From Candidatus Poribacteria bacterium (GTDB taxonomy: Bacteria > Poribacteria > WGA-4E > WGA-3G), in assembly GCA_965242965.1 (NCBI GenBank), contig OZ251518.1:4512001-4576000 (forward strand): a stretch of DNA of 64,000 nt. Reading direction: 5' to 3'. Shown here piece by piece: positions 1 through 64,000 of this stretch (positions within the stretch are counted from its first letter, which is position 1; the number at the start of each line of letters is the position of its first letter). A program made the position numbers and the translations under genes. The notes under the pieces were generated by a model. The model was given only the letters and a program-made list of their open reading frames with translations. It made no database searches and was not told the origin of the DNA.

Positions 1-132
1 CGATCGTTGGATTGCGCGAACGATATCGAGACCAGGAGGTCTCTCCTACCCGAAGGCAATCGAGACCAGGAGGTCTCTCCTACGGGGATGCATCGAAACC
101 ATTTTGAAAACAACGAGTTAAGAAACACCCTC
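1..132. repeat. End of a REP mosaic: two GTAG-type REP hairpins plus a right terminal-inverted-repeat copy (AGAAACACCCTC)
   Basis: CGAGACCAGGAGGTCTCTCCTAC at ~27-49 and ~61-83; AAGAAACACCCTC at 120-132 matches the TIR seen at 5957-5973, 21160-21176 and 63662-63679. Confidence 0.8.
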
Positions 133-155
133 ATTTGATATAACGGAAAGGAATT

Positions 156-1928
156 ATGAGTTCTCGACTGAAAATCTTTATCAGTGCCTTCGTCTTTATC
201 AGCATCACGATTGCCTGCATCATCGGCGCACAGCAAGTTGATGAGGCAGAAGGACTCGTGTGGTATAGCGTCATCCCGCCGCTGCTCGCCGTCACATTAG
301 CCATCCTCACGGCACGATTTTTCTTGAGTCTCAGCGTCGCTGTCGGCGCGAGCATCGTGCTGAGTTGGGTGAAGCATTATCTGATGGCAGACGCGCCCAC
401 TGCCTCGCTGATTTCCAATCTTTTCGGCGAAGCCGTCTGGTTTGTCGGGAAGGTGGCACTGGACATGGAAAACATCTGGATGGCGATTTTTGTCTTCCTG
501 ATTTTGTCAATGATTTCGGTGGTGGTATCGTCCGGCGGCATGGGCGGCATTGTCATGTGGCTCTCTCGGTTCGCGACGGGGGCGCGTTCTACGCAAGTCG
601 TCACCGCTTTGATAGGCGTGTTTGTCTTTATCGGCGATTATACAAGCGCGATGTTGACGGGACCGAGTATGCGTCCGATGACAGATAGGTTTCGCGTCAG
701 CCGTGAAAAGTTGGCATACATCGTCGATTCTACGAGCGCGCCGATTACCGGGCTCGCCTTTGTCAGCACGTGGATAGGCGTAGAGGTAGGACTCTTCAGC
801 GATATTTCCACCGAACTACAACTCGGACGCGATGGGTATTCCATGTTTTTTGATGCGCTCGGGTTTCGGTTTTACTGCATCCTGACGATTATCTTCGTCA
901 TCATCAACGCAATCAGCGGCCGCGATTACGGTGCGATGCGCAAGGCATCAAACCGCGCGCGGGAGACAGGCGCGGTTGCCGCACCGAATGCCAAAATGCT
1001 CGGCGATCCTTCTTCTTTCACGAGCACGTCAAACGTCCACATGCAACCATTGTCCGCAATCTTACCACTCCTCACCTTGTTCACGATACTCTTGAGTGGG
1101 CTTTGGCTCACCGCCGTTTGGACGAGAGGTGAAGGAACAGGATTCATTTTTTCTCCTGCCGCGTGGCAAGCCGTGCTGGCGAACGTCAAAGCAGAGGGGA
1201 GAGAGCTCGGATTTATCCTCTCGCTTTCCGCATGGAGAAACGTGCTGACGACGCTGCAGACGGTGCAGATTCTACGGATGCTCGCCTGCGCAGCGTGCGG
1301 CTCACTCATCGTCGCAATTCTCTGCGCGCGCGGGTTATCAAAGCTACAATCTCTGGACATCCGCACCGCCGTTTTGGCGGGCCTCAAAGGGAGTCTTGTC
1401 CCCTTGGGAATTCTCGTCTTCGTCTGGGGTCTGAAAACCGGATGCAAGCGGTTGGAAACGGGACAATTCCTCGCGCTTATTCTTGAAGGGAAGGTGCCGG
1501 CATTGGTATTCCCAATGCTCGTTTTTGCAACAGGGGCTGCATGCTCTTTTGCTACCGGTTCCAGTTGGAGCACAATGGCGATTCTCATCCCCACCGCGAT
1601 TCCCGTGGCGTATGCGATGGATGGCAACACCTATGGGTTGACGACGCTGATATGTCTCGGTGCGACACTAGACGGTTCTATCTTCGGAGACCACTGCTCG
1701 CCGATTTCCGATACGACGGTTTTCAGCGCGATTGCCAGCAGCTGCGATCCGCTACACCACGTCCGAACGCAATTGCCTTATGCGATTACGGTTGCGTTCA
1801 TTGCGTTAGTGTGCGGCTATTTTCTCGCCGCGCTAGGCTTTTTCTCGCCGCTCTGCATTCTCATCGGCACAGGCGTGATTGCGCTGCTCTTTTTCGGTTT
1901 ATGTCGCCTGCGCGATGCGGCGGCATGA
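156..1928 (+). CDS. Na+/H+ antiporter NhaC family / ion-transporter superfamily membrane protein
   Basis: 590 aa, many TM helices; motifs SREKLAYIVDSTSAP, SFATGSSWST, GSIFGDHCSPISDTT, HVRTQLPYA. Confidence 0.88.
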   Translation: MSSRLKIFISAFVFISITIACIIGAQQVDEAEGLVWYSVIPPLLAVTLAILTARFFLSLSVAVGASIVLSWVKHYLMADAPTASLISNLFGEAVWFVGKVALDMENIWMAIFVFLILSMISVVVSSGGMGGIVMWLSRFATGARSTQVVTALIGVFVFIGDYTSAMLTGPSMRPMTDRFRVSREKLAYIVDSTSAPITGLAFVSTWIGVEVGLFSDISTELQLGRDGYSMFFDALGFRFYCILTIIFVIINAISGRDYGAMRKASNRARETGAVAAPNAKMLGDPSSFTSTSNVHMQPLSAILPLLTLFTILLSGLWLTAVWTRGEGTGFIFSPAAWQAVLANVKAEGRELGFILSLSAWRNVLTTLQTVQILRMLACAACGSLIVAILCARGLSKLQSLDIRTAVLAGLKGSLVPLGILVFVWGLKTGCKRLETGQFLALILEGKVPALVFPMLVFATGAACSFATGSSWSTMAILIPTAIPVAYAMDGNTYGLTTLICLGATLDGSIFGDHCSPISDTTVFSAIASSCDPLHHVRTQLPYAITVAFIALVCGYFLAALGFFSPLCILIGTGVIALLFFGLCRLRDAAA

Positions 1929-1947
1929 GTCGTGCAGCCGTTTTCGC

Positions 1948-2847
1948 CTATGAATTCCTATCGGGAAACCGTAGGAACCGCTTCGCAGTGCCGCCCATGA
2001 TGTCGGCTAACTCCGATGCCGCGAGATTCGGCAGCAACTTTTCGATGACGGTAGTGAGCGCGCCGTATCCCGGGTCTTCCAAAATCCACGGAAAATCGGT
2101 TGCCCACATCAGCCGCCTCGCACCGAAGTCCTTCAGCAGGCTTCGGTGCCACCCTGCTAAGTCTTGATAGGGAAAATCGGCGTTGCTAAACGCATATTGC
2201 CCGGAGAGATGCACGGTGACGTTCTCGAATCGCGCCAACCGATAGGTGGTGTGCATCGCGAGGTTGTAGCCGGTTACCTGAATGCGCGGCCGTCCCTTCT
2301 CATCCCAACTGAATTTGCCTTTCCCGGGAGTCATGCCGAGGTGGTTAAGGACAACCCGCACCTGCGGAAATTCTTGAATCAGATAGGGCAGCAGGTGGGC
2401 ATCGATGGCACGCGGATAGAGCCACAACACGTAATCCCGCTCCGCGGCGCACTGCCAGATGGGATACGTTTTAAACTCGCGCACATTCATTTTCGCAAAA
2501 ATATCCCGCGGCCCGCCTAGTTCAGAGAGCCGAAACCCGATGATGCCGGGATGGCTCGCTAATTCTGTCATAAACGCTGCAGGCGAAGGATGTGCCGGTG
2601 GGATAAGCCCGATGCCTAAAAACCGCTCCGGGTAAGCGCGCAAGCAGTGCAGCAGATACCGATGCTGTGCTAGACTCGTTCCGCCTATCTGAACGAGCAC
2701 CGCCTGCGAGATCTGGTGTTGTTCCATTTCCGCCAGTAGTTTTTCGACCGGTTCCTCGCGTTCAGCGGGACAAACCGGTGTGGTTTCGCGCGGAAATTCG
2801 GGGGTGACTTTTGTAAATACGTGCAGATGCGCATCAATTCGAGTCAT
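1948..2847 (-). CDS. Amidohydrolase_2 family metal-dependent hydrolase (lactonase-like)
   Basis: N-terminal IDAHLH, VLNHLG, C-terminal RLMWATDFPW. Confidence 0.88.
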   Translation of the reverse strand: MTRIDAHLHVFTKVTPEFPRETTPVCPAEREEPVEKLLAEMEQHQISQAVLVQIGGTSLAQHRYLLHCLRAYPERFLGIGLIPPAHPSPAAFMTELASHPGIIGFRLSELGGPRDIFAKMNVREFKTYPIWQCAAERDYVLWLYPRAIDAHLLPYLIQEFPQVRVVLNHLGMTPGKGKFSWDEKGRPRIQVTGYNLAMHTTYRLARFENVTVHLSGQYAFSNADFPYQDLAGWHRSLLKDFGARRLMWATDFPWILEDPGYGALTTVIEKLLPNLAASELADIMGGTAKRFLRFPDRNS

Positions 2848-2865
2848 TTTAGTTGATTCCTCTTA

Positions 2866-3446
2866 TTACGAAAAAAAACGGCACGTCATCGTAGGCTTGG
2901 GCCCTCGCATGCCACACGCGCAGGCGAGCGGGTTTCCCTCGCCATCGTTTTGCTGTCAGACTGCCTCACCTCTGTAGTTCAGGATCGCCTAATCCTGAAC
3001 TGTTTGTGATCTGGCGATCACAAACTACAGAGAGGGCGCGCGAAAAAAAACGGCACGTCATCGTAGGGCTTGGGCCCTCGGATGCCACACGCGCATCCGA
3101 GCGGGTTTCCCTCGCCATGCACGCGCACTCCAACGTTCGCGGGGGACAGGCCCCCGCGCTACGGGAAAAAAACGGCACGTCATCGTAGGGCTTGGGCCCT
3201 CGGATGCCACACGCGCATCCGAGCGGGTTTCCCTCGCCATGCACGCGCACTCCAACGCTCGCGGGGGACAGGCCCCCGCGCTACGATGAAAAAAACGCCA
3301 CCCCTGCACCGTAGGGCGAGAGCCTGTCCCTCGCCATGCTCCGGTCTGTCAAACGCTCGCGGGGGACAGGCCCCCGCGCTACGGGAACATCGAGACTAGA
3401 GGTCTCTCCTACCGGGAAGAATTCGAGACCAGGAGGTCTCTCCTAC
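2866..3446. repeat. Intergenic REP mosaic with ~3 tandem ~120-190 bp units
   Basis: Repeated AAAAAAACGGCACGTCATCGTAGGGCTTGGGCCCTCGGATGCCACACGCGCATCCGAGCGGGTTTCCC and GCGGGGGACAGGCCCCCGCGCTACG hairpins. Confidence 0.9.
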
Positions 3447-4156
3447 TGCAAACTGAACAACTGCCGTCGTGCAAGGGTGGTGCAATGCGCCGAGATAGCC
3501 GCGAACTGGTTTGGGCCGATGCGGCCCGGTGTGCGTTTCTCATAAATCAGGATAATCGATTTCCGCGGCACATCCGAATGGTTGTCCATAGACACATGCC
3601 ATCCGTAAGAGTTGAACATAATCGCCGTGCCGGCTTTACCGGGGAAAGTTTTGTGTCCCGGCATACTCTCTTGCCGCTGCGGGCGCGTATAAGGACCGGC
3701 GTTCGGCTTATGACTGCCAGGCACATAAGCAAATTCACCGCATCCCGATGGGACATCATTGACGTAGATTTGCACCTTAATATGCAGCGGGTTGCTCTGA
3801 GCAACATCCGGGTGCCATCCCGTGTAACTCACGGGCCACGGGGCCACCGTCCGGACTTGGGGTGCAAGCAGAATCAGTTCATCGTCTGTGAACTCCATCA
3901 ACGCGCCGTAATAGCTGGGATAGTCGACGATGTCAATGAAAACCGGGTCCTTCTCAAAAGGGTTTGGGATGTCGTAAAAGGTAGCGGCGGCTTCGCCAGC
4001 CTCAACCCTATCCAACCATTCCGCCTTGCCGGCATCAGCCCAGTAATCAAAGGCGGTTTGGAGTCGTTTCAAATCTTCGCCTTGAATTGCGTTTTCAAAG
4101 ACGAGGTATCCTTCGTTTTCCCATCGCGCTTTTTGCGCCGCATCCGGTCGAATCAT
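3443..4156 (-). CDS. Phytanoyl-CoA dioxygenase (PhyH) family 2-oxoglutarate/Fe(II) dioxygenase
   Basis: W-x-x-x-GYL start, HxD (WHPD), VPGSH, distal His (GWH) and Arg (PRKS). Confidence 0.9.
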   Translation of the reverse strand: MIRPDAAQKARWENEGYLVFENAIQGEDLKRLQTAFDYWADAGKAEWLDRVEAGEAAATFYDIPNPFEKDPVFIDIVDYPSYYGALMEFTDDELILLAPQVRTVAPWPVSYTGWHPDVAQSNPLHIKVQIYVNDVPSGCGEFAYVPGSHKPNAGPYTRPQRQESMPGHKTFPGKAGTAIMFNSYGWHVSMDNHSDVPRKSIILIYEKRTPGRIGPNQFAAISAHCTTLARRQLFSLQ

Positions 4157-4166
4157 GATGTGCCTC

Positions 4167-5210
4167 CTATTTTATTTTACCTCTGCCTGCAATTCGCCAG
4201 AACGTCTCAACGTTGTCACCACGCACCCCGGCGAGTTCCTCGTGGAGGTTGCTCGTCATACCTTGGTGTAGCGGAATAACGGATAGCCGTTCGCCGACCT
4301 GAAACCGATGCGAACATCCGCTGACATCGATGTGTCCATGCTCAACCGACATGCCATAAATCTTCGCATGGGGATGCTCAATGATATGGCCGTAAGGGTT
4401 CGGCGGGTAACTGGTAAACGTCTTTTGTCCACCATCAACGATAATCCTATCGGGTGTCGGCGTGCTGACGACGGTGACGATGACGCGAAGCGCGCACCGC
4501 TGCGGATGCAACATCTCCGAATTGCCGATGCGTGTCATGCCTTCGTAGACATAGGAGCCGCTGCGCGTCTCGGTGCAGCCGAGTTCTTTAGAGGCTTTCT
4601 CCGCGCCTGTGCCGCCGCCGCTGATAACGTTGATAGGGATGCCATCGCGCGTCAGGAGGGAGACTGTCTCGTCAAGGAACGGTTTCGCGCGCGGACTGCT
4701 CGGGTAAGTCATCACCCCTTGAAAATCAATTCCCGGCATTGCGACAACCTTCCGCGCGAGAGACTGCGCCTTTTGCGGCGAATCGACACCGCAACGTCCA
4801 CCGCCGGTATCCAATTCAATCAGCACCGGCACGACGCATCTGTCTGCGGCTGCTTGCTGAGAGATACCCGTCGCTGTCTCTTCGGAATCGAGTGCCACCG
4901 TAATGCGAGCGCGCCTCAGCAAGAATGTCAAGCGTTTTAGTTTCTGCATTCCGATGATATTGTAGGGAATAAGGATGTCGTCAATATCTGCCGCCACCAT
5001 CGCCTCTGCCTCGCCGAGTTTTTGGCAGGTAATCCCTTGTGAGCCCGCTGCGATTTGCATGCGCGCGATATCGGGCACCTTATGCGTTTTGGAATGCACG
5101 CGGAGTGGAATGCCGAGTTGTTTGCAATGCGCCGCCATCTCGTTGATATTACGTTCCAGCACGTCCAAATCGACGACGAGTGCCGGGGTATCCAAGTCTG
5201 TGATGTGCAT
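4167..5210 (-). CDS. PLP-dependent alanine-racemase-fold enzyme, D-threonine aldolase / D-serine dehydratase (DSD1) family
   Basis: LDTPALVVD, RVHSKTHK (PLP lysine), DTGGGRCG, SGGGT, DGGQK, SVEHG. Confidence 0.88.
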   Translation of the reverse strand: MHITDLDTPALVVDLDVLERNINEMAAHCKQLGIPLRVHSKTHKVPDIARMQIAAGSQGITCQKLGEAEAMVAADIDDILIPYNIIGMQKLKRLTFLLRRARITVALDSEETATGISQQAAADRCVVPVLIELDTGGGRCGVDSPQKAQSLARKVVAMPGIDFQGVMTYPSSPRAKPFLDETVSLLTRDGIPINVISGGGTGAEKASKELGCTETRSGSYVYEGMTRIGNSEMLHPQRCALRVIVTVVSTPTPDRIIVDGGQKTFTSYPPNPYGHIIEHPHAKIYGMSVEHGHIDVSGCSHRFQVGERLSVIPLHQGMTSNLHEELAGVRGDNVETFWRIAGRGKIK

Positions 5211-5271
5211 CTCTTTTCTCCCCAGAGGATGTTTAGGGTTAGTTTAGCATTGGATGGGATTTTTGTCAATT

Positions 5272-5420
5272 TTATTGAGCAGGATTTCCAGGATTGAGCA
5301 GGATTTACAAGATTATACGAGCAGGATTTACAAGATTATACGAGCAGGATTTACAAGATTTGGCAAGATTATTTTTTCTTGTAAATCTTGTGTAATCGTG
5401 ATAATTCTGCTCATGATGTG
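5272..5420. repeat. Short imperfect tandem repeats (GAGCAGGATTTACAAGATT) flanking the TIR element
   Basis: Four to five copies of (GA)GCAGGATTT(A/C)CAAGATT; reverse-complement AATCCTG copies at 5980-6070, 13350-13390 and 53520-53560. Confidence 0.8.
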
Positions 5421-5422
5421 GC

Positions 5423-5973
5423 GAGGGTGTTTCATATCTCGGTGGCTTCCCTGTAGGAGAGACCTCCCGGTCTCGATGCACGCGATGTCTTCCCTGTAGG
5501 AGAGACCTCCTGGTCTCGATGTGCCCGTAGCGCGGGGGACAGGCCCCCGCGAGCTCCATCGTCAAGGGGTGGCGTTTTAGGTCCTTTAGGTCCTACATGT
5601 CTATAGAAACACGTGTCGTGCCGTTTTCAAGGTCCTTTAGGTCCTTAATAAAAAACGCGCCGCATGTCAAAACCTATTAAGGACCTAAAGGACCTTCGCG
5701 TTCTTCGCGTTCGCGCGTGCTATAGACATTAAGGTCCTACGGACCTAAGAACCGTTTTTTCATCGTAGGGCGGGGCCCTCGGATGCCATCCGCGCATCCG
5801 AGCGGGTTTCCCCCGCGAGCGTTGGAGTGCGCGGACGATGGCGAGGGACAGGCCCTCGCCCTACGATGAACGGGGGTTTTCTGCCGCCGCGGCACAAGGC
5901 GGTGCGCCGCCCTATTGCATCGAGACCAGGAGGTCTCTCCTACCCGGAAAATATCAAGATATGAAACACCCTC
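5423..5973. mobile_element. Non-autonomous TIR-bounded element (MITE-like) filled with REP hairpins
   Basis: Perfect 17-bp terminal inverted repeat GAGGGTGTTTCATATCT ... AGATATGAAACACCCTC; interior is REPs and GGTCC/GGACC palindromes; no transposase; TSD not convincing here. Confidence 0.65.
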
Positions 5974-6084
5974 CATCATCTTGTAAATCTGGTATAATCT
6001 TGCAAATCCTGCTCATATTCTGGTATAATCTTGCAAATCCTGCTCATATTCTGCTCAAATCCTGCTCAAAGAACGTAAATCGCC

Positions 6085-6114
6085 TTGACAATAATAGTGC
6101 AATCACGTTATAAT
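6085..6114 (+). promoter_or_regulatory. Sigma70-type promoter
   Basis: TTGACA-18 nt-TATAAT directly upstream of the VWA gene. Confidence 0.7.
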
Positions 6115-6140
6115 GTTTTTTGAAAGGAATCATAACAACA

Positions 6141-8621
6141 ATGCGATTTACCTATTTTTGGCCCGCATGGGCAGTAGCACTCGGCATTCTCATCGCTATT
6201 GGCGTGACAACGTTCGTGTATCTGCGCATCGCTCGGCCGCTGCAACCGCGGCACACATTCTTACTGATTACACTGCGGATATGCGCCGTGGCGATGCTGC
6301 TCGGCTGCCTATTAGCACCTGTCACCATCGAAAAACGGGACATCACACCCCCGACGCATCTCGCCGTGTTAGTGGATACCTCGCAGAGCATGCAGTTGAC
6401 AGATGCAGGAAACGTGTCACGACTCAATCAAGTCAAGGAACTGCTATTTGGGGACAGCGATGGAGAAAACGCGACCCCTTTCCTTCACTCCCTTACTGAC
6501 AAGTTTGAGGTGCATGTCTATCCCTTTGGCACGGAACTTCACCCGATGGTGAGTCTGGAAGAGCAGGCGCAACGGTTCAAAACGGCAGATGCGCTCACCG
6601 ATATCGGGAATGCCATCAAGCAAGCAGATGCGGCGTGGAAGGGACAACAGCGCGCCGGTATCGTGCTTATCACCGATGGCGCGCATAACGCCGGGGCACT
6701 CCCTATGGAAGCACTCGTTGCGCTGCAAATCCCTGTCTATGCTATCGGCGTGGGTGCCGTGGAGCCGCCAAAGGATATCCAGATTCAGCTGATTGACACC
6801 ACCCCTGTCGCTTACACAGGACATGAACATCTTATCCGCGCCACCATTGCGCAAACCGGGTATACCGGCCAAACGACGCGGCTCGCGCTGCGAGAGGTGA
6901 AAAGTCAGCGGCTCGTCTCTTCAGCAACGCTGACGTTTGTAGAAGGTTCGCAACAGGTTGAATTCAGACTGACACCGGCGACAGTGGGAAATTTTCAGTA
7001 TACCCTCACATTGCCGACGCTTGAGGGCGAACTGACAGCGGAAAACAACGAAAAAACCTTCGCGCTCAAGGTAGTCAAGGCGAAGCTGAACGTCTTCTAT
7101 TTAGAGGGAAGACCGCGGTGGGAGTATACGTTCCTGAAACGCGCTTTGGAACGCGACCCGGATATTGAACTGACATCGGCACTTTTATCCAAGCGACCGG
7201 ATGCGGAATCGGTGCTAAATCGTTCTGGGGGGTATTATCCGGTGGTTTCTGGTGAGTCCGGGGCATGGCGAGGGACAGGCCCTCGCCCTACGGTGAAGGA
7301 GGCGGCAGCCGGGGCTCGGCGAGGGACAGGCCCTCGCCCTACGATGGGGGAGATAGAGGCTCGGCGAGGGACAGGCCCTCGCCCTACGGTGGATGAGGCG
7401 GCAGCCGGGGCTACGGCGGCGGTTATCCAGCGATTTCCTGAAACGCGCGAAGAACTCTCCAAATACGATGTGCTGATTTTCGGTGAACTAACGGCGGAAC
7501 ATCTGACCGCGGTGCAACAACGGCTCATCGTTGAGTTCGTGGAGACAGAGGGACGCGCGGTTATCTTTCTCCCGTCGCGGAACGCGCTTAGCAGGCATGG
7601 ACTCGGCACCACCGAACTCGCGCGGCTTTTGCCTGTCTCAATTCCTGTTACGGGCTGTGAGATGTCTGAAGCAGAGTTTAACGTGCAATTGACGCAAACC
7701 GGGACGTTTCATCCGATGCTGCAACTTTCTAGTGCAAACAAACTTGCGCTGAATCGGAACGCCGCGTTATGGCGCAATCTGCCTGCACTCTCGCGGCTTT
7801 TTCGCGGTTTTCAACTGAGAGGCGGCGCGTCTGTGCTTCTGGATAGCGGAAAAGGCGAACCGGTAATGATTTTTCAAAGGACAGGCTTGGGCAAAAGTCT
7901 CCTCTTCACAGCGGAGGGTTTATGGAATTGGGGTTTCGGCGTTTCAAACTTCAAGGATGCGCGGTATCTTACCCTCTATCCGCAGTTTTGGGCACAGGCA
8001 CTCCGATGGATGGGCACCACACACTCCGACGAAAATCGGCTATACCTCACGACAGATACATCGACTTACGCGACAGGCGACGCTGTCCAAGTAACTGCGC
8101 AGGTGTATTCTGAAACGTATCAGCCGCAAGCCGATGCAACGGTTCAGATTGAGGTGACACCGCCGGTGGGAGAACCGTTCCAGCTTCGGATGCGGACGGT
8201 TTATGGGGATATCAACGAACGCGAACGGGATACAGGAGAAAACGCTGAAGAGGGACGAGCAGGGGAAGAGAACCGATACACGGCGCAATTTGAGGTGTGG
8301 GAGAAAGGGAACTATCGCATCCGCGCCACGAGCGGGACTGGCAGCACAGATAGAACCGAAATCTACGTTCAACCGCAACTCGCCGAATTGGAGGCACCGC
8401 AGTTAAATGAGGCGTTACTCAAGCGGCTCGCATCGCGAACCGGGGGTGCCTATTTCGCCATCGCCGATGCAGCACAAGTGCCTGAAAACATCGCGATTAT
8501 CCAAGACCCGGTTTTTGTCGACACCGAACGCGATATCTGGGCGCATCCACTCGTCCTCATTCTCGTCGTTGGATTGCTCGGCACAGAGTGGTTATTACGC
8601 AAACGGAACGGACTGACATAA
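6141..8621 (+). CDS. Membrane protein with VWA domain, Ig-like domains and class I glutamine-amidotransferase-like domain; carries an in-frame REP insertion
   Basis: Two N-terminal TMs, MIDAS DTSQSM, TDIG, LITDG, EGRPRWEY, C-terminal EWLLRK TM; ATG 6141 preferred over TTG 6120 (AAGGA upstream). Confidence 0.8.
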   Translation: MRFTYFWPAWAVALGILIAIGVTTFVYLRIARPLQPRHTFLLITLRICAVAMLLGCLLAPVTIEKRDITPPTHLAVLVDTSQSMQLTDAGNVSRLNQVKELLFGDSDGENATPFLHSLTDKFEVHVYPFGTELHPMVSLEEQAQRFKTADALTDIGNAIKQADAAWKGQQRAGIVLITDGAHNAGALPMEALVALQIPVYAIGVGAVEPPKDIQIQLIDTTPVAYTGHEHLIRATIAQTGYTGQTTRLALREVKSQRLVSSATLTFVEGSQQVEFRLTPATVGNFQYTLTLPTLEGELTAENNEKTFALKVVKAKLNVFYLEGRPRWEYTFLKRALERDPDIELTSALLSKRPDAESVLNRSGGYYPVVSGESGAWRGTGPRPTVKEAAAGARRGTGPRPTMGEIEARRGTGPRPTVDEAAAGATAAVIQRFPETREELSKYDVLIFGELTAEHLTAVQQRLIVEFVETEGRAVIFLPSRNALSRHGLGTTELARLLPVSIPVTGCEMSEAEFNVQLTQTGTFHPMLQLSSANKLALNRNAALWRNLPALSRLFRGFQLRGGASVLLDSGKGEPVMIFQRTGLGKSLLFTAEGLWNWGFGVSNFKDARYLTLYPQFWAQALRWMGTTHSDENRLYLTTDTSTYATGDAVQVTAQVYSETYQPQADATVQIEVTPPVGEPFQLRMRTVYGDINERERDTGENAEEGRAGEENRYTAQFEVWEKGNYRIRATSGTGSTDRTEIYVQPQLAELEAPQLNEALLKRLASRTGGAYFAIADAAQVPENIAIIQDPVFVDTERDIWAHPLVLILVVGLLGTEWLLRKRNGLT

Positions 8622-9287
8622 ATGCACAAATTCGTTTATTCTATCATGATTTGCGCGGCGGTTCTGCTCTTGCAGAGTAGTTTATCCAGTGACGAACGGT
8701 TCACTATCGCGCAAGTTCAATATAGCGGCGGCGGAGATTGGTATGGCGATGCCACCGTCATCGGCAATTGGTTGCGGCTTCTTCGCGCGCGCACCGACAT
8801 TGAAACCGCTGAAGAACGGGTGATTCTGAAACTTACCCACCATGGGCTTTACGAATACCCGATGCTCTATCTCGTGGGACACGGGACTATCCGGCTGACC
8901 GAAAGCGAGGTGGAGGCACTTCGGCACTATCTGACGCACGGCGGTTTCCTCTTCGTCAACGATGACTACGGGTTGGACGAAAGTTTTCGGCGTGAAATGC
9001 GGCGCGTGTTCCCACAGCAGGAACTGGCCCCCATCCCGAACGCGCATCCGATTTACCACTGCTTCTACGATTTGCCGGGGCTCCCGAAAATTCATGAGCA
9101 TGATGGAGAACCAGCACAAGGGTTCGGGCTCTTCCACAATGGGCGCATGGTAGTTTACTACGTTTACAGTTCGGATATCGGCGATGGGCTTGAGGATGCA
9201 GATGTGCATCCAGAGGATACGCCGGAAGTGCGCGAACTCGCCGCGAAAATGGCGGTGAACATCGCTGTCTATGTGTTGACACATTAG
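8622..9287 (+). CDS. DUF4159 domain protein
   Basis: Signal peptide, YSGGGDWY, YPMLYLVGHG, LRHYLTHGGFLFVND, HPIYHCFY, AVNIAVYVLTH. Confidence 0.85.
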   Translation: MHKFVYSIMICAAVLLLQSSLSSDERFTIAQVQYSGGGDWYGDATVIGNWLRLLRARTDIETAEERVILKLTHHGLYEYPMLYLVGHGTIRLTESEVEALRHYLTHGGFLFVNDDYGLDESFRREMRRVFPQQELAPIPNAHPIYHCFYDLPGLPKIHEHDGEPAQGFGLFHNGRMVVYYVYSSDIGDGLEDADVHPEDTPEVRELAAKMAVNIAVYVLTH

Positions 9288-9295
9288 GAGTCAAA

Positions 9296-12200
9296 ATGCA
9301 ACGTCAAAATGTGAATGAAGCATACCAAAAAATTATCGGCGCGCTCCGTACCGTAAGATGGACGTGGCGATGGCTTACCTTTTCTGAAGGCGTGCTGATG
9401 TGCATCGGCATCCTCGCATGCACGATGACAGGCGCGCTCGTCTGTTTTGCGTTACCCTTGCCACGCTGGTTACGCATCGCGATTATCCTCTTGGGTATCG
9501 GTATCGGCATCTGGACACTCGTCTGGTTCCTTCTCCGGCCGCTACGCCGCAAACTGACAGATGCTACGGTAGCAGCACACCTTGAGAAGACTGAGCCTGC
9601 ATTCCAGAGCCGCATTCTCAGCGCGGTGCAACTCAAGGGGACGTTAGCGGAAAACCAATTCGGATACGCGCCGGAGTTTGTCGAACAACTGATTTTTGAG
9701 ACGGCGCGCGAAGTAGAACGAATTCAACCCAAGCAGGTTTTCGCCAGCGAACATCGGCACATCAAACAGAATGCCGGCGTTGCCGGACTCGCAATGGGAA
9801 TCCTGCTCCTCACCCACTTTCTCTGGCTGCCTACGGCTTTCAAAGGGTTCGCGCAAACCTTCCAGGCTATCCCGAAAACGCCACAAGAAGTGTTGAACGT
9901 TCAGATTTCGGATGTGCATCCCGGCAATATCAACGTTGAGCCTGGCACAGATGTTACCATCACGGCGAATGTCAGTGGGCATCTTGGTGCGCCGGTCGCG
10001 CTCTATTATCGGATTGGGAGTCAATATCAAGAGCGGGAGGGTTCGTCTACGGTATTGCATCGAGACCGGGAGGGCTCGCCTACCGGGGGGAGTCGAGACC
10101 GGGAGGTGATGCATCGAGACCGGGAGGTCTCGCCTACTGAGACAAATCGAGACGGGACGGAATGGCATTCGCTGGAGATGCACCGCAGCTTGACCGAAAT
10201 TCTCTATAGCGCGACGATTGAAAATGTCGATAGAGCACTTCAATACTATATCACGTCGAAAGAGGTTGCGTCCGAAAAGTATCAGATCAGGGTGAACCGC
10301 GAGCCGGGCGTGAAGCAGTTCCAGATGCAGCTCAACTCTCCTGCTTATACGCAACTTCCGCCGCAAACGTTAGAGGCGAACGTCGGCGATATTTACGCGC
10401 TCTTCGGGACAGAAGTTGTTTTCACGGGGGACAGCAATAAACCGCTCGCCTCAGCATATTTGGATTTTGAGGAATCCGAAGATGTTTCGTTGGAAATTAC
10501 GGAATCTGGTGAGACAGGGGCCCGGCGAGGGACAGGCAATGGCACGGCTACGCGCATTGATGGCACTTTCATTGCGCGAAAGAGTGAAAATTACAGCATC
10601 CGTTTGATAGACGCGGAAAACGGGCTCACGAACCGCAACCCGATTCGTTATACCGTCAATGTTATCAAGGATGCCGCACCGGCCGTTGACATCATTGAAC
10701 CCGCCCGCGACAGCGTGCTAGACGATGCCATGTTCGTGGAACTCAAGGTAGAAGCGACAGACGACTACGGCATTCAAGCACTCCAACTCGTCTATCGGGT
10801 TGAGAGAGAGGACGCTGCAGAGGTGAACGTTCCGCTAAAGCAGTGGAAACCGCTGGCGGTGCAGCAATCCGTGTTTGTTACGTATACGTGGGATGTAGAC
10901 GCGGTTGGCATGTTTCCCGGTGAAACGCTTGCCTATTATGTGCAGGCACTTGATACCGATAATATATCGGGACCGAATGTTGGCAAATCGTTGACGTATA
11001 CGCTCCGCTTCCCGTCGCTCTCCGAAATGTATGACGAAATCTCCGCTGAACAGCAGACGGAGCAGCACGGCATTGAGGAACTCTTTGACGAACAGGCGGA
11101 AGCCGCCGGGTTGGTAGACACGCTCCTTGATAAAATCCGAAAGAGTCAGCGGCTCACGCTCAAGGACGAAAACCTGATGCAACAGGTGCTTGAGACGCAG
11201 GAGCAGATCGAAGAAGCCGCGATGTCGCTCGTTGAAGATATGAAGAAGACAGCGGCGGATATGGAGAAAAACCAACTCTTTGACACGGAAACACTCCAGA
11301 AATATCAGGAATTGCAGGAATTGATGGAGCAGGCACTCTCGGAAGAGCATAAGGAACTTTTGCGGAAGTTATCGGAAGCGTTGGCTACGCAAGAATTGAC
11401 GGAGCAAGAAAAGGCACTGATGGAGGCGAATCTGAATCAGGAGCAGTTCCTGCAACAGTTGGAACGCGCCAAATCGCTTTATGAACAGCTCCTCCTGCAA
11501 CAGGAGCTTGAAGCTGCCGTGAAGCAGGCGGCGGCTCTCGCTGAACAACAGAAGGAACTGATGGATACACTGACGGCGATTGAAGAAGGGGCAAACGCGC
11601 CACAAGAGGGACAACCTACGGATACGCCGCAATCCCTGGCGCAAAAAGAAGACCGGGTGGGTTCGGAGGTTTCTCAACTTCAGGAAAAATTAGATAGCCT
11701 CGGTGAGGAGATGGGCAAGTTGGCGGAGAAACAGGAGAGTGATGCAATGGGTACCCCGCCGCAAATCGGGCGGCTCGCCGACGAAATCGAGCGGCTTAAT
11801 CAGTTCGCGCGAGAGCATCAACTCACCGAAACACTCCAAGACACGAGCGCGAATTTGCGCAGCGGACAAAACCAGCAGGCTCTTCAATCGGGACGAGAGG
11901 CAGAACAAACGTTGACAGAGCTCGCGCAAGGTCTGGATAATGCCTTAGAATTCATGGAAGGTGCGAATGCCGATGCCGCGCAAGCGGCGATGCGCCAAGC
12001 TGTCACCAGCGCGCTGCATCTCTCGCATCTCCACGAGAAAGTCCTTGAGGAGACGCAGGCGTTGTCGTCAGCCACTACCACAGAAAATCCCGTTGATGGC
12101 GAAATTAAGCAGATGCAGCAACTCGCCGCGGAGGAATTGAGTGCATCGGAGGGACTTGAGCGACTTGCGACGCAGCTGTGGGAGTTAGGCACGCGGCAGA

Positions 12201-12955
12201 TGGAAGTAGAACCGGAGATTGTATGGCGGCTCAACGCTTCAAACGACGCGCTGTCTCGTGCGGCGCGCGCGTTAGAGGATAGGCAGCCGGGGCTCGCCGT
12301 GCCTATCCAACGCGCTGCACTCGCTGATATGAACACGGCGATTTTCCAGTTGCTTAATGCCATGGCACAGATGAACCAACAGATGGGTGCAAGCGGTTTG
12401 GAAAACATGATGGAGCAGTTGCAGCAACTCGCGCAAGGCCAAGAACAACTGAACCAGATGGCGCAGAATCTGAACCAGCAGATGCGGCAACAGGGGCAAA
12501 CGCCGGGGCTTCAGGAGATGCTCAGGCAGCTCGCCGGGCAGCAGCAACTCATCCGTGAGGCAACCGAACGCCTCGCAGAGATGGCAGAACAGATGGCGGA
12601 AATGCTCGGCAGCCTCAAGGATGTCGCCGAAGATATGACAGAAGTTGAGAAATCCCTTCAACAGGGTGAAATCAACCGACAGGTTCTTGATAGACAGGAG
12701 CAAATTCTGACGCGGATGCTGGATAGCCTTAAATCGTTGCAGAAGCGCGATGTCGGCAAACAGCGGAAAGCACAGGTGGCGAAGAATCCGTCGACACCTG
12801 CACAGGAGGTGCCGCCGTTGCATCCTGACTTGCTCGAAATCGTGCGGAAGTTAGAGACTGCACCGAACGCAACCGAGGTAGAAAATATCCCGTTTCAATA
12901 TCGGGAACAACTTCGGCAGTATTTCAAGCGGCTTTCACAGCGTTCAGACAACTAG
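9296..12955 (+). CDS. DUF4175-like membrane-anchored long coiled-coil protein; carries in-frame REP insertions
   Basis: N-terminal TMs, Ig-like middle (PAYT, DDYGI), Q/E-rich coiled coil, C-terminal PFQYREQLRQYF; typical partner of VWA and DUF4159 genes. Confidence 0.75.
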   Translation: MQRQNVNEAYQKIIGALRTVRWTWRWLTFSEGVLMCIGILACTMTGALVCFALPLPRWLRIAIILLGIGIGIWTLVWFLLRPLRRKLTDATVAAHLEKTEPAFQSRILSAVQLKGTLAENQFGYAPEFVEQLIFETAREVERIQPKQVFASEHRHIKQNAGVAGLAMGILLLTHFLWLPTAFKGFAQTFQAIPKTPQEVLNVQISDVHPGNINVEPGTDVTITANVSGHLGAPVALYYRIGSQYQEREGSSTVLHRDREGSPTGGSRDREVMHRDREVSPTETNRDGTEWHSLEMHRSLTEILYSATIENVDRALQYYITSKEVASEKYQIRVNREPGVKQFQMQLNSPAYTQLPPQTLEANVGDIYALFGTEVVFTGDSNKPLASAYLDFEESEDVSLEITESGETGARRGTGNGTATRIDGTFIARKSENYSIRLIDAENGLTNRNPIRYTVNVIKDAAPAVDIIEPARDSVLDDAMFVELKVEATDDYGIQALQLVYRVEREDAAEVNVPLKQWKPLAVQQSVFVTYTWDVDAVGMFPGETLAYYVQALDTDNISGPNVGKSLTYTLRFPSLSEMYDEISAEQQTEQHGIEELFDEQAEAAGLVDTLLDKIRKSQRLTLKDENLMQQVLETQEQIEEAAMSLVEDMKKTAADMEKNQLFDTETLQKYQELQELMEQALSEEHKELLRKLSEALATQELTEQEKALMEANLNQEQFLQQLERAKSLYEQLLLQQELEAAVKQAAALAEQQKELMDTLTAIEEGANAPQEGQPTDTPQSLAQKEDRVGSEVSQLQEKLDSLGEEMGKLAEKQESDAMGTPPQIGRLADEIERLNQFAREHQLTETLQDTSANLRSGQNQQALQSGREAEQTLTELAQGLDNALEFMEGANADAAQAAMRQAVTSALHLSHLHEKVLEETQALSSATTTENPVDGEIKQMQQLAAEELSASEGLERLATQLWELGTRQMEVEPEIVWRLNASNDALSRAARALEDRQPGLAVPIQRAALADMNTAIFQLLNAMAQMNQQMGASGLENMMEQLQQLAQGQEQLNQMAQNLNQQMRQQGQTPGLQEMLRQLAGQQQLIREATERLAEMAEQMAEMLGSLKDVAEDMTEVEKSLQQGEINRQVLDRQEQILTRMLDSLKSLQKRDVGKQRKAQVAKNPSTPAQEVPPLHPDLLEIVRKLETAPNATEVENIPFQYREQLRQYFKRLSQRSDN

Positions 12956-13485
12956 AGGCTTGGCGAGGGACAGGCCCTCGCCCTACGGTAAGAGAAGCCG
13001 TTCCGGCTACCGTAGCGCGGGGGCCTGTCCCCCGCGATCGTTTCAGGCCCCGGCGCGCGGGGGCCCTCGCAGGTTTCCACACGCGCGTCCGAGCGGGTTT
13101 CCCTTGCCATGCAACTGATGAGAGATGTCCGCTTAAGGTCCGTAGGACCTTAATGTCTATAGTCCTTCGCGATGCGAAGACTCTTAAGGTCTGTAGGACC
13201 TTAATGTGCAGCCGCACCGCGTGGCTCGCATGTTATTAAGGACCTAACGGACCTTGACAAGGGGCCGACACGTATTTCTATAGACATGCAGGACCTAAAG
13301 GACCTGAAGAGACGTTCTTTTCAAAAGAGATTTCGCCGCCGCGAGGGAGAGAATCCTGCAAATCCTATAATCTTGTAAATCCTGATTCAGACACCTAGAG
13401 GCATCGCGGGGGACAGGCCCCCGCGCTACGGGAACGGGACGGTTTATTCATGTTCGCGGGGGACAGGCCCCCGCGCTACGGTATC
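12956..13485. repeat. Intergenic REP mosaic
   Basis: GGCGAGGGACAGGCCCTCGCCCTACG, GCGGGGGACAGGCCCCCGCGCTACG, AGGTCCGTAGGACCTTAATGTCTATAG and AATCCTG units. Confidence 0.9.
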
Positions 13486-13496
13486 ATGATATTTTC

Positions 13497-13525
13497 TTGC
13501 CATTTGCGACACATTATGGTATCAT
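13497..13525 (+). promoter_or_regulatory. Sigma70-type promoter, probably giving a leaderless mRNA
   Basis: TTGCCA-17-TATCAT with extended TG; ATG 13532 lies 6 nt after the -10 box and has no RBS. Confidence 0.5.
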
Positions 13526-13531
13526 GATGAC

Positions 13532-14263
13532 ATGTTAAGTTATGCACAGACTCCGTGGGTCTATCTCGATCCGACGGTTATCAGTTATTACGTGGCGGAT
13601 TCAAGCAAGAATCCACAACTCGCTTTGTGGCAATTGGAGAGCCGCCGTTTTTGGAACGATTTCCAGCATCGATTCACGTTTGTAGTTTCCGAGACGGTTA
13701 TTGGTGAAATCAGCGCAGGTGATGCGATGCAAGCGAGGAAGCGGCTCGCTGCAGTCGCACATCTCCCCATATTGCCGACGACATTAGCGGCTGATGCGCT
13801 CGCGCAGCAACTGCTCACCGCGCGTGCGGTGCCAGCAAAATCGGAACCGGATGCTCAACACATTGCCATCGCCACGGCGCATGGCGTTGATTACCTCGTT
13901 TCGTGGAATCACAAGCATCTCGTGAATGAAAACCAACTCAGGCAAATTCATCGCGTATGCGAGGGTGCCGGGTTTCAGCCCATCACCATCTGCACGCCGA
14001 CAACCTTAATGGAGGGACATGTCATGAAAGAAAAATTCGTTGGGAAGTGTTATCTCCCCGGTTTCGATCCGGCGACTTACACGGATCCGGTGCTCGAAGA
14101 ATGTTACCGAATGAAGCAGGAGTTCAACGCGCAGTTCAAGAACCTTGAGGAACTCCAAGCGTATTTAATCGCGCGAGAAATAGAAAATCGGGAGAAGGGA
14201 TATAAATATGTCCCGATTCCGCCGCATTTGGAGCGGTATCCTCATCAGGAGGACGTAGACTAA
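13532..14263 (+). CDS. PIN-domain (VapC-like) protein with a fused ~80-aa C-terminal module
   Basis: VYLDPTVISY, SETVIGE, DAQHIAIA, LVSWNHKHL, ICTP; internal GGAGG RBS and in-frame ATG at 14024. Confidence 0.8.
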   Translation: MLSYAQTPWVYLDPTVISYYVADSSKNPQLALWQLESRRFWNDFQHRFTFVVSETVIGEISAGDAMQARKRLAAVAHLPILPTTLAADALAQQLLTARAVPAKSEPDAQHIAIATAHGVDYLVSWNHKHLVNENQLRQIHRVCEGAGFQPITICTPTTLMEGHVMKEKFVGKCYLPGFDPATYTDPVLEECYRMKQEFNAQFKNLEELQAYLIAREIENREKGYKYVPIPPHLERYPHQEDVD

Positions 14264-14269
14264 CCGTGA

Positions 14270-14735
14270 GAGATCGCGGGGGACAGGCCCCCGCGCTACG
14301 GTGAAAAAAAACGCCGCCCCTTTACGTAGGGCGAGGGCCTGTCCCTCGCCATGCCTAGATCTACCGAACGCTCGCGGGGGACAGGCCCCCGCGCTACGGT
14401 AACCGGACATCTTCTTGACAGAACGGCCCCCTTCCTCGTAGGGCGAGGGCCTGTCCCTCGCCGTGCTGCGATCTATCAAACAACTCTTTTAGGTCCGTAG
14501 GACCTGAATGTCTATAGAAAAACGTGCCGCACCCTAGCAAGGTCCGTAGGACCTTAATAGTGCATCGAGACCAGGAGGTCTCTCCTACGGGACGATCGCG
14601 GGGGACAGGCCCCCGCGCTACAGTAACCGGACATTTTCTTCACAAAACGGTCCCCTTCACCGTAGGGCGAGGGCCTGTCCCTCGCCATGCCGCGGTCCAC
14701 CGAAAACTCGCGGGGGACAGGCCCCCGCGAGGCGT
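14270..14735. repeat. Intergenic REP mosaic
   Basis: Alternating-orientation GGGGACAGGCCCCC and GAGGGCCTGTCCCTC hairpins, GGTCCGTAGGACC units. Confidence 0.9.
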
Positions 14736-14750
14736 TACCGTGATATTTTC

Positions 14751-14779
14751 TTTACATTCGCCGAAACTTATAGTATAAT
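14751..14779 (+). promoter_or_regulatory. Sigma70-type promoter upstream of nagZ
   Basis: TTTACA-17-TATAAT. Confidence 0.55.
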
Positions 14780-14784
14780 AATTA

Positions 14785-14862
14785 CCAGAAAACTTGGAAG
14801 CAGATGCCCAACACATTGCCATTGCCATGGTGCATGGCGTTGATTACCTTGTTTCCCTGAAT
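14785..14862 (+). pseudogene. Short relic of a PIN gene (EADAQHIAIAMVHGVDYLVS)
   Basis: Strong nucleotide similarity to ~13832-13909 of the upstream PIN gene; no full ORF. Confidence 0.7.
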
Positions 14863-14882
14863 GCCAATAGAGGAGATAAAAC

Positions 14883-16547
14883 ATGCGTATCCATTACGCG
14901 CTATCTATCATCGCGCTCTTCATCTTTTGCATCACAATTTGCGCGCCCGCGTTTGCGCTCACCGATGCCGAAATTGAGGCGACGCTACATCGGATGTCCG
15001 TAGACGAAAAAGTCGGACAACTCCTCCTCGTCGGTATTGGCGGCAAACGGGTGAGCCAAGTCGCGAAGGCGCATATTACCAAACGCTTTGCCGGCGGCAT
15101 TATCCTCTTTGGACGGAACATAACGGATGCACAGCAGGTGGCGAGTTTAACGACTGAACTCCAACAGGTAGCACAACAAACGCCGAATGCAATCCCGCTG
15201 TTCATCGCGATGGACCAGGAGGGTGGGATTGTCGCGCGCTTGAAAAAGGGGGTGAGCGTCTTCCCCGGCAACCTCGCTTTAGGCGCGACGCGCTCAGAAC
15301 ACCTCGCCGAAAAAGCAGGGGAAATCACGGCACTGGAGTTATCCGCTGTCGGCGTGAATATCAACTTCGCGCCGGTGATGGACATTAACACTAACCCGCG
15401 CAATCCTGTCATCGGCGTGCGTGCCTACGGGGAGTCAGCGGAACTTGTCTCGCAATTGGGCACCGCTTATATCCGCGGTTTACAAGGGAACGGGATTCTT
15501 GCCACCGCTAAACACTTTCCGGGACACGGCGATACGCACGTCGATTCGCACAAAAAACTGCCCACCGTCGGACACGACAAGAAACGGATGGACGCGGTTG
15601 AACTTGCACCGTTTCGGGAGGCAATTAAGGCGAAGGTCGCGGCGATAATGTCGGCGCATATTCTCTATCCCGCGCTCGATGCAGATACACCGGCGACGCT
15701 GTCACATCGCATTTTGACGGGACTGCTCCGCGAACAACTCGGATTTGCAGGACTTATCATTACCGATGACCTGGAGATGCAAGCCATCGATGCGCATTAC
15801 CAGACTGGCAACGCCGCTGTCATGGCAATCCGAGCCGGTGCAGACTTGGTGATGGTGCCGTGGACGCTGAAAAAACAGCAGCAGGCATATAACGCGCTCC
15901 GGAACGCGGTGAAACGCGGAAACATTTCACACACTCGTCTCGATGCATCGGTGCGGCGGATTTTGAAGGCGAAAGGGGATTTCGGGATGTTCGCGCGAAA
16001 ACAGGGCAGTTCGGTGCTTGATTCGGTGCTTGATGGGGTTGGCAGTCCACAGCATCGAGAGATTGCGCAAACCATCGCGACGCGGGCGATAACTGTCGTC
16101 AAAGACAGCGATGGCATACTGCCATTAAGTAGCGCAACTCGCAAACCGATTACGCTCATCACTGCCTCGCGCATTTTTGCGAATGCATTCCTGAAATCGC
16201 ATACCGATACGGCGCATATTACGCATGTCAAAATTCCAAAACAACTTGACGTTGCAAAACTGCTGCCGCAATTGACGCGACAGCAAGCCGCTGTCGTTGT
16301 TGCCGGGATTACCAACGCGCGGCAGGCAGCACTGATTCATCAACTTTCACAAAACAGTTCAACCCCTATCGTCGTGGTTTCGCTTGCATCGCCGTATCTG
16401 TTGGGACGCTGTCCTGACGTTGCCGCCGCAATCGCCGCCTACGATGGGAACTACTCTTCCTCGCTCGCCGCCGTGGAAGTCATACTCGGAAAACAGCAAG
16501 CGACAGGGAAGTTGCCGGTTACGATTCCGCCTCGCGTGCCAGAATAG
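14883..16547 (+). CDS. nagZ: Beta-N-acetylhexosaminidase, glycoside hydrolase family 3, secreted
   Basis: Signal peptide; DQEGG, APVMD, KHFPGHGDTHVDSH, ITDDLEM; GH3 C-terminal domain. Confidence 0.9.
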   Translation: MRIHYALSIIALFIFCITICAPAFALTDAEIEATLHRMSVDEKVGQLLLVGIGGKRVSQVAKAHITKRFAGGIILFGRNITDAQQVASLTTELQQVAQQTPNAIPLFIAMDQEGGIVARLKKGVSVFPGNLALGATRSEHLAEKAGEITALELSAVGVNINFAPVMDINTNPRNPVIGVRAYGESAELVSQLGTAYIRGLQGNGILATAKHFPGHGDTHVDSHKKLPTVGHDKKRMDAVELAPFREAIKAKVAAIMSAHILYPALDADTPATLSHRILTGLLREQLGFAGLIITDDLEMQAIDAHYQTGNAAVMAIRAGADLVMVPWTLKKQQQAYNALRNAVKRGNISHTRLDASVRRILKAKGDFGMFARKQGSSVLDSVLDGVGSPQHREIAQTIATRAITVVKDSDGILPLSSATRKPITLITASRIFANAFLKSHTDTAHITHVKIPKQLDVAKLLPQLTRQQAAVVVAGITNARQAALIHQLSQNSSTPIVVVSLASPYLLGRCPDVAAAIAAYDGNYSSSLAAVEVILGKQQATGKLPVTIPPRVPE

Positions 16548-16640
16548 GCGCGGTTTCAAACCGCGCTTCTCAGTAGGAGAGACCTCCTGGTCTCGATGCA
16601 ATACCTCCTGGTCTCGATGCAATACCGGGCCCTCCTACGA
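16545..16640. repeat. REP hairpins downstream of nagZ
   Basis: TAGGCGCGGTTTCAAACCGCGC and GTAGGAGAGACCTCCTGGTCTCGATGC with a partial duplicate. Confidence 0.75.
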
Positions 16641-16717
16641 CATCGTTTGTCAGATTAGAAGGCGAAGGAAACTTGTCTCCCACCGAACCGCAACCGAAGA
16701 AAAGAAGGGAACTAAAA

Positions 16718-17743
16718 ATGACACGAAACACATCAGTCAGCATCACCGACGATGCATTCTATATTAACGGAGAAATTACGTATCCGGGGCGTTCCTACGA
16801 GGGGCACAAGGTTGAAGGGTTGCTGATGAACACCCGCATGGTGCAAGGCATCTTTGACGATAGGAACCCGGAAACGCTCCACCGCTGGGAGTATCCAGAC
16901 ACCGGCAAGTGGGATGCCGAACGGAATACCCGCGAATTTCTCGCCGCCATGCCTGAATGGCGCGCACACGGTATCCTAGCATTCACTATCAACTTGCAAG
17001 GCGGAAGCCCGGAGGGGTATTCTAAAGCGCAACCGTGGCACAACTCGGGGATTGAATCCGATGGCAGCCTCAATCCGGATTACCTCTCGCGGCTGGAGAG
17101 AATTATCGCGCGCGCCGATGAGCTCGGCATGGTTGTCATTCTCGGCTACTTCTATTTTGGGCAAGACCATCGGCTCACCGACGAGACGGCTGTCATCCGT
17201 GCTACTGACAACGCAACGCACTGGCTTTTTGAGCAGGGGTATACCAATGTTATCGTTGAGGTGAACAACGAATGCAACGTCCGCTATTCGCATGAGATTT
17301 TGCAACCGGAACGGGTGCATGAACTCATTGAACGCGTCAAAGCGACGACGCGCGATGGCAAAAGGTTCCTCGTCGGCACCAGTTATGGCGGCGGGAGGGT
17401 GCCGTTTGAAAACGTCGTCCGTGCATCCGATTTCCTGCTCGTCCATGGCAACGGTGTGAAGGATCCGAATCGCATCGTTGAGATGGTGCGGCAGACGCGC
17501 GAAGTGCCCGGTTACCGCCCGATGCCCATCCTCTTCAACGAGGATGATCATTTCGATTTTGACAAACCGCTTAACAACTGCGTTGCTGCTGTTAGTCAAT
17601 ACGCCTCTTGGGGTTACTTTGACCCGGGCGAAAACGACTATCACCACGGGTATCAGTCTGTGCCGGTGCAGTGGCAAATCAACACGCCGCGCAAGCGCGC
17701 CTTTTTTAACAAAGTCCGTGACATCACCGGCGTAAGCCGATAG
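16718..17743 (+). CDS. Uncharacterised glycoside-hydrolase-like TIM-barrel protein (clan GH-A-like)
   Basis: ADELGMVV, EVNNE (putative acid/base), PILFNED (putative nucleophile); ATG 16718 follows AAGGGA. Confidence 0.6.
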   Translation: MTRNTSVSITDDAFYINGEITYPGRSYEGHKVEGLLMNTRMVQGIFDDRNPETLHRWEYPDTGKWDAERNTREFLAAMPEWRAHGILAFTINLQGGSPEGYSKAQPWHNSGIESDGSLNPDYLSRLERIIARADELGMVVILGYFYFGQDHRLTDETAVIRATDNATHWLFEQGYTNVIVEVNNECNVRYSHEILQPERVHELIERVKATTRDGKRFLVGTSYGGGRVPFENVVRASDFLLVHGNGVKDPNRIVEMVRQTREVPGYRPMPILFNEDDHFDFDKPLNNCVAAVSQYASWGYFDPGENDYHHGYQSVPVQWQINTPRKRAFFNKVRDITGVSR

Positions 17744-17793
17744 CCGCGGTTTCTACCCGCGCCCACACTTAATAACAAAAGGAAAACCACGAT

Positions 17794-18567
17794 ATGCCTC
17801 AAATTCCGCCAATTTATCTTGCGATTGCAATTGCCGTTGTCGTGATGCTCGCTACCAGCATTCGCATCCTCAAAGAATACGAACGCGCCGTCATCTTCCG
17901 CCTCGGCCGGTTGACAGGCACGCGAGGGCCCGGGCTCGTCCTCTTGATTCCGTTTTGGATTGAACGGATGCAGCGCATCAGCCTCCGCGTCATCGTCAAC
18001 GATGTCACCCCGCAAGATGTCATTACCAAAGACAACGTCTCCGTTAGCGTCAACGCCGTGCTGACATTCAGAGTCGTTGGAGCTGACCGGGCTGTGATAG
18101 AGGTGGAGGACTTCGGGTTCGCCATCTCTCAAGTTGCGCAAACGACACTCCGTAGTGTGCTCGGACGCGCTGAACTCGATGACCTGCTCTCTGAACGCGA
18201 AAAACTCAATCAAGACTTGGAAGCAATCATCAAAGAGCACTGTGAACCGTGGGGAGTTGAGGTGCTTGCTATGGAGATTAAGCACGTCGATTTGCCGGCA
18301 GAGATGCAGCGCGCCATGGCGAAGCAGGCGGAAGCAGAACGCGAACGCCGCGCAAAAGTCACGCATGCACAGGGAGAATTGGAATCGGCACAGGCATTAA
18401 CTGGCGCAGCCCAAGTCTTGAGCGAATCGCCGACAGCCTTGCAACTCCGCTTCCTGCAGGCATTGGTAGAGGTGAGTGCGGAGAAAAACTCTACCGTCGT
18501 CTTCCCCATTCCGATCGATCTGCTGAGTCCGTTTTTGAACAAGGAGACAGAAAAGGAGAAGTGGTAA
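17794..18567 (+). CDS. SPFH/Band 7 (stomatin/slipin) family protein
   Basis: N-terminal [46 protein letters not shown]. Confidence 0.95.
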
Positions 18568-18599
18568 GTTTGTCAAGGCGGATGGCTCGCTCTTTCCCC

Positions 18600-18836
18600 G
18601 GTAAGAGTCTCGATTTCTTTGTCGATTTTTGCTGTCGGCGCGCTGTCCTGGTCTCGATGCGAGCGATGGCCCGGTAGGCGAGACCTCCTGGTCTCGATTT
18701 CTTCCTCCCGGTCTCGATGTGGTTTCGTATCGGGACAAGGATGTCCCTCCTACCGGGAAGGCATCGGGCCCACCGCTGTCGTTTGCAAGTGCCTGAACTA
18801 CAGGGGTGCATCGAGACCAGGAGGTCTCTCCTACGG
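18600..18836. repeat. Intergenic REP mosaic between convergent genes
   Basis: GAGACC/GGTCTCG and GGGACAAGGATGTCCC hairpins. Confidence 0.8.
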
Positions 18837-18850
18837 TTGACAAACTGCGC

Positions 18851-19906
18851 CTACCAATCCTCATCGTAAAACGGGGTGCTAGGATAGCTGTAGACGTTCC
18901 CCTCATAATTACGCATTTGGATTTCATCGTCGTCAAAGGTGACAACCGGGTCTGGGATAAGGGCGATTTTTCCACCGCCGCCCGGTGCATCGACGACATA
19001 GTGCGGCACGCCGAGCCCGGAGATATGTCCACGCAGTGCCGCGACAATCTCTAACCCGGTCTTCACCGCTGTGCGGAAATGATCTGTGCCGACAACCAGG
19101 TCTGCCTGATAGATATAGTAAGGCTTCACCCGGATACGCAGCAACTTCTTCATGAGCTCCACCATCACCGCTGGTTCATCGTTGACACCTTTGAGGAGCA
19201 CCGTCTGGTTGCCGAGTGGGATGCCGGCATCTGCCAGCATGCCGCACGCTTTCTCGGTTTCCGGTGTAATCTCGCGCGGATGGTTGAAGTGCGTGTTGAT
19301 GTAAAACGGGTGATTCGCCTTCAAAATCGCGCACAACGCCGGGGTTATCCGCTGAGGCAGCGTCACTGGTACGCGCGAACCGATCCGGATAATCTCCAGA
19401 TGTTTTATGGCGCGAAGCCCGCTGACGATGTAGTCAATCTTCTTATCCGTTAACATGAGCGGATCCCCCCCGGAGATAATGACATCGCGAATCTCCGGAT
19501 GTGCCTGAATATAGGCGAGCCCTGTCTCAATGTTGTTCTCGGAAATCGAGTGCGGGTCACCGACTTTCCGCTTGCGCGTGCAAAATCGGCAGTAGATCGG
19601 GCACATATAGTTGACGTAGAAGAGCGCCCGGTCCGGATAGCGATGCGTGACGTTCGGCACCTCGCTATCGTCTTCTTCGTGCAACGGGTCCTCCACACCG
19701 GTGCTGATGAGTTCACGCCGGTCTGGGACAACCTGCTTCCAGATCGCGTCCCCTGGTTCTTCAATCAGGCTGAGATAGTAGGGGTTAATACGGATGGGGA
19801 ATTCCTTGTGAACGCGCCGCATTTCTTCAACATCGACATCAAAGACAGCGGCGAGTTTTTCGGGAGTGTTCACTGTATCCCGAACGAGTTGTTTCCATTC
19901 TTCCAT
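18851..19906 (-). CDS. KamA-family radical SAM protein (lysine 2,3-aminomutase-like)
   Basis: THRYPDR, CPIYCRFCTR, ISGGDPL, HFNHPRE, DAPGGGGK; start 19906 follows AGGAGG. Confidence 0.92.
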   Translation of the reverse strand: MEEWKQLVRDTVNTPEKLAAVFDVDVEEMRRVHKEFPIRINPYYLSLIEEPGDAIWKQVVPDRRELISTGVEDPLHEEDDSEVPNVTHRYPDRALFYVNYMCPIYCRFCTRKRKVGDPHSISENNIETGLAYIQAHPEIRDVIISGGDPLMLTDKKIDYIVSGLRAIKHLEIIRIGSRVPVTLPQRITPALCAILKANHPFYINTHFNHPREITPETEKACGMLADAGIPLGNQTVLLKGVNDEPAVMVELMKKLLRIRVKPYYIYQADLVVGTDHFRTAVKTGLEIVAALRGHISGLGVPHYVVDAPGGGGKIALIPDPVVTFDDDEIQMRNYEGNVYSYPSTPFYDEDW

Positions 19907-19923
19907 TGCGTTGTTTCCTCCTG

Positions 19924-19956
19924 TTGGGGTGCGCGGCGGCAAACCGCGCACCCCAA
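19924..19956. terminator. Perfect 13-bp inverted repeat between the cyclophilin and kamA genes
   Basis: TTGGGGTGCGCGG-CGGCAAA-CCGCGCACCCCAA; no U-tract, so it may be a stabilising or REP-like hairpin rather than a terminator. Confidence 0.4.
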
Positions 19957-19972
19957 ATTAGGTTGAGTGGTG

Positions 19973-20506
19973 TTACGGGGAAGCCGAGTAATTTTCCAAC
20001 GTTACTTTGCGCATGACATCGCCTTGGCGTAGCGCATCCACGACATCCATCCCCTTGATGACTCTTCCAAACGTGGTGTAGTCCCCATTGAGATGGACAT
20101 ACCGCGTCGCATCGGTTCCCAGACAGATGTAAAATTGACTGCCTGCGGAATTAGGGTTACGCGTGCGTGCCATCGCGAGCACGCCTTTTTCGTGCGGCGG
20201 CATCTTCTCGCGGAGGCCCGGGTCTTGAAATTCACCTGGAATTGTCCAACCGGGTCCGCCGCGGCCAGTGCCTTCCGGATCACCGCCTTGGATGACGAAG
20301 CCGGGGACGTATCGATGAAACTTCAAGCCGTTGTAGAATTCCGCCTCAATCAGTTTGGCGAAATTCGCGACCGTGGCAGGGGCGGCTTCCGGATAAAGTT
20401 CAATAACAATGTTGCCTTTATCGGTTTCAAGCGTTACAGTAGGTAGCCGTTCGCCGTGGCACGAAAAAAGCGTCAGCGCGAAGGCACCTAAGATTCCAAT
20501 TCGCAT
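19973..20506 (-). CDS. Cyclophilin-type peptidyl-prolyl cis-trans isomerase, probable lipoprotein
   Basis: FHRYVPGFVIQGGDP, LAMAR, SAGSQFYI, YTTFGRV; LTLFSC lipobox; upstream ORF extension runs into REP DNA. Confidence 0.92.
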   Translation of the reverse strand: MRIGILGAFALTLFSCHGERLPTVTLETDKGNIVIELYPEAAPATVANFAKLIEAEFYNGLKFHRYVPGFVIQGGDPEGTGRGGPGWTIPGEFQDPGLREKMPPHEKGVLAMARTRNPNSAGSQFYICLGTDATRYVHLNGDYTTFGRVIKGMDVVDALRQGDVMRKVTLENYSASP

Positions 20507-20687
20507 TGTCTTTACGTTTGCTCCATTTTTAGAACTGCGCAGGTTTCCCCAGAGCGCGCCTACCGGCGGCGTAAATAAGGGATTTGCGGCTGTCTTGTTT
20601 AAACTGATATGCATTATACATTTATTTCGGCAGAAAGTCAAGAAAATTTTTGGAATCCCTGAGATGGGCTTGTCAGGACAGGTAACT

Positions 20688-21176
20688 GAGGGTGTTTCAT
20701 ATTTCGATGTGTTCGGTAGGAAAGACCTCGGGGCTCGATTTCCGGTAGGAGAGACCTCCCGGTCTCGATGTTCCCGTAGCGCGGGGGCCCTCGGATGCCA
20801 TCCGCGCATCCGAGCGGGTTTCCCCCGCGAGCGTTGGATTGCGCGGAGGCTGGCGAGGGACAGGCCCTCGCCCTACGGTGAACGGGGACGATTTCTTACT
20901 TGTTACCGTAGCGCGGGGGCCTGTCCCCCGAGATCTCTCAACCTCTGCGGAAAACGCCAGCAGCCCAGAGCCCACGGATGTTTGCTGCTCAGACCGGTGC
21001 ACGGCGAGGGACAGGCCCTCGCCCTACGGTGAAAGCGGCACTCAAGCATAGCGAGGGAAACCCTCTCGCATGCGCGTGTGGCATGCGAGGGCCCTCGCCC
21101 TACGTGAAGGAGCGGCGTTTTTTTACCGTAGCAGGGACATGTCACCGCTACGTTGGGCGATTTATGAAACACCCTC
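20688..21176. mobile_element. Non-autonomous TIR-bounded element (MITE-like) filled with REP hairpins
   Basis: GAGGGTGTTTCATA ... TATGAAACACCCTC; flanks AGGTAACT / AGATAACT (7 of 8 direct repeat). Confidence 0.7.
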
Positions 21177-21359
21177 AGATAACTCTGTCTGGCTACCGTT
21201 CCGAGAGGACGAGTGTGGCTATGGACAAGAGGAAATCGAGACCAGGAGGTCTCGCCTACGGGTTCAGAGAGAACACAGACGGCTATGGACATTCGTCCTT
21301 ACAAACGGCGGAACAAGGAATCGAAAACTAATCAAATCTGGGTGCACGGCAAATTTGCC

Positions 21360-21388
21360 TTGACATCTTTCTTTAGATGTGGTATTCT
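21360..21388 (+). promoter_or_regulatory. Sigma70-type promoter of disA
   Basis: TTGACA-17-TATTCT with extended TG. Confidence 0.6.
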
Positions 21389-21400
21389 ATATAAACGGAG

Positions 21401-22510
21401 GTGAGCGCGGTGCAGAATATCCCGACAGAAAATCAGCGGGAACGCGAGTTGGTGGCGGCGTTAAAGCTGCTCTCGCCGGGGACTTCGCTGAGGGAAGGTA
21501 TTGATTATATTATCCAAGGCAAAACGGGCGGCTTGATTGTCGTTGGCGATACGCCGGCGATTCTGAATCTGGTAGAAGGCGGCTTCCGCATCAACTCGCG
21601 GTATACACCGATGCGGTTGTATGAATTGGCGAAAATGGACGGTGCCATCATTCTGTCTGAAGATATGAAGCGGATTGTCCGCGCCAATGTGACGCTGCGG
21701 CTCAACCCCTCTATTGACTCTGGCGAAACGGGGCTCCGGCATCGCGCTGGGGATAAGTTCGCGAAGCAGACGGGACATATCGTCCTCGCCGTGTCACAAA
21801 GTCGGAATACGTTGTCCCTCTATCTCCGGAATCAGCGTTACATTTTCCGGGAGCGGCCGAGTCTGATTTCGGGCGCGAACCAGGCGATGCTTGCGCTGAC
21901 GCAGTATGTCAAGGCGATGCAAAACGCCATGGCAATACTGAATTGGGTGGAATTAAGAGGTGATACCACGCTGGCGGATGTCGTCACAGCCATCCAATTG
22001 TGTGAACGCGTGCGCCGCACCGAATACGAGTTGAACCGATACCGCATTGAATTAGGCACGCATGCGCAGTCACTGCAACTCATTCCATCGGAATTGACTG
22101 CCGAGATTGAGCGCGGGCTCCTGGTGATTAAGGACTACTATCACGAAAGTCTGCCGGATGCGTATCAGGCTTATGAAAAGATTCTGCGGCTTGATGCGAA
22201 CAGCCTCGCGAGCCGGGGCACTATCAGCACAGCCTTGGGATACCCGCCTGATGCCGGTAACGCCGCAGAAGTGCTGGAGCCGCGCGGGTATCGGGTAATG
22301 AGTCTGATTCCGCGCACCCCGCTCAGCGTTATTGAAAACATCGTTCAGCGGTTCAAAAGGTTGGAGGCTATCGCCAATGCCACCGTCGCTGAGTTGGAGA
22401 CGGTTGAAGGTGTCTGCAAGGCGAGAGCCACGGCGATTAAGGAGGCACTTGTCGATATGAAAACGGCGGCTGTCCAACCTGAAATCGTGGCGTTATCTGT
22501 GTTTGAATAG
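21401..22510 (+). CDS. disA: DNA integrity scanning diadenylate cyclase DisA
   Basis: PGTSLREG, LYELAKMDGAIIL (DGA), ETGLRHR (RHR), linker with PRGYR, C-terminal HhH (ELETVEGV); start may be GTG 21410. Confidence 0.93.
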   Translation: MSAVQNIPTENQRERELVAALKLLSPGTSLREGIDYIIQGKTGGLIVVGDTPAILNLVEGGFRINSRYTPMRLYELAKMDGAIILSEDMKRIVRANVTLRLNPSIDSGETGLRHRAGDKFAKQTGHIVLAVSQSRNTLSLYLRNQRYIFRERPSLISGANQAMLALTQYVKAMQNAMAILNWVELRGDTTLADVVTAIQLCERVRRTEYELNRYRIELGTHAQSLQLIPSELTAEIERGLLVIKDYYHESLPDAYQAYEKILRLDANSLASRGTISTALGYPPDAGNAAEVLEPRGYRVMSLIPRTPLSVIENIVQRFKRLEAIANATVAELETVEGVCKARATAIKEALVDMKTAAVQPEIVALSVFE

Positions 22511-22570
22511 CAACGGCGTGGTTGCGCTAAAATAGAAACCAAAACTTAACCGAAAAAAAGGAGCCACAAA

Positions 22571-23917
22571 ATGAGACAATTCATCGCTTTCGCGCGCGAA
22601 GTGTTGTTCAAAGTGAACGTGCGCGCGCTCAACCGTATGAAAACACCGTTAGCGGCGTTCCTTGCCATCTCGCTATGTGTTGCAGGATGCGGCGGGCAAC
22701 TCGGAACCCTCAAACCGCCGGAAGTTGAAAGCGCGCTTGCACAGGCGGAATCGGCGATTGAAAAAGCACGTGATGCAGACGCGCGCACGCTCGCACCCGG
22801 TGCATTTGAATCGGCGGAGACACACCTCGCCGACGCGAAGATTGCCCTCAAGGAAAAGCGTGGTGCCGATGCACTGCGCCTCGCGTATCAAGCCGCTTCT
22901 GATGCCAAAGTCGCGCGCAAAGTGGCAGTTGACACTGATAAGAACGCGGCACTGAACGCACGCATCCTTGAGAAGGAAGCGAACGCGAAAAGACTCCGTG
23001 AAACCCTCAACACGAAAGAGCAGGAGTTGGCGAAGGCAGAGGCGCGGATAGAACGGCTCAGCATTGAGGAGAGACAGCTGAAACGTCAAATCAGCAGGGT
23101 GGAGAAAGAGAAACGTGAACTGAGGACTAAACGGGAGAGTTACGGAAAACAGGTTGCAACTCTCCGAGAAACCTTGGAATCGATTCACGAGCGTTCAAAG
23201 CGCGCGGAAACCGAACTCCGGAACTACGGCAAAGAAATTGCCGAGTTGCGTCGCAAACTGGAAGTTGCCGACAGGATGATTCGGGAGGAAGGCCATCAGA
23301 AACGTGCAGCTATTGCGGAAGCCGAATCTCTTCGGAAGCAACTGCGCGAGCAGGCGAAAATCTATACCGATAAACTGGCGGCGGCGAATCAGCGCAGCAC
23401 GGCGGCAAAGCATGAGGATTACCTCAAGCAGAAGGTGGCGGAGGCGCGTGCGTTCGTCCAGAGTCAGCAGCATCAGCCTGTTAAAACCGGGCGCACCTCG
23501 CTTTCTTCGGAGCAGATTGCCGCGGGTAAGGCGGCACTTAACAGGTGGAACAACGCGTGGGATAGCAAAAACCTCACCGCGCATCTCTCCTTTTACGCGC
23601 CGAACGTCATCGCCGATAAAGTTGTTATTCGTGAGAGCAAGGAGCATCGCACGAAAATCGAACGTGGGCAGCTTGAAGCCGCCCTTCGCGCAATGAGCGA
23701 ACACCCTTGGCGCAAAATTAAGGGAAGCACCGAAGTTGAAGGCGAAAGCGTCATCGGCATTTACCAATTGAGCCGACTCGTCGTCCCCGCGGAAGACGAA
23801 GATGCCACGGCACTCTACAATATCTGGAAGCGCGAAGTCTGGATGCACCAAGTCGGTGAGGCGTGGAAAGTCCATCACGAACTCTGGCAGATTTACGAGA
23901 ACGTGCCAAATTTCTAA
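22571..23917 (+). CDS. Lipoprotein with DUF4398-like helical N-terminus, coiled coil and C-terminal NTF2-like domain
   Basis: VAGC lipobox, AQAESAIEKARDADA, long heptad region, WNNAWDSKNL...WKVHHELW; true start may be the later MKTPL. Confidence 0.6.
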   Translation: MRQFIAFAREVLFKVNVRALNRMKTPLAAFLAISLCVAGCGGQLGTLKPPEVESALAQAESAIEKARDADARTLAPGAFESAETHLADAKIALKEKRGADALRLAYQAASDAKVARKVAVDTDKNAALNARILEKEANAKRLRETLNTKEQELAKAEARIERLSIEERQLKRQISRVEKEKRELRTKRESYGKQVATLRETLESIHERSKRAETELRNYGKEIAELRRKLEVADRMIREEGHQKRAAIAEAESLRKQLREQAKIYTDKLAAANQRSTAAKHEDYLKQKVAEARAFVQSQQHQPVKTGRTSLSSEQIAAGKAALNRWNNAWDSKNLTAHLSFYAPNVIADKVVIRESKEHRTKIERGQLEAALRAMSEHPWRKIKGSTEVEGESVIGIYQLSRLVVPAEDEDATALYNIWKREVWMHQVGEAWKVHHELWQIYENVPNF

Positions 23918-24058
23918 AAATTCAAGGCAGACACACGCTGGTGGACGCGGTTTTTAACCGCGCCTACCCGCACAGTAAGTCTTGGATTGTAAGGGTGGAT
24001 TGTTATATCCACCCGACAATGGCCTGTTTATAGGGGCCTGTTTATAGGAGATGAGTTT

Positions 24059-25489
24059 ATGAACGGTTCCCAAAACCCGAACCCAAATCCGAGCCCAAAG
24101 CAACCCGCTATCCCGCGTAACCTGATATGGGGTGGGGCAATCGCGGGTATCGTCATCGTCCTCATTGCATTCGTTGTGATGTTCATGAGTTCCAGTGAAA
24201 CGCCGGAGGCTTTTTTGGCGCGCTGGAAAAGCACGCTTGAGTCCGGTAACCTGAAGAAGTATGAGGGGCTGTGGCTGCCGAACGCGCGGCGGAAGTATGC
24301 GCAAGACTATAAACGGACAGCAGAACTGCTCACGGCGGACAGTCAAGCGCGCTTTGAGGTGAATCTCAGCCGTGCCCCTTCGCCGCGCCGCGTGCCGCGC
24401 TACCCGAACCGCTCGCAGATTGAGGGCATCCCGTTAGTGGTGCATTTCCCCGGCGAACCCCAACAGCAAGTGCGGAACCTGACTATTGAACGGAAAGGCA
24501 TCATCCAGAAACGGTGGAAGATTGTCAAGGATGAGATAGTCGGACAAGAGTTTGCCACCGTGGATACCACGCCGCAAATTGAGGATACTTCGGAGCCTAC
24601 GGCAACGCCGCCGAACAGCCCGGTTGTGCCGTTAGTCCAAGCGTGGAAAAACGCGCTGGCATCGCAAGATGTCAAGAAGTATACCAAACTCTGGGATAAA
24701 TCGGCGCAGAAAAAGCAGAAGGCGAACTTCCAAAATGCCAAAAGAGCGATGTCTCAAGCACCGAGTGTTGACTTGTCGCAGGCTACCTACGTCGCCGTGC
24801 CGGGACAGAAGGACAGACACATCGTCTCGGATATTGGTGTGACGTTGTATGATGGCGGCACGCCGATTGAAACACACTCCCGCACCCTCACAATCGAGAA
24901 AAAGGGGTTTATCTGGAAAAAGTGGAAATTGATAAACGATGAAATCGGCGGCGAGTCGACGAATCCTGAACCTGTCGTGCAATACGAAGAACCGACGACA
25001 GACACCGTCTCCGGTGAAGAATCCGGCGGGACGTTTGCCGGGAACGCACCGTTGGATACGCAACTGAAAGTGCGTCAGGTGCTTGGAAAATGGCAGTCCG
25101 CGTGGGAGGGGAAGAACCTCGATACCTACATGTCTACTTACGCTGCGCGGGCGCAAATCACGCGCGTCACTGTAAGCGGCGGTGGGAAGGGCAAAACTAC
25201 CTATCTTACCAAAGCGCAACTCCGTGCGAAAATGCAACGCCTCAACCAAATGTATGCCGAAATCCAAGTGACGATTTCTAACTTGCAGATTAACGGCGAC
25301 AGAGCGGTGGCAGATGTCACCTTCTTGCAAAAATTCAAGGGAACGCCTGCATCAGGCACACGTCCCGCTTATTCCGATTACGGCACCAAAAAACTGAATT
25401 TAATGGTAGATCCAGCCGATGGGCATTGGAAAATCTACGCCGAATCGTGGAATTACTACGAGGACGTTCCGGAATTCCCGAAGATGTAA
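24059..25489 (+). CDS. Membrane-anchored protein with three NTF2/SnoaL-like repeats
   Basis: Single N-terminal TM; repeats WKSTLES...WKIVKDE, WKNALAS...WKLINDE, WQSAWEG...WKIYAE. Confidence 0.6.
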   Translation: MNGSQNPNPNPSPKQPAIPRNLIWGGAIAGIVIVLIAFVVMFMSSSETPEAFLARWKSTLESGNLKKYEGLWLPNARRKYAQDYKRTAELLTADSQARFEVNLSRAPSPRRVPRYPNRSQIEGIPLVVHFPGEPQQQVRNLTIERKGIIQKRWKIVKDEIVGQEFATVDTTPQIEDTSEPTATPPNSPVVPLVQAWKNALASQDVKKYTKLWDKSAQKKQKANFQNAKRAMSQAPSVDLSQATYVAVPGQKDRHIVSDIGVTLYDGGTPIETHSRTLTIEKKGFIWKKWKLINDEIGGESTNPEPVVQYEEPTTDTVSGEESGGTFAGNAPLDTQLKVRQVLGKWQSAWEGKNLDTYMSTYAARAQITRVTVSGGGKGKTTYLTKAQLRAKMQRLNQMYAEIQVTISNLQINGDRAVADVTFLQKFKGTPASGTRPAYSDYGTKKLNLMVDPADGHWKIYAESWNYYEDVPEFPKM

Positions 25490-25547
25490 CGTTGTTCTAT
25501 CATTCATAATCGTAGGGGTGGGGGATATTCCTCGCTAGGCATGCACC

Positions 25548-25964
25548 ATGCACACCGAATACCGAACGAAACGGAAAATAGAGTTCGTTGATACCGACAT
25601 GGCAGGCATCGTCCATTTCACGCGATTTTTTGTGTTCATGGAAACAGCGGAACATGAATTCTTGCGAAGCCTCGGTACCAGTGTCGCAACCGAATGGAAT
25701 GGTGACAAAATCGGATGGCCGCGGCTCGCCGCTTCGTGTGAGTATCTCCATCCGCTGCGGTTTGAAGATGAAGTGGATATCCATTTGTCGGTTTCCAAAA
25801 AAAGCGAGAAATCGCTCACGTATCAATTCCGTTTTATGCATCAGGGAGCCGATGTAGCGCGCGGGACGGTGACGACAGTTTGCTGCGTCTGTAATCCGGG
25901 TGAAAAGTTGCGCGCTATTCCTATGCCTGATTTTATTGCGAATCAGATTCATCCGGTGTCTTAG
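25548..25964 (+). CDS. Acyl-CoA thioesterase (4HBT/YbgC hotdog family)
   Basis: FVDTDMAGIVHF, YLHPLRFED. Confidence 0.9.
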   Translation: MHTEYRTKRKIEFVDTDMAGIVHFTRFFVFMETAEHEFLRSLGTSVATEWNGDKIGWPRLAASCEYLHPLRFEDEVDIHLSVSKKSEKSLTYQFRFMHQGADVARGTVTTVCCVCNPGEKLRAIPMPDFIANQIHPVS

Positions 25965-25974
25965 GTTGTTCAAT

Positions 25975-26141
25975 GTTCCCGTAGCGCGGGGGCCCTACGA
26001 TGAAGGGGGGGCTTTCTGCCGCCGCGGCCTCGGAAGGCGCGCCGCCCTATTGCATCGAGACCAGGAGGTCTCGCCTACCGGGAAGAAATCGAGACAGAGA
26101 GGGCTCTCCTATCGGGAAGGCATTGATATATGAAACACCCT
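25975..26141. repeat. REP mosaic ending in a TIR copy that overlaps the start of the ABC ATPase gene
   Basis: GTAGCGCGGGGGCC and GAGACCAGGAGGTCTC hairpins; ATATGAAACACCCTC at 26128-26142. Confidence 0.75.
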
Positions 26142-26789
26142 CACTTAAAAGTTTCTAACGTGCATAAGAGTTTCTGCGATGTCCAAGTTCTGCGCGGCAT
26201 TTCGTTTTCAGTTAGCGCGGGCGAGTCTGTGGCCATTACCGGTCCTTCTGGTTCCGGCAAAAGCACGTTGCTCCATCTCATCGGCACGCTAGCGGCACCC
26301 TCCAGCGGCCGCGTTGCAATTAACAACGTCAATCCGTTTGATTTATCAGAGCGCGAGTTGGCTCGGTATCGGAACGCGGTGATCGGTTTCGTGTTCCAGG
26401 AACATCATCTGCTGCCGCAATATTCCGTGCTTGAAAATGTGCTGGTGCCGACGCTTGCGTTTAAAGAGAAATCCGATGCCACACCGCGGGCCCAGGAGCT
26501 GCTCCAGCGCGTTGGACTAACGCATCGGCTGACGCATCGGCCGGGGGAACTTTCTGGTGGGGAACGTCAACGCGTCGCCATCGCGCGCGCGCTCATCAAC
26601 CGGCCGGGCCTTCTCCTCTGTGATGAGCCCACCGGCAATTTGGATAACGCTACTGCCGAGACTATCATCAATCTGCTGTTTGAGATGCATCGCGTGGAAC
26701 AGAATATCTTAATCGTCGTCACGCACAACCTTGAGTTTGCATCTCGCTTTCAACATCACCTGAAACTCGCCGAAGGTGCCCTCGCCTGA
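26130..26789 (+). CDS. ABC transporter ATP-binding protein (LolD/MacB-like)
   Basis: GPSGSGKST, FVFQ, LSGGERQR, LLCDEPTGNLD, VTH. Confidence 0.95.
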   Translation: MKHPHLKVSNVHKSFCDVQVLRGISFSVSAGESVAITGPSGSGKSTLLHLIGTLAAPSSGRVAINNVNPFDLSERELARYRNAVIGFVFQEHHLLPQYSVLENVLVPTLAFKEKSDATPRAQELLQRVGLTHRLTHRPGELSGGERQRVAIARALINRPGLLLCDEPTGNLDNATAETIINLLFEMHRVEQNILIVVTHNLEFASRFQHHLKLAEGALA

Positions 26790-26820
26790 ACCTGAAATTG
26801 ACTTGGCGCGAAACGAAAGA

Positions 26821-29800
26821 ATGCTGAAGAACTTAAAACATTTTTGGCAAATACATCTCACGGTTGCACTCTGCACCGCGGTAGCGACAGGCGTGCTGAC
26901 AGGCGCGTTGCTCGTCGGCGACTCCGTGCGCGGCAGTCTCAAAGCCTTGACATTGGAACGTCTCGGCCCGATTGAGCACGCGCTTATCGCCGACAGGTTT
27001 TTCTCACCTGCGTTGCTGCGGCGACAAAATATGGTGCCGGCGATTCTGTTGAACGGAGTGGTTGTCGCACCGGAAAAGCAGACGCGCGTCTCAAAGGTAA
27101 ACGTTCTTGGCGTTAACGATGCTTTCTTCCAGTTTTGGGAAGGCGAGACAGTTCCTAGTGCTACGGGGGCCGAGGGGACGAGGCAGATTGTCATTAACGA
27201 GGCATTGCATCGCGAATTGAATGTGCAAGTCGGCGACGCGCTCCTCGTCAATTTCCCGCAGGCGGTGGACATCCATCCGGAGTTTCTCTTCGGGCAACGC
27301 GATGCATCCGAGACTATCCAGAGCCTCCGGCTCACCGTCAGTGAGATTATCCCAACGCAAAATGCAGGCAGATTCAGCCTTTGGCCGCACCAAAGCCTCC
27401 CTTTGAACGCGTTCATTTCTCTCCCGTTCCTACAAAAGGCACTCGGGCAGGAGGGAAAAGTGAACGCCTTATTTACGGCTGAACCGATGCCGATTTCACC
27501 AAGCGAACTCGCATTTACCTTAGATGCACTCGGTTTGAAAATCCGCGAACATGAAACCCACTTTGAACTCCAAAGTGAGCAATACCTGCTCAAACCGTCG
27601 TTATCGGACATCGCACTGTCAGTTGCAACAGAACTGTCTGTTGCAACTGAAAACGGCATCCCTGTGCTACCAACGCTGTCCTACCTCGCGAATACTATCA
27701 CCGCGAACGGCAAAACTATTCCCTATTCTACCATCGTCGCGCTGCCTATTGACGAGGAGGCGTTTGGGGTTACGCTTGCCGAAGACGAAATTATCCTGAA
27801 TACGTGGGCGGCAGATGAACTCGAGGTTGAAATCGGGCACGGGGTTGACATTACCTATTACCGCATCAGCGCGGACGAAGAATACATTACTGAAACGGCG
27901 CATTTCCGTCTGAAGGCAATTACGCCGATTCAGGGGCTCGCCGCAGACCAGGGTATCATTCCCGATTTTCCCGGCATTCACGATACGGCGGATATCTCCG
28001 AATGGGAGTCCCCTTTTCCAATCGATTACTCGCGCATTCGGGCACAGGACGAGGCGTATTGGGACGAATACCGCGCGACACCGAAGGCATTTATCACGCT
28101 TGCCACCGGCAAACGGTTGTGGAAAAACCGATTCGGGGACATCACCTCGCTTCGGATGAAAACTGCGCCCGCGACGCGCACACAATTTGAAACCGCGCTA
28201 CTGGAAAAAATTCAACCGGAACAGGTTGGGTTTCAATTCTTGTCGCTCCGCGCCGATGGACTTCAAGCGGCATCAGGCACGACAGATTTTGGGATGCTGT
28301 TCAGTGGTTTGAGTATCTTGATTATTTTTTCGGTTGCCTACTTGATCGATATGCTCTTTCGCATCGGCGTGGAACAACGCTCGCGTGAAGCCGGGCTCCT
28401 CCGTGCAGTCGGGTATCCACTTGCCAAAATTCGCCTTCGGTTCCTCGCCGAGGCGGGTATCCTTGCCGGTGTCGGCACGCTTATCGGCTGCGTTTTTGCC
28501 ATCGGCTACGCGCAATTGATGCTGTTTGGCCTGAAGAATTGGTGGTTACCCGCCATCGGCACGCCTTTTGTGGAACTCCATGTCCGCGCAGCGAGTCTGC
28601 TCATCGGTATGCTTATCACGTTAGGCGTTGTGCTGTTCTCTATTCAATTCACGATTTTTAGACTGGGGAAGTCTCCCCCCGCTTTGCTGCTTGCAGGCGC
28701 ATCAGATTTTGCGGAGGCAGGCCCGCAACCGAAAACCGCGGCAATGATAGCCAAAGGTAAAAAAGTCACGCGAATCTTCTTCATTTCTACTTTCTGCCTA
28801 ATCATTTTGGCAGTTATCATGGGTGACTATTTTAAGGATTGGGAAATTACCAAACTTTGGGAGGATTGGATAGATAATCCCATTTCCAAATTGCTGGCAT
28901 CCGCTATCGGGACCATCGGTGTAGGGTGGCTCGCGTTTGAGACATGGCTCATCTCGCAAAAGGTGCCGAAACACTTCACGCGCCGCCGATTTGCGTTTAA
29001 AAACGCTGCACGGCACCCCGCCCAAAGCAACGGTTGCGTGATGATGATGAGTTTCGCGTGTTGCATCATCGTCGCGGTGGGGGTGAATCGGCAGGAGGCA
29101 CCGCCACAGACACCCTACGCCTTCGTTGCTGAGGCAGTCCTCCCGCTGCATCACAATCTCAATACCGAAGACGGACGCTTTGAACTCGGTTTTTCTGATA
29201 AAGACTCTCAACTTCTCAGCCAGTCGGAGGTGGTGCCTTTCCGCATGCTGCCCGGCGAAGATGTCAGTTGTCTCAACCTCTACCAACCGCAGAAACCGCA
29301 GATTTTGGGCATTTCGGATGCCTTATTGGACGAAGAGCCGTGGCAAAAGATTCTCCGGCCCGGAGATGCAGTTATTGCCCTCGCCGATGAAAACTCGGTG
29401 CGCTGGGTTTTGCATCTCGAACCGGAAGATAATCTGGTAGTCAAAGACGAATTCGGCAATCCGCTCAGCCTACATCTCCACACGATGCAGAACAGTTTGT
29501 TCCAAAGCCAACTGATTATCTCAGAATCGAATTTCATGAAGTTTTTCCCGAGCCAGAGTGGGTACCGCTATTTTTTAATCAAAACGCCGCCCGAATTGCG
29601 AGAAGCGACAGCACAAGTGCTTGAGAAAACGTTAGGTGACTACGGCTTTGACGTGACATCGGCATCCGCGCGCTTGGCAAGTTATCGGAACGTTGCAAAC
29701 ACCTATATCTCCACGTTTCAGAGTTTAGGCGGGCTCGGTGTTATCCTCGGCACCTTCGGGTTGGCTCTGGTACTGTTCAGAAACGCGCTTGAACGCCGTG

Positions 29801-30081
29801 GCGAATTGGCGACGCTTCGTGCGTTCGGGTTCCGCCGCGCGCTGTTGTCACGGATGTTGTTCCTTGAGAGCACTTTTCTCCTCGCTGTCGGGATGCTCAT
29901 CGGCATCGTCGCCGGGCTCGTCTCGCCACTCGCTGAACGCGGTTCGCTACCGGCATTTCCGTGGGTATCGCTCACAATTACCTTGCTTTCAATTTTCATT
30001 TTTGGTATAATTGCAAATGCAATTGCGGTTGCGGTGGCCCTCCGAAGTCCACTTCTTGCAACCCTCAAAAAGGAACTGTAG
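26821..30081 (+). CDS. ABC transporter permease with two FtsX/MacB-type domains
   Basis: ALLVGDS, EQRSREAGLLRAVG, ERRGELATLRAFG; ATG 26821 (MLKNL) preferred, the ORF is open from 26776. Confidence 0.88.
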   Translation: MLKNLKHFWQIHLTVALCTAVATGVLTGALLVGDSVRGSLKALTLERLGPIEHALIADRFFSPALLRRQNMVPAILLNGVVVAPEKQTRVSKVNVLGVNDAFFQFWEGETVPSATGAEGTRQIVINEALHRELNVQVGDALLVNFPQAVDIHPEFLFGQRDASETIQSLRLTVSEIIPTQNAGRFSLWPHQSLPLNAFISLPFLQKALGQEGKVNALFTAEPMPISPSELAFTLDALGLKIREHETHFELQSEQYLLKPSLSDIALSVATELSVATENGIPVLPTLSYLANTITANGKTIPYSTIVALPIDEEAFGVTLAEDEIILNTWAADELEVEIGHGVDITYYRISADEEYITETAHFRLKAITPIQGLAADQGIIPDFPGIHDTADISEWESPFPIDYSRIRAQDEAYWDEYRATPKAFITLATGKRLWKNRFGDITSLRMKTAPATRTQFETALLEKIQPEQVGFQFLSLRADGLQAASGTTDFGMLFSGLSILIIFSVAYLIDMLFRIGVEQRSREAGLLRAVGYPLAKIRLRFLAEAGILAGVGTLIGCVFAIGYAQLMLFGLKNWWLPAIGTPFVELHVRAASLLIGMLITLGVVLFSIQFTIFRLGKSPPALLLAGASDFAEAGPQPKTAAMIAKGKKVTRIFFISTFCLIILAVIMGDYFKDWEITKLWEDWIDNPISKLLASAIGTIGVGWLAFETWLISQKVPKHFTRRRFAFKNAARHPAQSNGCVMMMSFACCIIVAVGVNRQEAPPQTPYAFVAEAVLPLHHNLNTEDGRFELGFSDKDSQLLSQSEVVPFRMLPGEDVSCLNLYQPQKPQILGISDALLDEEPWQKILRPGDAVIALADENSVRWVLHLEPEDNLVVKDEFGNPLSLHLHTMQNSLFQSQLIISESNFMKFFPSQSGYRYFLIKTPPELREATAQVLEKTLGDYGFDVTSASARLASYRNVANTYISTFQSLGGLGVILGTFGLALVLFRNALERRGELATLRAFGFRRALLSRMLFLESTFLLAVGMLIGIVAGLVSPLAERGSLPAFPWVSLTITLLSIFIFGIIANAIAVAVALRSPLLATLKKEL

Positions 30082-30672
30082 GTGGAAAAACCGATGCATC
30101 GACGTTACCGAATACTCGCAATCATCCTCGTGTTTGCAACACTCTTCGGTTGTTCCGAGGATCCGGAGGATACTACGCCAACCGCGCGCTCACACGTGGA
30201 GAAAGGGTGGCGTTTTTATCAGGCAGGCGACTATGCGCAGGCACTGCTCAGTTTTGAGCGCGCCCTCAACTTCAATGAGGAATTTGCCGATGCGCATAAT
30301 GGGGTAGGCTGGAGTCACCTGAGTCTGTCGTTAGCTATCCCCGTCGCGCAGGAGGCATTCCAAAACGCCGTTCGGCTTGATGCCTCCAATGCGGATGCCT
30401 GGGTAGGCCTCGCAAACCTGCTCTATTTGCGGCAGAAGGATACATCTGATTTCAGGGCGGCACTCCGTGCAGTGGATAACGCCATGAACGCCGATGCACA
30501 CTACCTCTATCGCCACGACTATGACTCTCCCGCCGGGCTTCATGCGCTCACGGCGGCGTGTTACTACTACCTCGGCGAGACGCTGAACGCAAGACAAGCG
30601 ATGGAGAAGGCACTCAGCGTTGATTCAGAAAACAGCAGCGCGCGCGCACTTGACGCGCTCCTGCAAAAATAA
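30082..30672 (+). CDS. Tetratricopeptide-repeat lipoprotein
   Basis: LFGC lipobox; TPR-like ADAHNGVG, ADAWVGLA; start may be ATG 30094. Confidence 0.8.
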   Translation: MEKPMHRRYRILAIILVFATLFGCSEDPEDTTPTARSHVEKGWRFYQAGDYAQALLSFERALNFNEEFADAHNGVGWSHLSLSLAIPVAQEAFQNAVRLDASNADAWVGLANLLYLRQKDTSDFRAALRAVDNAMNADAHYLYRHDYDSPAGLHALTAACYYYLGETLNARQAMEKALSVDSENSSARALDALLQK

Positions 30673-30690
30673 TAAAAATAGGAGAAGGAA

Positions 30691-31590
30691 ATGGCTCAAA
30701 ACGTTTTAACGGCAACAGAATTAACTCACTTCACACCCGCGCATCGTGGAAAAGTGCGCGACCTGTATGAACTCGGGGATGAACTCCTCATTATATCTAC
30801 GGACAGGCTTTCGGCGTTCGATGTCGTTTTGCCGAACGGCATCCCCGACAAAGGCAGAGTGCTTACCGGATTGTCCAAATTCTGGTTCGATTACACCGAA
30901 TCTGTCGTCGAAAACCACCTTATCGCAACGGAGGTAGCGGATTACCCGGAGGCACTGCACGTTGACGCGGAAGTCTTAGCCGGGCGTTCCATGCTCGTCC
31001 GGAAAGCGGAACGGATTGACGTTGAGTGCGTCGTGCGCGGCTACCTCGCCGGTTCAGGATGGGCATCGTATCAGAAAACGGGGGAGATTTGCGGACAAAA
31101 ACTCCCCGCAGGCCTTCGAGAATCAGAACGCCTTCCGGAGCTCCTCTTCACACCGACGACGAAGGCGGAGCACGGCGAACACGACGAACCTATCTCTATT
31201 GAACACATGCGCGATGAAATAGGTTCGGAACTCACCGACAGGTTAATCGATGCCAGTTTCGCGCTTTTTAACGCCGCCAGCCAGCACGCCGAAAACACCG
31301 GTATCATCCTCTGTGATACCAAGTTTGAATTCGGACAACTTAACGGCGACTTGATTCTCATTGACGAGGTATTCACGCCGGATTCCTCGCGTTTTTGGCC
31401 TGCCGATTTATATGAACCCGGCAAGCCGCAGCAGAGTTTTGACAAACAGTTTGTCCGGGATTACCTCTCCGAAATCGGCTGGAATAAGCAGCCGCCTGCA
31501 CCGGAACTTCCGCCCGATGTCATCGCTAAAACCAGTGAGAAGTATCGGGAGGCATATCGTCTCATCGTTGGCGAGGAACTTCCTGCATAA
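30691..31590 (+). CDS. purC: Phosphoribosylaminoimidazole-succinocarboxamide (SAICAR) synthase
   Basis: GKVRDLY, TDRLSAFD, ECVVRGY, DTKFEFG, DEVFTPDSSRFW, FDKQFVR. Confidence 0.97.
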   Translation: MAQNVLTATELTHFTPAHRGKVRDLYELGDELLIISTDRLSAFDVVLPNGIPDKGRVLTGLSKFWFDYTESVVENHLIATEVADYPEALHVDAEVLAGRSMLVRKAERIDVECVVRGYLAGSGWASYQKTGEICGQKLPAGLRESERLPELLFTPTTKAEHGEHDEPISIEHMRDEIGSELTDRLIDASFALFNAASQHAENTGIILCDTKFEFGQLNGDLILIDEVFTPDSSRFWPADLYEPGKPQQSFDKQFVRDYLSEIGWNKQPPAPELPPDVIAKTSEKYREAYRLIVGEELPA

Positions 31591-32792
31591 TGGCTACCCC
31601 ACTTGACGGAATCAAGGTGCTCGATCTCACCCGTGTCCTCGCCGGCCCGTATGCGACGATGCTTCTCTGCGACTTGGGAGCCGAGGTAATTAAAATTGAA
31701 CAGCCGGGAACCGGAGACGAATCTCGGAACTTCGGTCCGTTCAAAAACGGGTTTAGCCTCTATTTCATGAGTGTGAACCGTGGGAAGCGAAGCATCACGC
31801 TCAATCTGAAGACGCAGCGCGGGCGCGAGATATTCATGCAGCTCCTCAAGCAGTGCGATGTTGTGGTGGAGAATTTCCGTCCGGGGACGATGCAGAAACT
31901 CGGTTTGGATTACGACACGCTCAAAACGTCGCATCCATCGCTCATTTATGCGGCGTGCTCCGGGTTTGGCCAAACCGGTCCGCACGCACAGCAGGGTGCC
32001 TATGATATGATTATTCAGGGGATGGGCGGCATCATGAGCATCACGGGTGAGCCGCCCTCTCCGGACGAAAAGCGCGCGCCGGTGCGCGTCGGCACGTCTA
32101 TCAGTGACATCACCGCCGCGCTCTTCACGACAATCGGAATTCTGTCCGCGTTGCATCACCGGCATCAAACGGGGAAAGGACAGTTCGTGGATGTCGCGAT
32201 GCTGGATAGCCTCGTCGCCGTTTTAGAGAACGCTGTTGTCCGCTACTTCGCCACGGGTGAGGTGCCGCAGCCGCTTGGAAGTCGGCACCCCGCGATTACG
32301 CCGTTTGAAGCGTTTGCCTCTGCAGATGGACATGTGATTATCGCCATCGGCAACGATACGCTTTGGGAGAAGTTTTGTGAGCATGTCGATAGAAAGGAGC
32401 TCATCTCAGATGCGCGGTTCCGCACTAACGCCGACAGGACATCAAACCACAGCGAACTCTTCCCAATCCTCACAGAGATCTTGCGTCAACGGACAACGGA
32501 TGCATGGATAGACGCTCTTGAGAAAATCGGTGTGCCTTGCGGGCCAATTAATGCGATGGACAAAGTCGTCACTCATCCGCAGGTGCAAGCGCGGGAGATG
32601 ATTACACAGGTGGTGCATCAGATTACGGGGACAGTTGCGGTGCCGGGTGTGCCGATAAAACTCTCGGAAACCCCCGGTAGTGTGGACGCGCCTGCGCCGA
32701 GCCTTGGGGAACATACCACCGCAGTCTTGACAGAATTGTTAGGCATGCGCCTTGACGAAGTGGAAAGGTTAAGGCAGGAAGGAGTTGTTTAA
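31590..32792 (+). CDS. CoA-transferase family III (CaiB/BaiF)
   Basis: PLDGIKVLDLTRVLAGP, NRGKRS, ENFRPG, SGFGQTGP, APSLGEHT. Confidence 0.95.
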   Translation: MATPLDGIKVLDLTRVLAGPYATMLLCDLGAEVIKIEQPGTGDESRNFGPFKNGFSLYFMSVNRGKRSITLNLKTQRGREIFMQLLKQCDVVVENFRPGTMQKLGLDYDTLKTSHPSLIYAACSGFGQTGPHAQQGAYDMIIQGMGGIMSITGEPPSPDEKRAPVRVGTSISDITAALFTTIGILSALHHRHQTGKGQFVDVAMLDSLVAVLENAVVRYFATGEVPQPLGSRHPAITPFEAFASADGHVIIAIGNDTLWEKFCEHVDRKELISDARFRTNADRTSNHSELFPILTEILRQRTTDAWIDALEKIGVPCGPINAMDKVVTHPQVQAREMITQVVHQITGTVAVPGVPIKLSETPGSVDAPAPSLGEHTTAVLTELLGMRLDEVERLRQEGVV

Positions 32793-35018
32793 ATGAACAC
32801 ATTACCCGGAACGGCTCCCTTAACGATGGAGGGAGACTTAGCCGCGCAGATGGTGGAGGCACTCAACGTCTACGTGACACAAGCGAACGCGGCTGCCCCT
32901 GAAAAGCGCGAAACCTTGTGGCATCGAGATGAAAGTTCCCACGGCGCGTATGCCGAATCCGTTGAACCAAATCGGCAACGGTTCAGAAAACAGATTGGCT
33001 GTGTTGACGCGCGACTGCCGATTGACGCACTCACCTACATTGCGACGACGAAGAACGCCGTGCCTCTCCTAAAAACGGAGACTTACGTCGTTTCTCGCGT
33101 CCGCTGGCCCGTTTTTGACGGAGTTGAAGGCGAAGGGCTCCTCTTGGAACCTGTCGGCGAACCTGTCGCGCAAGTCATCGCCTTGCCGGATGCAGACTGG
33201 ACACCGGAAATGATAGCCGGCATTACCGACGAACTCCCGCCGCAAGCGCAATTCGCGCGGCGTTTGGCGGAATCCGGGTGCCGCGTTGTCGTGCCGGTAT
33301 TGATTAACCGCGACGATACCTATTCCGGCAATCCTGCAATCGACGCGATGACAAACCAACCGCATCGGGAATTTATCTATCGGATGGCGTTTGAACTCGG
33401 CAGACATATCATCGGATATGAGGTGCAGAAGGTGCTGGCGTTGGTAGACTGGATGTCGGCTGAGGAAGCACCCATCGGCGTTATCGGCTACGGCGAAGGT
33501 GGGCTCATCGCGTTTTATAGCGCGGCGGTGGATACGCGCATTCAGTCCACGGTTGTCAGCGGCTATTTCCAATCGCGGCAGGAAGTCTGGCGCGAACCGA
33601 TTTATCGGAACGTCTGGGGCCTCCTGCACGAATTCGGCGATGCTGAAATTGCGAGTCTCATTGCACCGCGCAAGTTTATCGTTGAGGCGAGCCGAGGGCC
33701 TGAAATCGCCGGTCCGCCGCCAGCACGCTCGGGCCGGAGTGGCGCAGCACCGGGACGATTAGTGTCGCCACCACAAGATTCGGTAGAATCGGAATTTCAG
33801 CGCGCGCATCCGTTTTATCAACGTCTTGGTTGTGAAGATGCGCTGCGTCTCATCATTCCTGAAGATGGATTACCGGGTGCCGATGAGACGTTAAGCGTGT
33901 TCCTCAATGGTTTCGGTGCGCGCTTAGAAAGTGCGCCTACCGTGCTGGAGAAAAGCGCGTCTACCGAACCCTTTGATGATGCGGCGCGCCAGCATCGGCA
34001 ATTTATGCAGCTCGTCAATGTGACGCAACGCTTCTTGCGGGAGGCGGCATCGCGGCGGAAAGCGTTCTTCTGGGATAAAACCGATACCTCTTCGCTTGCC
34101 AAGTGGGGGGAAAGTTGCGCCGATGCCAAGACGTATTTATGGGACGAGGTTATCGGACGGTGCCCGGAACCCGATGTCCCTATCAATCCGAGGACGCGCC
34201 TTCTCTACGACGAACCGCGTTGGCGCGGCTATGAAGTGGTGCTTGATGTGTGGGAGAACGTTTTCGCTTACGGCATCTTGCTCCTCCCGAAGGGGATTCC
34301 TGAAGGCACGCAGCGTCCCGTTGTCGTCTGCCAACACGGATTAGAGGGGAGGCCGCAGGATACCGCCGACCCGAGGGTAGACTCTGTCTATCACTCTTAC
34401 GCGGCGCAGTTGGCGGACAGAGGGTTTGTTGTCTACGCGCCACAGAATCCGTATATCGGGCAGGATGCGTTCCGCGTCATCCAACGCAAGGCGAACCCGC
34501 TAAAACTGTCGCTGTTTTCATTCATTGTTCGGCAACATGAACGGACGCTGGAGTGGCTGACAGCGCAACCGTTCGTCAGGACTCATCGCGTTGGATTTTA
34601 TGGGCTCTCCTACGGCGGTAAAACGGCGATGCGCGTGCCGGCGTTGCTCAAGGGTTACACCTGTTCGATCTGCTCCGCGGATTTCAACGAGTGGATTGTC
34701 AAAAACGCCACTTACGACTCGCGCTATAGTTACATGTTCACCGGCGAATACGAGATGCCAGAGTTCGACCTGGGTAATACGTTCAACTATGGCGAGATGG
34801 CTGCGCTCATCTCGCCGCGGCCGTTCATGGTAGAACGCGGCCACGACGATGGTGTTGCTCCCGATGAATGGGTGGCGCACGAATACGCAGTCGTGCGGCG
34901 GCTTTACGTTCAACTCGGCATCGGTGATTGGACAGAAATTGAGTTTTTTGACGGTGGGCATCAGATTAACGGCGAAGGCACGTTCCAATTCCTGCATCGG
35001 GCCCTGAATTGGCCGTAG
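32793..35018 (+). CDS. Tandem alpha/beta hydrolase (dienelactone hydrolase / acetylxylan-esterase-like)
   Basis: Two domains; second has CQHG, nucleophile elbow GLSYGG, D and GGH; first has degenerate GYGEGG. Confidence 0.8.
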   Translation: MNTLPGTAPLTMEGDLAAQMVEALNVYVTQANAAAPEKRETLWHRDESSHGAYAESVEPNRQRFRKQIGCVDARLPIDALTYIATTKNAVPLLKTETYVVSRVRWPVFDGVEGEGLLLEPVGEPVAQVIALPDADWTPEMIAGITDELPPQAQFARRLAESGCRVVVPVLINRDDTYSGNPAIDAMTNQPHREFIYRMAFELGRHIIGYEVQKVLALVDWMSAEEAPIGVIGYGEGGLIAFYSAAVDTRIQSTVVSGYFQSRQEVWREPIYRNVWGLLHEFGDAEIASLIAPRKFIVEASRGPEIAGPPPARSGRSGAAPGRLVSPPQDSVESEFQRAHPFYQRLGCEDALRLIIPEDGLPGADETLSVFLNGFGARLESAPTVLEKSASTEPFDDAARQHRQFMQLVNVTQRFLREAASRRKAFFWDKTDTSSLAKWGESCADAKTYLWDEVIGRCPEPDVPINPRTRLLYDEPRWRGYEVVLDVWENVFAYGILLLPKGIPEGTQRPVVVCQHGLEGRPQDTADPRVDSVYHSYAAQLADRGFVVYAPQNPYIGQDAFRVIQRKANPLKLSLFSFIVRQHERTLEWLTAQPFVRTHRVGFYGLSYGGKTAMRVPALLKGYTCSICSADFNEWIVKNATYDSRYSYMFTGEYEMPEFDLGNTFNYGEMAALISPRPFMVERGHDDGVAPDEWVAHEYAVVRRLYVQLGIGDWTEIEFFDGGHQINGEGTFQFLHRALNWP

Positions 35019-35025
35019 GAGAAAA

Positions 35026-36090
35026 ATGCTTTACTCCATCATTGTCCCCGCGGGGCTCGAAAATATCGCGCGCGAAGAACTCGCGGAACGTTTCGGCAAC
35101 AAGGGTAACCTAAAAATGCTCGCGCCGAAACCGCAGCGCGTCCTATTCCACTATGCCGGTAACCCGCGCGAACTCCTCTCATTGCGGACAGCGGAGCATC
35201 TGTTCCTCGTCGTTAAGAAACTGCCGAAGATGAGCCGCTCGCGCGGCTCTTTGGCGGCACTGAGCGGCTCACTAGCACGCTTTAATTTCAGCGAAACGTT
35301 CAACTGCTGCCGACAGATGGGGCTCAAACTTCGCAAGCGCGTGACATTCCGGGTAACGAGTCGCCTGTCAGGGCACCGCAACTTCCGTAGACTCGATCTT
35401 CAGCGAGTCGTCGAAAGGGCGTTGCAGACGCACGGATGGCACTTGACAGCACCGAACCCCGCACTGGATGTCTGGGCAGAAGTGCACGGCGACGATGGGT
35501 ATATCAGCGTCCGACTCTCACCGATTGAAATGGCGCAGCGCGCCTATAAACGGGTGCATATTCCCGCCTCCCTCAAACCGCCGCTCGCCTACAGTATGGT
35601 GCGGCTTTCACAACCGCGTCCGAACGACGTGTTTCTGGACGCGATGTGCGGTGCAGGCACAATTTTGCTGGAACGCGCATTTGCCGGCCGCTACCGCTAT
35701 CTCATCGGCGGCGATATCTCCACAGAAGCGTTGGATGCCACCGTGACAAACTTCGGCAGGCAGCATCAACCGCGCCAATTTTTCCATTGGGATGCCAGCG
35801 CGCTGCCGCTCCAACCGAAAACCGTTGATAAAATCGTCTCTAACCTGCCGTTCGGTGAGACACACGGAGAAGCATCACGCCTGACGAAGTTGTATCGGGA
35901 ATGCCTCCGCCAGTTTGAGACAGTGCTGAAACCGCGAGGCCGAATGGTGTTGCTCACCTCGCAACGGAGACTTCTAGACGAACTCCTCAAACAGCGGCGG
36001 AAACTCAAGGTTACGCAACGGTTGTCGGTGGACGTGCGCGGCATGCGCGCGTGGATTTATGTTATCGTATTGATTAAGGGGGTTTCATGA
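35026..36090 (+). CDS. THUMP-domain class I SAM-dependent RNA methyltransferase
   Basis: N-terminal GLE, ASLKPPLA, LDAMCGAGTI, GGDIS, NLPFG. Confidence 0.88.
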   Translation: MLYSIIVPAGLENIAREELAERFGNKGNLKMLAPKPQRVLFHYAGNPRELLSLRTAEHLFLVVKKLPKMSRSRGSLAALSGSLARFNFSETFNCCRQMGLKLRKRVTFRVTSRLSGHRNFRRLDLQRVVERALQTHGWHLTAPNPALDVWAEVHGDDGYISVRLSPIEMAQRAYKRVHIPASLKPPLAYSMVRLSQPRPNDVFLDAMCGAGTILLERAFAGRYRYLIGGDISTEALDATVTNFGRQHQPRQFFHWDASALPLQPKTVDKIVSNLPFGETHGEASRLTKLYRECLRQFETVLKPRGRMVLLTSQRRLLDELLKQRRKLKVTQRLSVDVRGMRAWIYVIVLIKGVS

Positions 36091-36149
36091 CTCGTTGAGG
36101 TGAGTTGCCATTCGCGCTTAGAACCCGTTTTAACGCTGCAACGGCATGA

Positions 36150-36705
36150 ATCTGCCCGTAGGAGAGACCTCCCGGTCTCGATGTGGCGCGTATCGGGACA
36201 AGGATGTCCCTCCTACCGGAAGGCATCGGGCCCACATCTGTAGTTCGGGAGCACCTGCTCCCGAACGGGTCAGGATCAGGCGATCCTGACCTACAGAGGT
36301 GATGCGGTCTGCCAGCCAAACGCATGGCGAGGGACAGGCCCTCGCGCTACGGTTACGGACGGTTTTTCGACACGTATGAAATTCGCGAGGGACAGGCCCC
36401 CGCGCTACGGTGTCCGAGGGGTTCGCGAGGGACAGGCCCTCGCGCTACGGTTGCGGCCGTTTTTGATACGTATAAAGTTCGCGAGGGACAGGCCCTCGCG
36501 CTACGGTTACAGCCGGTTTTTCGACACGTATGGAATTCGCGGGGGACAGGCCCCCGCGCTACGGTGCCCGAGGGGTTCGCGGGGGACAGGCCCCCGTGCT
36601 ACGGTACCCGAGGGGTTCGCGAGGGACAGGCCCTCGCGCTACGGTTACGGCCGGTTTTCGACCTGCATGAAAGTTCGCGGGGGACAGGCCCCCGCGCTAC
36701 GGACG
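36150..36705. repeat. REP mosaic including an 8-copy tandem array of GCG(A/G)GGGACAGGCCC(T/C)CGCGCTACG
   Basis: Copies near 36327, 36385, 36424, 36480, 36539, 36579, 36618 and 36677, separated by two recurring linker types. Confidence 0.9.
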
Positions 36706-36716
36706 AAAAAGGCGTA

Positions 36717-37802
36717 TTATATCTCCGGCACGCGCACTGCTACCTCTTTCCCGGCTTCGTGCGAACGGAAAATGCCATCCATAATCACGTTCGTGAGCAG
36801 CACTCCCTCCGGCGGAATTGGCGAGGACCCGTCCATCTTGACTGCCTCACGGAAGGCAGACATCTGTGCTTCCCACACATCTACCTCTGGGAAACCGGAG
36901 AAACGGATAGTCGTCATGCCTTCCGGTGGGTTCGGTTCCGCCGTGAGTCCTTCCGCCTCAGCCAACTTCTTGAGCTCATCGGTATACGCATCGGCATAGA
37001 CAACGGGGCCATCCAACGAAATTCCCGCTTCCTTGCCGAGGCAGAAGTTGCCGCCAAGCGAGTCGTTGTGAATCGCCCACGAGATCTTGAATACCATCAC
37101 GCCGCCGTTTTCAAACCGCACCCACGCCGCTCCGAATTCCTCAACATCCATCACGCCGCGCCACCTCGGGTCTTGCTGCGAAATGTGGTTTTCCGTGATG
37201 GCGGAGACGCGCACCGGCTTCGGATACCCCATCGCATACAGCGAGTTGTGCATGTTGTAAACGCCGATGTCCACCGTCGCGCCCGCGCCCGCTGTCTTCT
37301 TATAGATGAAGGTGTGTCCCGGATTGCCGCGCCGCCTGCATCCCGCAGATTCAGAATAGTAGATATCGCCGAGTAACCCGGCATCGACTACCTTCTTCGC
37401 GAATTGGAGGCGCGGGCTAAACGTGCTGTGAATGCCGATCTGCAAGATTTTGCCGGAGGCTTTCGCTGCGCGCACCATTGCAGTGGCATCCGCCAACTTC
37501 GCCGCCATCGGTTTCTCGCAGAACACATGCTTGCCCGCGTTCAACGCCGCCACCGTCGGCCGGCGATGTCCCTGATTATACGTGCAAACGCTCACCGTAT
37601 CAATGCCGTCCATCTCCAGCATCTTGTTGTAGCTGGTGAAGACGTGCTTTTTTGGAACGCCCCATTCCTCGGCGGCTTGCTGCGCCTTACTCTTGACAAT
37701 ATCACACACTGCGACGATTTCAAAACCGCCGGCTTTTTCGTAGGCTCTCTGGTGCGCACGTGAAATGCCACCCGTGCCAACGATACCTACTCGGATAGTC
37801 AT
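36717..37802 (-). CDS. Gfo/Idh/MocA family oxidoreductase
   Basis: VGIVGTGGI, GKHVFCEKPMA, GATVDIGVY; start 37802 follows AGGAG; ORF extension is REP DNA. Confidence 0.93.
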   Translation of the reverse strand: MTIRVGIVGTGGISRAHQRAYEKAGGFEIVAVCDIVKSKAQQAAEEWGVPKKHVFTSYNKMLEMDGIDTVSVCTYNQGHRRPTVAALNAGKHVFCEKPMAAKLADATAMVRAAKASGKILQIGIHSTFSPRLQFAKKVVDAGLLGDIYYSESAGCRRRGNPGHTFIYKKTAGAGATVDIGVYNMHNSLYAMGYPKPVRVSAITENHISQQDPRWRGVMDVEEFGAAWVRFENGGVMVFKISWAIHNDSLGGNFCLGKEAGISLDGPVVYADAYTDELKKLAEAEGLTAEPNPPEGMTTIRFSGFPEVDVWEAQMSAFREAVKMDGSSPIPPEGVLLTNVIMDGIFRSHEAGKEVAVRVPEI

Positions 37803-37844
37803 GGTGTCATCTCCTTTTTTCATTGATGCAAAATCTTCTTGTCT

Positions 37845-38130
37845 TCCCGTAGGAGGGACATCCTTGTCCCGATTTCCCGTAGGAGGGACATCCTTGTCCC
37901 GATGATGAATTCCCGTAGGAGGATTTTCCTTTGTTCGAGACCAGGAGGTCTCTCCTACGGTTGTTGCCTTGATACACCGTAGCGCGGGGGCCTGTCCCCC
38001 GCGATCGCTCGACCCGCGCGAAAAACGCACGCAGACTAAGGCCGTTTTCCGTTCCGAGCGGGTTTCCCCCGCGATCACCGAAGGGCTCTCCTACTGAGGA
38101 TAATCGAGACCAGGAGGTCTCTCCTACTGC
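37845..38130. repeat. Intergenic REP mosaic
   Basis: Tandem GTAGGAGGGACATCCTTGTCCCGAT plus GAGACCAGGAGGTCTC and GGGGCCTGTCCCCC hairpins. Confidence 0.85.
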
Positions 38131-38165
38131 AGATAACTGAATACACATTTTAAACGCGATTCGGT

Positions 38166-38195
38166 TTGCAATGCAAGCGAAAAATGTGATATACT
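38166..38195 (+). promoter_or_regulatory. Sigma70-type promoter
   Basis: TTGCAA-18-TATACT with extended TG upstream of 38236. Confidence 0.5.
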
Positions 38196-38235
38196 GATTA
38201 TAGAAACGCAGTCCAAAAGTAAATAGGAGGAAAAC

Positions 38236-38880
38236 ATGGATACGCAAACCGGTTTCACGCGCGGGATTAACACCCGGTGGGTTAGTAATCCAGAAGGCTT
38301 CGTCTTCGGCGAACGTTATCGCGAGTTGCAAAAGGCGTGTGAAAAATGTTGTGGGTGGCATCTGTTATTGCCGCTCGGCACTGCTGAGAAATACTACCTG
38401 CGCGGCATCAGCATTCCGAATGCGGATGCATCGTGCGATGCGGCGCAGACGGTGATAAACCTCGCGAAGTTACTCGTCGATTCGTTAAATGACGATGCCC
38501 TGAAACGGTTAATTCCGCGCCAAAAGCGCGAGGAACTCAACGGGCTTTGGGGCATTGCGCTGCTTGAATTTGCCCTGTCTTTCAATGCGATTCAGGGGGC
38601 AGATGTTCATATCGCGTTTCTGCGGAAACTTCAGTGCCTCCGCGCCGATGGGAACGTGTGCAAATATCCGCTGGTAGAAATTATTGACGGTGCCACGGAT
38701 GTTCTGGATTACTTCATCGCGCTTTTAGAGAATGGCCGCATTGAGGCGATTGTCAAGCGAAATGCTAGAGATACCGTGAACGCGCTCTTTGCGGAAATTC
38801 GGGCAGGCTATACCGCGGGTAAACCCGATGCTTCTGTCAATCATGACGAAGTGATTTATGAGTTGAAGGCGAAACCATGA
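38236..38880 (+). CDS. Hypothetical protein with antitoxin-like C-terminal tail
   Basis: Strong AGGAGG RBS; ATGA overlap with the PIN gene; ends PDASVNHDEVIY. Confidence 0.6.
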   Translation: MDTQTGFTRGINTRWVSNPEGFVFGERYRELQKACEKCCGWHLLLPLGTAEKYYLRGISIPNADASCDAAQTVINLAKLLVDSLNDDALKRLIPRQKREELNGLWGIALLEFALSFNAIQGADVHIAFLRKLQCLRADGNVCKYPLVEIIDGATDVLDYFIALLENGRIEAIVKRNARDTVNALFAEIRAGYTAGKPDASVNHDEVIYELKAKP

Positions 38881-39293
38881 TTTTTGTTGATTCTGGGGCA
38901 TGGATTGCGGTGCTGAATCCGAAAGACCGGCACCATGAAGAGGCGAACGCAACTTTCGCCGGCTTGCATCGGAACATTACACTCGTAACGACCGATTATG
39001 TGATTGACGAAACCGCGACTCGTCTCCGATATGACACCAACCACGCGCTTGCTGTCAAGTTCTTGGATGCTATTGAAGAGTTTGAGATGTCCGGGGATTT
39101 AACGGTTATAGCAATCACTGCCGAAGTGTTTCAGGAAGCAAAAGCCCTTTTCCGGCAACGCAATTCTCCGCGGCTCCGGCTCTCATTTACGGATTGCACC
39201 AGTTTTGTGGTGTGCTGGTCGGATGTCCGCATCACGAAGGCTTTTGCTTTTGACGAGGACTTCCCGAAGATGGGGATTCCTTTGCAGCGGTGA
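38877..39293 (+). CDS. vapC: VapC family PIN-domain toxin
   Basis: IFVDSGAW, DRHH, TDYVIDE, SFTDCTSF, AFAFDEDF. Confidence 0.92.
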   Translation: MIFVDSGAWIAVLNPKDRHHEEANATFAGLHRNITLVTTDYVIDETATRLRYDTNHALAVKFLDAIEEFEMSGDLTVIAITAEVFQEAKALFRQRNSPRLRLSFTDCTSFVVCWSDVRITKAFAFDEDFPKMGIPLQR

Positions 39294-39367
39294 GGAGAGT
39301 GCAAATAGGATTTCTGCATCTCTGCACTGTAAAGAGGGGAGGCTCTTCACATCCCCGATCGTTCGTG

Positions 39368-40558
39368 TTAAATTTCTCGGCCGTCGTCTGGGACAATCAC
39401 GCTTTTTTCTAGTTTCTCAACATACTCTTGGTTAATGATACCTTCGCCGGCCTGGAGAAACAGATTATCGTGAAAAGCAGCATTGAGCACGTTGCCGCAT
39501 TGTTTGTGGATGTTGCCAGTGGTGCGTAACTCTAAACCCTCCAGAAGCACGCGCAGTGCCTCTTCCTCGAAGGGATAAGTTTGCGGAAGTGTCTCCAATC
39601 GCGGCGTTTGGAGACGGTACTTGCGATGGTTGAGGCGTTCTGTAACATAGTGAATCGCTTCATCAACCGTCAACCCTTGGAAATAGACGACATCGGTAAT
39701 ACGCTCTGGCAAGCCGCGCCCTAAAACGAGCGTAATAACGTTGCGGTACACTCTAGAGCAGACGAGATCTGTCCGCAGAAACACCGTGAAGAAATGCGGA
39801 AGCCGATCGATTAGGTCCCGGATTCCTTGTGTTAGTTCGCGAAACGGTACCCGATCTACACAGAGCAGATTCTCCAGTTCGTCAATCCAGAGGCAAACAC
39901 GCGCGTGCCGGTGAATGTCAAGGCTCGGGTCTAAACCGATAAGGCACTGTATCACCCCCGCCAGCACTCGGAACCGATCTTGCCTTTTGATGTTCCGGGC
40001 GATGCCGAGTTCCCGCAATTCGGTGCGGGAACTACCCTCTAGGAAATAGTTACGCAATAAAGTTGGCTTCGCGTCTGATTCCTCTGTCCCCAGTAACCAA
40101 AAAGCACGCGCGAGTTCTTCACCGCCAAGCACTTTGTGAAGAGTTGCCCACGCTTCTGCCTTGGGTAACTCACCGATGGCATCGCGGACAATTTCCCGAA
40201 CGCGCGTCATGCCGAGCGTATCAAGGAAATCCGTGTAAAAATCATTGACAGCGTCCTCAATCTGCATCGGAACGCGCAGATGGATGGCACGAAACCGTTC
40301 GCCCTCGCTAAAAAATGGCGGTAAGGCACCTTGATACTTAAAGCGGGACGAGGCATAAGCCTGCCCCTCAGCACGGGGCGCACGGAAAAGAACAACCTGC
40401 GGATGAGAGGACAAGGTTGCTTCCCGCAAGATTTTGGAAAACTGCCGATCCAATTTCTCCATGCCTTCACAGGTGACGTGTTTGGCACCCGGTAGCACGG
40501 TAAAGTCAAAGGGGTTCGCTTTTAGAAAAGCCAAACTCCAGTCCCATTTCTGAAACAT
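39368..40558 (-). CDS. P-loop NTPase-fold protein (AAA+-like) with degenerate Walker A
   Basis: NPF N-terminal motif, Walker B-like LWIDELE, C-terminal YPFEEEAL; Walker A position reads EGQAYA; ATG 40558 follows AGGAG. Confidence 0.6.
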   Translation of the reverse strand: MFQKWDWSLAFLKANPFDFTVLPGAKHVTCEGMEKLDRQFSKILREATLSSHPQVVLFRAPRAEGQAYASSRFKYQGALPPFFSEGERFRAIHLRVPMQIEDAVNDFYTDFLDTLGMTRVREIVRDAIGELPKAEAWATLHKVLGGEELARAFWLLGTEESDAKPTLLRNYFLEGSSRTELRELGIARNIKRQDRFRVLAGVIQCLIGLDPSLDIHRHARVCLWIDELENLLCVDRVPFRELTQGIRDLIDRLPHFFTVFLRTDLVCSRVYRNVITLVLGRGLPERITDVVYFQGLTVDEAIHYVTERLNHRKYRLQTPRLETLPQTYPFEEEALRVLLEGLELRTTGNIHKQCGNVLNAAFHDNLFLQAGEGIINQEYVEKLEKSVIVPDDGREI

Positions 40559-40700
40559 TGTCAATCTCCTTTTTTGCTTGCAATGAGTGCGGCAATGAGG
40601 AGCATGTCTCCGCAACTGCCGCCGATTTATCGTTTTCAACTTTATATATATTAACACATCTGATTAGCGGATGTCAACTGAATTCCGAAAATTTTAAAAT

Positions 40701-40729
40701 TTGGCATTTTTCGCGAAATATGCTATTAT
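40701..40729 (+). promoter_or_regulatory. Promoter of dndCDE with a palindrome in the spacer
   Basis: TTGGCA-17-TATTAT; GCATTTTTCGCGAAATATGC is an 18/20 palindrome; divergent TTGACA-18-TAATAT on the minus strand at 40648-40677. Confidence 0.5.
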
Positions 40730-40828
40730 ATACTTAGAATCCGAAATCACAGTCTTTTGAAACAAATTTTCTGCTCAAGTCGTTATATCTAATTTAGGGG
40801 ACTTTCCTTAGAAAGGGACATTTAACTC

Positions 40829-42235
40829 ATGGGAACCGAGACATCCTACAGCATCTTCAATACGCGCACGCTTGCCCAGGTCTATCGCGAAATTCAAGAG
40901 GTCTATCTTGAAAACGCGCGCCCCTGGGTCATCGGGTACAGCGGTGGAAAAGACTCAACGACAGCACTCCAACTCGTTTGGTATGCTCTCGCGGAACTGC
41001 CGGCCGAAGAACGGAAGTATCCGGTTTACGTGATTTCATCCGACACCCTCGTTGAAACGCCGGTGATCGTTAGTTATATCACCGGCACGCTGGCGCGAAT
41101 CGAAGCGCATGCGAGCGAACAACAGATGCCCTTTCACACCGAACTCGTTCGGCCGAAGACGGAGGATACCTTCTGGGTTAACCTCATCGGGAAGGGCTAC
41201 CCGGCACCCTACTCACGCTTCCGATGGTGCACCGACCGGCTCAAAATACAGCCGGCGAATCGGTTCATCATAGAAAAAGCCTCGGAATACGGCGAGGTTA
41301 TCCTCGTGCTCGGTTCACGGAAAGGGGAGAGTGCCACCCGCGATCAGGTGTTGAGTCTGCATCGTCTCAAAGATTCGTTGCTGTCACGGCATACCACACT
41401 GCCGAACGCTTACGTCTATACGCCCATCGTCGATTTCGGGTTGAACGATGTTTGGATGTATCTGCTCAGCAATCCGCCGCCGTGGGGAGGGGATAACAAG
41501 CAGCTCGTCACGCTTTATCGAAACGCCAACGCGCAAGGCGAATGCCCACTCGTCGTTGACGAGACTACGCCTTCCTGCGGAAATAGCCGATTCGGATGTT
41601 GGACCTGCACGGTTGTCTCCAAAGACCGGTCCATGGAAGGCCTCATTGACAACGGCGAAGAGTGGATGTTGCCGCTGCTAGAATTTCGAGACTTCCTCGC
41701 CGAAACACAAGACCCCGAGCGGAAGGCGGATATTCGGGAACATAGACGGCGGAATGGGAAAATCACGTTCGTGGGAGAGAAACTGATTCGCGGCCCCTAT
41801 ACGCTGGAATTCTGCAAGAAGTTGTTGAGGCGACTCCTTAAAACCCAGCAGCAGGTCCGCGAAGAGGGGCCAGACCAGAACCTCCAACTCATCACGGATG
41901 CTGAATTGGAAGAGATTCGCAACATCTGGCGAACCGAACGTTCGGATTGGGAAGATGCGGTGCCGCAGATTTACAAAGAAGTTGTCGGTGAGCGCGAGTG
42001 GATTGTTGACGATACAACATCCTTCACCGCGGCGGATAAGCAACTCCTGGCCGCAGTCTGCGATGAAACCGGCGTTCCCGTTGAACTCGTCGCGAAATTA
42101 TTGGATACCGAGCAGCAGATGGATGGCATGCTGCGGCGTGCGGGGATTCATTCCCGCATTGATGCAATTTTTCATGAAGACTGGCACTCGGAAGCTGAGG
42201 CACGCGCCGAATTAGACGCGCGTGATGGACAATGA
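40829..42235 (+). CDS. dndC: DNA phosphorothioation sulfurtransferase DndC
   Basis: PWVIGYSGGKDS (PP-loop), SDTLVE, GKGYPAP, RWCTDRLKI, ECPLV, SCGNSRFGCWTC. Confidence 0.97.
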   Translation: MGTETSYSIFNTRTLAQVYREIQEVYLENARPWVIGYSGGKDSTTALQLVWYALAELPAEERKYPVYVISSDTLVETPVIVSYITGTLARIEAHASEQQMPFHTELVRPKTEDTFWVNLIGKGYPAPYSRFRWCTDRLKIQPANRFIIEKASEYGEVILVLGSRKGESATRDQVLSLHRLKDSLLSRHTTLPNAYVYTPIVDFGLNDVWMYLLSNPPPWGGDNKQLVTLYRNANAQGECPLVVDETTPSCGNSRFGCWTCTVVSKDRSMEGLIDNGEEWMLPLLEFRDFLAETQDPERKADIREHRRRNGKITFVGEKLIRGPYTLEFCKKLLRRLLKTQQQVREEGPDQNLQLITDAELEEIRNIWRTERSDWEDAVPQIYKEVVGEREWIVDDTTSFTAADKQLLAAVCDETGVPVELVAKLLDTEQQMDGMLRRAGIHSRIDAIFHEDWHSEAEARAELDARDGQ

Positions 42236-44244
42236 TTATCCATAAACTTTCCCTCAACAACTTCGGCTTGTTTCGCGGGCGGCAGACCCTTCCGTTGACA
42301 CCAAACGGCACCGGGCCTGTTATCCTCATCGGTGGCATGAATGGTGCTGGTAAAACGACGCTGTTAGAAGCAGTGCGCCTCTGTTTATATGGGCGGCGGG
42401 CCCTCGGGAACCGGGTAGGGCAAAGTGAATATCACGACTACCTCTTCAACATGATTCATCGGAACCCACATTCGGTGGTGCCGTTGAACCACGCCGCTGT
42501 GTCGCTTGAATTTGAGTATACCCGCGGTGGCGAGAAAAAACGATATCGGGTTGAACGCTCTTGGGAGCATCACGGTGGAAAACACCCTACGGTTCGGGAA
42601 GGCTTGACTTTCCATGAAAATGACTGGCCAAGTCCCGAAATTGACGAAGGACATTGGCAGGATTACATCAACGAACTCATCCCAATCGGCGTGTCTCAAT
42701 TCTTCTTTTTCGATGGAGAGGACATCCAGAAATTAGCGGATGATTCCACCCACAATGGCTCTCTCGCCGAGTCCATTAAAGCGTTGCTCGGGCTCAATCT
42801 CGTTGAGCGGCTGCAATCGGATCTGCGTATCTACTCAAATCGCCTCGTTAAACAAGCGAGTCCCGAACCGGTGCAGGAAGAAATCGATGCAGCGGAATCA
42901 GAGGTTGCTGTCCTTACCGCAGAGCTCGCGAAGGCAAACGCGAAAAAAGATTCTCTCCAGGTCCGCATTGGAAAGTTATCTGGGGAAATAGCGCAACAAG
43001 AAGCACGGATTGCCGCTGAAGGCGGCGGCTATGCCAAAAAACGCGACATACTGAAACTTCAGCAGCAGCAGTGCCAGACAGAGGTTGAGAAGGCAGAGGA
43101 CGATATTCGCGAGATGTGCAACGGTCTGTTTCCTTTCAGCCTCGCACCGAAACTTCTTAGGGACTTCAAGGAACAGCTCCTTAAAGAAATCGAATTAGAT
43201 GAGTGGGAAGCGAAAAATCGCGCGCTAACTGAACAGAACACCGCGGTGCTTGAAACCCTTGAATCTGGTGATTTTTGGGAGGATGTCTCTCTATCGGGGG
43301 AACAAATCACGGATATTCGCGCCAAACTTGCGCCGCTGCTCCAGACACAATTTGAGCGTCCTGAATCGTTGCGCGGTTTCACAAAACTCCGGGACCGGTC
43401 TCCATCGGAACGCCAGAAATTGTTAAAATGGATTGATGCTTGTCTCAATGAAATTCCTCAACAAGCGAGGAAATTGTTCAAAGCACTGAGAACGGCAAAA
43501 TCGGAACTAGAAAAAGTAGAACAGGCTCTTCAGAGAGTGCCATCCGACGAACTCCTGAAACCGCTGATTGAGAAACTCTCGGCGTTAAATCAGACACTCG
43601 GCCAGTTGCAAAAACAGGAACAAGATGCGGACAAATCCGTCCGGTCTTTAATGCATCGACTTGCAGAGGCAGAACGAAAATTGGAAAAGTTGTATCACGC
43701 TGAACAACGCGGGCGCGAACACCTCCAACGTCAACATCGCGTGAGCAACGTGCAATCGGTGCTTTCCACCTACACAACGCGACTCACCGAGACGAAGATT
43801 TTGGCATTAGGAAATGCGATAGTCAAGGGATTCAACCAGCTCTCTCACAAGCCGGATAGAATCAAACGGGTTGAGATACACCCGCGAACGTTTGCGGTAA
43901 CGCTCTACGATACCCGCAGTCAGCCCATCACCAAGGACGAATTATCGGCGGGTGAAAAGCAGATTTACACTACCGCGCTGTTATGGGGGTTGGCGAAAAC
44001 CTCCGGCAAGGCACTGCCGATGATTCTTGACACGCCTTTGGGCCGTTTGGATAGTGATCATCGCCACCTGCTAATTGAGCAGTATTTTCCTTATGTCAGT
44101 CACCAAGTGGTGTTGCTCTCAACTGATACGGAAGTTGATGAGCACTTCTGCACGCTGTTGAAACCGCACACCTCGCATACGTTTCATCTGGCGTATCAGC
44201 ATGCGGAAGCTTGCACCACAGTTGAAAACGGCTATTTTGGGTAA
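42232..44244 (+). CDS. dndD: DNA sulfur modification ATPase DndD (SMC-like)
   Basis: GGMNGAGKTT, FFFDGE, coiled coil, LSAGEKQ, LDTPLGRLD, YFPYVSHQVVLLSTDTE; ATGA coupling to dndC. Confidence 0.96.
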   Translation: MIIHKLSLNNFGLFRGRQTLPLTPNGTGPVILIGGMNGAGKTTLLEAVRLCLYGRRALGNRVGQSEYHDYLFNMIHRNPHSVVPLNHAAVSLEFEYTRGGEKKRYRVERSWEHHGGKHPTVREGLTFHENDWPSPEIDEGHWQDYINELIPIGVSQFFFFDGEDIQKLADDSTHNGSLAESIKALLGLNLVERLQSDLRIYSNRLVKQASPEPVQEEIDAAESEVAVLTAELAKANAKKDSLQVRIGKLSGEIAQQEARIAAEGGGYAKKRDILKLQQQQCQTEVEKAEDDIREMCNGLFPFSLAPKLLRDFKEQLLKEIELDEWEAKNRALTEQNTAVLETLESGDFWEDVSLSGEQITDIRAKLAPLLQTQFERPESLRGFTKLRDRSPSERQKLLKWIDACLNEIPQQARKLFKALRTAKSELEKVEQALQRVPSDELLKPLIEKLSALNQTLGQLQKQEQDADKSVRSLMHRLAEAERKLEKLYHAEQRGREHLQRQHRVSNVQSVLSTYTTRLTETKILALGNAIVKGFNQLSHKPDRIKRVEIHPRTFAVTLYDTRSQPITKDELSAGEKQIYTTALLWGLAKTSGKALPMILDTPLGRLDSDHRHLLIEQYFPYVSHQVVLLSTDTEVDEHFCTLLKPHTSHTFHLAYQHAEACTTVENGYFG

Positions 44245-44250
44245 GGCACA

Positions 44251-44616
44251 ATGCAATTAAACCGAATTCACATTTCCGAAGATTCACGTCATAAGTTGAG
44301 CGTTTTGAAGGCGCGCACTGGGTTGTTACCCAACGTCCTCTGCCGGCTTGGGTTAACGCTTTCCCTTGAGGAATCCAACGAGCCAACCCTTGATGCTGAT
44401 GCGACGGATGGCTCAGAGTTTAACCGCTTTACCTTGATGGGGGAGTGGGATCCGTTGATTGTGGGACTCGTGGAGAGACGCTGTGCTTCCAACGGAAACG
44501 GCACAGACAACGGCGCGCTTGTTAAATACTTCCGCGCGCATCTGAACCGGGGGGTAGTTTTGCTTTACGGCCGCGTGAGAGGATTAGAAGACTTGACGAA
44601 CCTTCTTCCAGAATAG
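44251..44616 (+). CDS. dndE: DNA sulfur modification protein DndE
   Basis: 121 aa; LKARTGLLPNVLCR, EFNRFTLMGE, FRAHLNRG; position after dndD. Confidence 0.93.
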   Translation: MQLNRIHISEDSRHKLSVLKARTGLLPNVLCRLGLTLSLEESNEPTLDADATDGSEFNRFTLMGEWDPLIVGLVERRCASNGNGTDNGALVKYFRAHLNRGVVLLYGRVRGLEDLTNLLPE

Positions 44617-44696
44617 TATTACTTTTTGCGAATTTCCATAACTACTCAGAAAAAGAATCAGATGTACGATAAATTCACTTGCCACACAGGGCATTG

Positions 44697-45179
44697 TTAC
44701 CAAACATCCGAGATTAAACTTTTGTATGGATCCCAATTCAAAAGTAAATCCACCAAGTTTGTGATTCTGTCGCCAGGCATATCTTCAACCTGATTCTGAA
44801 CCTCTATAATTCCACCGTTGGCGTATTCTTCCGCGATAGTTAGGATCTCCTCTTGATCTGTCAATATGTCAATGTCGCCAGTCACAGTGAGTGCTAATGC
44901 CCGAAGTAGTGGAACATCCGTATCGTGTGAAAATTGAGCCCAAGCGAAAATCATTTCTTTATCTTTTCCGAGCGGTACCCGCTTTTTCTCGTGGTAACCT
45001 ATGAAGGCAGCGAGCATGAAAATATTTTTCATGGACTCAAACGGGGGTAAATCTTCCTGACCTGCGTTTTCTCTCGATTTCGTCAGGGCGACGTAGATTG
45101 AATGATGGGACTTGTCAATCCGGATGCGATCTCGAGCTCTGGATTGTGGATTTCTACGTTCCTCAGTGTTATCTAGCAT
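44697..45179 (-). CDS. pbeD: Dnd-associated small protein (dnd-associated protein 4 / PbeD-like)
   Basis: FMLAAFIGY...RVPL, ALAL, EEYANGG; last gene of the helicase-ATPase operon. Confidence 0.72.
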   Translation of the reverse strand: MLDNTEERRNPQSRARDRIRIDKSHHSIYVALTKSRENAGQEDLPPFESMKNIFMLAAFIGYHEKKRVPLGKDKEMIFAWAQFSHDTDVPLLRALALTVTGDIDILTDQEEILTIAEEYANGGIIEVQNQVEDMPGDRITNLVDLLLNWDPYKSLISDVW

Positions 45180-45196
45180 CGTATTATCCTCTCCTC

Positions 45197-47161
45197 CTAA
45201 ATTTCTTCAATGGTGGTTGTCTTCGTCTGCGGATTGAATTTCAATTCATATTCTGCACCGATTCGAGGCTTAAGGTTTGCCTTTGCTTCTGGACGCAATT
45301 CCTCATCAGTCACGAATAGGACTAGCTGCTTGGCAATATCAGGAAGGATTACCGTTATGTTTTTCCTATGTTCGCTGGAAAGCCTGCCGAAAGGCGTATC
45401 CATTACAATCGGAAATGGTTCCTCCTTCAGTTGAGGGATCGTTTTCTGAACAGCTACCTTTGCCATTGCGGCGATGAAAGCGAGGCTGAGGACCTGACGT
45501 TGCCCCGCAGAAAGTTCAGGCAGTACGTCCGCGCCATTTTCGTCGATCACCTGAAGTTGGTAATTTTCGCTCAGACGAACATGGGCAAAATGATCGCCGT
45601 TCCACACCAAACGTTTGAAAATTTGCCCAACTTCCACTTGGACTTGCTCACGTATCTCTTTTGAGAATATAGCGTAAATCGTCTTCATCGCGGTCGACGC
45701 ATCGCTGGCAAGTTTCCAAAATCTTTTTAGTTCTTCGGCTTTGGCGTTTGAATCCGTTTCAGTGCTGATTTGCTGCTCTTGCTTAGCTATGCCTTGGTTG
45801 ATTTCCAGGATTCTCCCCTTAGTTTCGTTTATCACTTCTTCTAATTTGGGGATTTTCGCTTCATATTCCTTGCGCCGTTCTTCTAAGGCACGGGCTTCAT
45901 CATGATCTAGATTTTCCAATTCGCGTCTAATGTTTTTTAAACGCGTTTCCTTCGCCTTTATATCTCGATCTAATTGTTCCGCCTTCCCCAAAACCAATTT
46001 TAAATTAGTTGGAAGGTTCCCTACTCGATCTTGCACTAAAAGGTTCAGATCATAAGTTTCCCGCGCGACATGTCCCAAGTCTGATGAAACAGATTGATTA
46101 AGAAGGTTACGGATAGTTTGAAACTCTGGGCTTCGATTGTCGATAGGTCTGCCACAGAGGCAACGCATCTCATTAAGAAGATCGCTAAGAAGTCCTGCAG
46201 GAATTCCTCTCTGGACTTCCGCCAAAATTTCCAATGCCTCATCAATAGCAGGTTTTGCTAACGCGATAAAGCCTTGATTAGCCAAACTCCGAATTTTTTC
46301 TTGGATTTCCGCTTTTTGGTGCTGAAACTGCTCTAGTTCTGCCTCAATTGCTTTACGTTTGTTGACAAGCATGCGTAATCCCTTGATGTCTTCCAGACGT
46401 TCGTCAATCTCCCGCTTTTGCTGCTTGGCAAGTGTCAATTCTTCCTGAGAACTCGCTATAACATCTGACAATTTGTCACGGGATGCTTCTTTCGCTGCTT
46501 TTTCATTGAGCAAAGCCTTTAGTTTGCCTGAGGCATGCTTCCTCGCTTCCCGCTGGTACTCACCGGTAATGTCTTCTAAATGTTTCATGCCGCGGGCAAC
46601 CTCTTCAATTTTTAAGACATTGCGCACAGCACTCTCAACTTCCTTTTTGCGTTCTGGCCTCGTGAAGTTGTTAATCTTCTCGCCATCAAAAAAGAAGTGA
46701 ACACTCACATCCTCAGGCATTATTGAACTAATCCAGGCTGATGCTTCGTCATCACTGAATTCGCGAAACTTGATTATTTCTAAGGAAAAGGGTGTTTCAA
46801 TCCGCGGATACAGTGTTTCTCCTACCGATAAATGCCTATGAATTTTCCGTTTGGCACAGAATTCGACTTCCTGGTCAGGAAACATTCCTTGATAAGTAAA
46901 ACGAAGTTCTACCGAGGTTACCACGTTTTCTCCCTCTGCAAGAGCACGCCTATTCACCAATTCGCCAATCTGTCCGATGTTTTTCTCAACAAATTTGTCG
47001 CCGTATAAACACCAGTTGATAGCAGTAAAGAGGGAGGTTTTCCCCGCGCCATTAACACCGTGAATAACCGTAACATGACGGTCGTCACTGGTAGCGAAAT
47101 TAATGGTGTGTTCCCCATAGTACTGCCGAAAATTTTTCAATGTTATGCTGCTAAGCTTCAT
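45197..47161 (-). CDS. pbeC: SMC/Rad50-like ATPase (PbeC-like, DndD paralog)
   Basis: MKLSSITLKNFRQYYG, GVNGAGKTS, FFFDGE, CLCG hook-like motif, LSAGQ, MDTPFGRL; ATG at 47161. Confidence 0.78.
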   Translation of the reverse strand: MKLSSITLKNFRQYYGEHTINFATSDDRHVTVIHGVNGAGKTSLFTAINWCLYGDKFVEKNIGQIGELVNRRALAEGENVVTSVELRFTYQGMFPDQEVEFCAKRKIHRHLSVGETLYPRIETPFSLEIIKFREFSDDEASAWISSIMPEDVSVHFFFDGEKINNFTRPERKKEVESAVRNVLKIEEVARGMKHLEDITGEYQREARKHASGKLKALLNEKAAKEASRDKLSDVIASSQEELTLAKQQKREIDERLEDIKGLRMLVNKRKAIEAELEQFQHQKAEIQEKIRSLANQGFIALAKPAIDEALEILAEVQRGIPAGLLSDLLNEMRCLCGRPIDNRSPEFQTIRNLLNQSVSSDLGHVARETYDLNLLVQDRVGNLPTNLKLVLGKAEQLDRDIKAKETRLKNIRRELENLDHDEARALEERRKEYEAKIPKLEEVINETKGRILEINQGIAKQEQQISTETDSNAKAEELKRFWKLASDASTAMKTIYAIFSKEIREQVQVEVGQIFKRLVWNGDHFAHVRLSENYQLQVIDENGADVLPELSAGQRQVLSLAFIAAMAKVAVQKTIPQLKEEPFPIVMDTPFGRLSSEHRKNITVILPDIAKQLVLFVTDEELRPEAKANLKPRIGAEYELKFNPQTKTTTIEEI

Positions 47162-47321
47162 GTGCTTTGACCTCTTCTTGAATAATTCGGCGGATTTCAA
47201 GTTTGATTCCTTGAGGCTTCCTCATGTCCAATTTTTGGAGCTCTGCCTCAAGAACCTTCTCAATTACATTCCTTACTTGGGGTGGTAGAGTCTGTTTGAA
47301 CTCTTCTATTCCGTTTTTCAT
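47151..47321 (-). CDS. Small 56-aa protein (PbeB-like by position), not in the ORF track
   Basis: MKNGIEEFKQTLPPQVRNVIEKVLEAELQKLDMRKPQGIKLEIRRIIQEEVKAHEA*; ATGA overlap with the helicase stop, GGAGG upstream, overlaps the ATPase start. Confidence 0.72.
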   Translation of the reverse strand: MKNGIEEFKQTLPPQVRNVIEKVLEAELQKLDMRKPQGIKLEIRRIIQEEVKAHEA

Positions 47322-49384
47322 TCAGAGCCTCCCAGTACACCCAACAGATTGTACCCTTTAGCGACTTCCCAAATCCTACTACGGGCATGAAACGGATTCA
47401 GGGCCATTCCGGCGAATTCGTTAAACCTCTTCAGTTCCCGTGCAACAATTTTACGCTCAGCGGCAAACGTTGCACTGGGATACTGCCGGTACGCCTGAGG
47501 CGGAACCGCGACGAGGTCATGTATCTCAGCGTGTTCTTTACCGGGGGCTTTCCGGAGAATTCGCCCGCGTCGTTGGATAAACTCCCTCGGATTGCTGCTG
47601 CTCGCGAGGATATAGGCGGTTTGCGTGCTCGGCACGTCAACCCCTTCATCTAGACACTTCATCGCTACTAGTGCCTGGAGGTGTCCCGATGCGAACATCT
47701 CCAACAATTCTCGCCGTTCAGTTGTGGATTCCTCTGCGGTAAATTTGGCAATGCGCAAGCCCAAATCGGTGAGCATCGGAAGTACTGAGTCAATTTGCCC
47801 AGGGGCACAGTAAAATAGCGCGTGATGAAGAGGCTCGTTTCTGTCCTCTAGCAGCTGCTCTAACACCTGCAACTTGTTTTCTGCTTTATTCAGCAGTGTT
47901 GCCCGTTTTATCAGTAACCTTTCAAGAGCCTCATTAGGCTCGTCGGTATTTGCGTGACGATACAGTCGCGCGATTCTATCGGTGAGGTTTTTGTACTCGT
48001 CAAGTTCCTCATCTGTCAATTCGACGAGATGGGGATAATAACAGTAGGGACAAAGACAACCTTCTTCGATCGCTTTGCGAAGAGAAAATTCGTAAACGGT
48101 TTCCCTAAAATATCTCTTGAGAGCAGCAGTCCCTTCATTGTCAAACCACCGGTTGGGCGTTGCCGACAAACCGAGCCGGTAATCGAAAACTTCCGGAAGT
48201 TTCTGTCGACTCTGAGTTGCTCCAAGATGATGAACTTCGTCGGCGACGAAAACGGCGGCACGTTTCAACTTGGAAAGCAGTTTCTGCATAGTGTCAGCGA
48301 TGAAGGTGCTATGCGTCGTAATGGTACACACAACGTCGCAAACCTGCCAATTGTATCGCATCAAGGCAGTATTGAATTGAGGCACCCACCGCACAGAACT
48401 TTCATAAGCCACTATCGGTTCAAATCCGAATTGTTCGGCTTCCTTGCGCCACTGGTTAACAAGATGCTTGTACGGACAAGCGATGAGAACAAACAGCGTA
48501 GCCTTTTCCTCCTTGAGTTTGGCAAGGGCAGCCAAAGCTGTGATTGTCTTTCCTGTCCCTGTCGCCATTTCCCACAAGCCACGGCAACCGTTTGCAAACC
48601 ATGCATCAATTGCTTCCTGTTGGTATGCTCTCAGGACCAGACCTCTCGGCAAATAAGCCTCTTCGGGCTCAACTACTACCGGTGAATCTGGGGATGGCAT
48701 TGTGTCGTAAACTAGTTGAGGACTTAAAAGCTCCTCTGCCAACGCTGTTGGAAAATCTACAACAGCCAACGTATCCGTTGCATTATTCCATAAACGCCTA
48801 AAATTGTCAACCTTTTGTTGAACGCGTTGCTGCGTATCCTCCGACGAGAGATAAACATCAATGGATTCAAAATTGCTCAGCAACCCACCGACAGTTTCAT
48901 TTAGCGACCCGGCGAATGCCACAGCGTTGTCGGTATCGTCTAAAAATATACCGAGCTTTTCGTGGTAAATCGCCCGTGGGTTTATTTCGCTTGCATCCGC
49001 TGTGCAAGCAATTTTGATATCCAAATGCCTATGCGCGATGAGCCACGTTAGCAATGCCAACCGATCTCGCGCAATTGTCTGAAACTCGCTTTCAGAGAAC
49101 CCTGCCAAAAATTGTGCATTTCTGGCCTCATAGCCGCGTTGGATTGCCTCAATATCATCCCTCGCTAAGCAGGGACCGGTTACCAGCCGCATTTTTCCGC
49201 TGCGCCGAATGAAGGTTGCTAGTCCTTTGGCATAGAGTGCGAGCCCACCACTGGTGAAATACCCAACAGCGCGCCAGTACCGCGTGGCATGACGCAGGCA
49301 CGGCGTGTAAAAATCCGCGACGAGGTCTGCACCATCCGAACGATATTCAGACCTGAGTGTAAGTTCTCTGAGTGACATAGACAT
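47318..49384 (-). CDS. pbeA: PLD-like nuclease + SF2 helicase, Dnd-associated restriction protein (PbeA-like)
   Basis: RAVGYFTS, YHEKLGIF...AGSLNET, MATGTGKT, DEVHH, GLSATP, LDEGVDVP, QRRGR. Confidence 0.85.
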   Translation of the reverse strand: MSMSLRELTLRSEYRSDGADLVADFYTPCLRHATRYWRAVGYFTSGGLALYAKGLATFIRRSGKMRLVTGPCLARDDIEAIQRGYEARNAQFLAGFSESEFQTIARDRLALLTWLIAHRHLDIKIACTADASEINPRAIYHEKLGIFLDDTDNAVAFAGSLNETVGGLLSNFESIDVYLSSEDTQQRVQQKVDNFRRLWNNATDTLAVVDFPTALAEELLSPQLVYDTMPSPDSPVVVEPEEAYLPRGLVLRAYQQEAIDAWFANGCRGLWEMATGTGKTITALAALAKLKEEKATLFVLIACPYKHLVNQWRKEAEQFGFEPIVAYESSVRWVPQFNTALMRYNWQVCDVVCTITTHSTFIADTMQKLLSKLKRAAVFVADEVHHLGATQSRQKLPEVFDYRLGLSATPNRWFDNEGTAALKRYFRETVYEFSLRKAIEEGCLCPYCYYPHLVELTDEELDEYKNLTDRIARLYRHANTDEPNEALERLLIKRATLLNKAENKLQVLEQLLEDRNEPLHHALFYCAPGQIDSVLPMLTDLGLRIAKFTAEESTTERRELLEMFASGHLQALVAMKCLDEGVDVPSTQTAYILASSSNPREFIQRRGRILRKAPGKEHAEIHDLVAVPPQAYRQYPSATFAAERKIVARELKRFNEFAGMALNPFHARSRIWEVAKGYNLLGVLGGSE

Positions 49385-49434
49385 TTTCCAAGCCGAAATT
49401 CTACCTCTGTTTTACCAAGTGCTTGAAAAGACTT

Positions 49435-49642
49435 CACCGAATAAATAAACCCTTATCGGAGTTGCAGTGCGGATTCGCGAGTCTCCAGCCCCACAAGTTG
49501 ACTGCCTCCGCCTTTGAGTTTTCGGTATGGACGCGATAGGAAACGCCGCGTCCTTGAAAAACCGAGCACGACACGCACCCGGTTCTGCGCAGTCCGAGAG
49601 CCGCCTTTTCCGTGCGACCGGCACGAACCCGCGCAATTCGTT
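49435..49642 (-). ncRNA. Putative ~200-nt structured RNA / 5' leader, copy 1
   Basis: Starts just after a -10 box; closing stem GCGCGGGUUCGUG/CGCGAAUCCGCAC, inner CCGGUC/GGCUGG and GACUGC/GCAGUC, two internal hairpins. Confidence 0.55.
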
Positions 49643-49648
49643 TTAAAT

Positions 49649-49869
49649 AGGATACCACAAAACGCGAAAATTTGCAAACAAAAAATGTGCGCGAATTTTC
49701 TGTGGATACGGTATCAACGTTCGCATTCTACAAAAAACGCCGATTTATGTCAACCACTTTTTTGTGCAAGCGATGCCTCAAAATCGGTTTTCCCATCAGT
49801 TTTTGAGGGTTTCAGCACAAATTAGCCAGACGTTCCTTTAATTTTACCACATTTTCACAAAAAAGTCAA
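49649..49869 (-). promoter_or_regulatory. Three tandem sigma70 promoters in repeat copy 1
   Basis: TTGACT-17-TAAAAT (49869-49841), TTGACA-17-TAGAAT (49753-49725), TTGCAA-17-TATCCT (49677-49649). Confidence 0.7.
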
Positions 49870-49912
49870 ATTTTTCTTCATACGTTTTTGAACGCTTAGG
49901 CGAAATCACCGG

Positions 49913-51025
49913 TTATGATTTCCTCTGTCGATCTCGCCATTCAACAATCTGCCTCAAATCTTCGGCTAATTCCTGCTGAATATCAGGCTTGTCTATCGCT
50001 TCCTCAACCCATTTCACCCCATTCTTGACCAGTTGGGTGACCGTCCGAATATATTGAGCCGAGCTCGGCGCGTCCAAGCGTTGCCCAAAGTTGGTGATTC
50101 GTTCGTAAACCGCAACCGTGTGCATGATTTGATACCGCTTGTCTTCCTCCCACTTGTCGTCCCGATTATACAGATACGTTGGACCGCAGGTGACGTGCCA
50201 TCCCAGATCGAAGAGAGCCTGGTGAATGACGAATTTGGGAAGCGCGACGCAGAAAAATTCCGCGAAATTCTCACGGACGAGTTTCTTGACGTTATCGTGG
50301 CAATACCGGTTGACGAAAGCATCCCGAAAATCCTGACTTGCGCTGATATTCTCATTGACCCGATTCTCAAGTTGCTCAATCGCGGCTTGATTTATATGAT
50401 CTGAATCAATGTGAGAGGTGAGAAACAGCGTGAATTGGTTGCAAGGCCTCTGGTTAATCGGAAATGTTGCCTCCGTTTGCCACGCTAAAATTTGAAGTAT
50501 TGATTCCAGCAGTGGTGCTATTATCCCTTTTTTGGCGGGAAACATGACACCGAACACGTCAAGATTGACAATGTCAAACGGAAACGCTTCCTTCAAGCGA
50601 AGGTGGGTATCCTTGACTTGCAATTTTTCGCGAATTTCTGGTGAGTGGGGATTTTCACCTTCTTCCAGCCATGTCTTGCCAGATGTCTCTGCATCCTCCT
50701 TAAACAAGACAATTTCTTCAAATTCGCCCCGAAACCCCTGTTCAGGAGAACCGATGAAATCAGCGATTTTTCCGAAGTGCTCGCTGTTTTTCTCGCAGAA
50801 GTAAACACCTTCAAGGTATCCCGTGCCCGCGGCTCTCTCAAGAATTCCTGCGCGTTCTAACATAAAAACGTCAATTGCTTCGGCCGCACAGAAAGTAAAA
50901 TAGCGCAACGGAATCCTTTTTGAGCGCCTTCTGATTGCACGTTTTTGCTGCTGTGCTGCTGCCAGCCATCCGTCTGTTCTGACGTAATGTTTGAGAAGAT
51001 CGTCTTCATAATTGATGTGACTCAT
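49913..51025 (-). CDS. Uncharacterised protein, possible class I SAM-methyltransferase-like fold
   Basis: 370 aa; strand-acid pattern LRYFTFCA, VYFCE, FRGEFE, FPFDIVNLD; AGAGGA RBS; fold call is inference. Confidence 0.55.
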   Translation of the reverse strand: MSHINYEDDLLKHYVRTDGWLAAAQQQKRAIRRRSKRIPLRYFTFCAAEAIDVFMLERAGILERAAGTGYLEGVYFCEKNSEHFGKIADFIGSPEQGFRGEFEEIVLFKEDAETSGKTWLEEGENPHSPEIREKLQVKDTHLRLKEAFPFDIVNLDVFGVMFPAKKGIIAPLLESILQILAWQTEATFPINQRPCNQFTLFLTSHIDSDHINQAAIEQLENRVNENISASQDFRDAFVNRYCHDNVKKLVRENFAEFFCVALPKFVIHQALFDLGWHVTCGPTYLYNRDDKWEEDKRYQIMHTVAVYERITNFGQRLDAPSSAQYIRTVTQLVKNGVKWVEEAIDKPDIQQELAEDLRQIVEWRDRQRKS

Positions 51026-51047
51026 CTGAATAGAATCCTCTGGCGGT

Positions 51048-52655
51048 TTATAACAAACCGGACTTTACGAACTCTGATAAGAGACCGTAGAATTTTTCCC
51101 TACGTTTTTCTTCAGGGGCTTGCATGGAAATTTCAAACGCGTATGCGATAAGTTGCATAAGTTCCCGTTTGCTCTTCGGAGTTGGTAGGAATTTGCTTTG
51201 ATTGTTCTCAAGCACCTTCTCTCCAGACGGATCAACCATTAAAGGAAGTGACGATTCGTCAGTCGAAATCAAGACATAATCGTCTCCCAATTCTCGGTGG
51301 ATGAAGGCATTGAGCAGTGCCTGCTTTTCGGTTGCGCGCCCTTTACGTTTTGCCAGTGACCGTTCTCTTCCCCGGTGCCCTGCTTCGGGAAAAACTTCCG
51401 TTTCCAGCAAATTGTGGATAACCTCTTTGAGTTTTACAAAGTGCGGATGTATCTCATTGAAACTAGCCCGGTCAATATTGAGCGCGAATTCTAGCCCTCC
51501 TTCAACATCAACTTCGCCAGATATCCAATTGAAACGTGGATTGGGAATTCTCGGATAACTAAAGAGCGTGGCATCGTAAGTGCCGATAGCGACATTTCGG
51601 ATTCTTACTAGCAGCCCGCGGAGATCCATTGGTTCTATGGCACGCCCATCCTGCAAGTAAACATAGCCAGATATTCTGAAATTCTGACCATATACCTTCA
51701 CATTTTTATCAACAGCAAACAACCTCCCTGTTAGTTTGCCGCTTTCTGACGGTTGAGAGGCAAGTGGGTATCGGTGCGGGCGGCGTAACGACAACCCATC
51801 AACAACTACCTCAAATTGGTGTGTCTTTAAGGCTTGTTGCTGGTGGATGAGCCGTTCCTTGAGTTCCTGTGTTGCTACAATTTTGTCCCAATCAAAGGGA
51901 CCTGTCTCTACGTATGGCAAGGGGCATGCCACGGCGAGATCCCAAACCATCTGCCAGTATGGACTGACGGTTTTCGCCGATCGATTGGTGTGAATCTTCT
52001 TCAAGAATGCTGAGAAGATTGATGGCAGTCGATCTTTGCCTGAAGTTTCTCGAAACTTCCTTACAAAGGCGGAACGCATATCTGCAGCAATCACATAAGT
52101 TCCCGCTTTGTCAGGCTCATAGGCAACAGGCTCAATGCTAAATAGCCCTACATCAATCGGTTTCTCATCCGATGAATTTCCGGTTGAGGTTGCTGGTACA
52201 GGTTCTGGAGACACCTCGCTCACTTTTTCTCGCAGAAAATCAACTAAGCGTATCGTTGCGCGAAAAGCCGTTTGCGACGCTTTATGATGCGAGATAACCT
52301 GGAACTCGTGACAGATTTGGGCGATGCCTAGCATGCCGATGCCCAACCACCCAACGATAGGCCTGCCGAGAGTCGTGACATGACTCACCTTCCCCTCAGT
52401 AGTGGCGCGTTTGGTGCTATCACCGATGCCCTGACGCATAATCCTTTCAAACGTCTCTCGCGTCATGCCGCTGCCGTTGTCCCGGCATGTGATGATGTCG
52501 AAACTTGGCCAATTTGTGGTAATGGCGACACGAGTCGCGTCGGCATCAAACGCATTGCTGACGAGTTCTTTCAACGCGCCAGCCGGGCTGCGATAGATAC
52601 CCGCGCTGATGTGTCCCACTATTTTTGAACTGACTTCAATATTTTGCCAATCCAT
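51048..52655 (-). CDS. GHKL (MORC/MutL/HSP90-like) ATPase
   Basis: IYRSPAGALKELVSNAFDA (N box), DNGSGM (G1), GWLGIGM (G2), GT; S5-like region ending NIDRASF. Confidence 0.85.
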   Translation of the reverse strand: MDWQNIEVSSKIVGHISAGIYRSPAGALKELVSNAFDADATRVAITTNWPSFDIITCRDNGSGMTRETFERIMRQGIGDSTKRATTEGKVSHVTTLGRPIVGWLGIGMLGIAQICHEFQVISHHKASQTAFRATIRLVDFLREKVSEVSPEPVPATSTGNSSDEKPIDVGLFSIEPVAYEPDKAGTYVIAADMRSAFVRKFRETSGKDRLPSIFSAFLKKIHTNRSAKTVSPYWQMVWDLAVACPLPYVETGPFDWDKIVATQELKERLIHQQQALKTHQFEVVVDGLSLRRPHRYPLASQPSESGKLTGRLFAVDKNVKVYGQNFRISGYVYLQDGRAIEPMDLRGLLVRIRNVAIGTYDATLFSYPRIPNPRFNWISGEVDVEGGLEFALNIDRASFNEIHPHFVKLKEVIHNLLETEVFPEAGHRGRERSLAKRKGRATEKQALLNAFIHRELGDDYVLISTDESSLPLMVDPSGEKVLENNQSKFLPTPKSKRELMQLIAYAFEISMQAPEEKRREKFYGLLSEFVKSGLL

Positions 52656-52703
52656 AGCGCACCTCAGGAGTCAGGTTTTGTAACATGAGTGCATCAAGAA
52701 AGC

Positions 52704-52911
52704 CACCGAATAAATAAACTCTTATCGGAGTTGCAGTGCGGATTCGCGAGTCTCCAGCCCCACAAGTTGACTGCCTCCGCCTTTGAGTTAACGGTATGGA
52801 CGCGATAGGAAACGACGCGTCCTCGAAAAACCGAGCACGACACGCACCCGGTTCTGCGCAGTCCGAGAGCCGCCTTTTCCGTGCGACCGGCACGAACCCG
52901 CGCAATGCGTT
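52704..52911 (-). ncRNA. Putative structured RNA / leader, copy 2
   Basis: Same stems as copy 1; the few differences lie mostly in predicted loops or linkers. Confidence 0.55.
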
Positions 52912-53161
52912 TTAAATAGGATACCACAACATACGAAAATTTGCAAACAAAAAATGTGCGCGAATTTTCTGTGGATACGGCATCAACGTTCGCATTCTAC
53001 AAAAAACGCCGATTTATGTCAACCACTTTTTTGTGCAAGCGATGCCTCAAAATCGGTTTTCCTATCAATTTTTGAGGATTGCAGCACAAATTAGCCAAAC
53101 GTTCCTTTAATTTTACCACATTTTCACAAAAAAGTCAAATTTTTCTTCATCCGTTTTTGAA
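52704..53161 (-). repeat. 458-bp non-coding direct repeat, copy 2, upstream of the GHKL ATPase
   Basis: Colinear with copy 1 (offset 3269); promoters at 53110-53138, 52994-53022, 52918-52946; 52672-52703 additionally shared with copy 3. Confidence 0.95.
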
Positions 53162-53190
53162 TACTTACAGGAGTTCCCTCGGCGACTGAG

Positions 53191-53489
53191 CAGGTTTTGT
53201 AACATGAGTGCATCAAGAAAGCCACCGAATAAATAAACCCTTATCGGAGTTGCAGTGCGGATTCGCGAGTCTCCAGCCCCACAAGTTGACTGCCTCCGCC
53301 TTTGAGTTAACGGTATGGACGCGATGGGAAACGCCGCGTCCTTGAAAAACCGAGCACGGCACGCACCCGGTTCTGCGCAGTCCGAGAGCCGCCTTTTCCG
53401 ACGCGACCGGCACGAACCCGCGCAATTCGTTTTAAATAGTATATCACAGAACGCGAAAATTTGCAAACAAAAAATGTGCGCGAATTTTC
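53191..53489 (-). repeat. Partial repeat copy 3 (proximal promoter + structured RNA) with no gene downstream
   Basis: TTGCAA-17-TATACT at 53466-53438; only 29 bp separate it from copy 2. Confidence 0.92.
53223..53431 (-). ncRNA. Putative structured RNA / leader, copy 3
   Basis: Same stems; 1-nt insertion in a linker relative to copies 1 and 2. Confidence 0.55.
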
Positions 53490-53604
53490 CTAAAGAAACA
53501 CGCCAATCCACCGAGTTTGATAATCCTGCGAAATCCCGTAAATCTTGGAAATCCTGATTCAGACAACTGATTTATCACATTTTCACAAAAATATCACATT
53601 TTTC

Positions 53605-53633
53605 TTGACAAATTTATCAGAAAATAATAGAAT
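53605..53633 (+). promoter_or_regulatory. Sigma70-type promoter
   Basis: TTGACA-17-TAGAAT upstream of 53715. Confidence 0.6.
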
Positions 53634-53714
53634 ACCTATATTGACACTCTGTTCACGCTAAATGCGCGCAACAGAAATTACTAATGTCTCTAACCAACAG
53701 GAGGAATCTTGTTT

Positions 53715-54545
53715 ATGAGAATGTTTACTACCGTCGCTTATGTGCTGTGTGCCGCAGTCATCATGCTGGCAACAACAGCCGATGCAGCGAAGAAAATCGA
53801 TGTCTTCGTTTACACGGAGACCGTGCAGTGGATCGGCCAAGCACAAGCACAGGAAGAAGCCGACATACTGATCGAGGAAATTGAAGGCAAGCAAGGAATC
53901 GGTGAGGTTGTCAACGACCCGGCCAAGGCGGTTGAAGCCTGGACGAAGGACCATACCGTCGACAAGGGGAATCACATTATCGTCATGTTCGGGGATTTCC
54001 CTCAGGAAATTTATCCGAACGGTAAAGGCGACATCAAGAAGGGCTCCGTCGCTGAAGAATTCCTCGATGCCGGCAATACCTTCTCGAACAGTGCCGACTA
54101 CTTTTTCTGGGGACAAGGGGGCCGGAATGAAGCGCAAGGACTCCAAAACATGATGGATATCCCCGGAATCGTTCAGTGGGATGATGACACCCCGATGAAG
54201 GTGACGAAGGAAGGAAAGGACCTGACTCCGTCGTTGGACGATTACAACACGGACCGCCCGTTCCACCTCAATGAGCTCGATAACGATTGGGAATTGGAAA
54301 TCGCATTTGCAACCGAAACCGGCAAGGGGAGTAACGCGCAACGCTGCGATCCCTGTATCGTCCGGAACACGAAGACAGATGCACGCCTTATCCAAGTCTA
54401 CCAAACCAACAATCAGGATGATCCGAAAGGGGAAGTCATCGCGGAGATTATCCTGAACTACTATCTTGAAGTCGCGGGGGCCCTCGAGGTCGACCCGCAG
54501 GATAAACTGCCTACACGTTGGGCAGACATTAAAACTCGGAGGTAA
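53715..54545 (+). CDS. Secreted acidic hypothetical protein with Poribacteria-type C-terminal motif
   Basis: AGGAGG RBS, signal peptide, ends VDPQDKLPTRWADIK; paralog of the next gene. Confidence 0.8.
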   Translation: MRMFTTVAYVLCAAVIMLATTADAAKKIDVFVYTETVQWIGQAQAQEEADILIEEIEGKQGIGEVVNDPAKAVEAWTKDHTVDKGNHIIVMFGDFPQEIYPNGKGDIKKGSVAEEFLDAGNTFSNSADYFFWGQGGRNEAQGLQNMMDIPGIVQWDDDTPMKVTKEGKDLTPSLDDYNTDRPFHLNELDNDWELEIAFATETGKGSNAQRCDPCIVRNTKTDARLIQVYQTNNQDDPKGEVIAEIILNYYLEVAGALEVDPQDKLPTRWADIKTRR

Positions 54546-54551
54546 TAATTG

Positions 54552-55355
54552 ATGCGAAACGTTTTTATACTTTTAACTGCCATGGCTCTCATGGCTCTCC
54601 CCTTGGCACCGCTGTTCGCAGCGGGCGAAGTGGCAATCTATACCGGCACCACGCAGTGGATCGGCAAGGAACCCGCTGACGAACAGGCGCAAATCTGCGT
54701 TGACATGCTCAACGATGCCGGAATCACGAACACGTGGTTTGATAGCGATGGCGACATGGATGCCCTCGCCGAGTGGATGGAAAGTGTCACCGGCGACCAG
54801 GGTGTGGATGTCTGTGTGCTTTACGGCGATCTGCCGCCGAGTGTCTATCCCGAAGGCAACTCACAGACAGATGGCTCCATCGGCGAAACCTTCATTGAGA
54901 CTACCGATGGCGATACGTTCATCAACCACGCCGATTATATGTTCTGGGGACTCGGCGGTCGAAATGAGACAGGCGGTTTGCAGAACATGATGGACATTGC
55001 AGAAATCACGATGTGGGACGATGATACCGCGATGACCGTCACGGCCGATGGCAAGGCCATCTCGCCGAGTCTGACCGATTTTGCGTCAGACCGCCCGTTC
55101 CACGTCGATGAACTCGATGGCGATTGGGAAGTTGAGGTATCTCTGGCACAGAGCGATGATGGCACGCGTGCGGATCCGATTATCGTTCGCGATGGCAACC
55201 TCGGCAGACTGATTCCGGTCATTCAGACGAACGGCGGCGATGAGCCGAAAGGCGCGGTCGCGGCGGAAATCATCACCTGGCTGATGTCCACCACGCCTGT
55301 TGAACCGGCTGGAAAGTTATCCACAACGTGGGGAGACTTGAAAGCAGTCCGATGA
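54552..55355 (+). CDS. Secreted acidic hypothetical protein with Poribacteria-type C-terminal motif
   Basis: GGAGG RBS, signal peptide, shares ADYxFWG-GGRNE-GLQNMMDI-WDDDT-DRPFH with the previous gene; ends VEPAGKLSTTWGDLK. Confidence 0.82.
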   Translation: MRNVFILLTAMALMALPLAPLFAAGEVAIYTGTTQWIGKEPADEQAQICVDMLNDAGITNTWFDSDGDMDALAEWMESVTGDQGVDVCVLYGDLPPSVYPEGNSQTDGSIGETFIETTDGDTFINHADYMFWGLGGRNETGGLQNMMDIAEITMWDDDTAMTVTADGKAISPSLTDFASDRPFHVDELDGDWEVEVSLAQSDDGTRADPIIVRDGNLGRLIPVIQTNGGDEPKGAVAAEIITWLMSTTPVEPAGKLSTTWGDLKAVR

Positions 55356-56272
55356 GTGTTTTTGTTAGGGCGGCGAGGGCTATCCGAAGCCATCGCCGCC
55401 TCTCTCCAATGATATGTCCAGTGATATGCCCATTACTGTGTATTGTCCTCTCGTTGCTAGCGTTCGTTTCCTGCAATGAGCGGGTGGATTCTCCCATCGT
55501 TGGCACCTTGCCCATCGCAACGCTCACCACAGACAAAGATGCAGCCACCATGGTCTACGTTCCTGCAGGCGAGTTTTTGATGGGCACCAGCGATGCAGAC
55601 ATGGAGCAGTATAAAGTGCTGTTCCCTCTCCGCAAAATCTCCCGTTTTGACAACGAACGTCCGCAGCGCAAAGTGTTTGTTGATGCGTTCTACATTGACA
55701 GAACGGAGGTTACGAATCGGCAATACAAGCGGTTTCTCACCGAAACCGGCTACGAACCGAAGCACTATTTGGATTATTTGCCCTACAACGCGCCCGATTT
55801 GCCAGCCACGGTGCTGGAGTGGGAGGATGCTGTTGCTTATACCGAGTGGGCAGGCAAACGGCTGCCTACCGAGGCGGAATGGGAGAAGGCGGCGCGAGGC
55901 ACAGATGGACGTTTCTGGCCCTGGGGCAATGAATGGGATGCCACGAAACTGAGCGGTAATGACGGCACCGGGCTCAAAGACGGTTACAAGGAAACCGCGC
56001 CGGTTGCGCAATTTCCGCAAGGCGCGAGCCCTTACGGCGCGCTGGATATGGCAGGGAATCTGTGGGAGTGGGTATCCGATTGGTATGATGCCGACTACTA
56101 CCGCAAAAACCCGAGCAATGTGAATCCACAAGGACCGGAGACTGGGGATGGACACGTTTTGAAAGGCGGCGGCTGGGCAGAAAATTTAGACTTCACCCGA
56201 TGTGCCAATCGGCTGGGAGGAAATCCGGGCTCACTTTTGCGCGGTTTCCGTTGCGCCATGGACGCGCCATGA
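55352..56272 (+). CDS. Formylglycine-generating enzyme family (FGE-sulfatase/SUMF1) protein, probable lipoprotein
   Basis: VPAGEFLMG, TEVTN, RLPTEAEWEKAARG, DMAGNLWEW, GFRC; start uncertain (55352 or 55408). Confidence 0.9.
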   Translation: MSVFVRAARAIRSHRRLSPMICPVICPLLCIVLSLLAFVSCNERVDSPIVGTLPIATLTTDKDAATMVYVPAGEFLMGTSDADMEQYKVLFPLRKISRFDNERPQRKVFVDAFYIDRTEVTNRQYKRFLTETGYEPKHYLDYLPYNAPDLPATVLEWEDAVAYTEWAGKRLPTEAEWEKAARGTDGRFWPWGNEWDATKLSGNDGTGLKDGYKETAPVAQFPQGASPYGALDMAGNLWEWVSDWYDADYYRKNPSNVNPQGPETGDGHVLKGGGWAENLDFTRCANRLGGNPGSLLRGFRCAMDAP

Positions 56273-56310
56273 AACAGAATTGAAACAGAATGAGACAGAA
56301 TGAAACAGAT
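56269..56310 (+). repeat. Short tandem repeat of TGAAACAGAA (about 4 copies)
   Basis: ATGAAACAGAATTGAAACAGAATGAGACAGAATGAAACAGAT spans the stop of one gene and the start of the next. Confidence 0.75.
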
Positions 56311-56797
56311 TGGCACGCATGCAAACCCAGATCTGGATGCCATCGTCAGCGCATGGCTCGCACAAGATTTCCTCTTTCGCGGGCAACCGACAGAGGTGGT
56401 GTTCGTCAGCCGAAAAGTCCCTGAAAAGGTCATGCAGACAGCTGCTTGTCTCGTTGATGTCGGCAACACTTACTGTCCCGAACGTTATCGGTTTGACCAC
56501 AAGCCGCCGGCATTTGCGAACCGAAACAGCACGTGTGCGACGCGATTAATTTGGGAACATTTGCGGGAGATAGGTGTGAAAGTAGAACACCTTGCACCGC
56601 TCGTTCAGGTGACTTATGAAGGGGATACGCATCGGAATTCGGCGGCTCTCAAACAGAGTCGCATCGACGGGGCGCACGCGGAATTAGCGAAATTGAAGAG
56701 GAAATATCGGAAGACGATGGACATCTATCAACGGATGGTTGTCTGGTTGCGAGAACATGCGCGACAATTAAGGGAGGTAGAAACCAATGGCGTTTAG
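56300..56797 (+). CDS. Small DHH/MYG1-like phosphoesterase-domain protein
   Basis: THANPDLDA, LVDVG, RFDH, STCAT motifs; lacks a C-terminal DHHA domain. Confidence 0.6.
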   Translation: MKQIGTHANPDLDAIVSAWLAQDFLFRGQPTEVVFVSRKVPEKVMQTAACLVDVGNTYCPERYRFDHKPPAFANRNSTCATRLIWEHLREIGVKVEHLAPLVQVTYEGDTHRNSAALKQSRIDGAHAELAKLKRKYRKTMDIYQRMVVWLREHARQLREVETNGV

Positions 56798-57425
56798 TGA
56801 TTTTAAATCCATCCCTGAAGTCTTAAAAATATTCAGAATAGCACACGCCCAAGATGATTTTGTCAGGGGCGAGGAGACCTTAGCACCCTCAAAGCAATTT
56901 GTCCAAGAATTGAAGTTCGCCCAACGGCATATTAACATTTTCAGATCTGAGGGCGCGCGGTGTGAGACGGTCATCTATCCGGTCTTACGCGAAGTCTACA
57001 AGGCCTATGCTGAGAACTACGTGCTCTGGATTAAGGAGCCTCTTACCTACGATGCAATCTTGAGCGGCACGCCGGATTACTTCATCGCCACAAAATCTAA
57101 ATTCGGCAAACCCGTTATTGGGACACCTCTGGTGATCCTCGTCGAGGCGAAGAAAAACGATTTTGAGGTAGGGTGGGGGCAATGTCTCGCCGAGTTAATC
57201 GCCGCACAGAAAATCAATGCCCAGAACATCAAGGAACACGCGACGTTTCCGGTGTATGGCATCGTGACAGATGGCATCGGGTGGCAGTTTGGGAAACTTG
57301 TCGGCGACACTTTTACCGAGAACCTCACGCTGTTTGGCCTGGCAGATTTGCCGCGGTTGTTTGGCGCAATCGATGCTGTCTTCAAAGAGGTTCAAAAAGG
57401 CAGCATCGCGACTACGGAACAATAA
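56787..57425 (+). CDS. PD-(D/E)xK nuclease-like protein (HsdR-N-like), paralog 1
   Basis: SEGAR, GTPDY, VEAKK, GWGQCLAEL, YGIVTDG-WQFG. Confidence 0.8.
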   Translation: MAFSDFKSIPEVLKIFRIAHAQDDFVRGEETLAPSKQFVQELKFAQRHINIFRSEGARCETVIYPVLREVYKAYAENYVLWIKEPLTYDAILSGTPDYFIATKSKFGKPVIGTPLVILVEAKKNDFEVGWGQCLAELIAAQKINAQNIKEHATFPVYGIVTDGIGWQFGKLVGDTFTENLTLFGLADLPRLFGAIDAVFKEVQKGSIATTEQ

Positions 57426-57565
57426 CCCCGCGGCGGTTTTCGCAGTCGGCGTTTCTGGGACAGGCACGGTGTTGCCTTACCAGAAGAGGAGTGGAACCGT
57501 AGGAGAGACCTCCCGGTCTCGATGCACCCTCGGTGTGTTGCTTTACCAGAAGAGGAGTGGAACCG

Positions 57566-58204
57566 ATGGCGTTTAGTGATTTTAAGACGCTCACTGAAGT
57601 GCAAGAAAGATTCGGCATTAGGGACTCGGAAATTGACTTTGTCAAGGTTGACAAACTCTTAAACCCTCCGGAGCATTTCCTGCAAGAATTAGCGTTTACT
57701 CGGCAGCACCTTAATGTTTTCCGGTCTGAATCGGCACGGTGCGAGGCGATTATCTATCCGATTTTATTGCAAAACTATAAAGCGTATGCCGACAGTTATA
57801 TGCTCTGGATTCGCGAACCGCTCGTCTACGATGCAATCTTGAGCGGCACGCCGGACTACTTTATCGCTACCCGCTCGGCATTGGGAAAAAACGTTGTCGG
57901 CACACCTTTGGTGATAGTCGTCGAGGCGAAGAAAAACGATTTTGAGGTAGGTTGGGGGCAATGTCTCGCCGAGTTAATCGCCGCGCAGAAAATCAATGCC
58001 CAGAACATCGAGGAACACGCGGCGTTTCCGGTGTATGGCATCGTAACTGACGGGACGACATGGCAGTTTGGCAGGCTTGTTGATGACAGTTTCACGCGAA
58101 ACATCACGCCATTTGGTCTCGGCGATTTGCCGCGGTTGTTTGGCGCAATTGATGCAGTCTTCAAAGCCGTCCAAAACGGAGACACCGCACACGCAGAATT
58201 GTAA
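57566..58204 (+). CDS. PD-(D/E)xK nuclease-like protein, paralog 2
   Basis: Same motifs; ATG 57566 after GAGGAG. Confidence 0.8.
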   Translation: MAFSDFKTLTEVQERFGIRDSEIDFVKVDKLLNPPEHFLQELAFTRQHLNVFRSESARCEAIIYPILLQNYKAYADSYMLWIREPLVYDAILSGTPDYFIATRSALGKNVVGTPLVIVVEAKKNDFEVGWGQCLAELIAAQKINAQNIEEHAAFPVYGIVTDGTTWQFGRLVDDSFTRNITPFGLGDLPRLFGAIDAVFKAVQNGDTAHAEL

Positions 58205-58279
58205 TCCACCGGGGCTTTGTCCCAATCGGCATTTTCGGGACAGGCACGGTGTTGCTTTACCAGAACAGGAGGCGAACCG

Positions 58280-58924
58280 ATGGCATTGAGTGATTTCAAA
58301 TCGATTGCTGAAGTGCAAGCAAAATTCAGCATCAAGGCTTCAAAAGAGACGCTTATCGGGGTTGAGGAACCCTTAACGCCTTCGGAGTGGTTTCAGCAAG
58401 AATTCGCTTTCAACATGCAACAGTTCAACTTTGCCGACTCTGAGATGGCACGGTGTCAGGCACTTATCTTCCCAGTTTTACGGGAGGTCTACAAGGCTTA
58501 TGCCGAGGACTACGTGCTCTGGATTGACGCATCTCTGGCTTACGATGAAACTTTAAGCGGCACGCCGGACTACTTCATCGCCACGAAATCTGAACTCGGT
58601 GGGCGTATTCTCGGAACGCCGCTGATAATCGTTGTTGAGGCGAAGAAAAACGATTTTGAGATAGGTTGGGGACAATGTCTGGCAGAGTTAATCGCCGCAC
58701 AGAAAATCAATGCCCAGAACATTAAGGAACACGCGATGTTTCCGGTGTATGGTATCGTCACCGACGGTATAAGTTGGCAATTCGGGAAACTTGTCGGCGA
58801 CACTTTTACAGAGAACCTCACGCCGTTTAGTCTCGGCGATTTGCCGCGTCTGTTTGGCGCAATCGATGCTGTCTTCAAAGCCGTTCAGAACGGAAGCACC
58901 GCCTCACCGGAAAGAGAATCATGA
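58280..58924 (+). CDS. PD-(D/E)xK nuclease-like protein, paralog 3
   Basis: Same motifs; ATG 58280 after AGGAGG. Confidence 0.8.
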   Translation: MALSDFKSIAEVQAKFSIKASKETLIGVEEPLTPSEWFQQEFAFNMQQFNFADSEMARCQALIFPVLREVYKAYAEDYVLWIDASLAYDETLSGTPDYFIATKSELGGRILGTPLIIVVEAKKNDFEIGWGQCLAELIAAQKINAQNIKEHAMFPVYGIVTDGISWQFGKLVGDTFTENLTPFSLGDLPRLFGAIDAVFKAVQNGSTASPERES

Positions 58925-60255
58925 AACATTTTGCAACGCTATTCACGACGCTGTTTGCGGTATCGTTCCTATTTATCACGCCCGAGGGGACGCGCCTATT
59001 CGCCGATGAGTGGCCGCAGTGGCGCGGCACACACCGCGACGGTATCTGGAACGAAACGGGAATAATTGACGCTTTTGAGGACGCGGATATTCCTATCCGC
59101 TGGCGCGTGCCAATCGGCAGCGGTTACAGCGGCCCAAGCGTCGCCGATGGACGCGTCTACGTCACCGACCGGCTCACGAAGCCGACGCAAGTTGAACGCG
59201 TCCACTGCTTTGACTGGGAGACAGGCGAGCAACTCTGGACTTTCACATACGAGTGCGCTTATCGGATTGACTACACCGCCGGGCCGCGCGCCACCGTCAC
59301 CGTCCACGATGGACTCGCCTACGCCTTAGGCGCGATGGGACATTTGCACTGCTTTAATGCCGCCACCGGCGAAATTGTGTGGAAAAATGACTTGGGTGTA
59401 ACGTATAATATCAATATGCCAACCTGGGGCATCGCGAGCGCGCCGATTGTCGTGGGAGAACACCTCATCGTGCAAATCGGCGGCACACCCGGCGCGTGCA
59501 TCGTCGCATTGGACAGAAAAACCGGCGAGGAAAGGTGGAAGGCACTAGACGATAAGGCATCCTATTCCGCACCGATGCTCATCACGCAAGCCGGACAGCG
59601 CGTCTTAATCTGCTGGACAGGCGGACACGTCGCCGCTCTGAATCCACAGACAGGCGAAGTGTTGTGGCTCTATCCGTTTAAACCGACGCGCATGGAGATA
59701 GGCATCGCTACACCGGTTTTCCATGAGAATGAACTCTTTATCACCGATTTCTTTGAGGGTTCCCTACTGCTGAAACTGGCACCGGATAAATTGGCTGTGG
59801 AACTCGGCTGGCACCGCAAAGGCAAAGACGAGCAAAATACGGACGCGCTCCATTCCACGATGGCTACGCCGATTCGGGAGGGCGATTACATCTACGGCGT
59901 GGATAGTTACGGCGAACTCCGCTGTCTGGATGCGCGCAACGGCGACAGGGTGTGGGAAGATCTCTCCGCTGTGCCGAGGGCGCGCTGGAGCAACATCCAT
60001 TTTATTAAAAACGGTGCCAAGGTTTGGATGTTCAACGAGCGCGGCGAACTCCTCATTACCGAACTTTCGCCTGAGGGGTTGAACGTCATCAGCCGCGCGA
60101 AGTTAATCGAACCTACGCGAGACCAGCTGAACCGGCGAGGCGGCGTAACTTGGGCGCACCCCGCGTTCGCCTATCAACATGTTTTCGCGCGGAATGATAA
60201 CGAACTAGTCTGCGCAAGCCTCGCGAAAAACGAAAAACCACACAAAGGAGAATAA
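58921..60255 (+). CDS. PQQ-binding-like beta-propeller repeat protein
   Basis: Signal peptide, EWPQWRG, GYSGPSVADGRVY, repeated TGE-x-x-W, WAHPA. Confidence 0.9.
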   Translation: MKHFATLFTTLFAVSFLFITPEGTRLFADEWPQWRGTHRDGIWNETGIIDAFEDADIPIRWRVPIGSGYSGPSVADGRVYVTDRLTKPTQVERVHCFDWETGEQLWTFTYECAYRIDYTAGPRATVTVHDGLAYALGAMGHLHCFNAATGEIVWKNDLGVTYNINMPTWGIASAPIVVGEHLIVQIGGTPGACIVALDRKTGEERWKALDDKASYSAPMLITQAGQRVLICWTGGHVAALNPQTGEVLWLYPFKPTRMEIGIATPVFHENELFITDFFEGSLLLKLAPDKLAVELGWHRKGKDEQNTDALHSTMATPIREGDYIYGVDSYGELRCLDARNGDRVWEDLSAVPRARWSNIHFIKNGAKVWMFNERGELLITELSPEGLNVISRAKLIEPTRDQLNRRGGVTWAHPAFAYQHVFARNDNELVCASLAKNEKPHKGE

Positions 60256-60259
60256 GATA

Positions 60260-63259
60260 TTGGAAACGACTCAAACGCCAACCGTTGATTTGCGTCCCGG
60301 CCAACAGCTGCACGGGTTCAACGTGAAAGCCGTCACCCCGATTGATGAACTTCGCGCCGTGAAGATCGAACTGGCGCACCCGCATAGCGGCGCACGGCTG
60401 CTGCATCTCTATACACACGACACGGAGAACCTCTTTTCCATCAATTTTCCGACACCGCCGCCCGACGATACCGGGCTGCCGCACATTCTTGAACACGCGG
60501 TGCTTGCCGGTTCACAGAGATATCCGGTAAAGGAACCGTTCTTTGAGATGATTAAGATGAGCATGGCGACGTTCATCAACGCCATGACGAGCGCAGACCA
60601 CACTTACTATCCGGTCGCGAGCAACGTCAAGAAGGACCTCTTCAATCTCGCCGAGGTCTACTTTGACGCGGTGTTTCACCCGCTCCTCACCGAGGATACC
60701 TTCCGGCGCGAGGGACATCACCTGGCACCCGCGAACCCGGAAGAGCCGACCGGGGATTTGAAAATCACCGGCATCGTCTATAACGAAATGAAGGGGGTCT
60801 TCTCAGACCCCGAGTCGCGGTTGTATCGTGCAATGACGAGCCGACTGATGCCGGATACAGTCTACGCGCGGGAATCTGGCGGCGACCCGGGCGCGATTCC
60901 TGAATTAACTTACGCGCAACTCAAGGCGTTTCATCAAACCTATTATCATCCGAGCAACAGCTACTTCGTTCTCTACGGCGACATTCCGACAAGTGACTAT
61001 CTCGCCTTCCTCGCCGATAAGTTGGATAACATTCCGCAAAATGGGGGAGGTTCGGCACTCCGGCCACTCCGGCCCGAAGTCACGCACCAACCGAAATGGA
61101 CATCACCACGGACGGTGATAGATACCTACCCTGTCGGCGCGGACGAGCCGCTCACCGAAAAGACGTATCTGATGCTGAGTTGGCTCATGGGAGATGCGAC
61201 AGACCCGGGGGATGTTGTCTTGTGCCGCATTTTAAGCCTGATTCTGCTCGGCAATGAAGGCGCGCCGCTCCGAAAGGCGATTATCGACTCCAAACTCGGC
61301 GCAGATCTGATTTATTCGGGTGCCAGCTCCATCGGCCCCGCCAGCACCTTTTACGTTGGGCTCAAAGGCAGCGAGGTGGCACGCACCGAGGCGTTTACGG
61401 AATTGGTGATGAAAACGCTTACCGAGATTGCCAATACCGAAATTGACAGCGCGAGGGTGGAATCGGCGTTTCAGCAAGCGACGTATCACTATCAGGAAGT
61501 CGCGTCAATGTTTCCGCTTCGGATGCTCTACCGCGTCATTGAAGCGTGGATTTATGAAAAAGACTCGGCTACCTTCCTGAAGATGGGAGAAAGTCTCGCC
61601 GATGTCCAGCAGCAATGGCAGAAGAATCCGGCGATTTTCAATGAACTGATTCGCGAGCGACTGATTGACAATCCTCACCGTTTGCTGAGTGTGCTATCAC
61701 CTGATGCCGAGATGCAGGCGAAGATGGACGCTGAGTCGGCGGAACGGACGAAGGGTATCCGTTCGCAATTGACAGACGCACAGGTTACCCAGATTGCCGC
61801 CGATGCCGCCGAATTGGAACGCCTCAATGGACAGCCCAACTCACCGGATGCACTGGCAAAACTGCCGCAGTTGCAAGTCAGCGATTTACCTGAAAAGCCG
61901 CGGCATATCCCGACACTCGTAGAGGAAGTTCACGGGCGCGTCCTGCTCCGAAACGATGTCTTTGCCAACGGCGTGAATTACCTCGTCCTCAACTTTGATT
62001 TAGCAGGATTCCCATCGCATCTCTGGCAATATCTGCCTCGGTATGTCGAGGCGATTGGCAAACTCGGTGCCGCCGATATGAACTACGAGCAGATGGCTCA
62101 GCGAAGAGCGGCAGTTACCGGTGGGATTGGTTGCGCGCCCGGCTTCGGCACGCACGCGCTAGATAAGAGTCGTTCGTTGCAGAATCTGCGCTTTCAGTTG
62201 AAGGCTCTTGATAGTAAGATGGATGCCGCGCTGGATGTGCTGCACGCTCTGGTTTTTTCGGTGAACCCGCGCGATACCGAAAGGCTTCGCGATGTGCTCA
62301 CGCAATCCGTGGCGGAATATCGCACCGAGATGATTCACGACGGCTCAAACACCGCTATTCATCACGCCGCGCGCGGGCTCTCACCGGAAGCGCATCTCGC
62401 GGAAATCGTCTGCGGACTGCCGCAGCTGCGCGGGAGTGAGAAACTGCTCAGCGATTTTGATGAACTTAACGCCGAACTGATGCGTCATATTGAACAGATT
62501 CGCGATTTCTTGTTAGTGCCGGGACGGGTGACTGCCAGTTTCACCGGTTCCGATGCGGCTTTCAATGCGACACGGACGCGTCTCGGCGAGTGGCTCAACG
62601 CGATGAAAGATGAAACGATCCCTACCGAGGCTGTTGCATTTCAGCCGTTTGCCACGCCGCCGCGCGAAGGACTCGCCGGTCCGATTCAAATTGCGCATTG
62701 TGCACATGTGATCCCGGCACCGCACTATTCGCACCCAGATTCAACGCTGCTCAGCATCGGTGCGCACCTCATTCGGTTGGACTATATCATGAGTGAAATC
62801 CGCTTTAAGGGCAACGCGTATGGCGCGTGGTTTACCTACAGTCCGCTTGAAGCGCATCTGTATCAGGCTTCCTACCGCGACCCGCACGTGGCACGCACCC
62901 TCAACGTTTTTGCGGAAACTGTTGACTACGTCAAACAAGTAGAGTGGACGCAGACAGATATTGACAGGGCAATCATCGCCACGGCGAAGAACGGCGAGAA
63001 ACCGATTCGTCCGAGTAGTGCGGCGAGCCGCGCGCTCAGTCAACATCTCACCGGGCAGACGCGCGAGATGCGGGAGGCACGTTACGCTGAACTCCGCCGC
63101 GCAACCCCAGCGGCAGTGAAACGCGCCCTCTTGCAAGTGTTAGAAGAAAACCGCGATAACGCAGCGGTGTGCGTTGTGTCAAGCCGTGAGAAACTTGAGG
63201 CGGCGAATCAAGAATTGGCGGCACCTCTCGCTATTGAGGATATCCTTGCATCAGCGTAA
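60260..63259 (+). CDS. Insulinase-family metallopeptidase M16C (presequence protease-like)
   Basis: TGLPHILEH (HxxEH), FINAMT, GIVYNEMKG, SGGDP, YYHPSN, IRFKGNAYG, SYRDP. Confidence 0.95.
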   Translation: METTQTPTVDLRPGQQLHGFNVKAVTPIDELRAVKIELAHPHSGARLLHLYTHDTENLFSINFPTPPPDDTGLPHILEHAVLAGSQRYPVKEPFFEMIKMSMATFINAMTSADHTYYPVASNVKKDLFNLAEVYFDAVFHPLLTEDTFRREGHHLAPANPEEPTGDLKITGIVYNEMKGVFSDPESRLYRAMTSRLMPDTVYARESGGDPGAIPELTYAQLKAFHQTYYHPSNSYFVLYGDIPTSDYLAFLADKLDNIPQNGGGSALRPLRPEVTHQPKWTSPRTVIDTYPVGADEPLTEKTYLMLSWLMGDATDPGDVVLCRILSLILLGNEGAPLRKAIIDSKLGADLIYSGASSIGPASTFYVGLKGSEVARTEAFTELVMKTLTEIANTEIDSARVESAFQQATYHYQEVASMFPLRMLYRVIEAWIYEKDSATFLKMGESLADVQQQWQKNPAIFNELIRERLIDNPHRLLSVLSPDAEMQAKMDAESAERTKGIRSQLTDAQVTQIAADAAELERLNGQPNSPDALAKLPQLQVSDLPEKPRHIPTLVEEVHGRVLLRNDVFANGVNYLVLNFDLAGFPSHLWQYLPRYVEAIGKLGAADMNYEQMAQRRAAVTGGIGCAPGFGTHALDKSRSLQNLRFQLKALDSKMDAALDVLHALVFSVNPRDTERLRDVLTQSVAEYRTEMIHDGSNTAIHHAARGLSPEAHLAEIVCGLPQLRGSEKLLSDFDELNAELMRHIEQIRDFLLVPGRVTASFTGSDAAFNATRTRLGEWLNAMKDETIPTEAVAFQPFATPPREGLAGPIQIAHCAHVIPAPHYSHPDSTLLSIGAHLIRLDYIMSEIRFKGNAYGAWFTYSPLEAHLYQASYRDPHVARTLNVFAETVDYVKQVEWTQTDIDRAIIATAKNGEKPIRPSSAASRALSQHLTGQTREMREARYAELRRATPAAVKRALLQVLEENRDNAAVCVVSSREKLEAANQELAAPLAIEDILASA

Positions 63260-63411
63260 TTAGAATGGTGGATTTCTATACCTGTCTTTCAAACGAACGA
63301 TTAGGCAAACGAACGATTAGGACGAACGCAGCACGAATCCTATAGGCGCGCTTTGAAAGCGCGCCTTCCGGTGGAGAGTTATGGTATCTGCGTCCGTCCA
63401 TAATATAAAAT

Positions 63412-63679
63412 GAGGGTGTTTCATAAATCGTTTTCCCCGGTAGGAGAGACCTCCCGGTCTCGATGCATCGCGCATGCGAGAAACCGTAGTTCGGGAGCAC
63501 CTGCTCCCGAACAGGTCAAGATCAGGCGATCTTGACCTACAGAGGAAGGCGGCTCGGTCACCGTAGGGCGAGGGCCTGTCCCTCGCCATCGTTCGCACAC
63601 CCCAACGATCGCGGGGGACAGGCCCCCGCGCTACTGTGAAAAAAACGGCCCTTTGTTGAGAGATTTATGAGACACCCTC
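63412..63679. mobile_element. Non-autonomous TIR-bounded element (MITE-like) with 10-bp target-site duplication
   Basis: TIR GAGGGTGTTTCATAAATC / GATTTATGAGACACCCTC (17 of 18); AATATAAAAT at both 63402-63411 and 63680-63689; interior is five REP hairpins. Confidence 0.8.
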
Positions 63680-63702
63680 AATATAAAATGGGAGAGATAA
63701 TC

Positions 63703-64000
63703 ATGAGAAACATTGCGTTTTTAACCCTCTGTGTTTGCGCTTTGACGGTGATGGCAGCGAGCGCGTCACAGCCGGTAGATTATGAAAAGAATTGGCATCA
63801 GTGGCGCGGGCCACATGCAACCGGTGCCGCCGCCAGCGACGCGAATCCGCCACTGACTTGGAGTGAAACCGAGAACGTCCGTTGGAAAATCGCCATCCCC
63901 GGCATGGGGCACGCCACGCCGATTGTATGGGAAGAGAAAATCTTCGTCCAAACCGCTATCCAGGGCGATGAGCAGAAAGTGGAAGAACCGGATGACGACA
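63703..64000 (+). CDS. PQQ-binding-like beta-propeller protein, truncated by the window end
   Basis: MRNIAFL signal peptide, NWHQWRGP, PLTWSETENVRWK, GHATPIVW. Confidence 0.85.
   Translation, partial: MRNIAFLTLCVCALTVMAASASQPVDYEKNWHQWRGPHATGAAASDANPPLTWSETENVRWKIAIPGMGHATPIVWEEKIFVQTAIQGDEQKVEEPDDD

Follow-up and report, generated by a model that had tools for sequence, protein, structure and literature searches.

Processive antitermination RNAs, such as put of phage HK022 and EAR of the Bacillales, are leaders of several hairpins that lie close to the promoter; their unpaired bases are conserved, they work independently of distance, are restricted to particular lineages and precede long operons, and each serves a single type of operon instead of a whole family of defence genes. 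In defence hotspots, a variable island lies between conserved core genes. Anti-phage defence cassettes can be stored in sedentary chromosomal integrons, as reported in a preprint (bioRxiv 10.1101/2024.07.02.601686). Furthermore, a study on mobile promoters describes highly similar promoter regions that precede genes of the same genome without homology to each other (PMC3575422, Mob Genet Elements 2012), and in Clostridioides difficile the abiF motif / RCd22 is reported as the leader of a single defence system (PMC12373285).

The window analysed here, a stretch of 64,000 nucleotides from the genome of a Candidatus Poribacteria bacterium that lives as a sponge symbiont, carries a family of direct repeats (D1) that the repeat search places at 49435-49734, 52704-53003 (97%) and 53223-53522, with start-to-start spacings of 3269 and 519 nt. 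The initial annotation had described a three-copy repeat whose copies 1 and 2 are colinear over 458 bp, and this is borne out: 49435-49893 and 52704-53161 share 97% identity over query positions 2-459, and 53223-53489 is 97% identical to positions 194-459 of unit 1 and hence represents a third, partial copy, with the ungapped value of only 71% for 53223-53522 being due to a 1-nt indel. All three units are read on the minus strand. Unit 1 (49435..49893) and unit 2 (52704..53161) each contain the promoters P1, P2 and P3, stacked one after the other, followed by a leader of about 210 nt; they head pbeA and a GHKL ATPase gene, whose ATG codons at 49384 and 52655 lie 51 and 49 nt beyond the respective copy, as expected from the previously noted distance of some 50 bp. 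Unit 3 (53223..53522) consists of P3 plus leader and is positioned in tandem upstream of unit 2. The 61 nt that separate copy 3 from copy 2 (53162..53222, minus strand) begin with 32 nt (53222-53191) identical to the start of the 5' UTR of the GHKL gene; the unique remainder of 29 nt (53190-53162), which ends in TAAG, corresponds to the 29 bp given earlier for this gap. Judged from these features, 53162..53222 is in all likelihood a scar that separates leader 3 from leader 2.

The leader is preceded by a strong promoter of sigma-70 type with an extended -10 element, and in the window copies two more promoters are stacked with it. The promoter scan recovered P1 (TTGACT-17-TAAAAT; 49869-49841 and 53138-53110), P2 (TTGACA-17-TAGAAT; 49753-49725 and 53022-52994) and the P3 promoter of unit 3 (TTGCAA-17-TATACT; 53466-53438), all on the minus strand. 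In copies 1 and 2, P3 reads TTGCAA-17-TATCCT (minus strand; 49677-49649 in unit 1) and scores under the threshold of the scanner, so that the three sigma70 promoters with 17-bp spacers proposed for each of these copies are confirmed with a sub-threshold P3. Two to three promoter-like sites lie upstream of each module, 12 such sites were found against 4.4 +/- 2.2 in shuffles, and upstream of unit 3 lies a diverged P1-like promoter region (family D3; 53571..53615, minus strand) that is 82% identical to its counterpart in unit 1. Reuse of a promoter region is evident here, as the 97% identical units 1 and 2 head pbeA and the GHKL gene and diverged copies head other families. Unlike the mobile promoters portrayed in PMC3575422, the conserved part is mostly the transcribed leader of about 210 nt with its covariation, and the genes located downstream belong overwhelmingly to one functional class.

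The genes behind unit 1 are transcribed from the minus strand. pbeA (47318..49384; PADLOC PbeA, E=4.6e-246; TIGR04095, E=2.3e-167) encodes a PLD-helicase protein that is the restriction enzyme of a Dnd system; it is followed by a candidate pbeB of 56 aa (47151..47321), which overlaps the pbeA stop codon and is assigned by position only, with no family match, by pbeC (45197..47200; DndD-like SMC ATPase; PADLOC PbeC, E=3.1e-130) and by a pbeD-like gene (44697..45179) for a DNA phosphorothioation-associated protein 4, whose TIGR04062 match (E=7e-18) reaches 65 bits and thus stays under the 74-bit cut-off. The annotated pbeABCD operon is thus confirmed, with a candidate in the place of pbeB and a pbeD-like gene as its last member. 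Convergent with it on the plus strand are dndC, dndD and dndE (40829..44616), the left conserved flank of the site; PbeA, PbeC and PbeD homologues adjoining dndCDE identify a Dnd-PbeABCD phosphorothioation defence system. The repeat-flanked module of 3269 bp begins with a gene (51048..52655, minus strand) that indeed codes for a GHKL ATPase with a MutL / BbrUII-like N-terminus (PF13589, E=1.5e-14; NF050001, E=5.7e-18). Its neighbour, the gene for a 370-aa protein (49913..51025, minus strand) with its stop codon 3-5 nt ahead of unit 1, lacks a Pfam or PADLOC match and matches NF047698 weakly; since Pfam, PADLOC and NCBIfam yielded no methyltransferase match, its earlier designation as MTase-like is unsupported.

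The leader of about 210 nt folds as two conserved domains, both of which are supported by covariation. In leader 1, the 5' domain (49583..49639, minus strand; 58.8 bits with model R2, built for this domain) comprises a GGUUCG/CGGACC stem, a conserved internal loop and a covarying upper stem. The 3' domain (49435..49556, minus strand; 108.5 bits with the corresponding model R1) comprises hairpin B, an outer AACUC/GAGUU helix, P3 (CGGAG/CUCCG), P4 (UUGCAG/CUGCAA), a variable inner hairpin and an invariant 9-nt bulge, GCAGUCAAC. The equivalent domains of leader 2 are found at 52852-52908 and 52704-52825, and those of leader 3 at 53371-53428 and 53223-53344. In alignments that were fitted to models R1 and R2 and whose paralogues are not independent of each other, 93.1% of the cells of the 3' domain are paired (35 sequences; slid controls 30-46%) with 10 double-change pairs (4.6 for shuffled alignments, none of the 500 attaining 10), and 92.5% are paired in the 5' domain (34 sequences) with a covariation score of 0.204 against 0.145 (0/500). 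These compensatory changes, together with the invariant bulge and loop bases, argue that the leader is selected for an RNA function and not only as a stretch of homology. The many G-U pairs and the fold z-scores (-1.61 sense, +0.15 antisense) favour the minus strand as the one that is transcribed. No Rfam 15 model reached its gathering score anywhere in the window, and the sole match at E<=1 in 49300-53800 is a chance gyrA hit within the GHKL gene.

Between the two domains lies a variable middle hairpin with a run of 5 U (49560..49584 in leader 1, minus strand; read from the sequence and its folding), which is terminator-like in the three window copies only and is not conserved in the family. 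Within the leader of the window copies, this hairpin plus U-run (49584-49557) could act as a local attenuator.

The repeat at this locus is a local cluster within a genome-wide family of promoter-plus-leader modules that is specific to the genus; the promoter-plus-leader part of the unit recurs across its own and two congeneric genomes, as the initial annotation had anticipated. In the own genome (G000), nhmmer recovers 25 copies at E<=3e-4, of which 13 have E<1e-30, and there are 16 matches to R1 and 18 to R2; the two congeneric Candidatus Poribacteria genomes (G001, G002) hold 9-11 matches each. R1 matched 3 of 41 relatives, all three in genus g1, and 2 of the 151 genomes of a phylum sample, the 3' domain being absent from the other 149; beyond the genomes with R1, R2 produced only two weak matches, in G004. 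No leader precedes the TmtA orthologue of G004, which shares 60% identity, or the Dsr1 orthologues of other genera, and from this distribution the leader appears to have been gained within genus g1. The copies are for the most part single and dispersed, three loci have them in tandem, and every copy listed points towards a downstream ORF. Apart from the near-identical window copies, paralogous leaders are about 60-70% identical, their structured RNA parts being the most conserved.

The module heads about twenty transcription units in the own genome, most of them unrelated anti-phage defence genes. A PADLOC match at E<=1e-15 was obtained for 13 of the 19 first genes behind leaders, whereas of 63 ORFs in a control set, drawn from five 20-kb regions at even spacing, 3 had such a match (Fisher p = 2.6e-8; 3.3e-7 with paralogues collapsed). 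The prediction of diverse defence genes downstream of the unit is thereby confirmed. The positive first genes encode PbeA, TmtA, a second TmtA-like protein, Dsr1, HKD-Snf2, two type I methyltransferases, two PDC-S15/FRG proteins, GmrSD/Orf5, an NsnB-like product, a protease and SspD, whose operon includes an HNH gene and a CD-NTase cyclase. Six of the 19 first genes fall below the PADLOC threshold, and one of these encodes a secreted LRR-dockerin protein; the leader-headed set may therefore consist of accessory or foreign genes rather than of defence genes as such. The same defence pattern is found behind the leaders of G001 and G002, and the leader-cargo pairs with HKD-Snf2, sacsin/TmtA-like, AAA_15 and FRG-TPR genes are kept between species.

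Taken together, we favour, at about even odds (a probability near 0.5), a reading in which the unit supplies defence operons with a cis-acting RNA front end specific to the genus, its repeats being recombination substrates as well. As an RNA, the leader would act in cis and give these operons a shared front end, or tag; most likely it would be the docking site for a putative lineage-specific trans-acting factor, either a protein or an RNA, that might jointly adjust the elongation or the stability of every transcript carrying the tag. The near-invariant bulge and stem sequences, the free spacing of the start codon (the next long ORF lies about 0 to 242 nt from the leader end), the restriction to one genus and the lack of a conserved terminator or RBS-sequestering platform all point to such a docking site. 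As a side effect, the dispersed and tandem copies could serve as recombination substrates, so that no integrase would be needed to duplicate, delete or replace the cargo behind a resident leader. The wider proposal that one leader-RNA tag places about twenty unrelated anti-phage systems under a single post-initiation control and doubles as a landing pad is tentative. If true, a defence regulon would be defined by its leader RNA, and defence genes landing behind the tag would be expressed and regulated at once and be exchangeable without a dedicated recombinase. The heading of many unrelated defence families sets this leader apart from the abiF motif / RCd22, which serves one system or pathway.

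Alternatively, the leader might be a factor-independent expression adaptor, constitutive and not regulatory, that lets newly acquired genes of foreign composition yield productive transcripts, either through termination-resistant RNA polymerase, as with put or EAR RNAs, or through 5'-end stabilisation; we regard this as possible but rather doubtful. Like put and EAR, the leader is promoter-proximal, multi-hairpin, distance-independent and lineage-restricted and has conserved unpaired bases, yet we know of no sequence or structure match between them. Its position behind stacked strong promoters, its indifference to start-codon spacing, its placement before long genes and operons, the GC content of the cargo (44-49%, compared with 51-56% in the flanks) and the leaderless cargo orthologues outside the genus would all suit an adaptor. 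Against it stand the lack of a similar Rfam family and the single NusG, with no specialised paralogue, in 25/25 genomes including G000-G002, a finding that excludes only the protein-assisted LoaP/RfaH type. An adaptor also leaves the strong enrichment of defence genes over accessory genes in general unexplained.

That the repeat is selected as a portable platform whose homology allows modules to be inserted, excised as circles, amplified or swapped in an integrase-free cassette array was the original proposal, and we now consider it unlikely, even though the cargo at this site differs between species. In G002, tandem leaders of the same subtype occupy the position between dndCDE (79% identical; 40829..44616 to G002:C1:3049737-3053668) and the right conserved flank (53602..55373, plus strand, with a divergent promoter at 53605-53633; 91% to G002:C1:3057132-3058906), homology stops directly after GAGUUUAUUUA, and ParB-like and metallo-beta-lactamase-fold genes replace the GHKL gene, the 370-aa gene, the leader and pbeABCD. 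The anticipated variation of gene content between relatives is thus present, and neither G001 nor G002 has orthologues of PbeA or the GHKL protein. Because the tandem-leader junctions of G000 and G002 differ, the leader duplications are independent. The 97% identical 458-bp direct repeats around the GHKL module match the expected outcome of one crossover with a circle, and the apparent scar would fit a loss of cargo between leaders 3 and 2. Consistent with the earlier observation, integrase or transposase families had no match in 29/29 ORFs scanned (26.7-63.3 kb), and the repeat search of the window found no inverted repeats flanking the units or at short range at module ends. Summed contig depth, a weak measure, was higher in the flanks than in the cargo in 4/4 metagenome runs; the predicted excision circle or clean deletion allele of the 3269-bp module was not seen in these runs, apart from one weak joint. 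The cassette model is partly supported, and the array is not, since the copies are mostly dispersed singletons. Moreover, the species have inherited many of the same leader-cargo pairs without change, a genome has either both leader and cargo or neither at the Dsr1 site, paralogous leaders of about 70% identity are poor substrates for homologous recombination, dndCDE and the right flank could equally serve as arms, and homology arms need neither RNA-level covariation nor invariant unpaired bases.

The successive unrelated defence modules, variable between relatives and separated by a repeated boundary element, do resemble integron arrays. Unlike integrons, the locus showed no integrase among the ORFs scanned and no attI or attC, the latter judged from the repeat search; its modules carry their own promoters, where integron cassettes have none and depend on Pc. 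A structured leader, transcribed at the 5' end, takes the place of a 3' recombination site as boundary element, and its copies are mostly dispersed singletons. As in defence hotspots, variable cargo lies between conserved dndCDE and the flank from 53602 onward, but here the promoter-leader unit itself bounds one side and recurs at about twenty other loci.

A ligand-sensing riboswitch that would switch on defence operons, for example in response to an infection-made nucleotide alarm signal, is very unlikely. As with riboswitches, T-box and ribosomal-protein leaders, a structured 5' leader is common to functionally related transcription units; the RNA is a covarying multi-helix fold with invariant unpaired bases, mutually exclusive pairings of CUGCAA with UUGCAG or GCAG are possible, and three loci carry tandem copies. 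Unlike those leaders, it has no conserved expression platform (a terminator-like hairpin follows it in 4/35 copies), no fixed start-codon spacing and no Rfam match, and its restriction to one genus differs from known riboswitch classes. Least probable by our estimate is a selfish or neutral mobile promoter that spreads by duplication without RNA function and lies near defence genes only because such regions turn over fastest: promoter reuse before non-homologous genes has a precedent in PMC3575422, but all copies listed aim at a downstream ORF, conservation peaks in structured RNA with compensatory changes among otherwise diverged paralogues, and, unlike a MITE or insertion sequence, the units are not bounded by terminal inverted repeats or accompanied by a transposase match.

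Inside P3 and P4 of the leader, a GGAGG-N8-UUG element is conserved that might instead represent a translation start; the frame and length of the corresponding reading frame vary between copies.

The repeats that head the defence modules at this locus lie on the minus strand at 49435-49893 (unit 1), 52704-53161 (unit 2) and, as a partial copy, 53223-53522 (unit 3). A repeat search of the window returns them as one direct-repeat family, D1 (49435-49734, 52704-53003 at 97%, and 53223-53522); in alignments, the 459-nt unit is 97% identical to 52704-53161 over its full length, and its last 266 nt are 97% identical to 53223-53489. Each full unit carries three stacked minus-strand promoters, P1 (TTGACT-17-TAAAAT), P2 (TTGACA-17-TAGAAT) and P3 (TTGCAA-17-TATCCT, with TG ahead of the -10 box, which reads TATACT in copy 3), and a promoter scan of 4.5 kb finds 12 promoter-like sites, where shuffled sequence gives 4.4 +/- 2.2. 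The start of pbeA follows unit 1 after 51 nt, and that of the GHKL gene follows unit 2 after 49 nt. Colinear copies, triple promoters with 17-bp spacers and genes some 50 nt downstream are thus as the initial annotation had described them. Leader 3 is separated from unit 2 by 61 nt, the first 32 of which exactly match the start of the GHKL 5' UTR; the other 29 are unique and end in TAAG. Judged by its sequence, this spacer resembles a scar left by cargo that was lost. An 8-bp stem, CCUCAAAA...UUUUGAGG, lies between promoters P1 and P2 of each full unit (49770-49830 and 53040-53100, minus strand), and is shortened in G002, one of the two congeneric genomes (G001 and G002) used for comparison.

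The unit is not confined to this locus: BLAST and nhmmer find 13 strong copies across the genome, as had been anticipated, together with about 12 that are partial. What is conserved in their alignment is promoter P3 and, behind it, a transcribed leader whose two domains are separable, some loci possessing only one of them. The 5' domain consists of a stem (GGUUCG/CGGACC, lengthened by a G-C pair), an asymmetric internal loop and a covarying upper stem (GCCGC/GCGGC, GCUGC/GCAGC, GUU/AAC). The 3' domain comprises hairpin B (GACGCG/CGCGUC), an outer helix (AACUC/GAGUU), helix P3 (CGGAG/CUCCG, with the variants GGCG/CGCC and AGAG/CUCU), an invariant 9-nt bulge, GCAGUCAAC, helix P4 (UUGCAG/CUGCAA), which changes only between C and U or A and G opposite invariant G and U, and an optional inner hairpin. 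Across 35 sequences of the 3' domain, 93.1% of the cells are paired (30-46% in slid controls) and 10 pairs show double changes against 4.6 in shuffles (0/500), and across 34 sequences of the 5' domain 92.5% are paired with a covariation score of 0.204 against 0.145 (0/500); such figures lean towards structure, the copies being paralogues and the two alignments having been fitted to the models. G-U pairs are frequent, and the sense strand folds slightly better than its shuffles (z = -1.61; antisense +0.15). The leader is clearly under selection as an RNA. Rfam holds no family that matches it, which sets aside membership in a known Rfam family. One copy, at 925399-925591 of the genome's contig C1, lacks the 3' domain but keeps promoter, 5' domain and hairpin B; a 73-aa ORF of unknown function is all that it heads.

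A strong functional bias is apparent in the genes behind these leaders. Matches to PADLOC at E<=1e-15 were obtained for 13 of the 19 first genes scanned (two further weak or partial leader copies stand outside this count), against 3 of 63 control ORFs from five evenly spaced 20-kb regions (Fisher p = 2.6e-8; 3.3e-7 with paralogues collapsed). The matching first genes encode PbeA (best E 4.6e-246), HKD-Snf2 (1.3e-64), SspD in an operon with an HNH protein and a CD-NTase cyclase (3.7e-116), two type I methyltransferases (7.6e-286 and 1.6e-281, the second followed by a specificity-subunit gene), two FRG-TPR proteins (PDC-S15; 1.9e-16 and 8.8e-18), TmtA (3e-194), a sacsin/TmtA-like ATPase (3e-106), GmrSD/Orf5 (1.5e-89), an AAA_15 NsnB-like ATPase (3.9e-44), Dsr1 (2.5e-209, behind a leader with the 5' domain only) and a Sel1-trypsin protease (6.6e-17). 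Six remain under the PADLOC threshold: the GHKL ATPase, a TPR protein, a tubulin-like/HSDR_N protein, a STAND NTPase with a HEPN protein downstream of it, a small SNase-like protein and a secreted LRR-dockerin protein. Leaders in G001 and G002 head orthologues of several of these genes, and also a C5-methylase/GHKL operon, a HerA-...-TGT (Dpd-like) operon, ParA-like ATPases and a ParB-like/metallo-beta-lactamase-fold module. The expectation that the units precede diverse defence genes is therefore borne out in all three genomes.

Several of these loci deserve separate mention. Arrays of three leader-headed FRG-TPR (PDC-S15) paralogues each are present in the own genome (C1:4767001-4780000) and in G002 (C1:2038000-2050400); both adjoin a methylase and BsaWI-like restriction pair, and the two species differ in which C-terminal additions are present (Mrr_N, HSDR_N partner). 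Tandem full leaders in G001 (contig C53) and G002 (C1:3449000-3455100) precede an operon for a C5 cytosine methylase, a 723-aa double-GHKL ATPase and a protein of about 365 aa, a cargo found behind no leader of the own genome. At G002 C1:183035-183158, a leader of the subtype found ahead of the tubulin-like/HSDR_N gene is followed by about 2.4 kb without an ORF of >=90 aa, so its cargo may be decayed.

With regard to the output of the leader, a terminator-like hairpin follows only 4 of the 35 copies, which disposes of a conserved terminator; the distance from the leader end to the next long ORF ranges freely from about 0 to 242 nt; and the GGAGG-N8-UUG inside helices P3 and P4 opens no conserved frame, the uORFs spanning 1 to >150 codons in differing frames and stopping at once in four copies, so that a conserved leader peptide was rejected as well. 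The output therefore cannot be that of a classical attenuator or RBS switch. An rRNA-type boxA was also set aside as unlikely: the own-genome 23S leader carries GGGGTTCTTTGACAATTGC, only a partial match to GGGTTCGTGAACGG of the leader, which is paired there. A riboswitch for a universal metabolite is argued against by the restriction of the leader to one genus. We therefore favour, at a probability of about one half, the leader as a lineage-specific cis-acting front end that would act on the whole transcript via elongation or stability; most likely, a lineage-specific factor would bind it, in which case the defence operons would share it as their tag.

The main rival, which we regard as possible but doubtful, is an adaptor that works independently of any factor and serves the antitermination or stabilisation of foreign genes. 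A NusG search found no specialised NusG paralogue in this genome, but put- and EAR-like RNAs do not need one.

The distribution of the leader is narrow. R1, a model of the 3' domain, matches 15-16 copies in the own genome, 9 in G001 and 11 in G002, and has no match in the 38 others covered from the family and order; in a phylum sample of 151 genomes it matched the own genome and G002 only. R2, the model of the 5' domain, added two weak matches in G004, a genome of the sister genus. The exact pattern of the 3' motif occurs in seven stretches among GTDB genomes, six in one Candidatus Poribacteria MAG and one in a Bacillota MAG that R1 does not confirm at E<=0.001, and has no hit in JGI metagenomes or viral contigs. 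A wider spread of the 5' motif was dismissed: its pattern has at least 120 metagenome matches, about the number we estimate for chance, R2 weakly matches 8 of 80 fetched loci (at most 30.4 bits), and the best of these is GC-rich, coding-like DNA without a promoter.

How far recombination at the repeats explains the unit can be judged from its relatives. G002 is collinear with the window (dndCDE at 79% identity, the right flank from 53602 at 91%), and between these flanks it carries two tandem leaders of the same subtype, followed by genes for a ParB-N protein, a ParB-HTH protein and a metallo-beta-lactamase-fold nuclease in place of GHKL, the 370-aa gene, a leader and pbeABCD. Homology between the leaders of the two genomes stops right behind the leader's 3' end, at ...GAGUUUAUUUA. 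In alignment, the tandem-leader junctions of the two genomes are unlike each other, and the duplications are therefore independent. Neither PbeA nor the GHKL protein has an orthologue in G001 or G002. The TmtA orthologue of G004 (60% identity) sits at another locus without a leader, homology starting about 20 nt ahead of the start codon. Of the 40 other genomes searched in the family, 16 have a Dsr1 orthologue; the 5' domain is absent from the five of their upstream regions that were aligned, and at the Dsr1 site of G001 and G002 both leader and gene are missing. The GC content of the cargo is 44-49% against 51-56% in the flanks. Gene content behind the units thus varies in relatives as the initial annotation predicted, and its cassette-array idea is partly supported by the exchanged cargo at this locus; against general swapping, several leader-cargo pairs are kept between species. 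In four metagenome runs (Logan contigs), contigs end at the leaders, no contig bridges the GHKL module, and the summed depth, a weak measure, is higher for the flanks than for the cargo. One weak joint, 49763 -> 53485, skips this module, with 23 other letters between, a 39-nt side and a single run behind it; two 133-nt 'skips' resemble cross-matches between paralogous leaders. At the window locus, the repeats do recombine, but we rate this as a consequence of the leader repeats and not as their selected function; as the primary role of the unit it is improbable. In G004, a 71-aa open frame (C1:4948945-4949124) with 83% identity to PbeA residues 2-61, the rest of the gene being absent, is probably the remnant of a lost pbe operon.

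To our knowledge, how dozens of bacterial defence systems are coordinated and safely expressed is a largely open question, and known defence regulators are mostly DNA-binding proteins, one per system. A leader common to Pbe, Ssp/CBASS-like, Tiamat (TmtA) and Dsr1 genes, and likewise to type I and type IV restriction, HKD-Snf2 and FRG-TPR genes, would allow the co-regulation of a whole immune repertoire to be tested. It would also serve as a sequence signature for unknown defence genes in this lineage, with the GHKL and 370-aa pair, the tubulin-like/HSDR_N protein and the ParB-like and metallo-beta-lactamase-fold module of G002 as candidates, and the syntenic comparison with G002 offers a specific example in which defence genes have turned over behind a fixed promoter-leader with no recombinase. 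The leader-headed modules differ from an integron in having their own promoters and in lacking intI among the ORFs scanned and attC-like inverted repeats in the repeat search, and the unit, with neither bounding inverted repeats nor a transposase match, is not a MITE. It fits 'promoter reuse' (PMC3575422) and goes beyond it in its covarying leader and functional bias. In kind, we class it as a cis-regulatory leader combined with promoter reuse. Among the literature matches listed, titles and abstract openings hold no comparable description of a leader or cis-element common to many defence systems, and there is a real chance that the leader points to a new principle by which immune genes are organised.

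At the window locus itself, the minus strand encodes PbeA (PADLOC E=4.6e-246; TIGR04095 E=2.3e-167), a candidate PbeB assigned by position only (a 56-aa ORF overlapping the pbeA stop), PbeC (PADLOC E=3.1e-130) and a 160-aa protein whose TIGR04062 match (65 bits) falls under the 74-bit cut-off. The module flanked by the repeats consists of the GHKL ATPase (MutL/BbrUII-like N-terminus) and the 370-aa protein; Pfam, PADLOC and NCBIfam searches give no methyltransferase signal for the latter, and its 'MTase-like' label is unsupported. The 29 ORFs scanned from 26.7 to 63.3 kb gave no match to an integrase or transposase family, in agreement with the earlier reading, and the outer flanks are housekeeping genes. 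The genes dndC, dndD and dndE lie on the plus strand, convergent with the pbe genes. Residues 403-448 at the C-terminus of DndC (40829-42235) match the small 'Sp-DndD' family PF20306, which is also the PbeB-like profile of PADLOC, and a small Dnd partner therefore appears to be fused to DndC. Further along the plus strand, 300-nt direct repeats of 69% identity (56782-57081 and 57561-57860) span adjoining 212-aa and 223-aa ORFs without a Pfam match, which look like tandem paralogous genes of unknown function; a 31-nt repeat recurs there at a 66-nt spacing (57469-57499 and 57535-57565).
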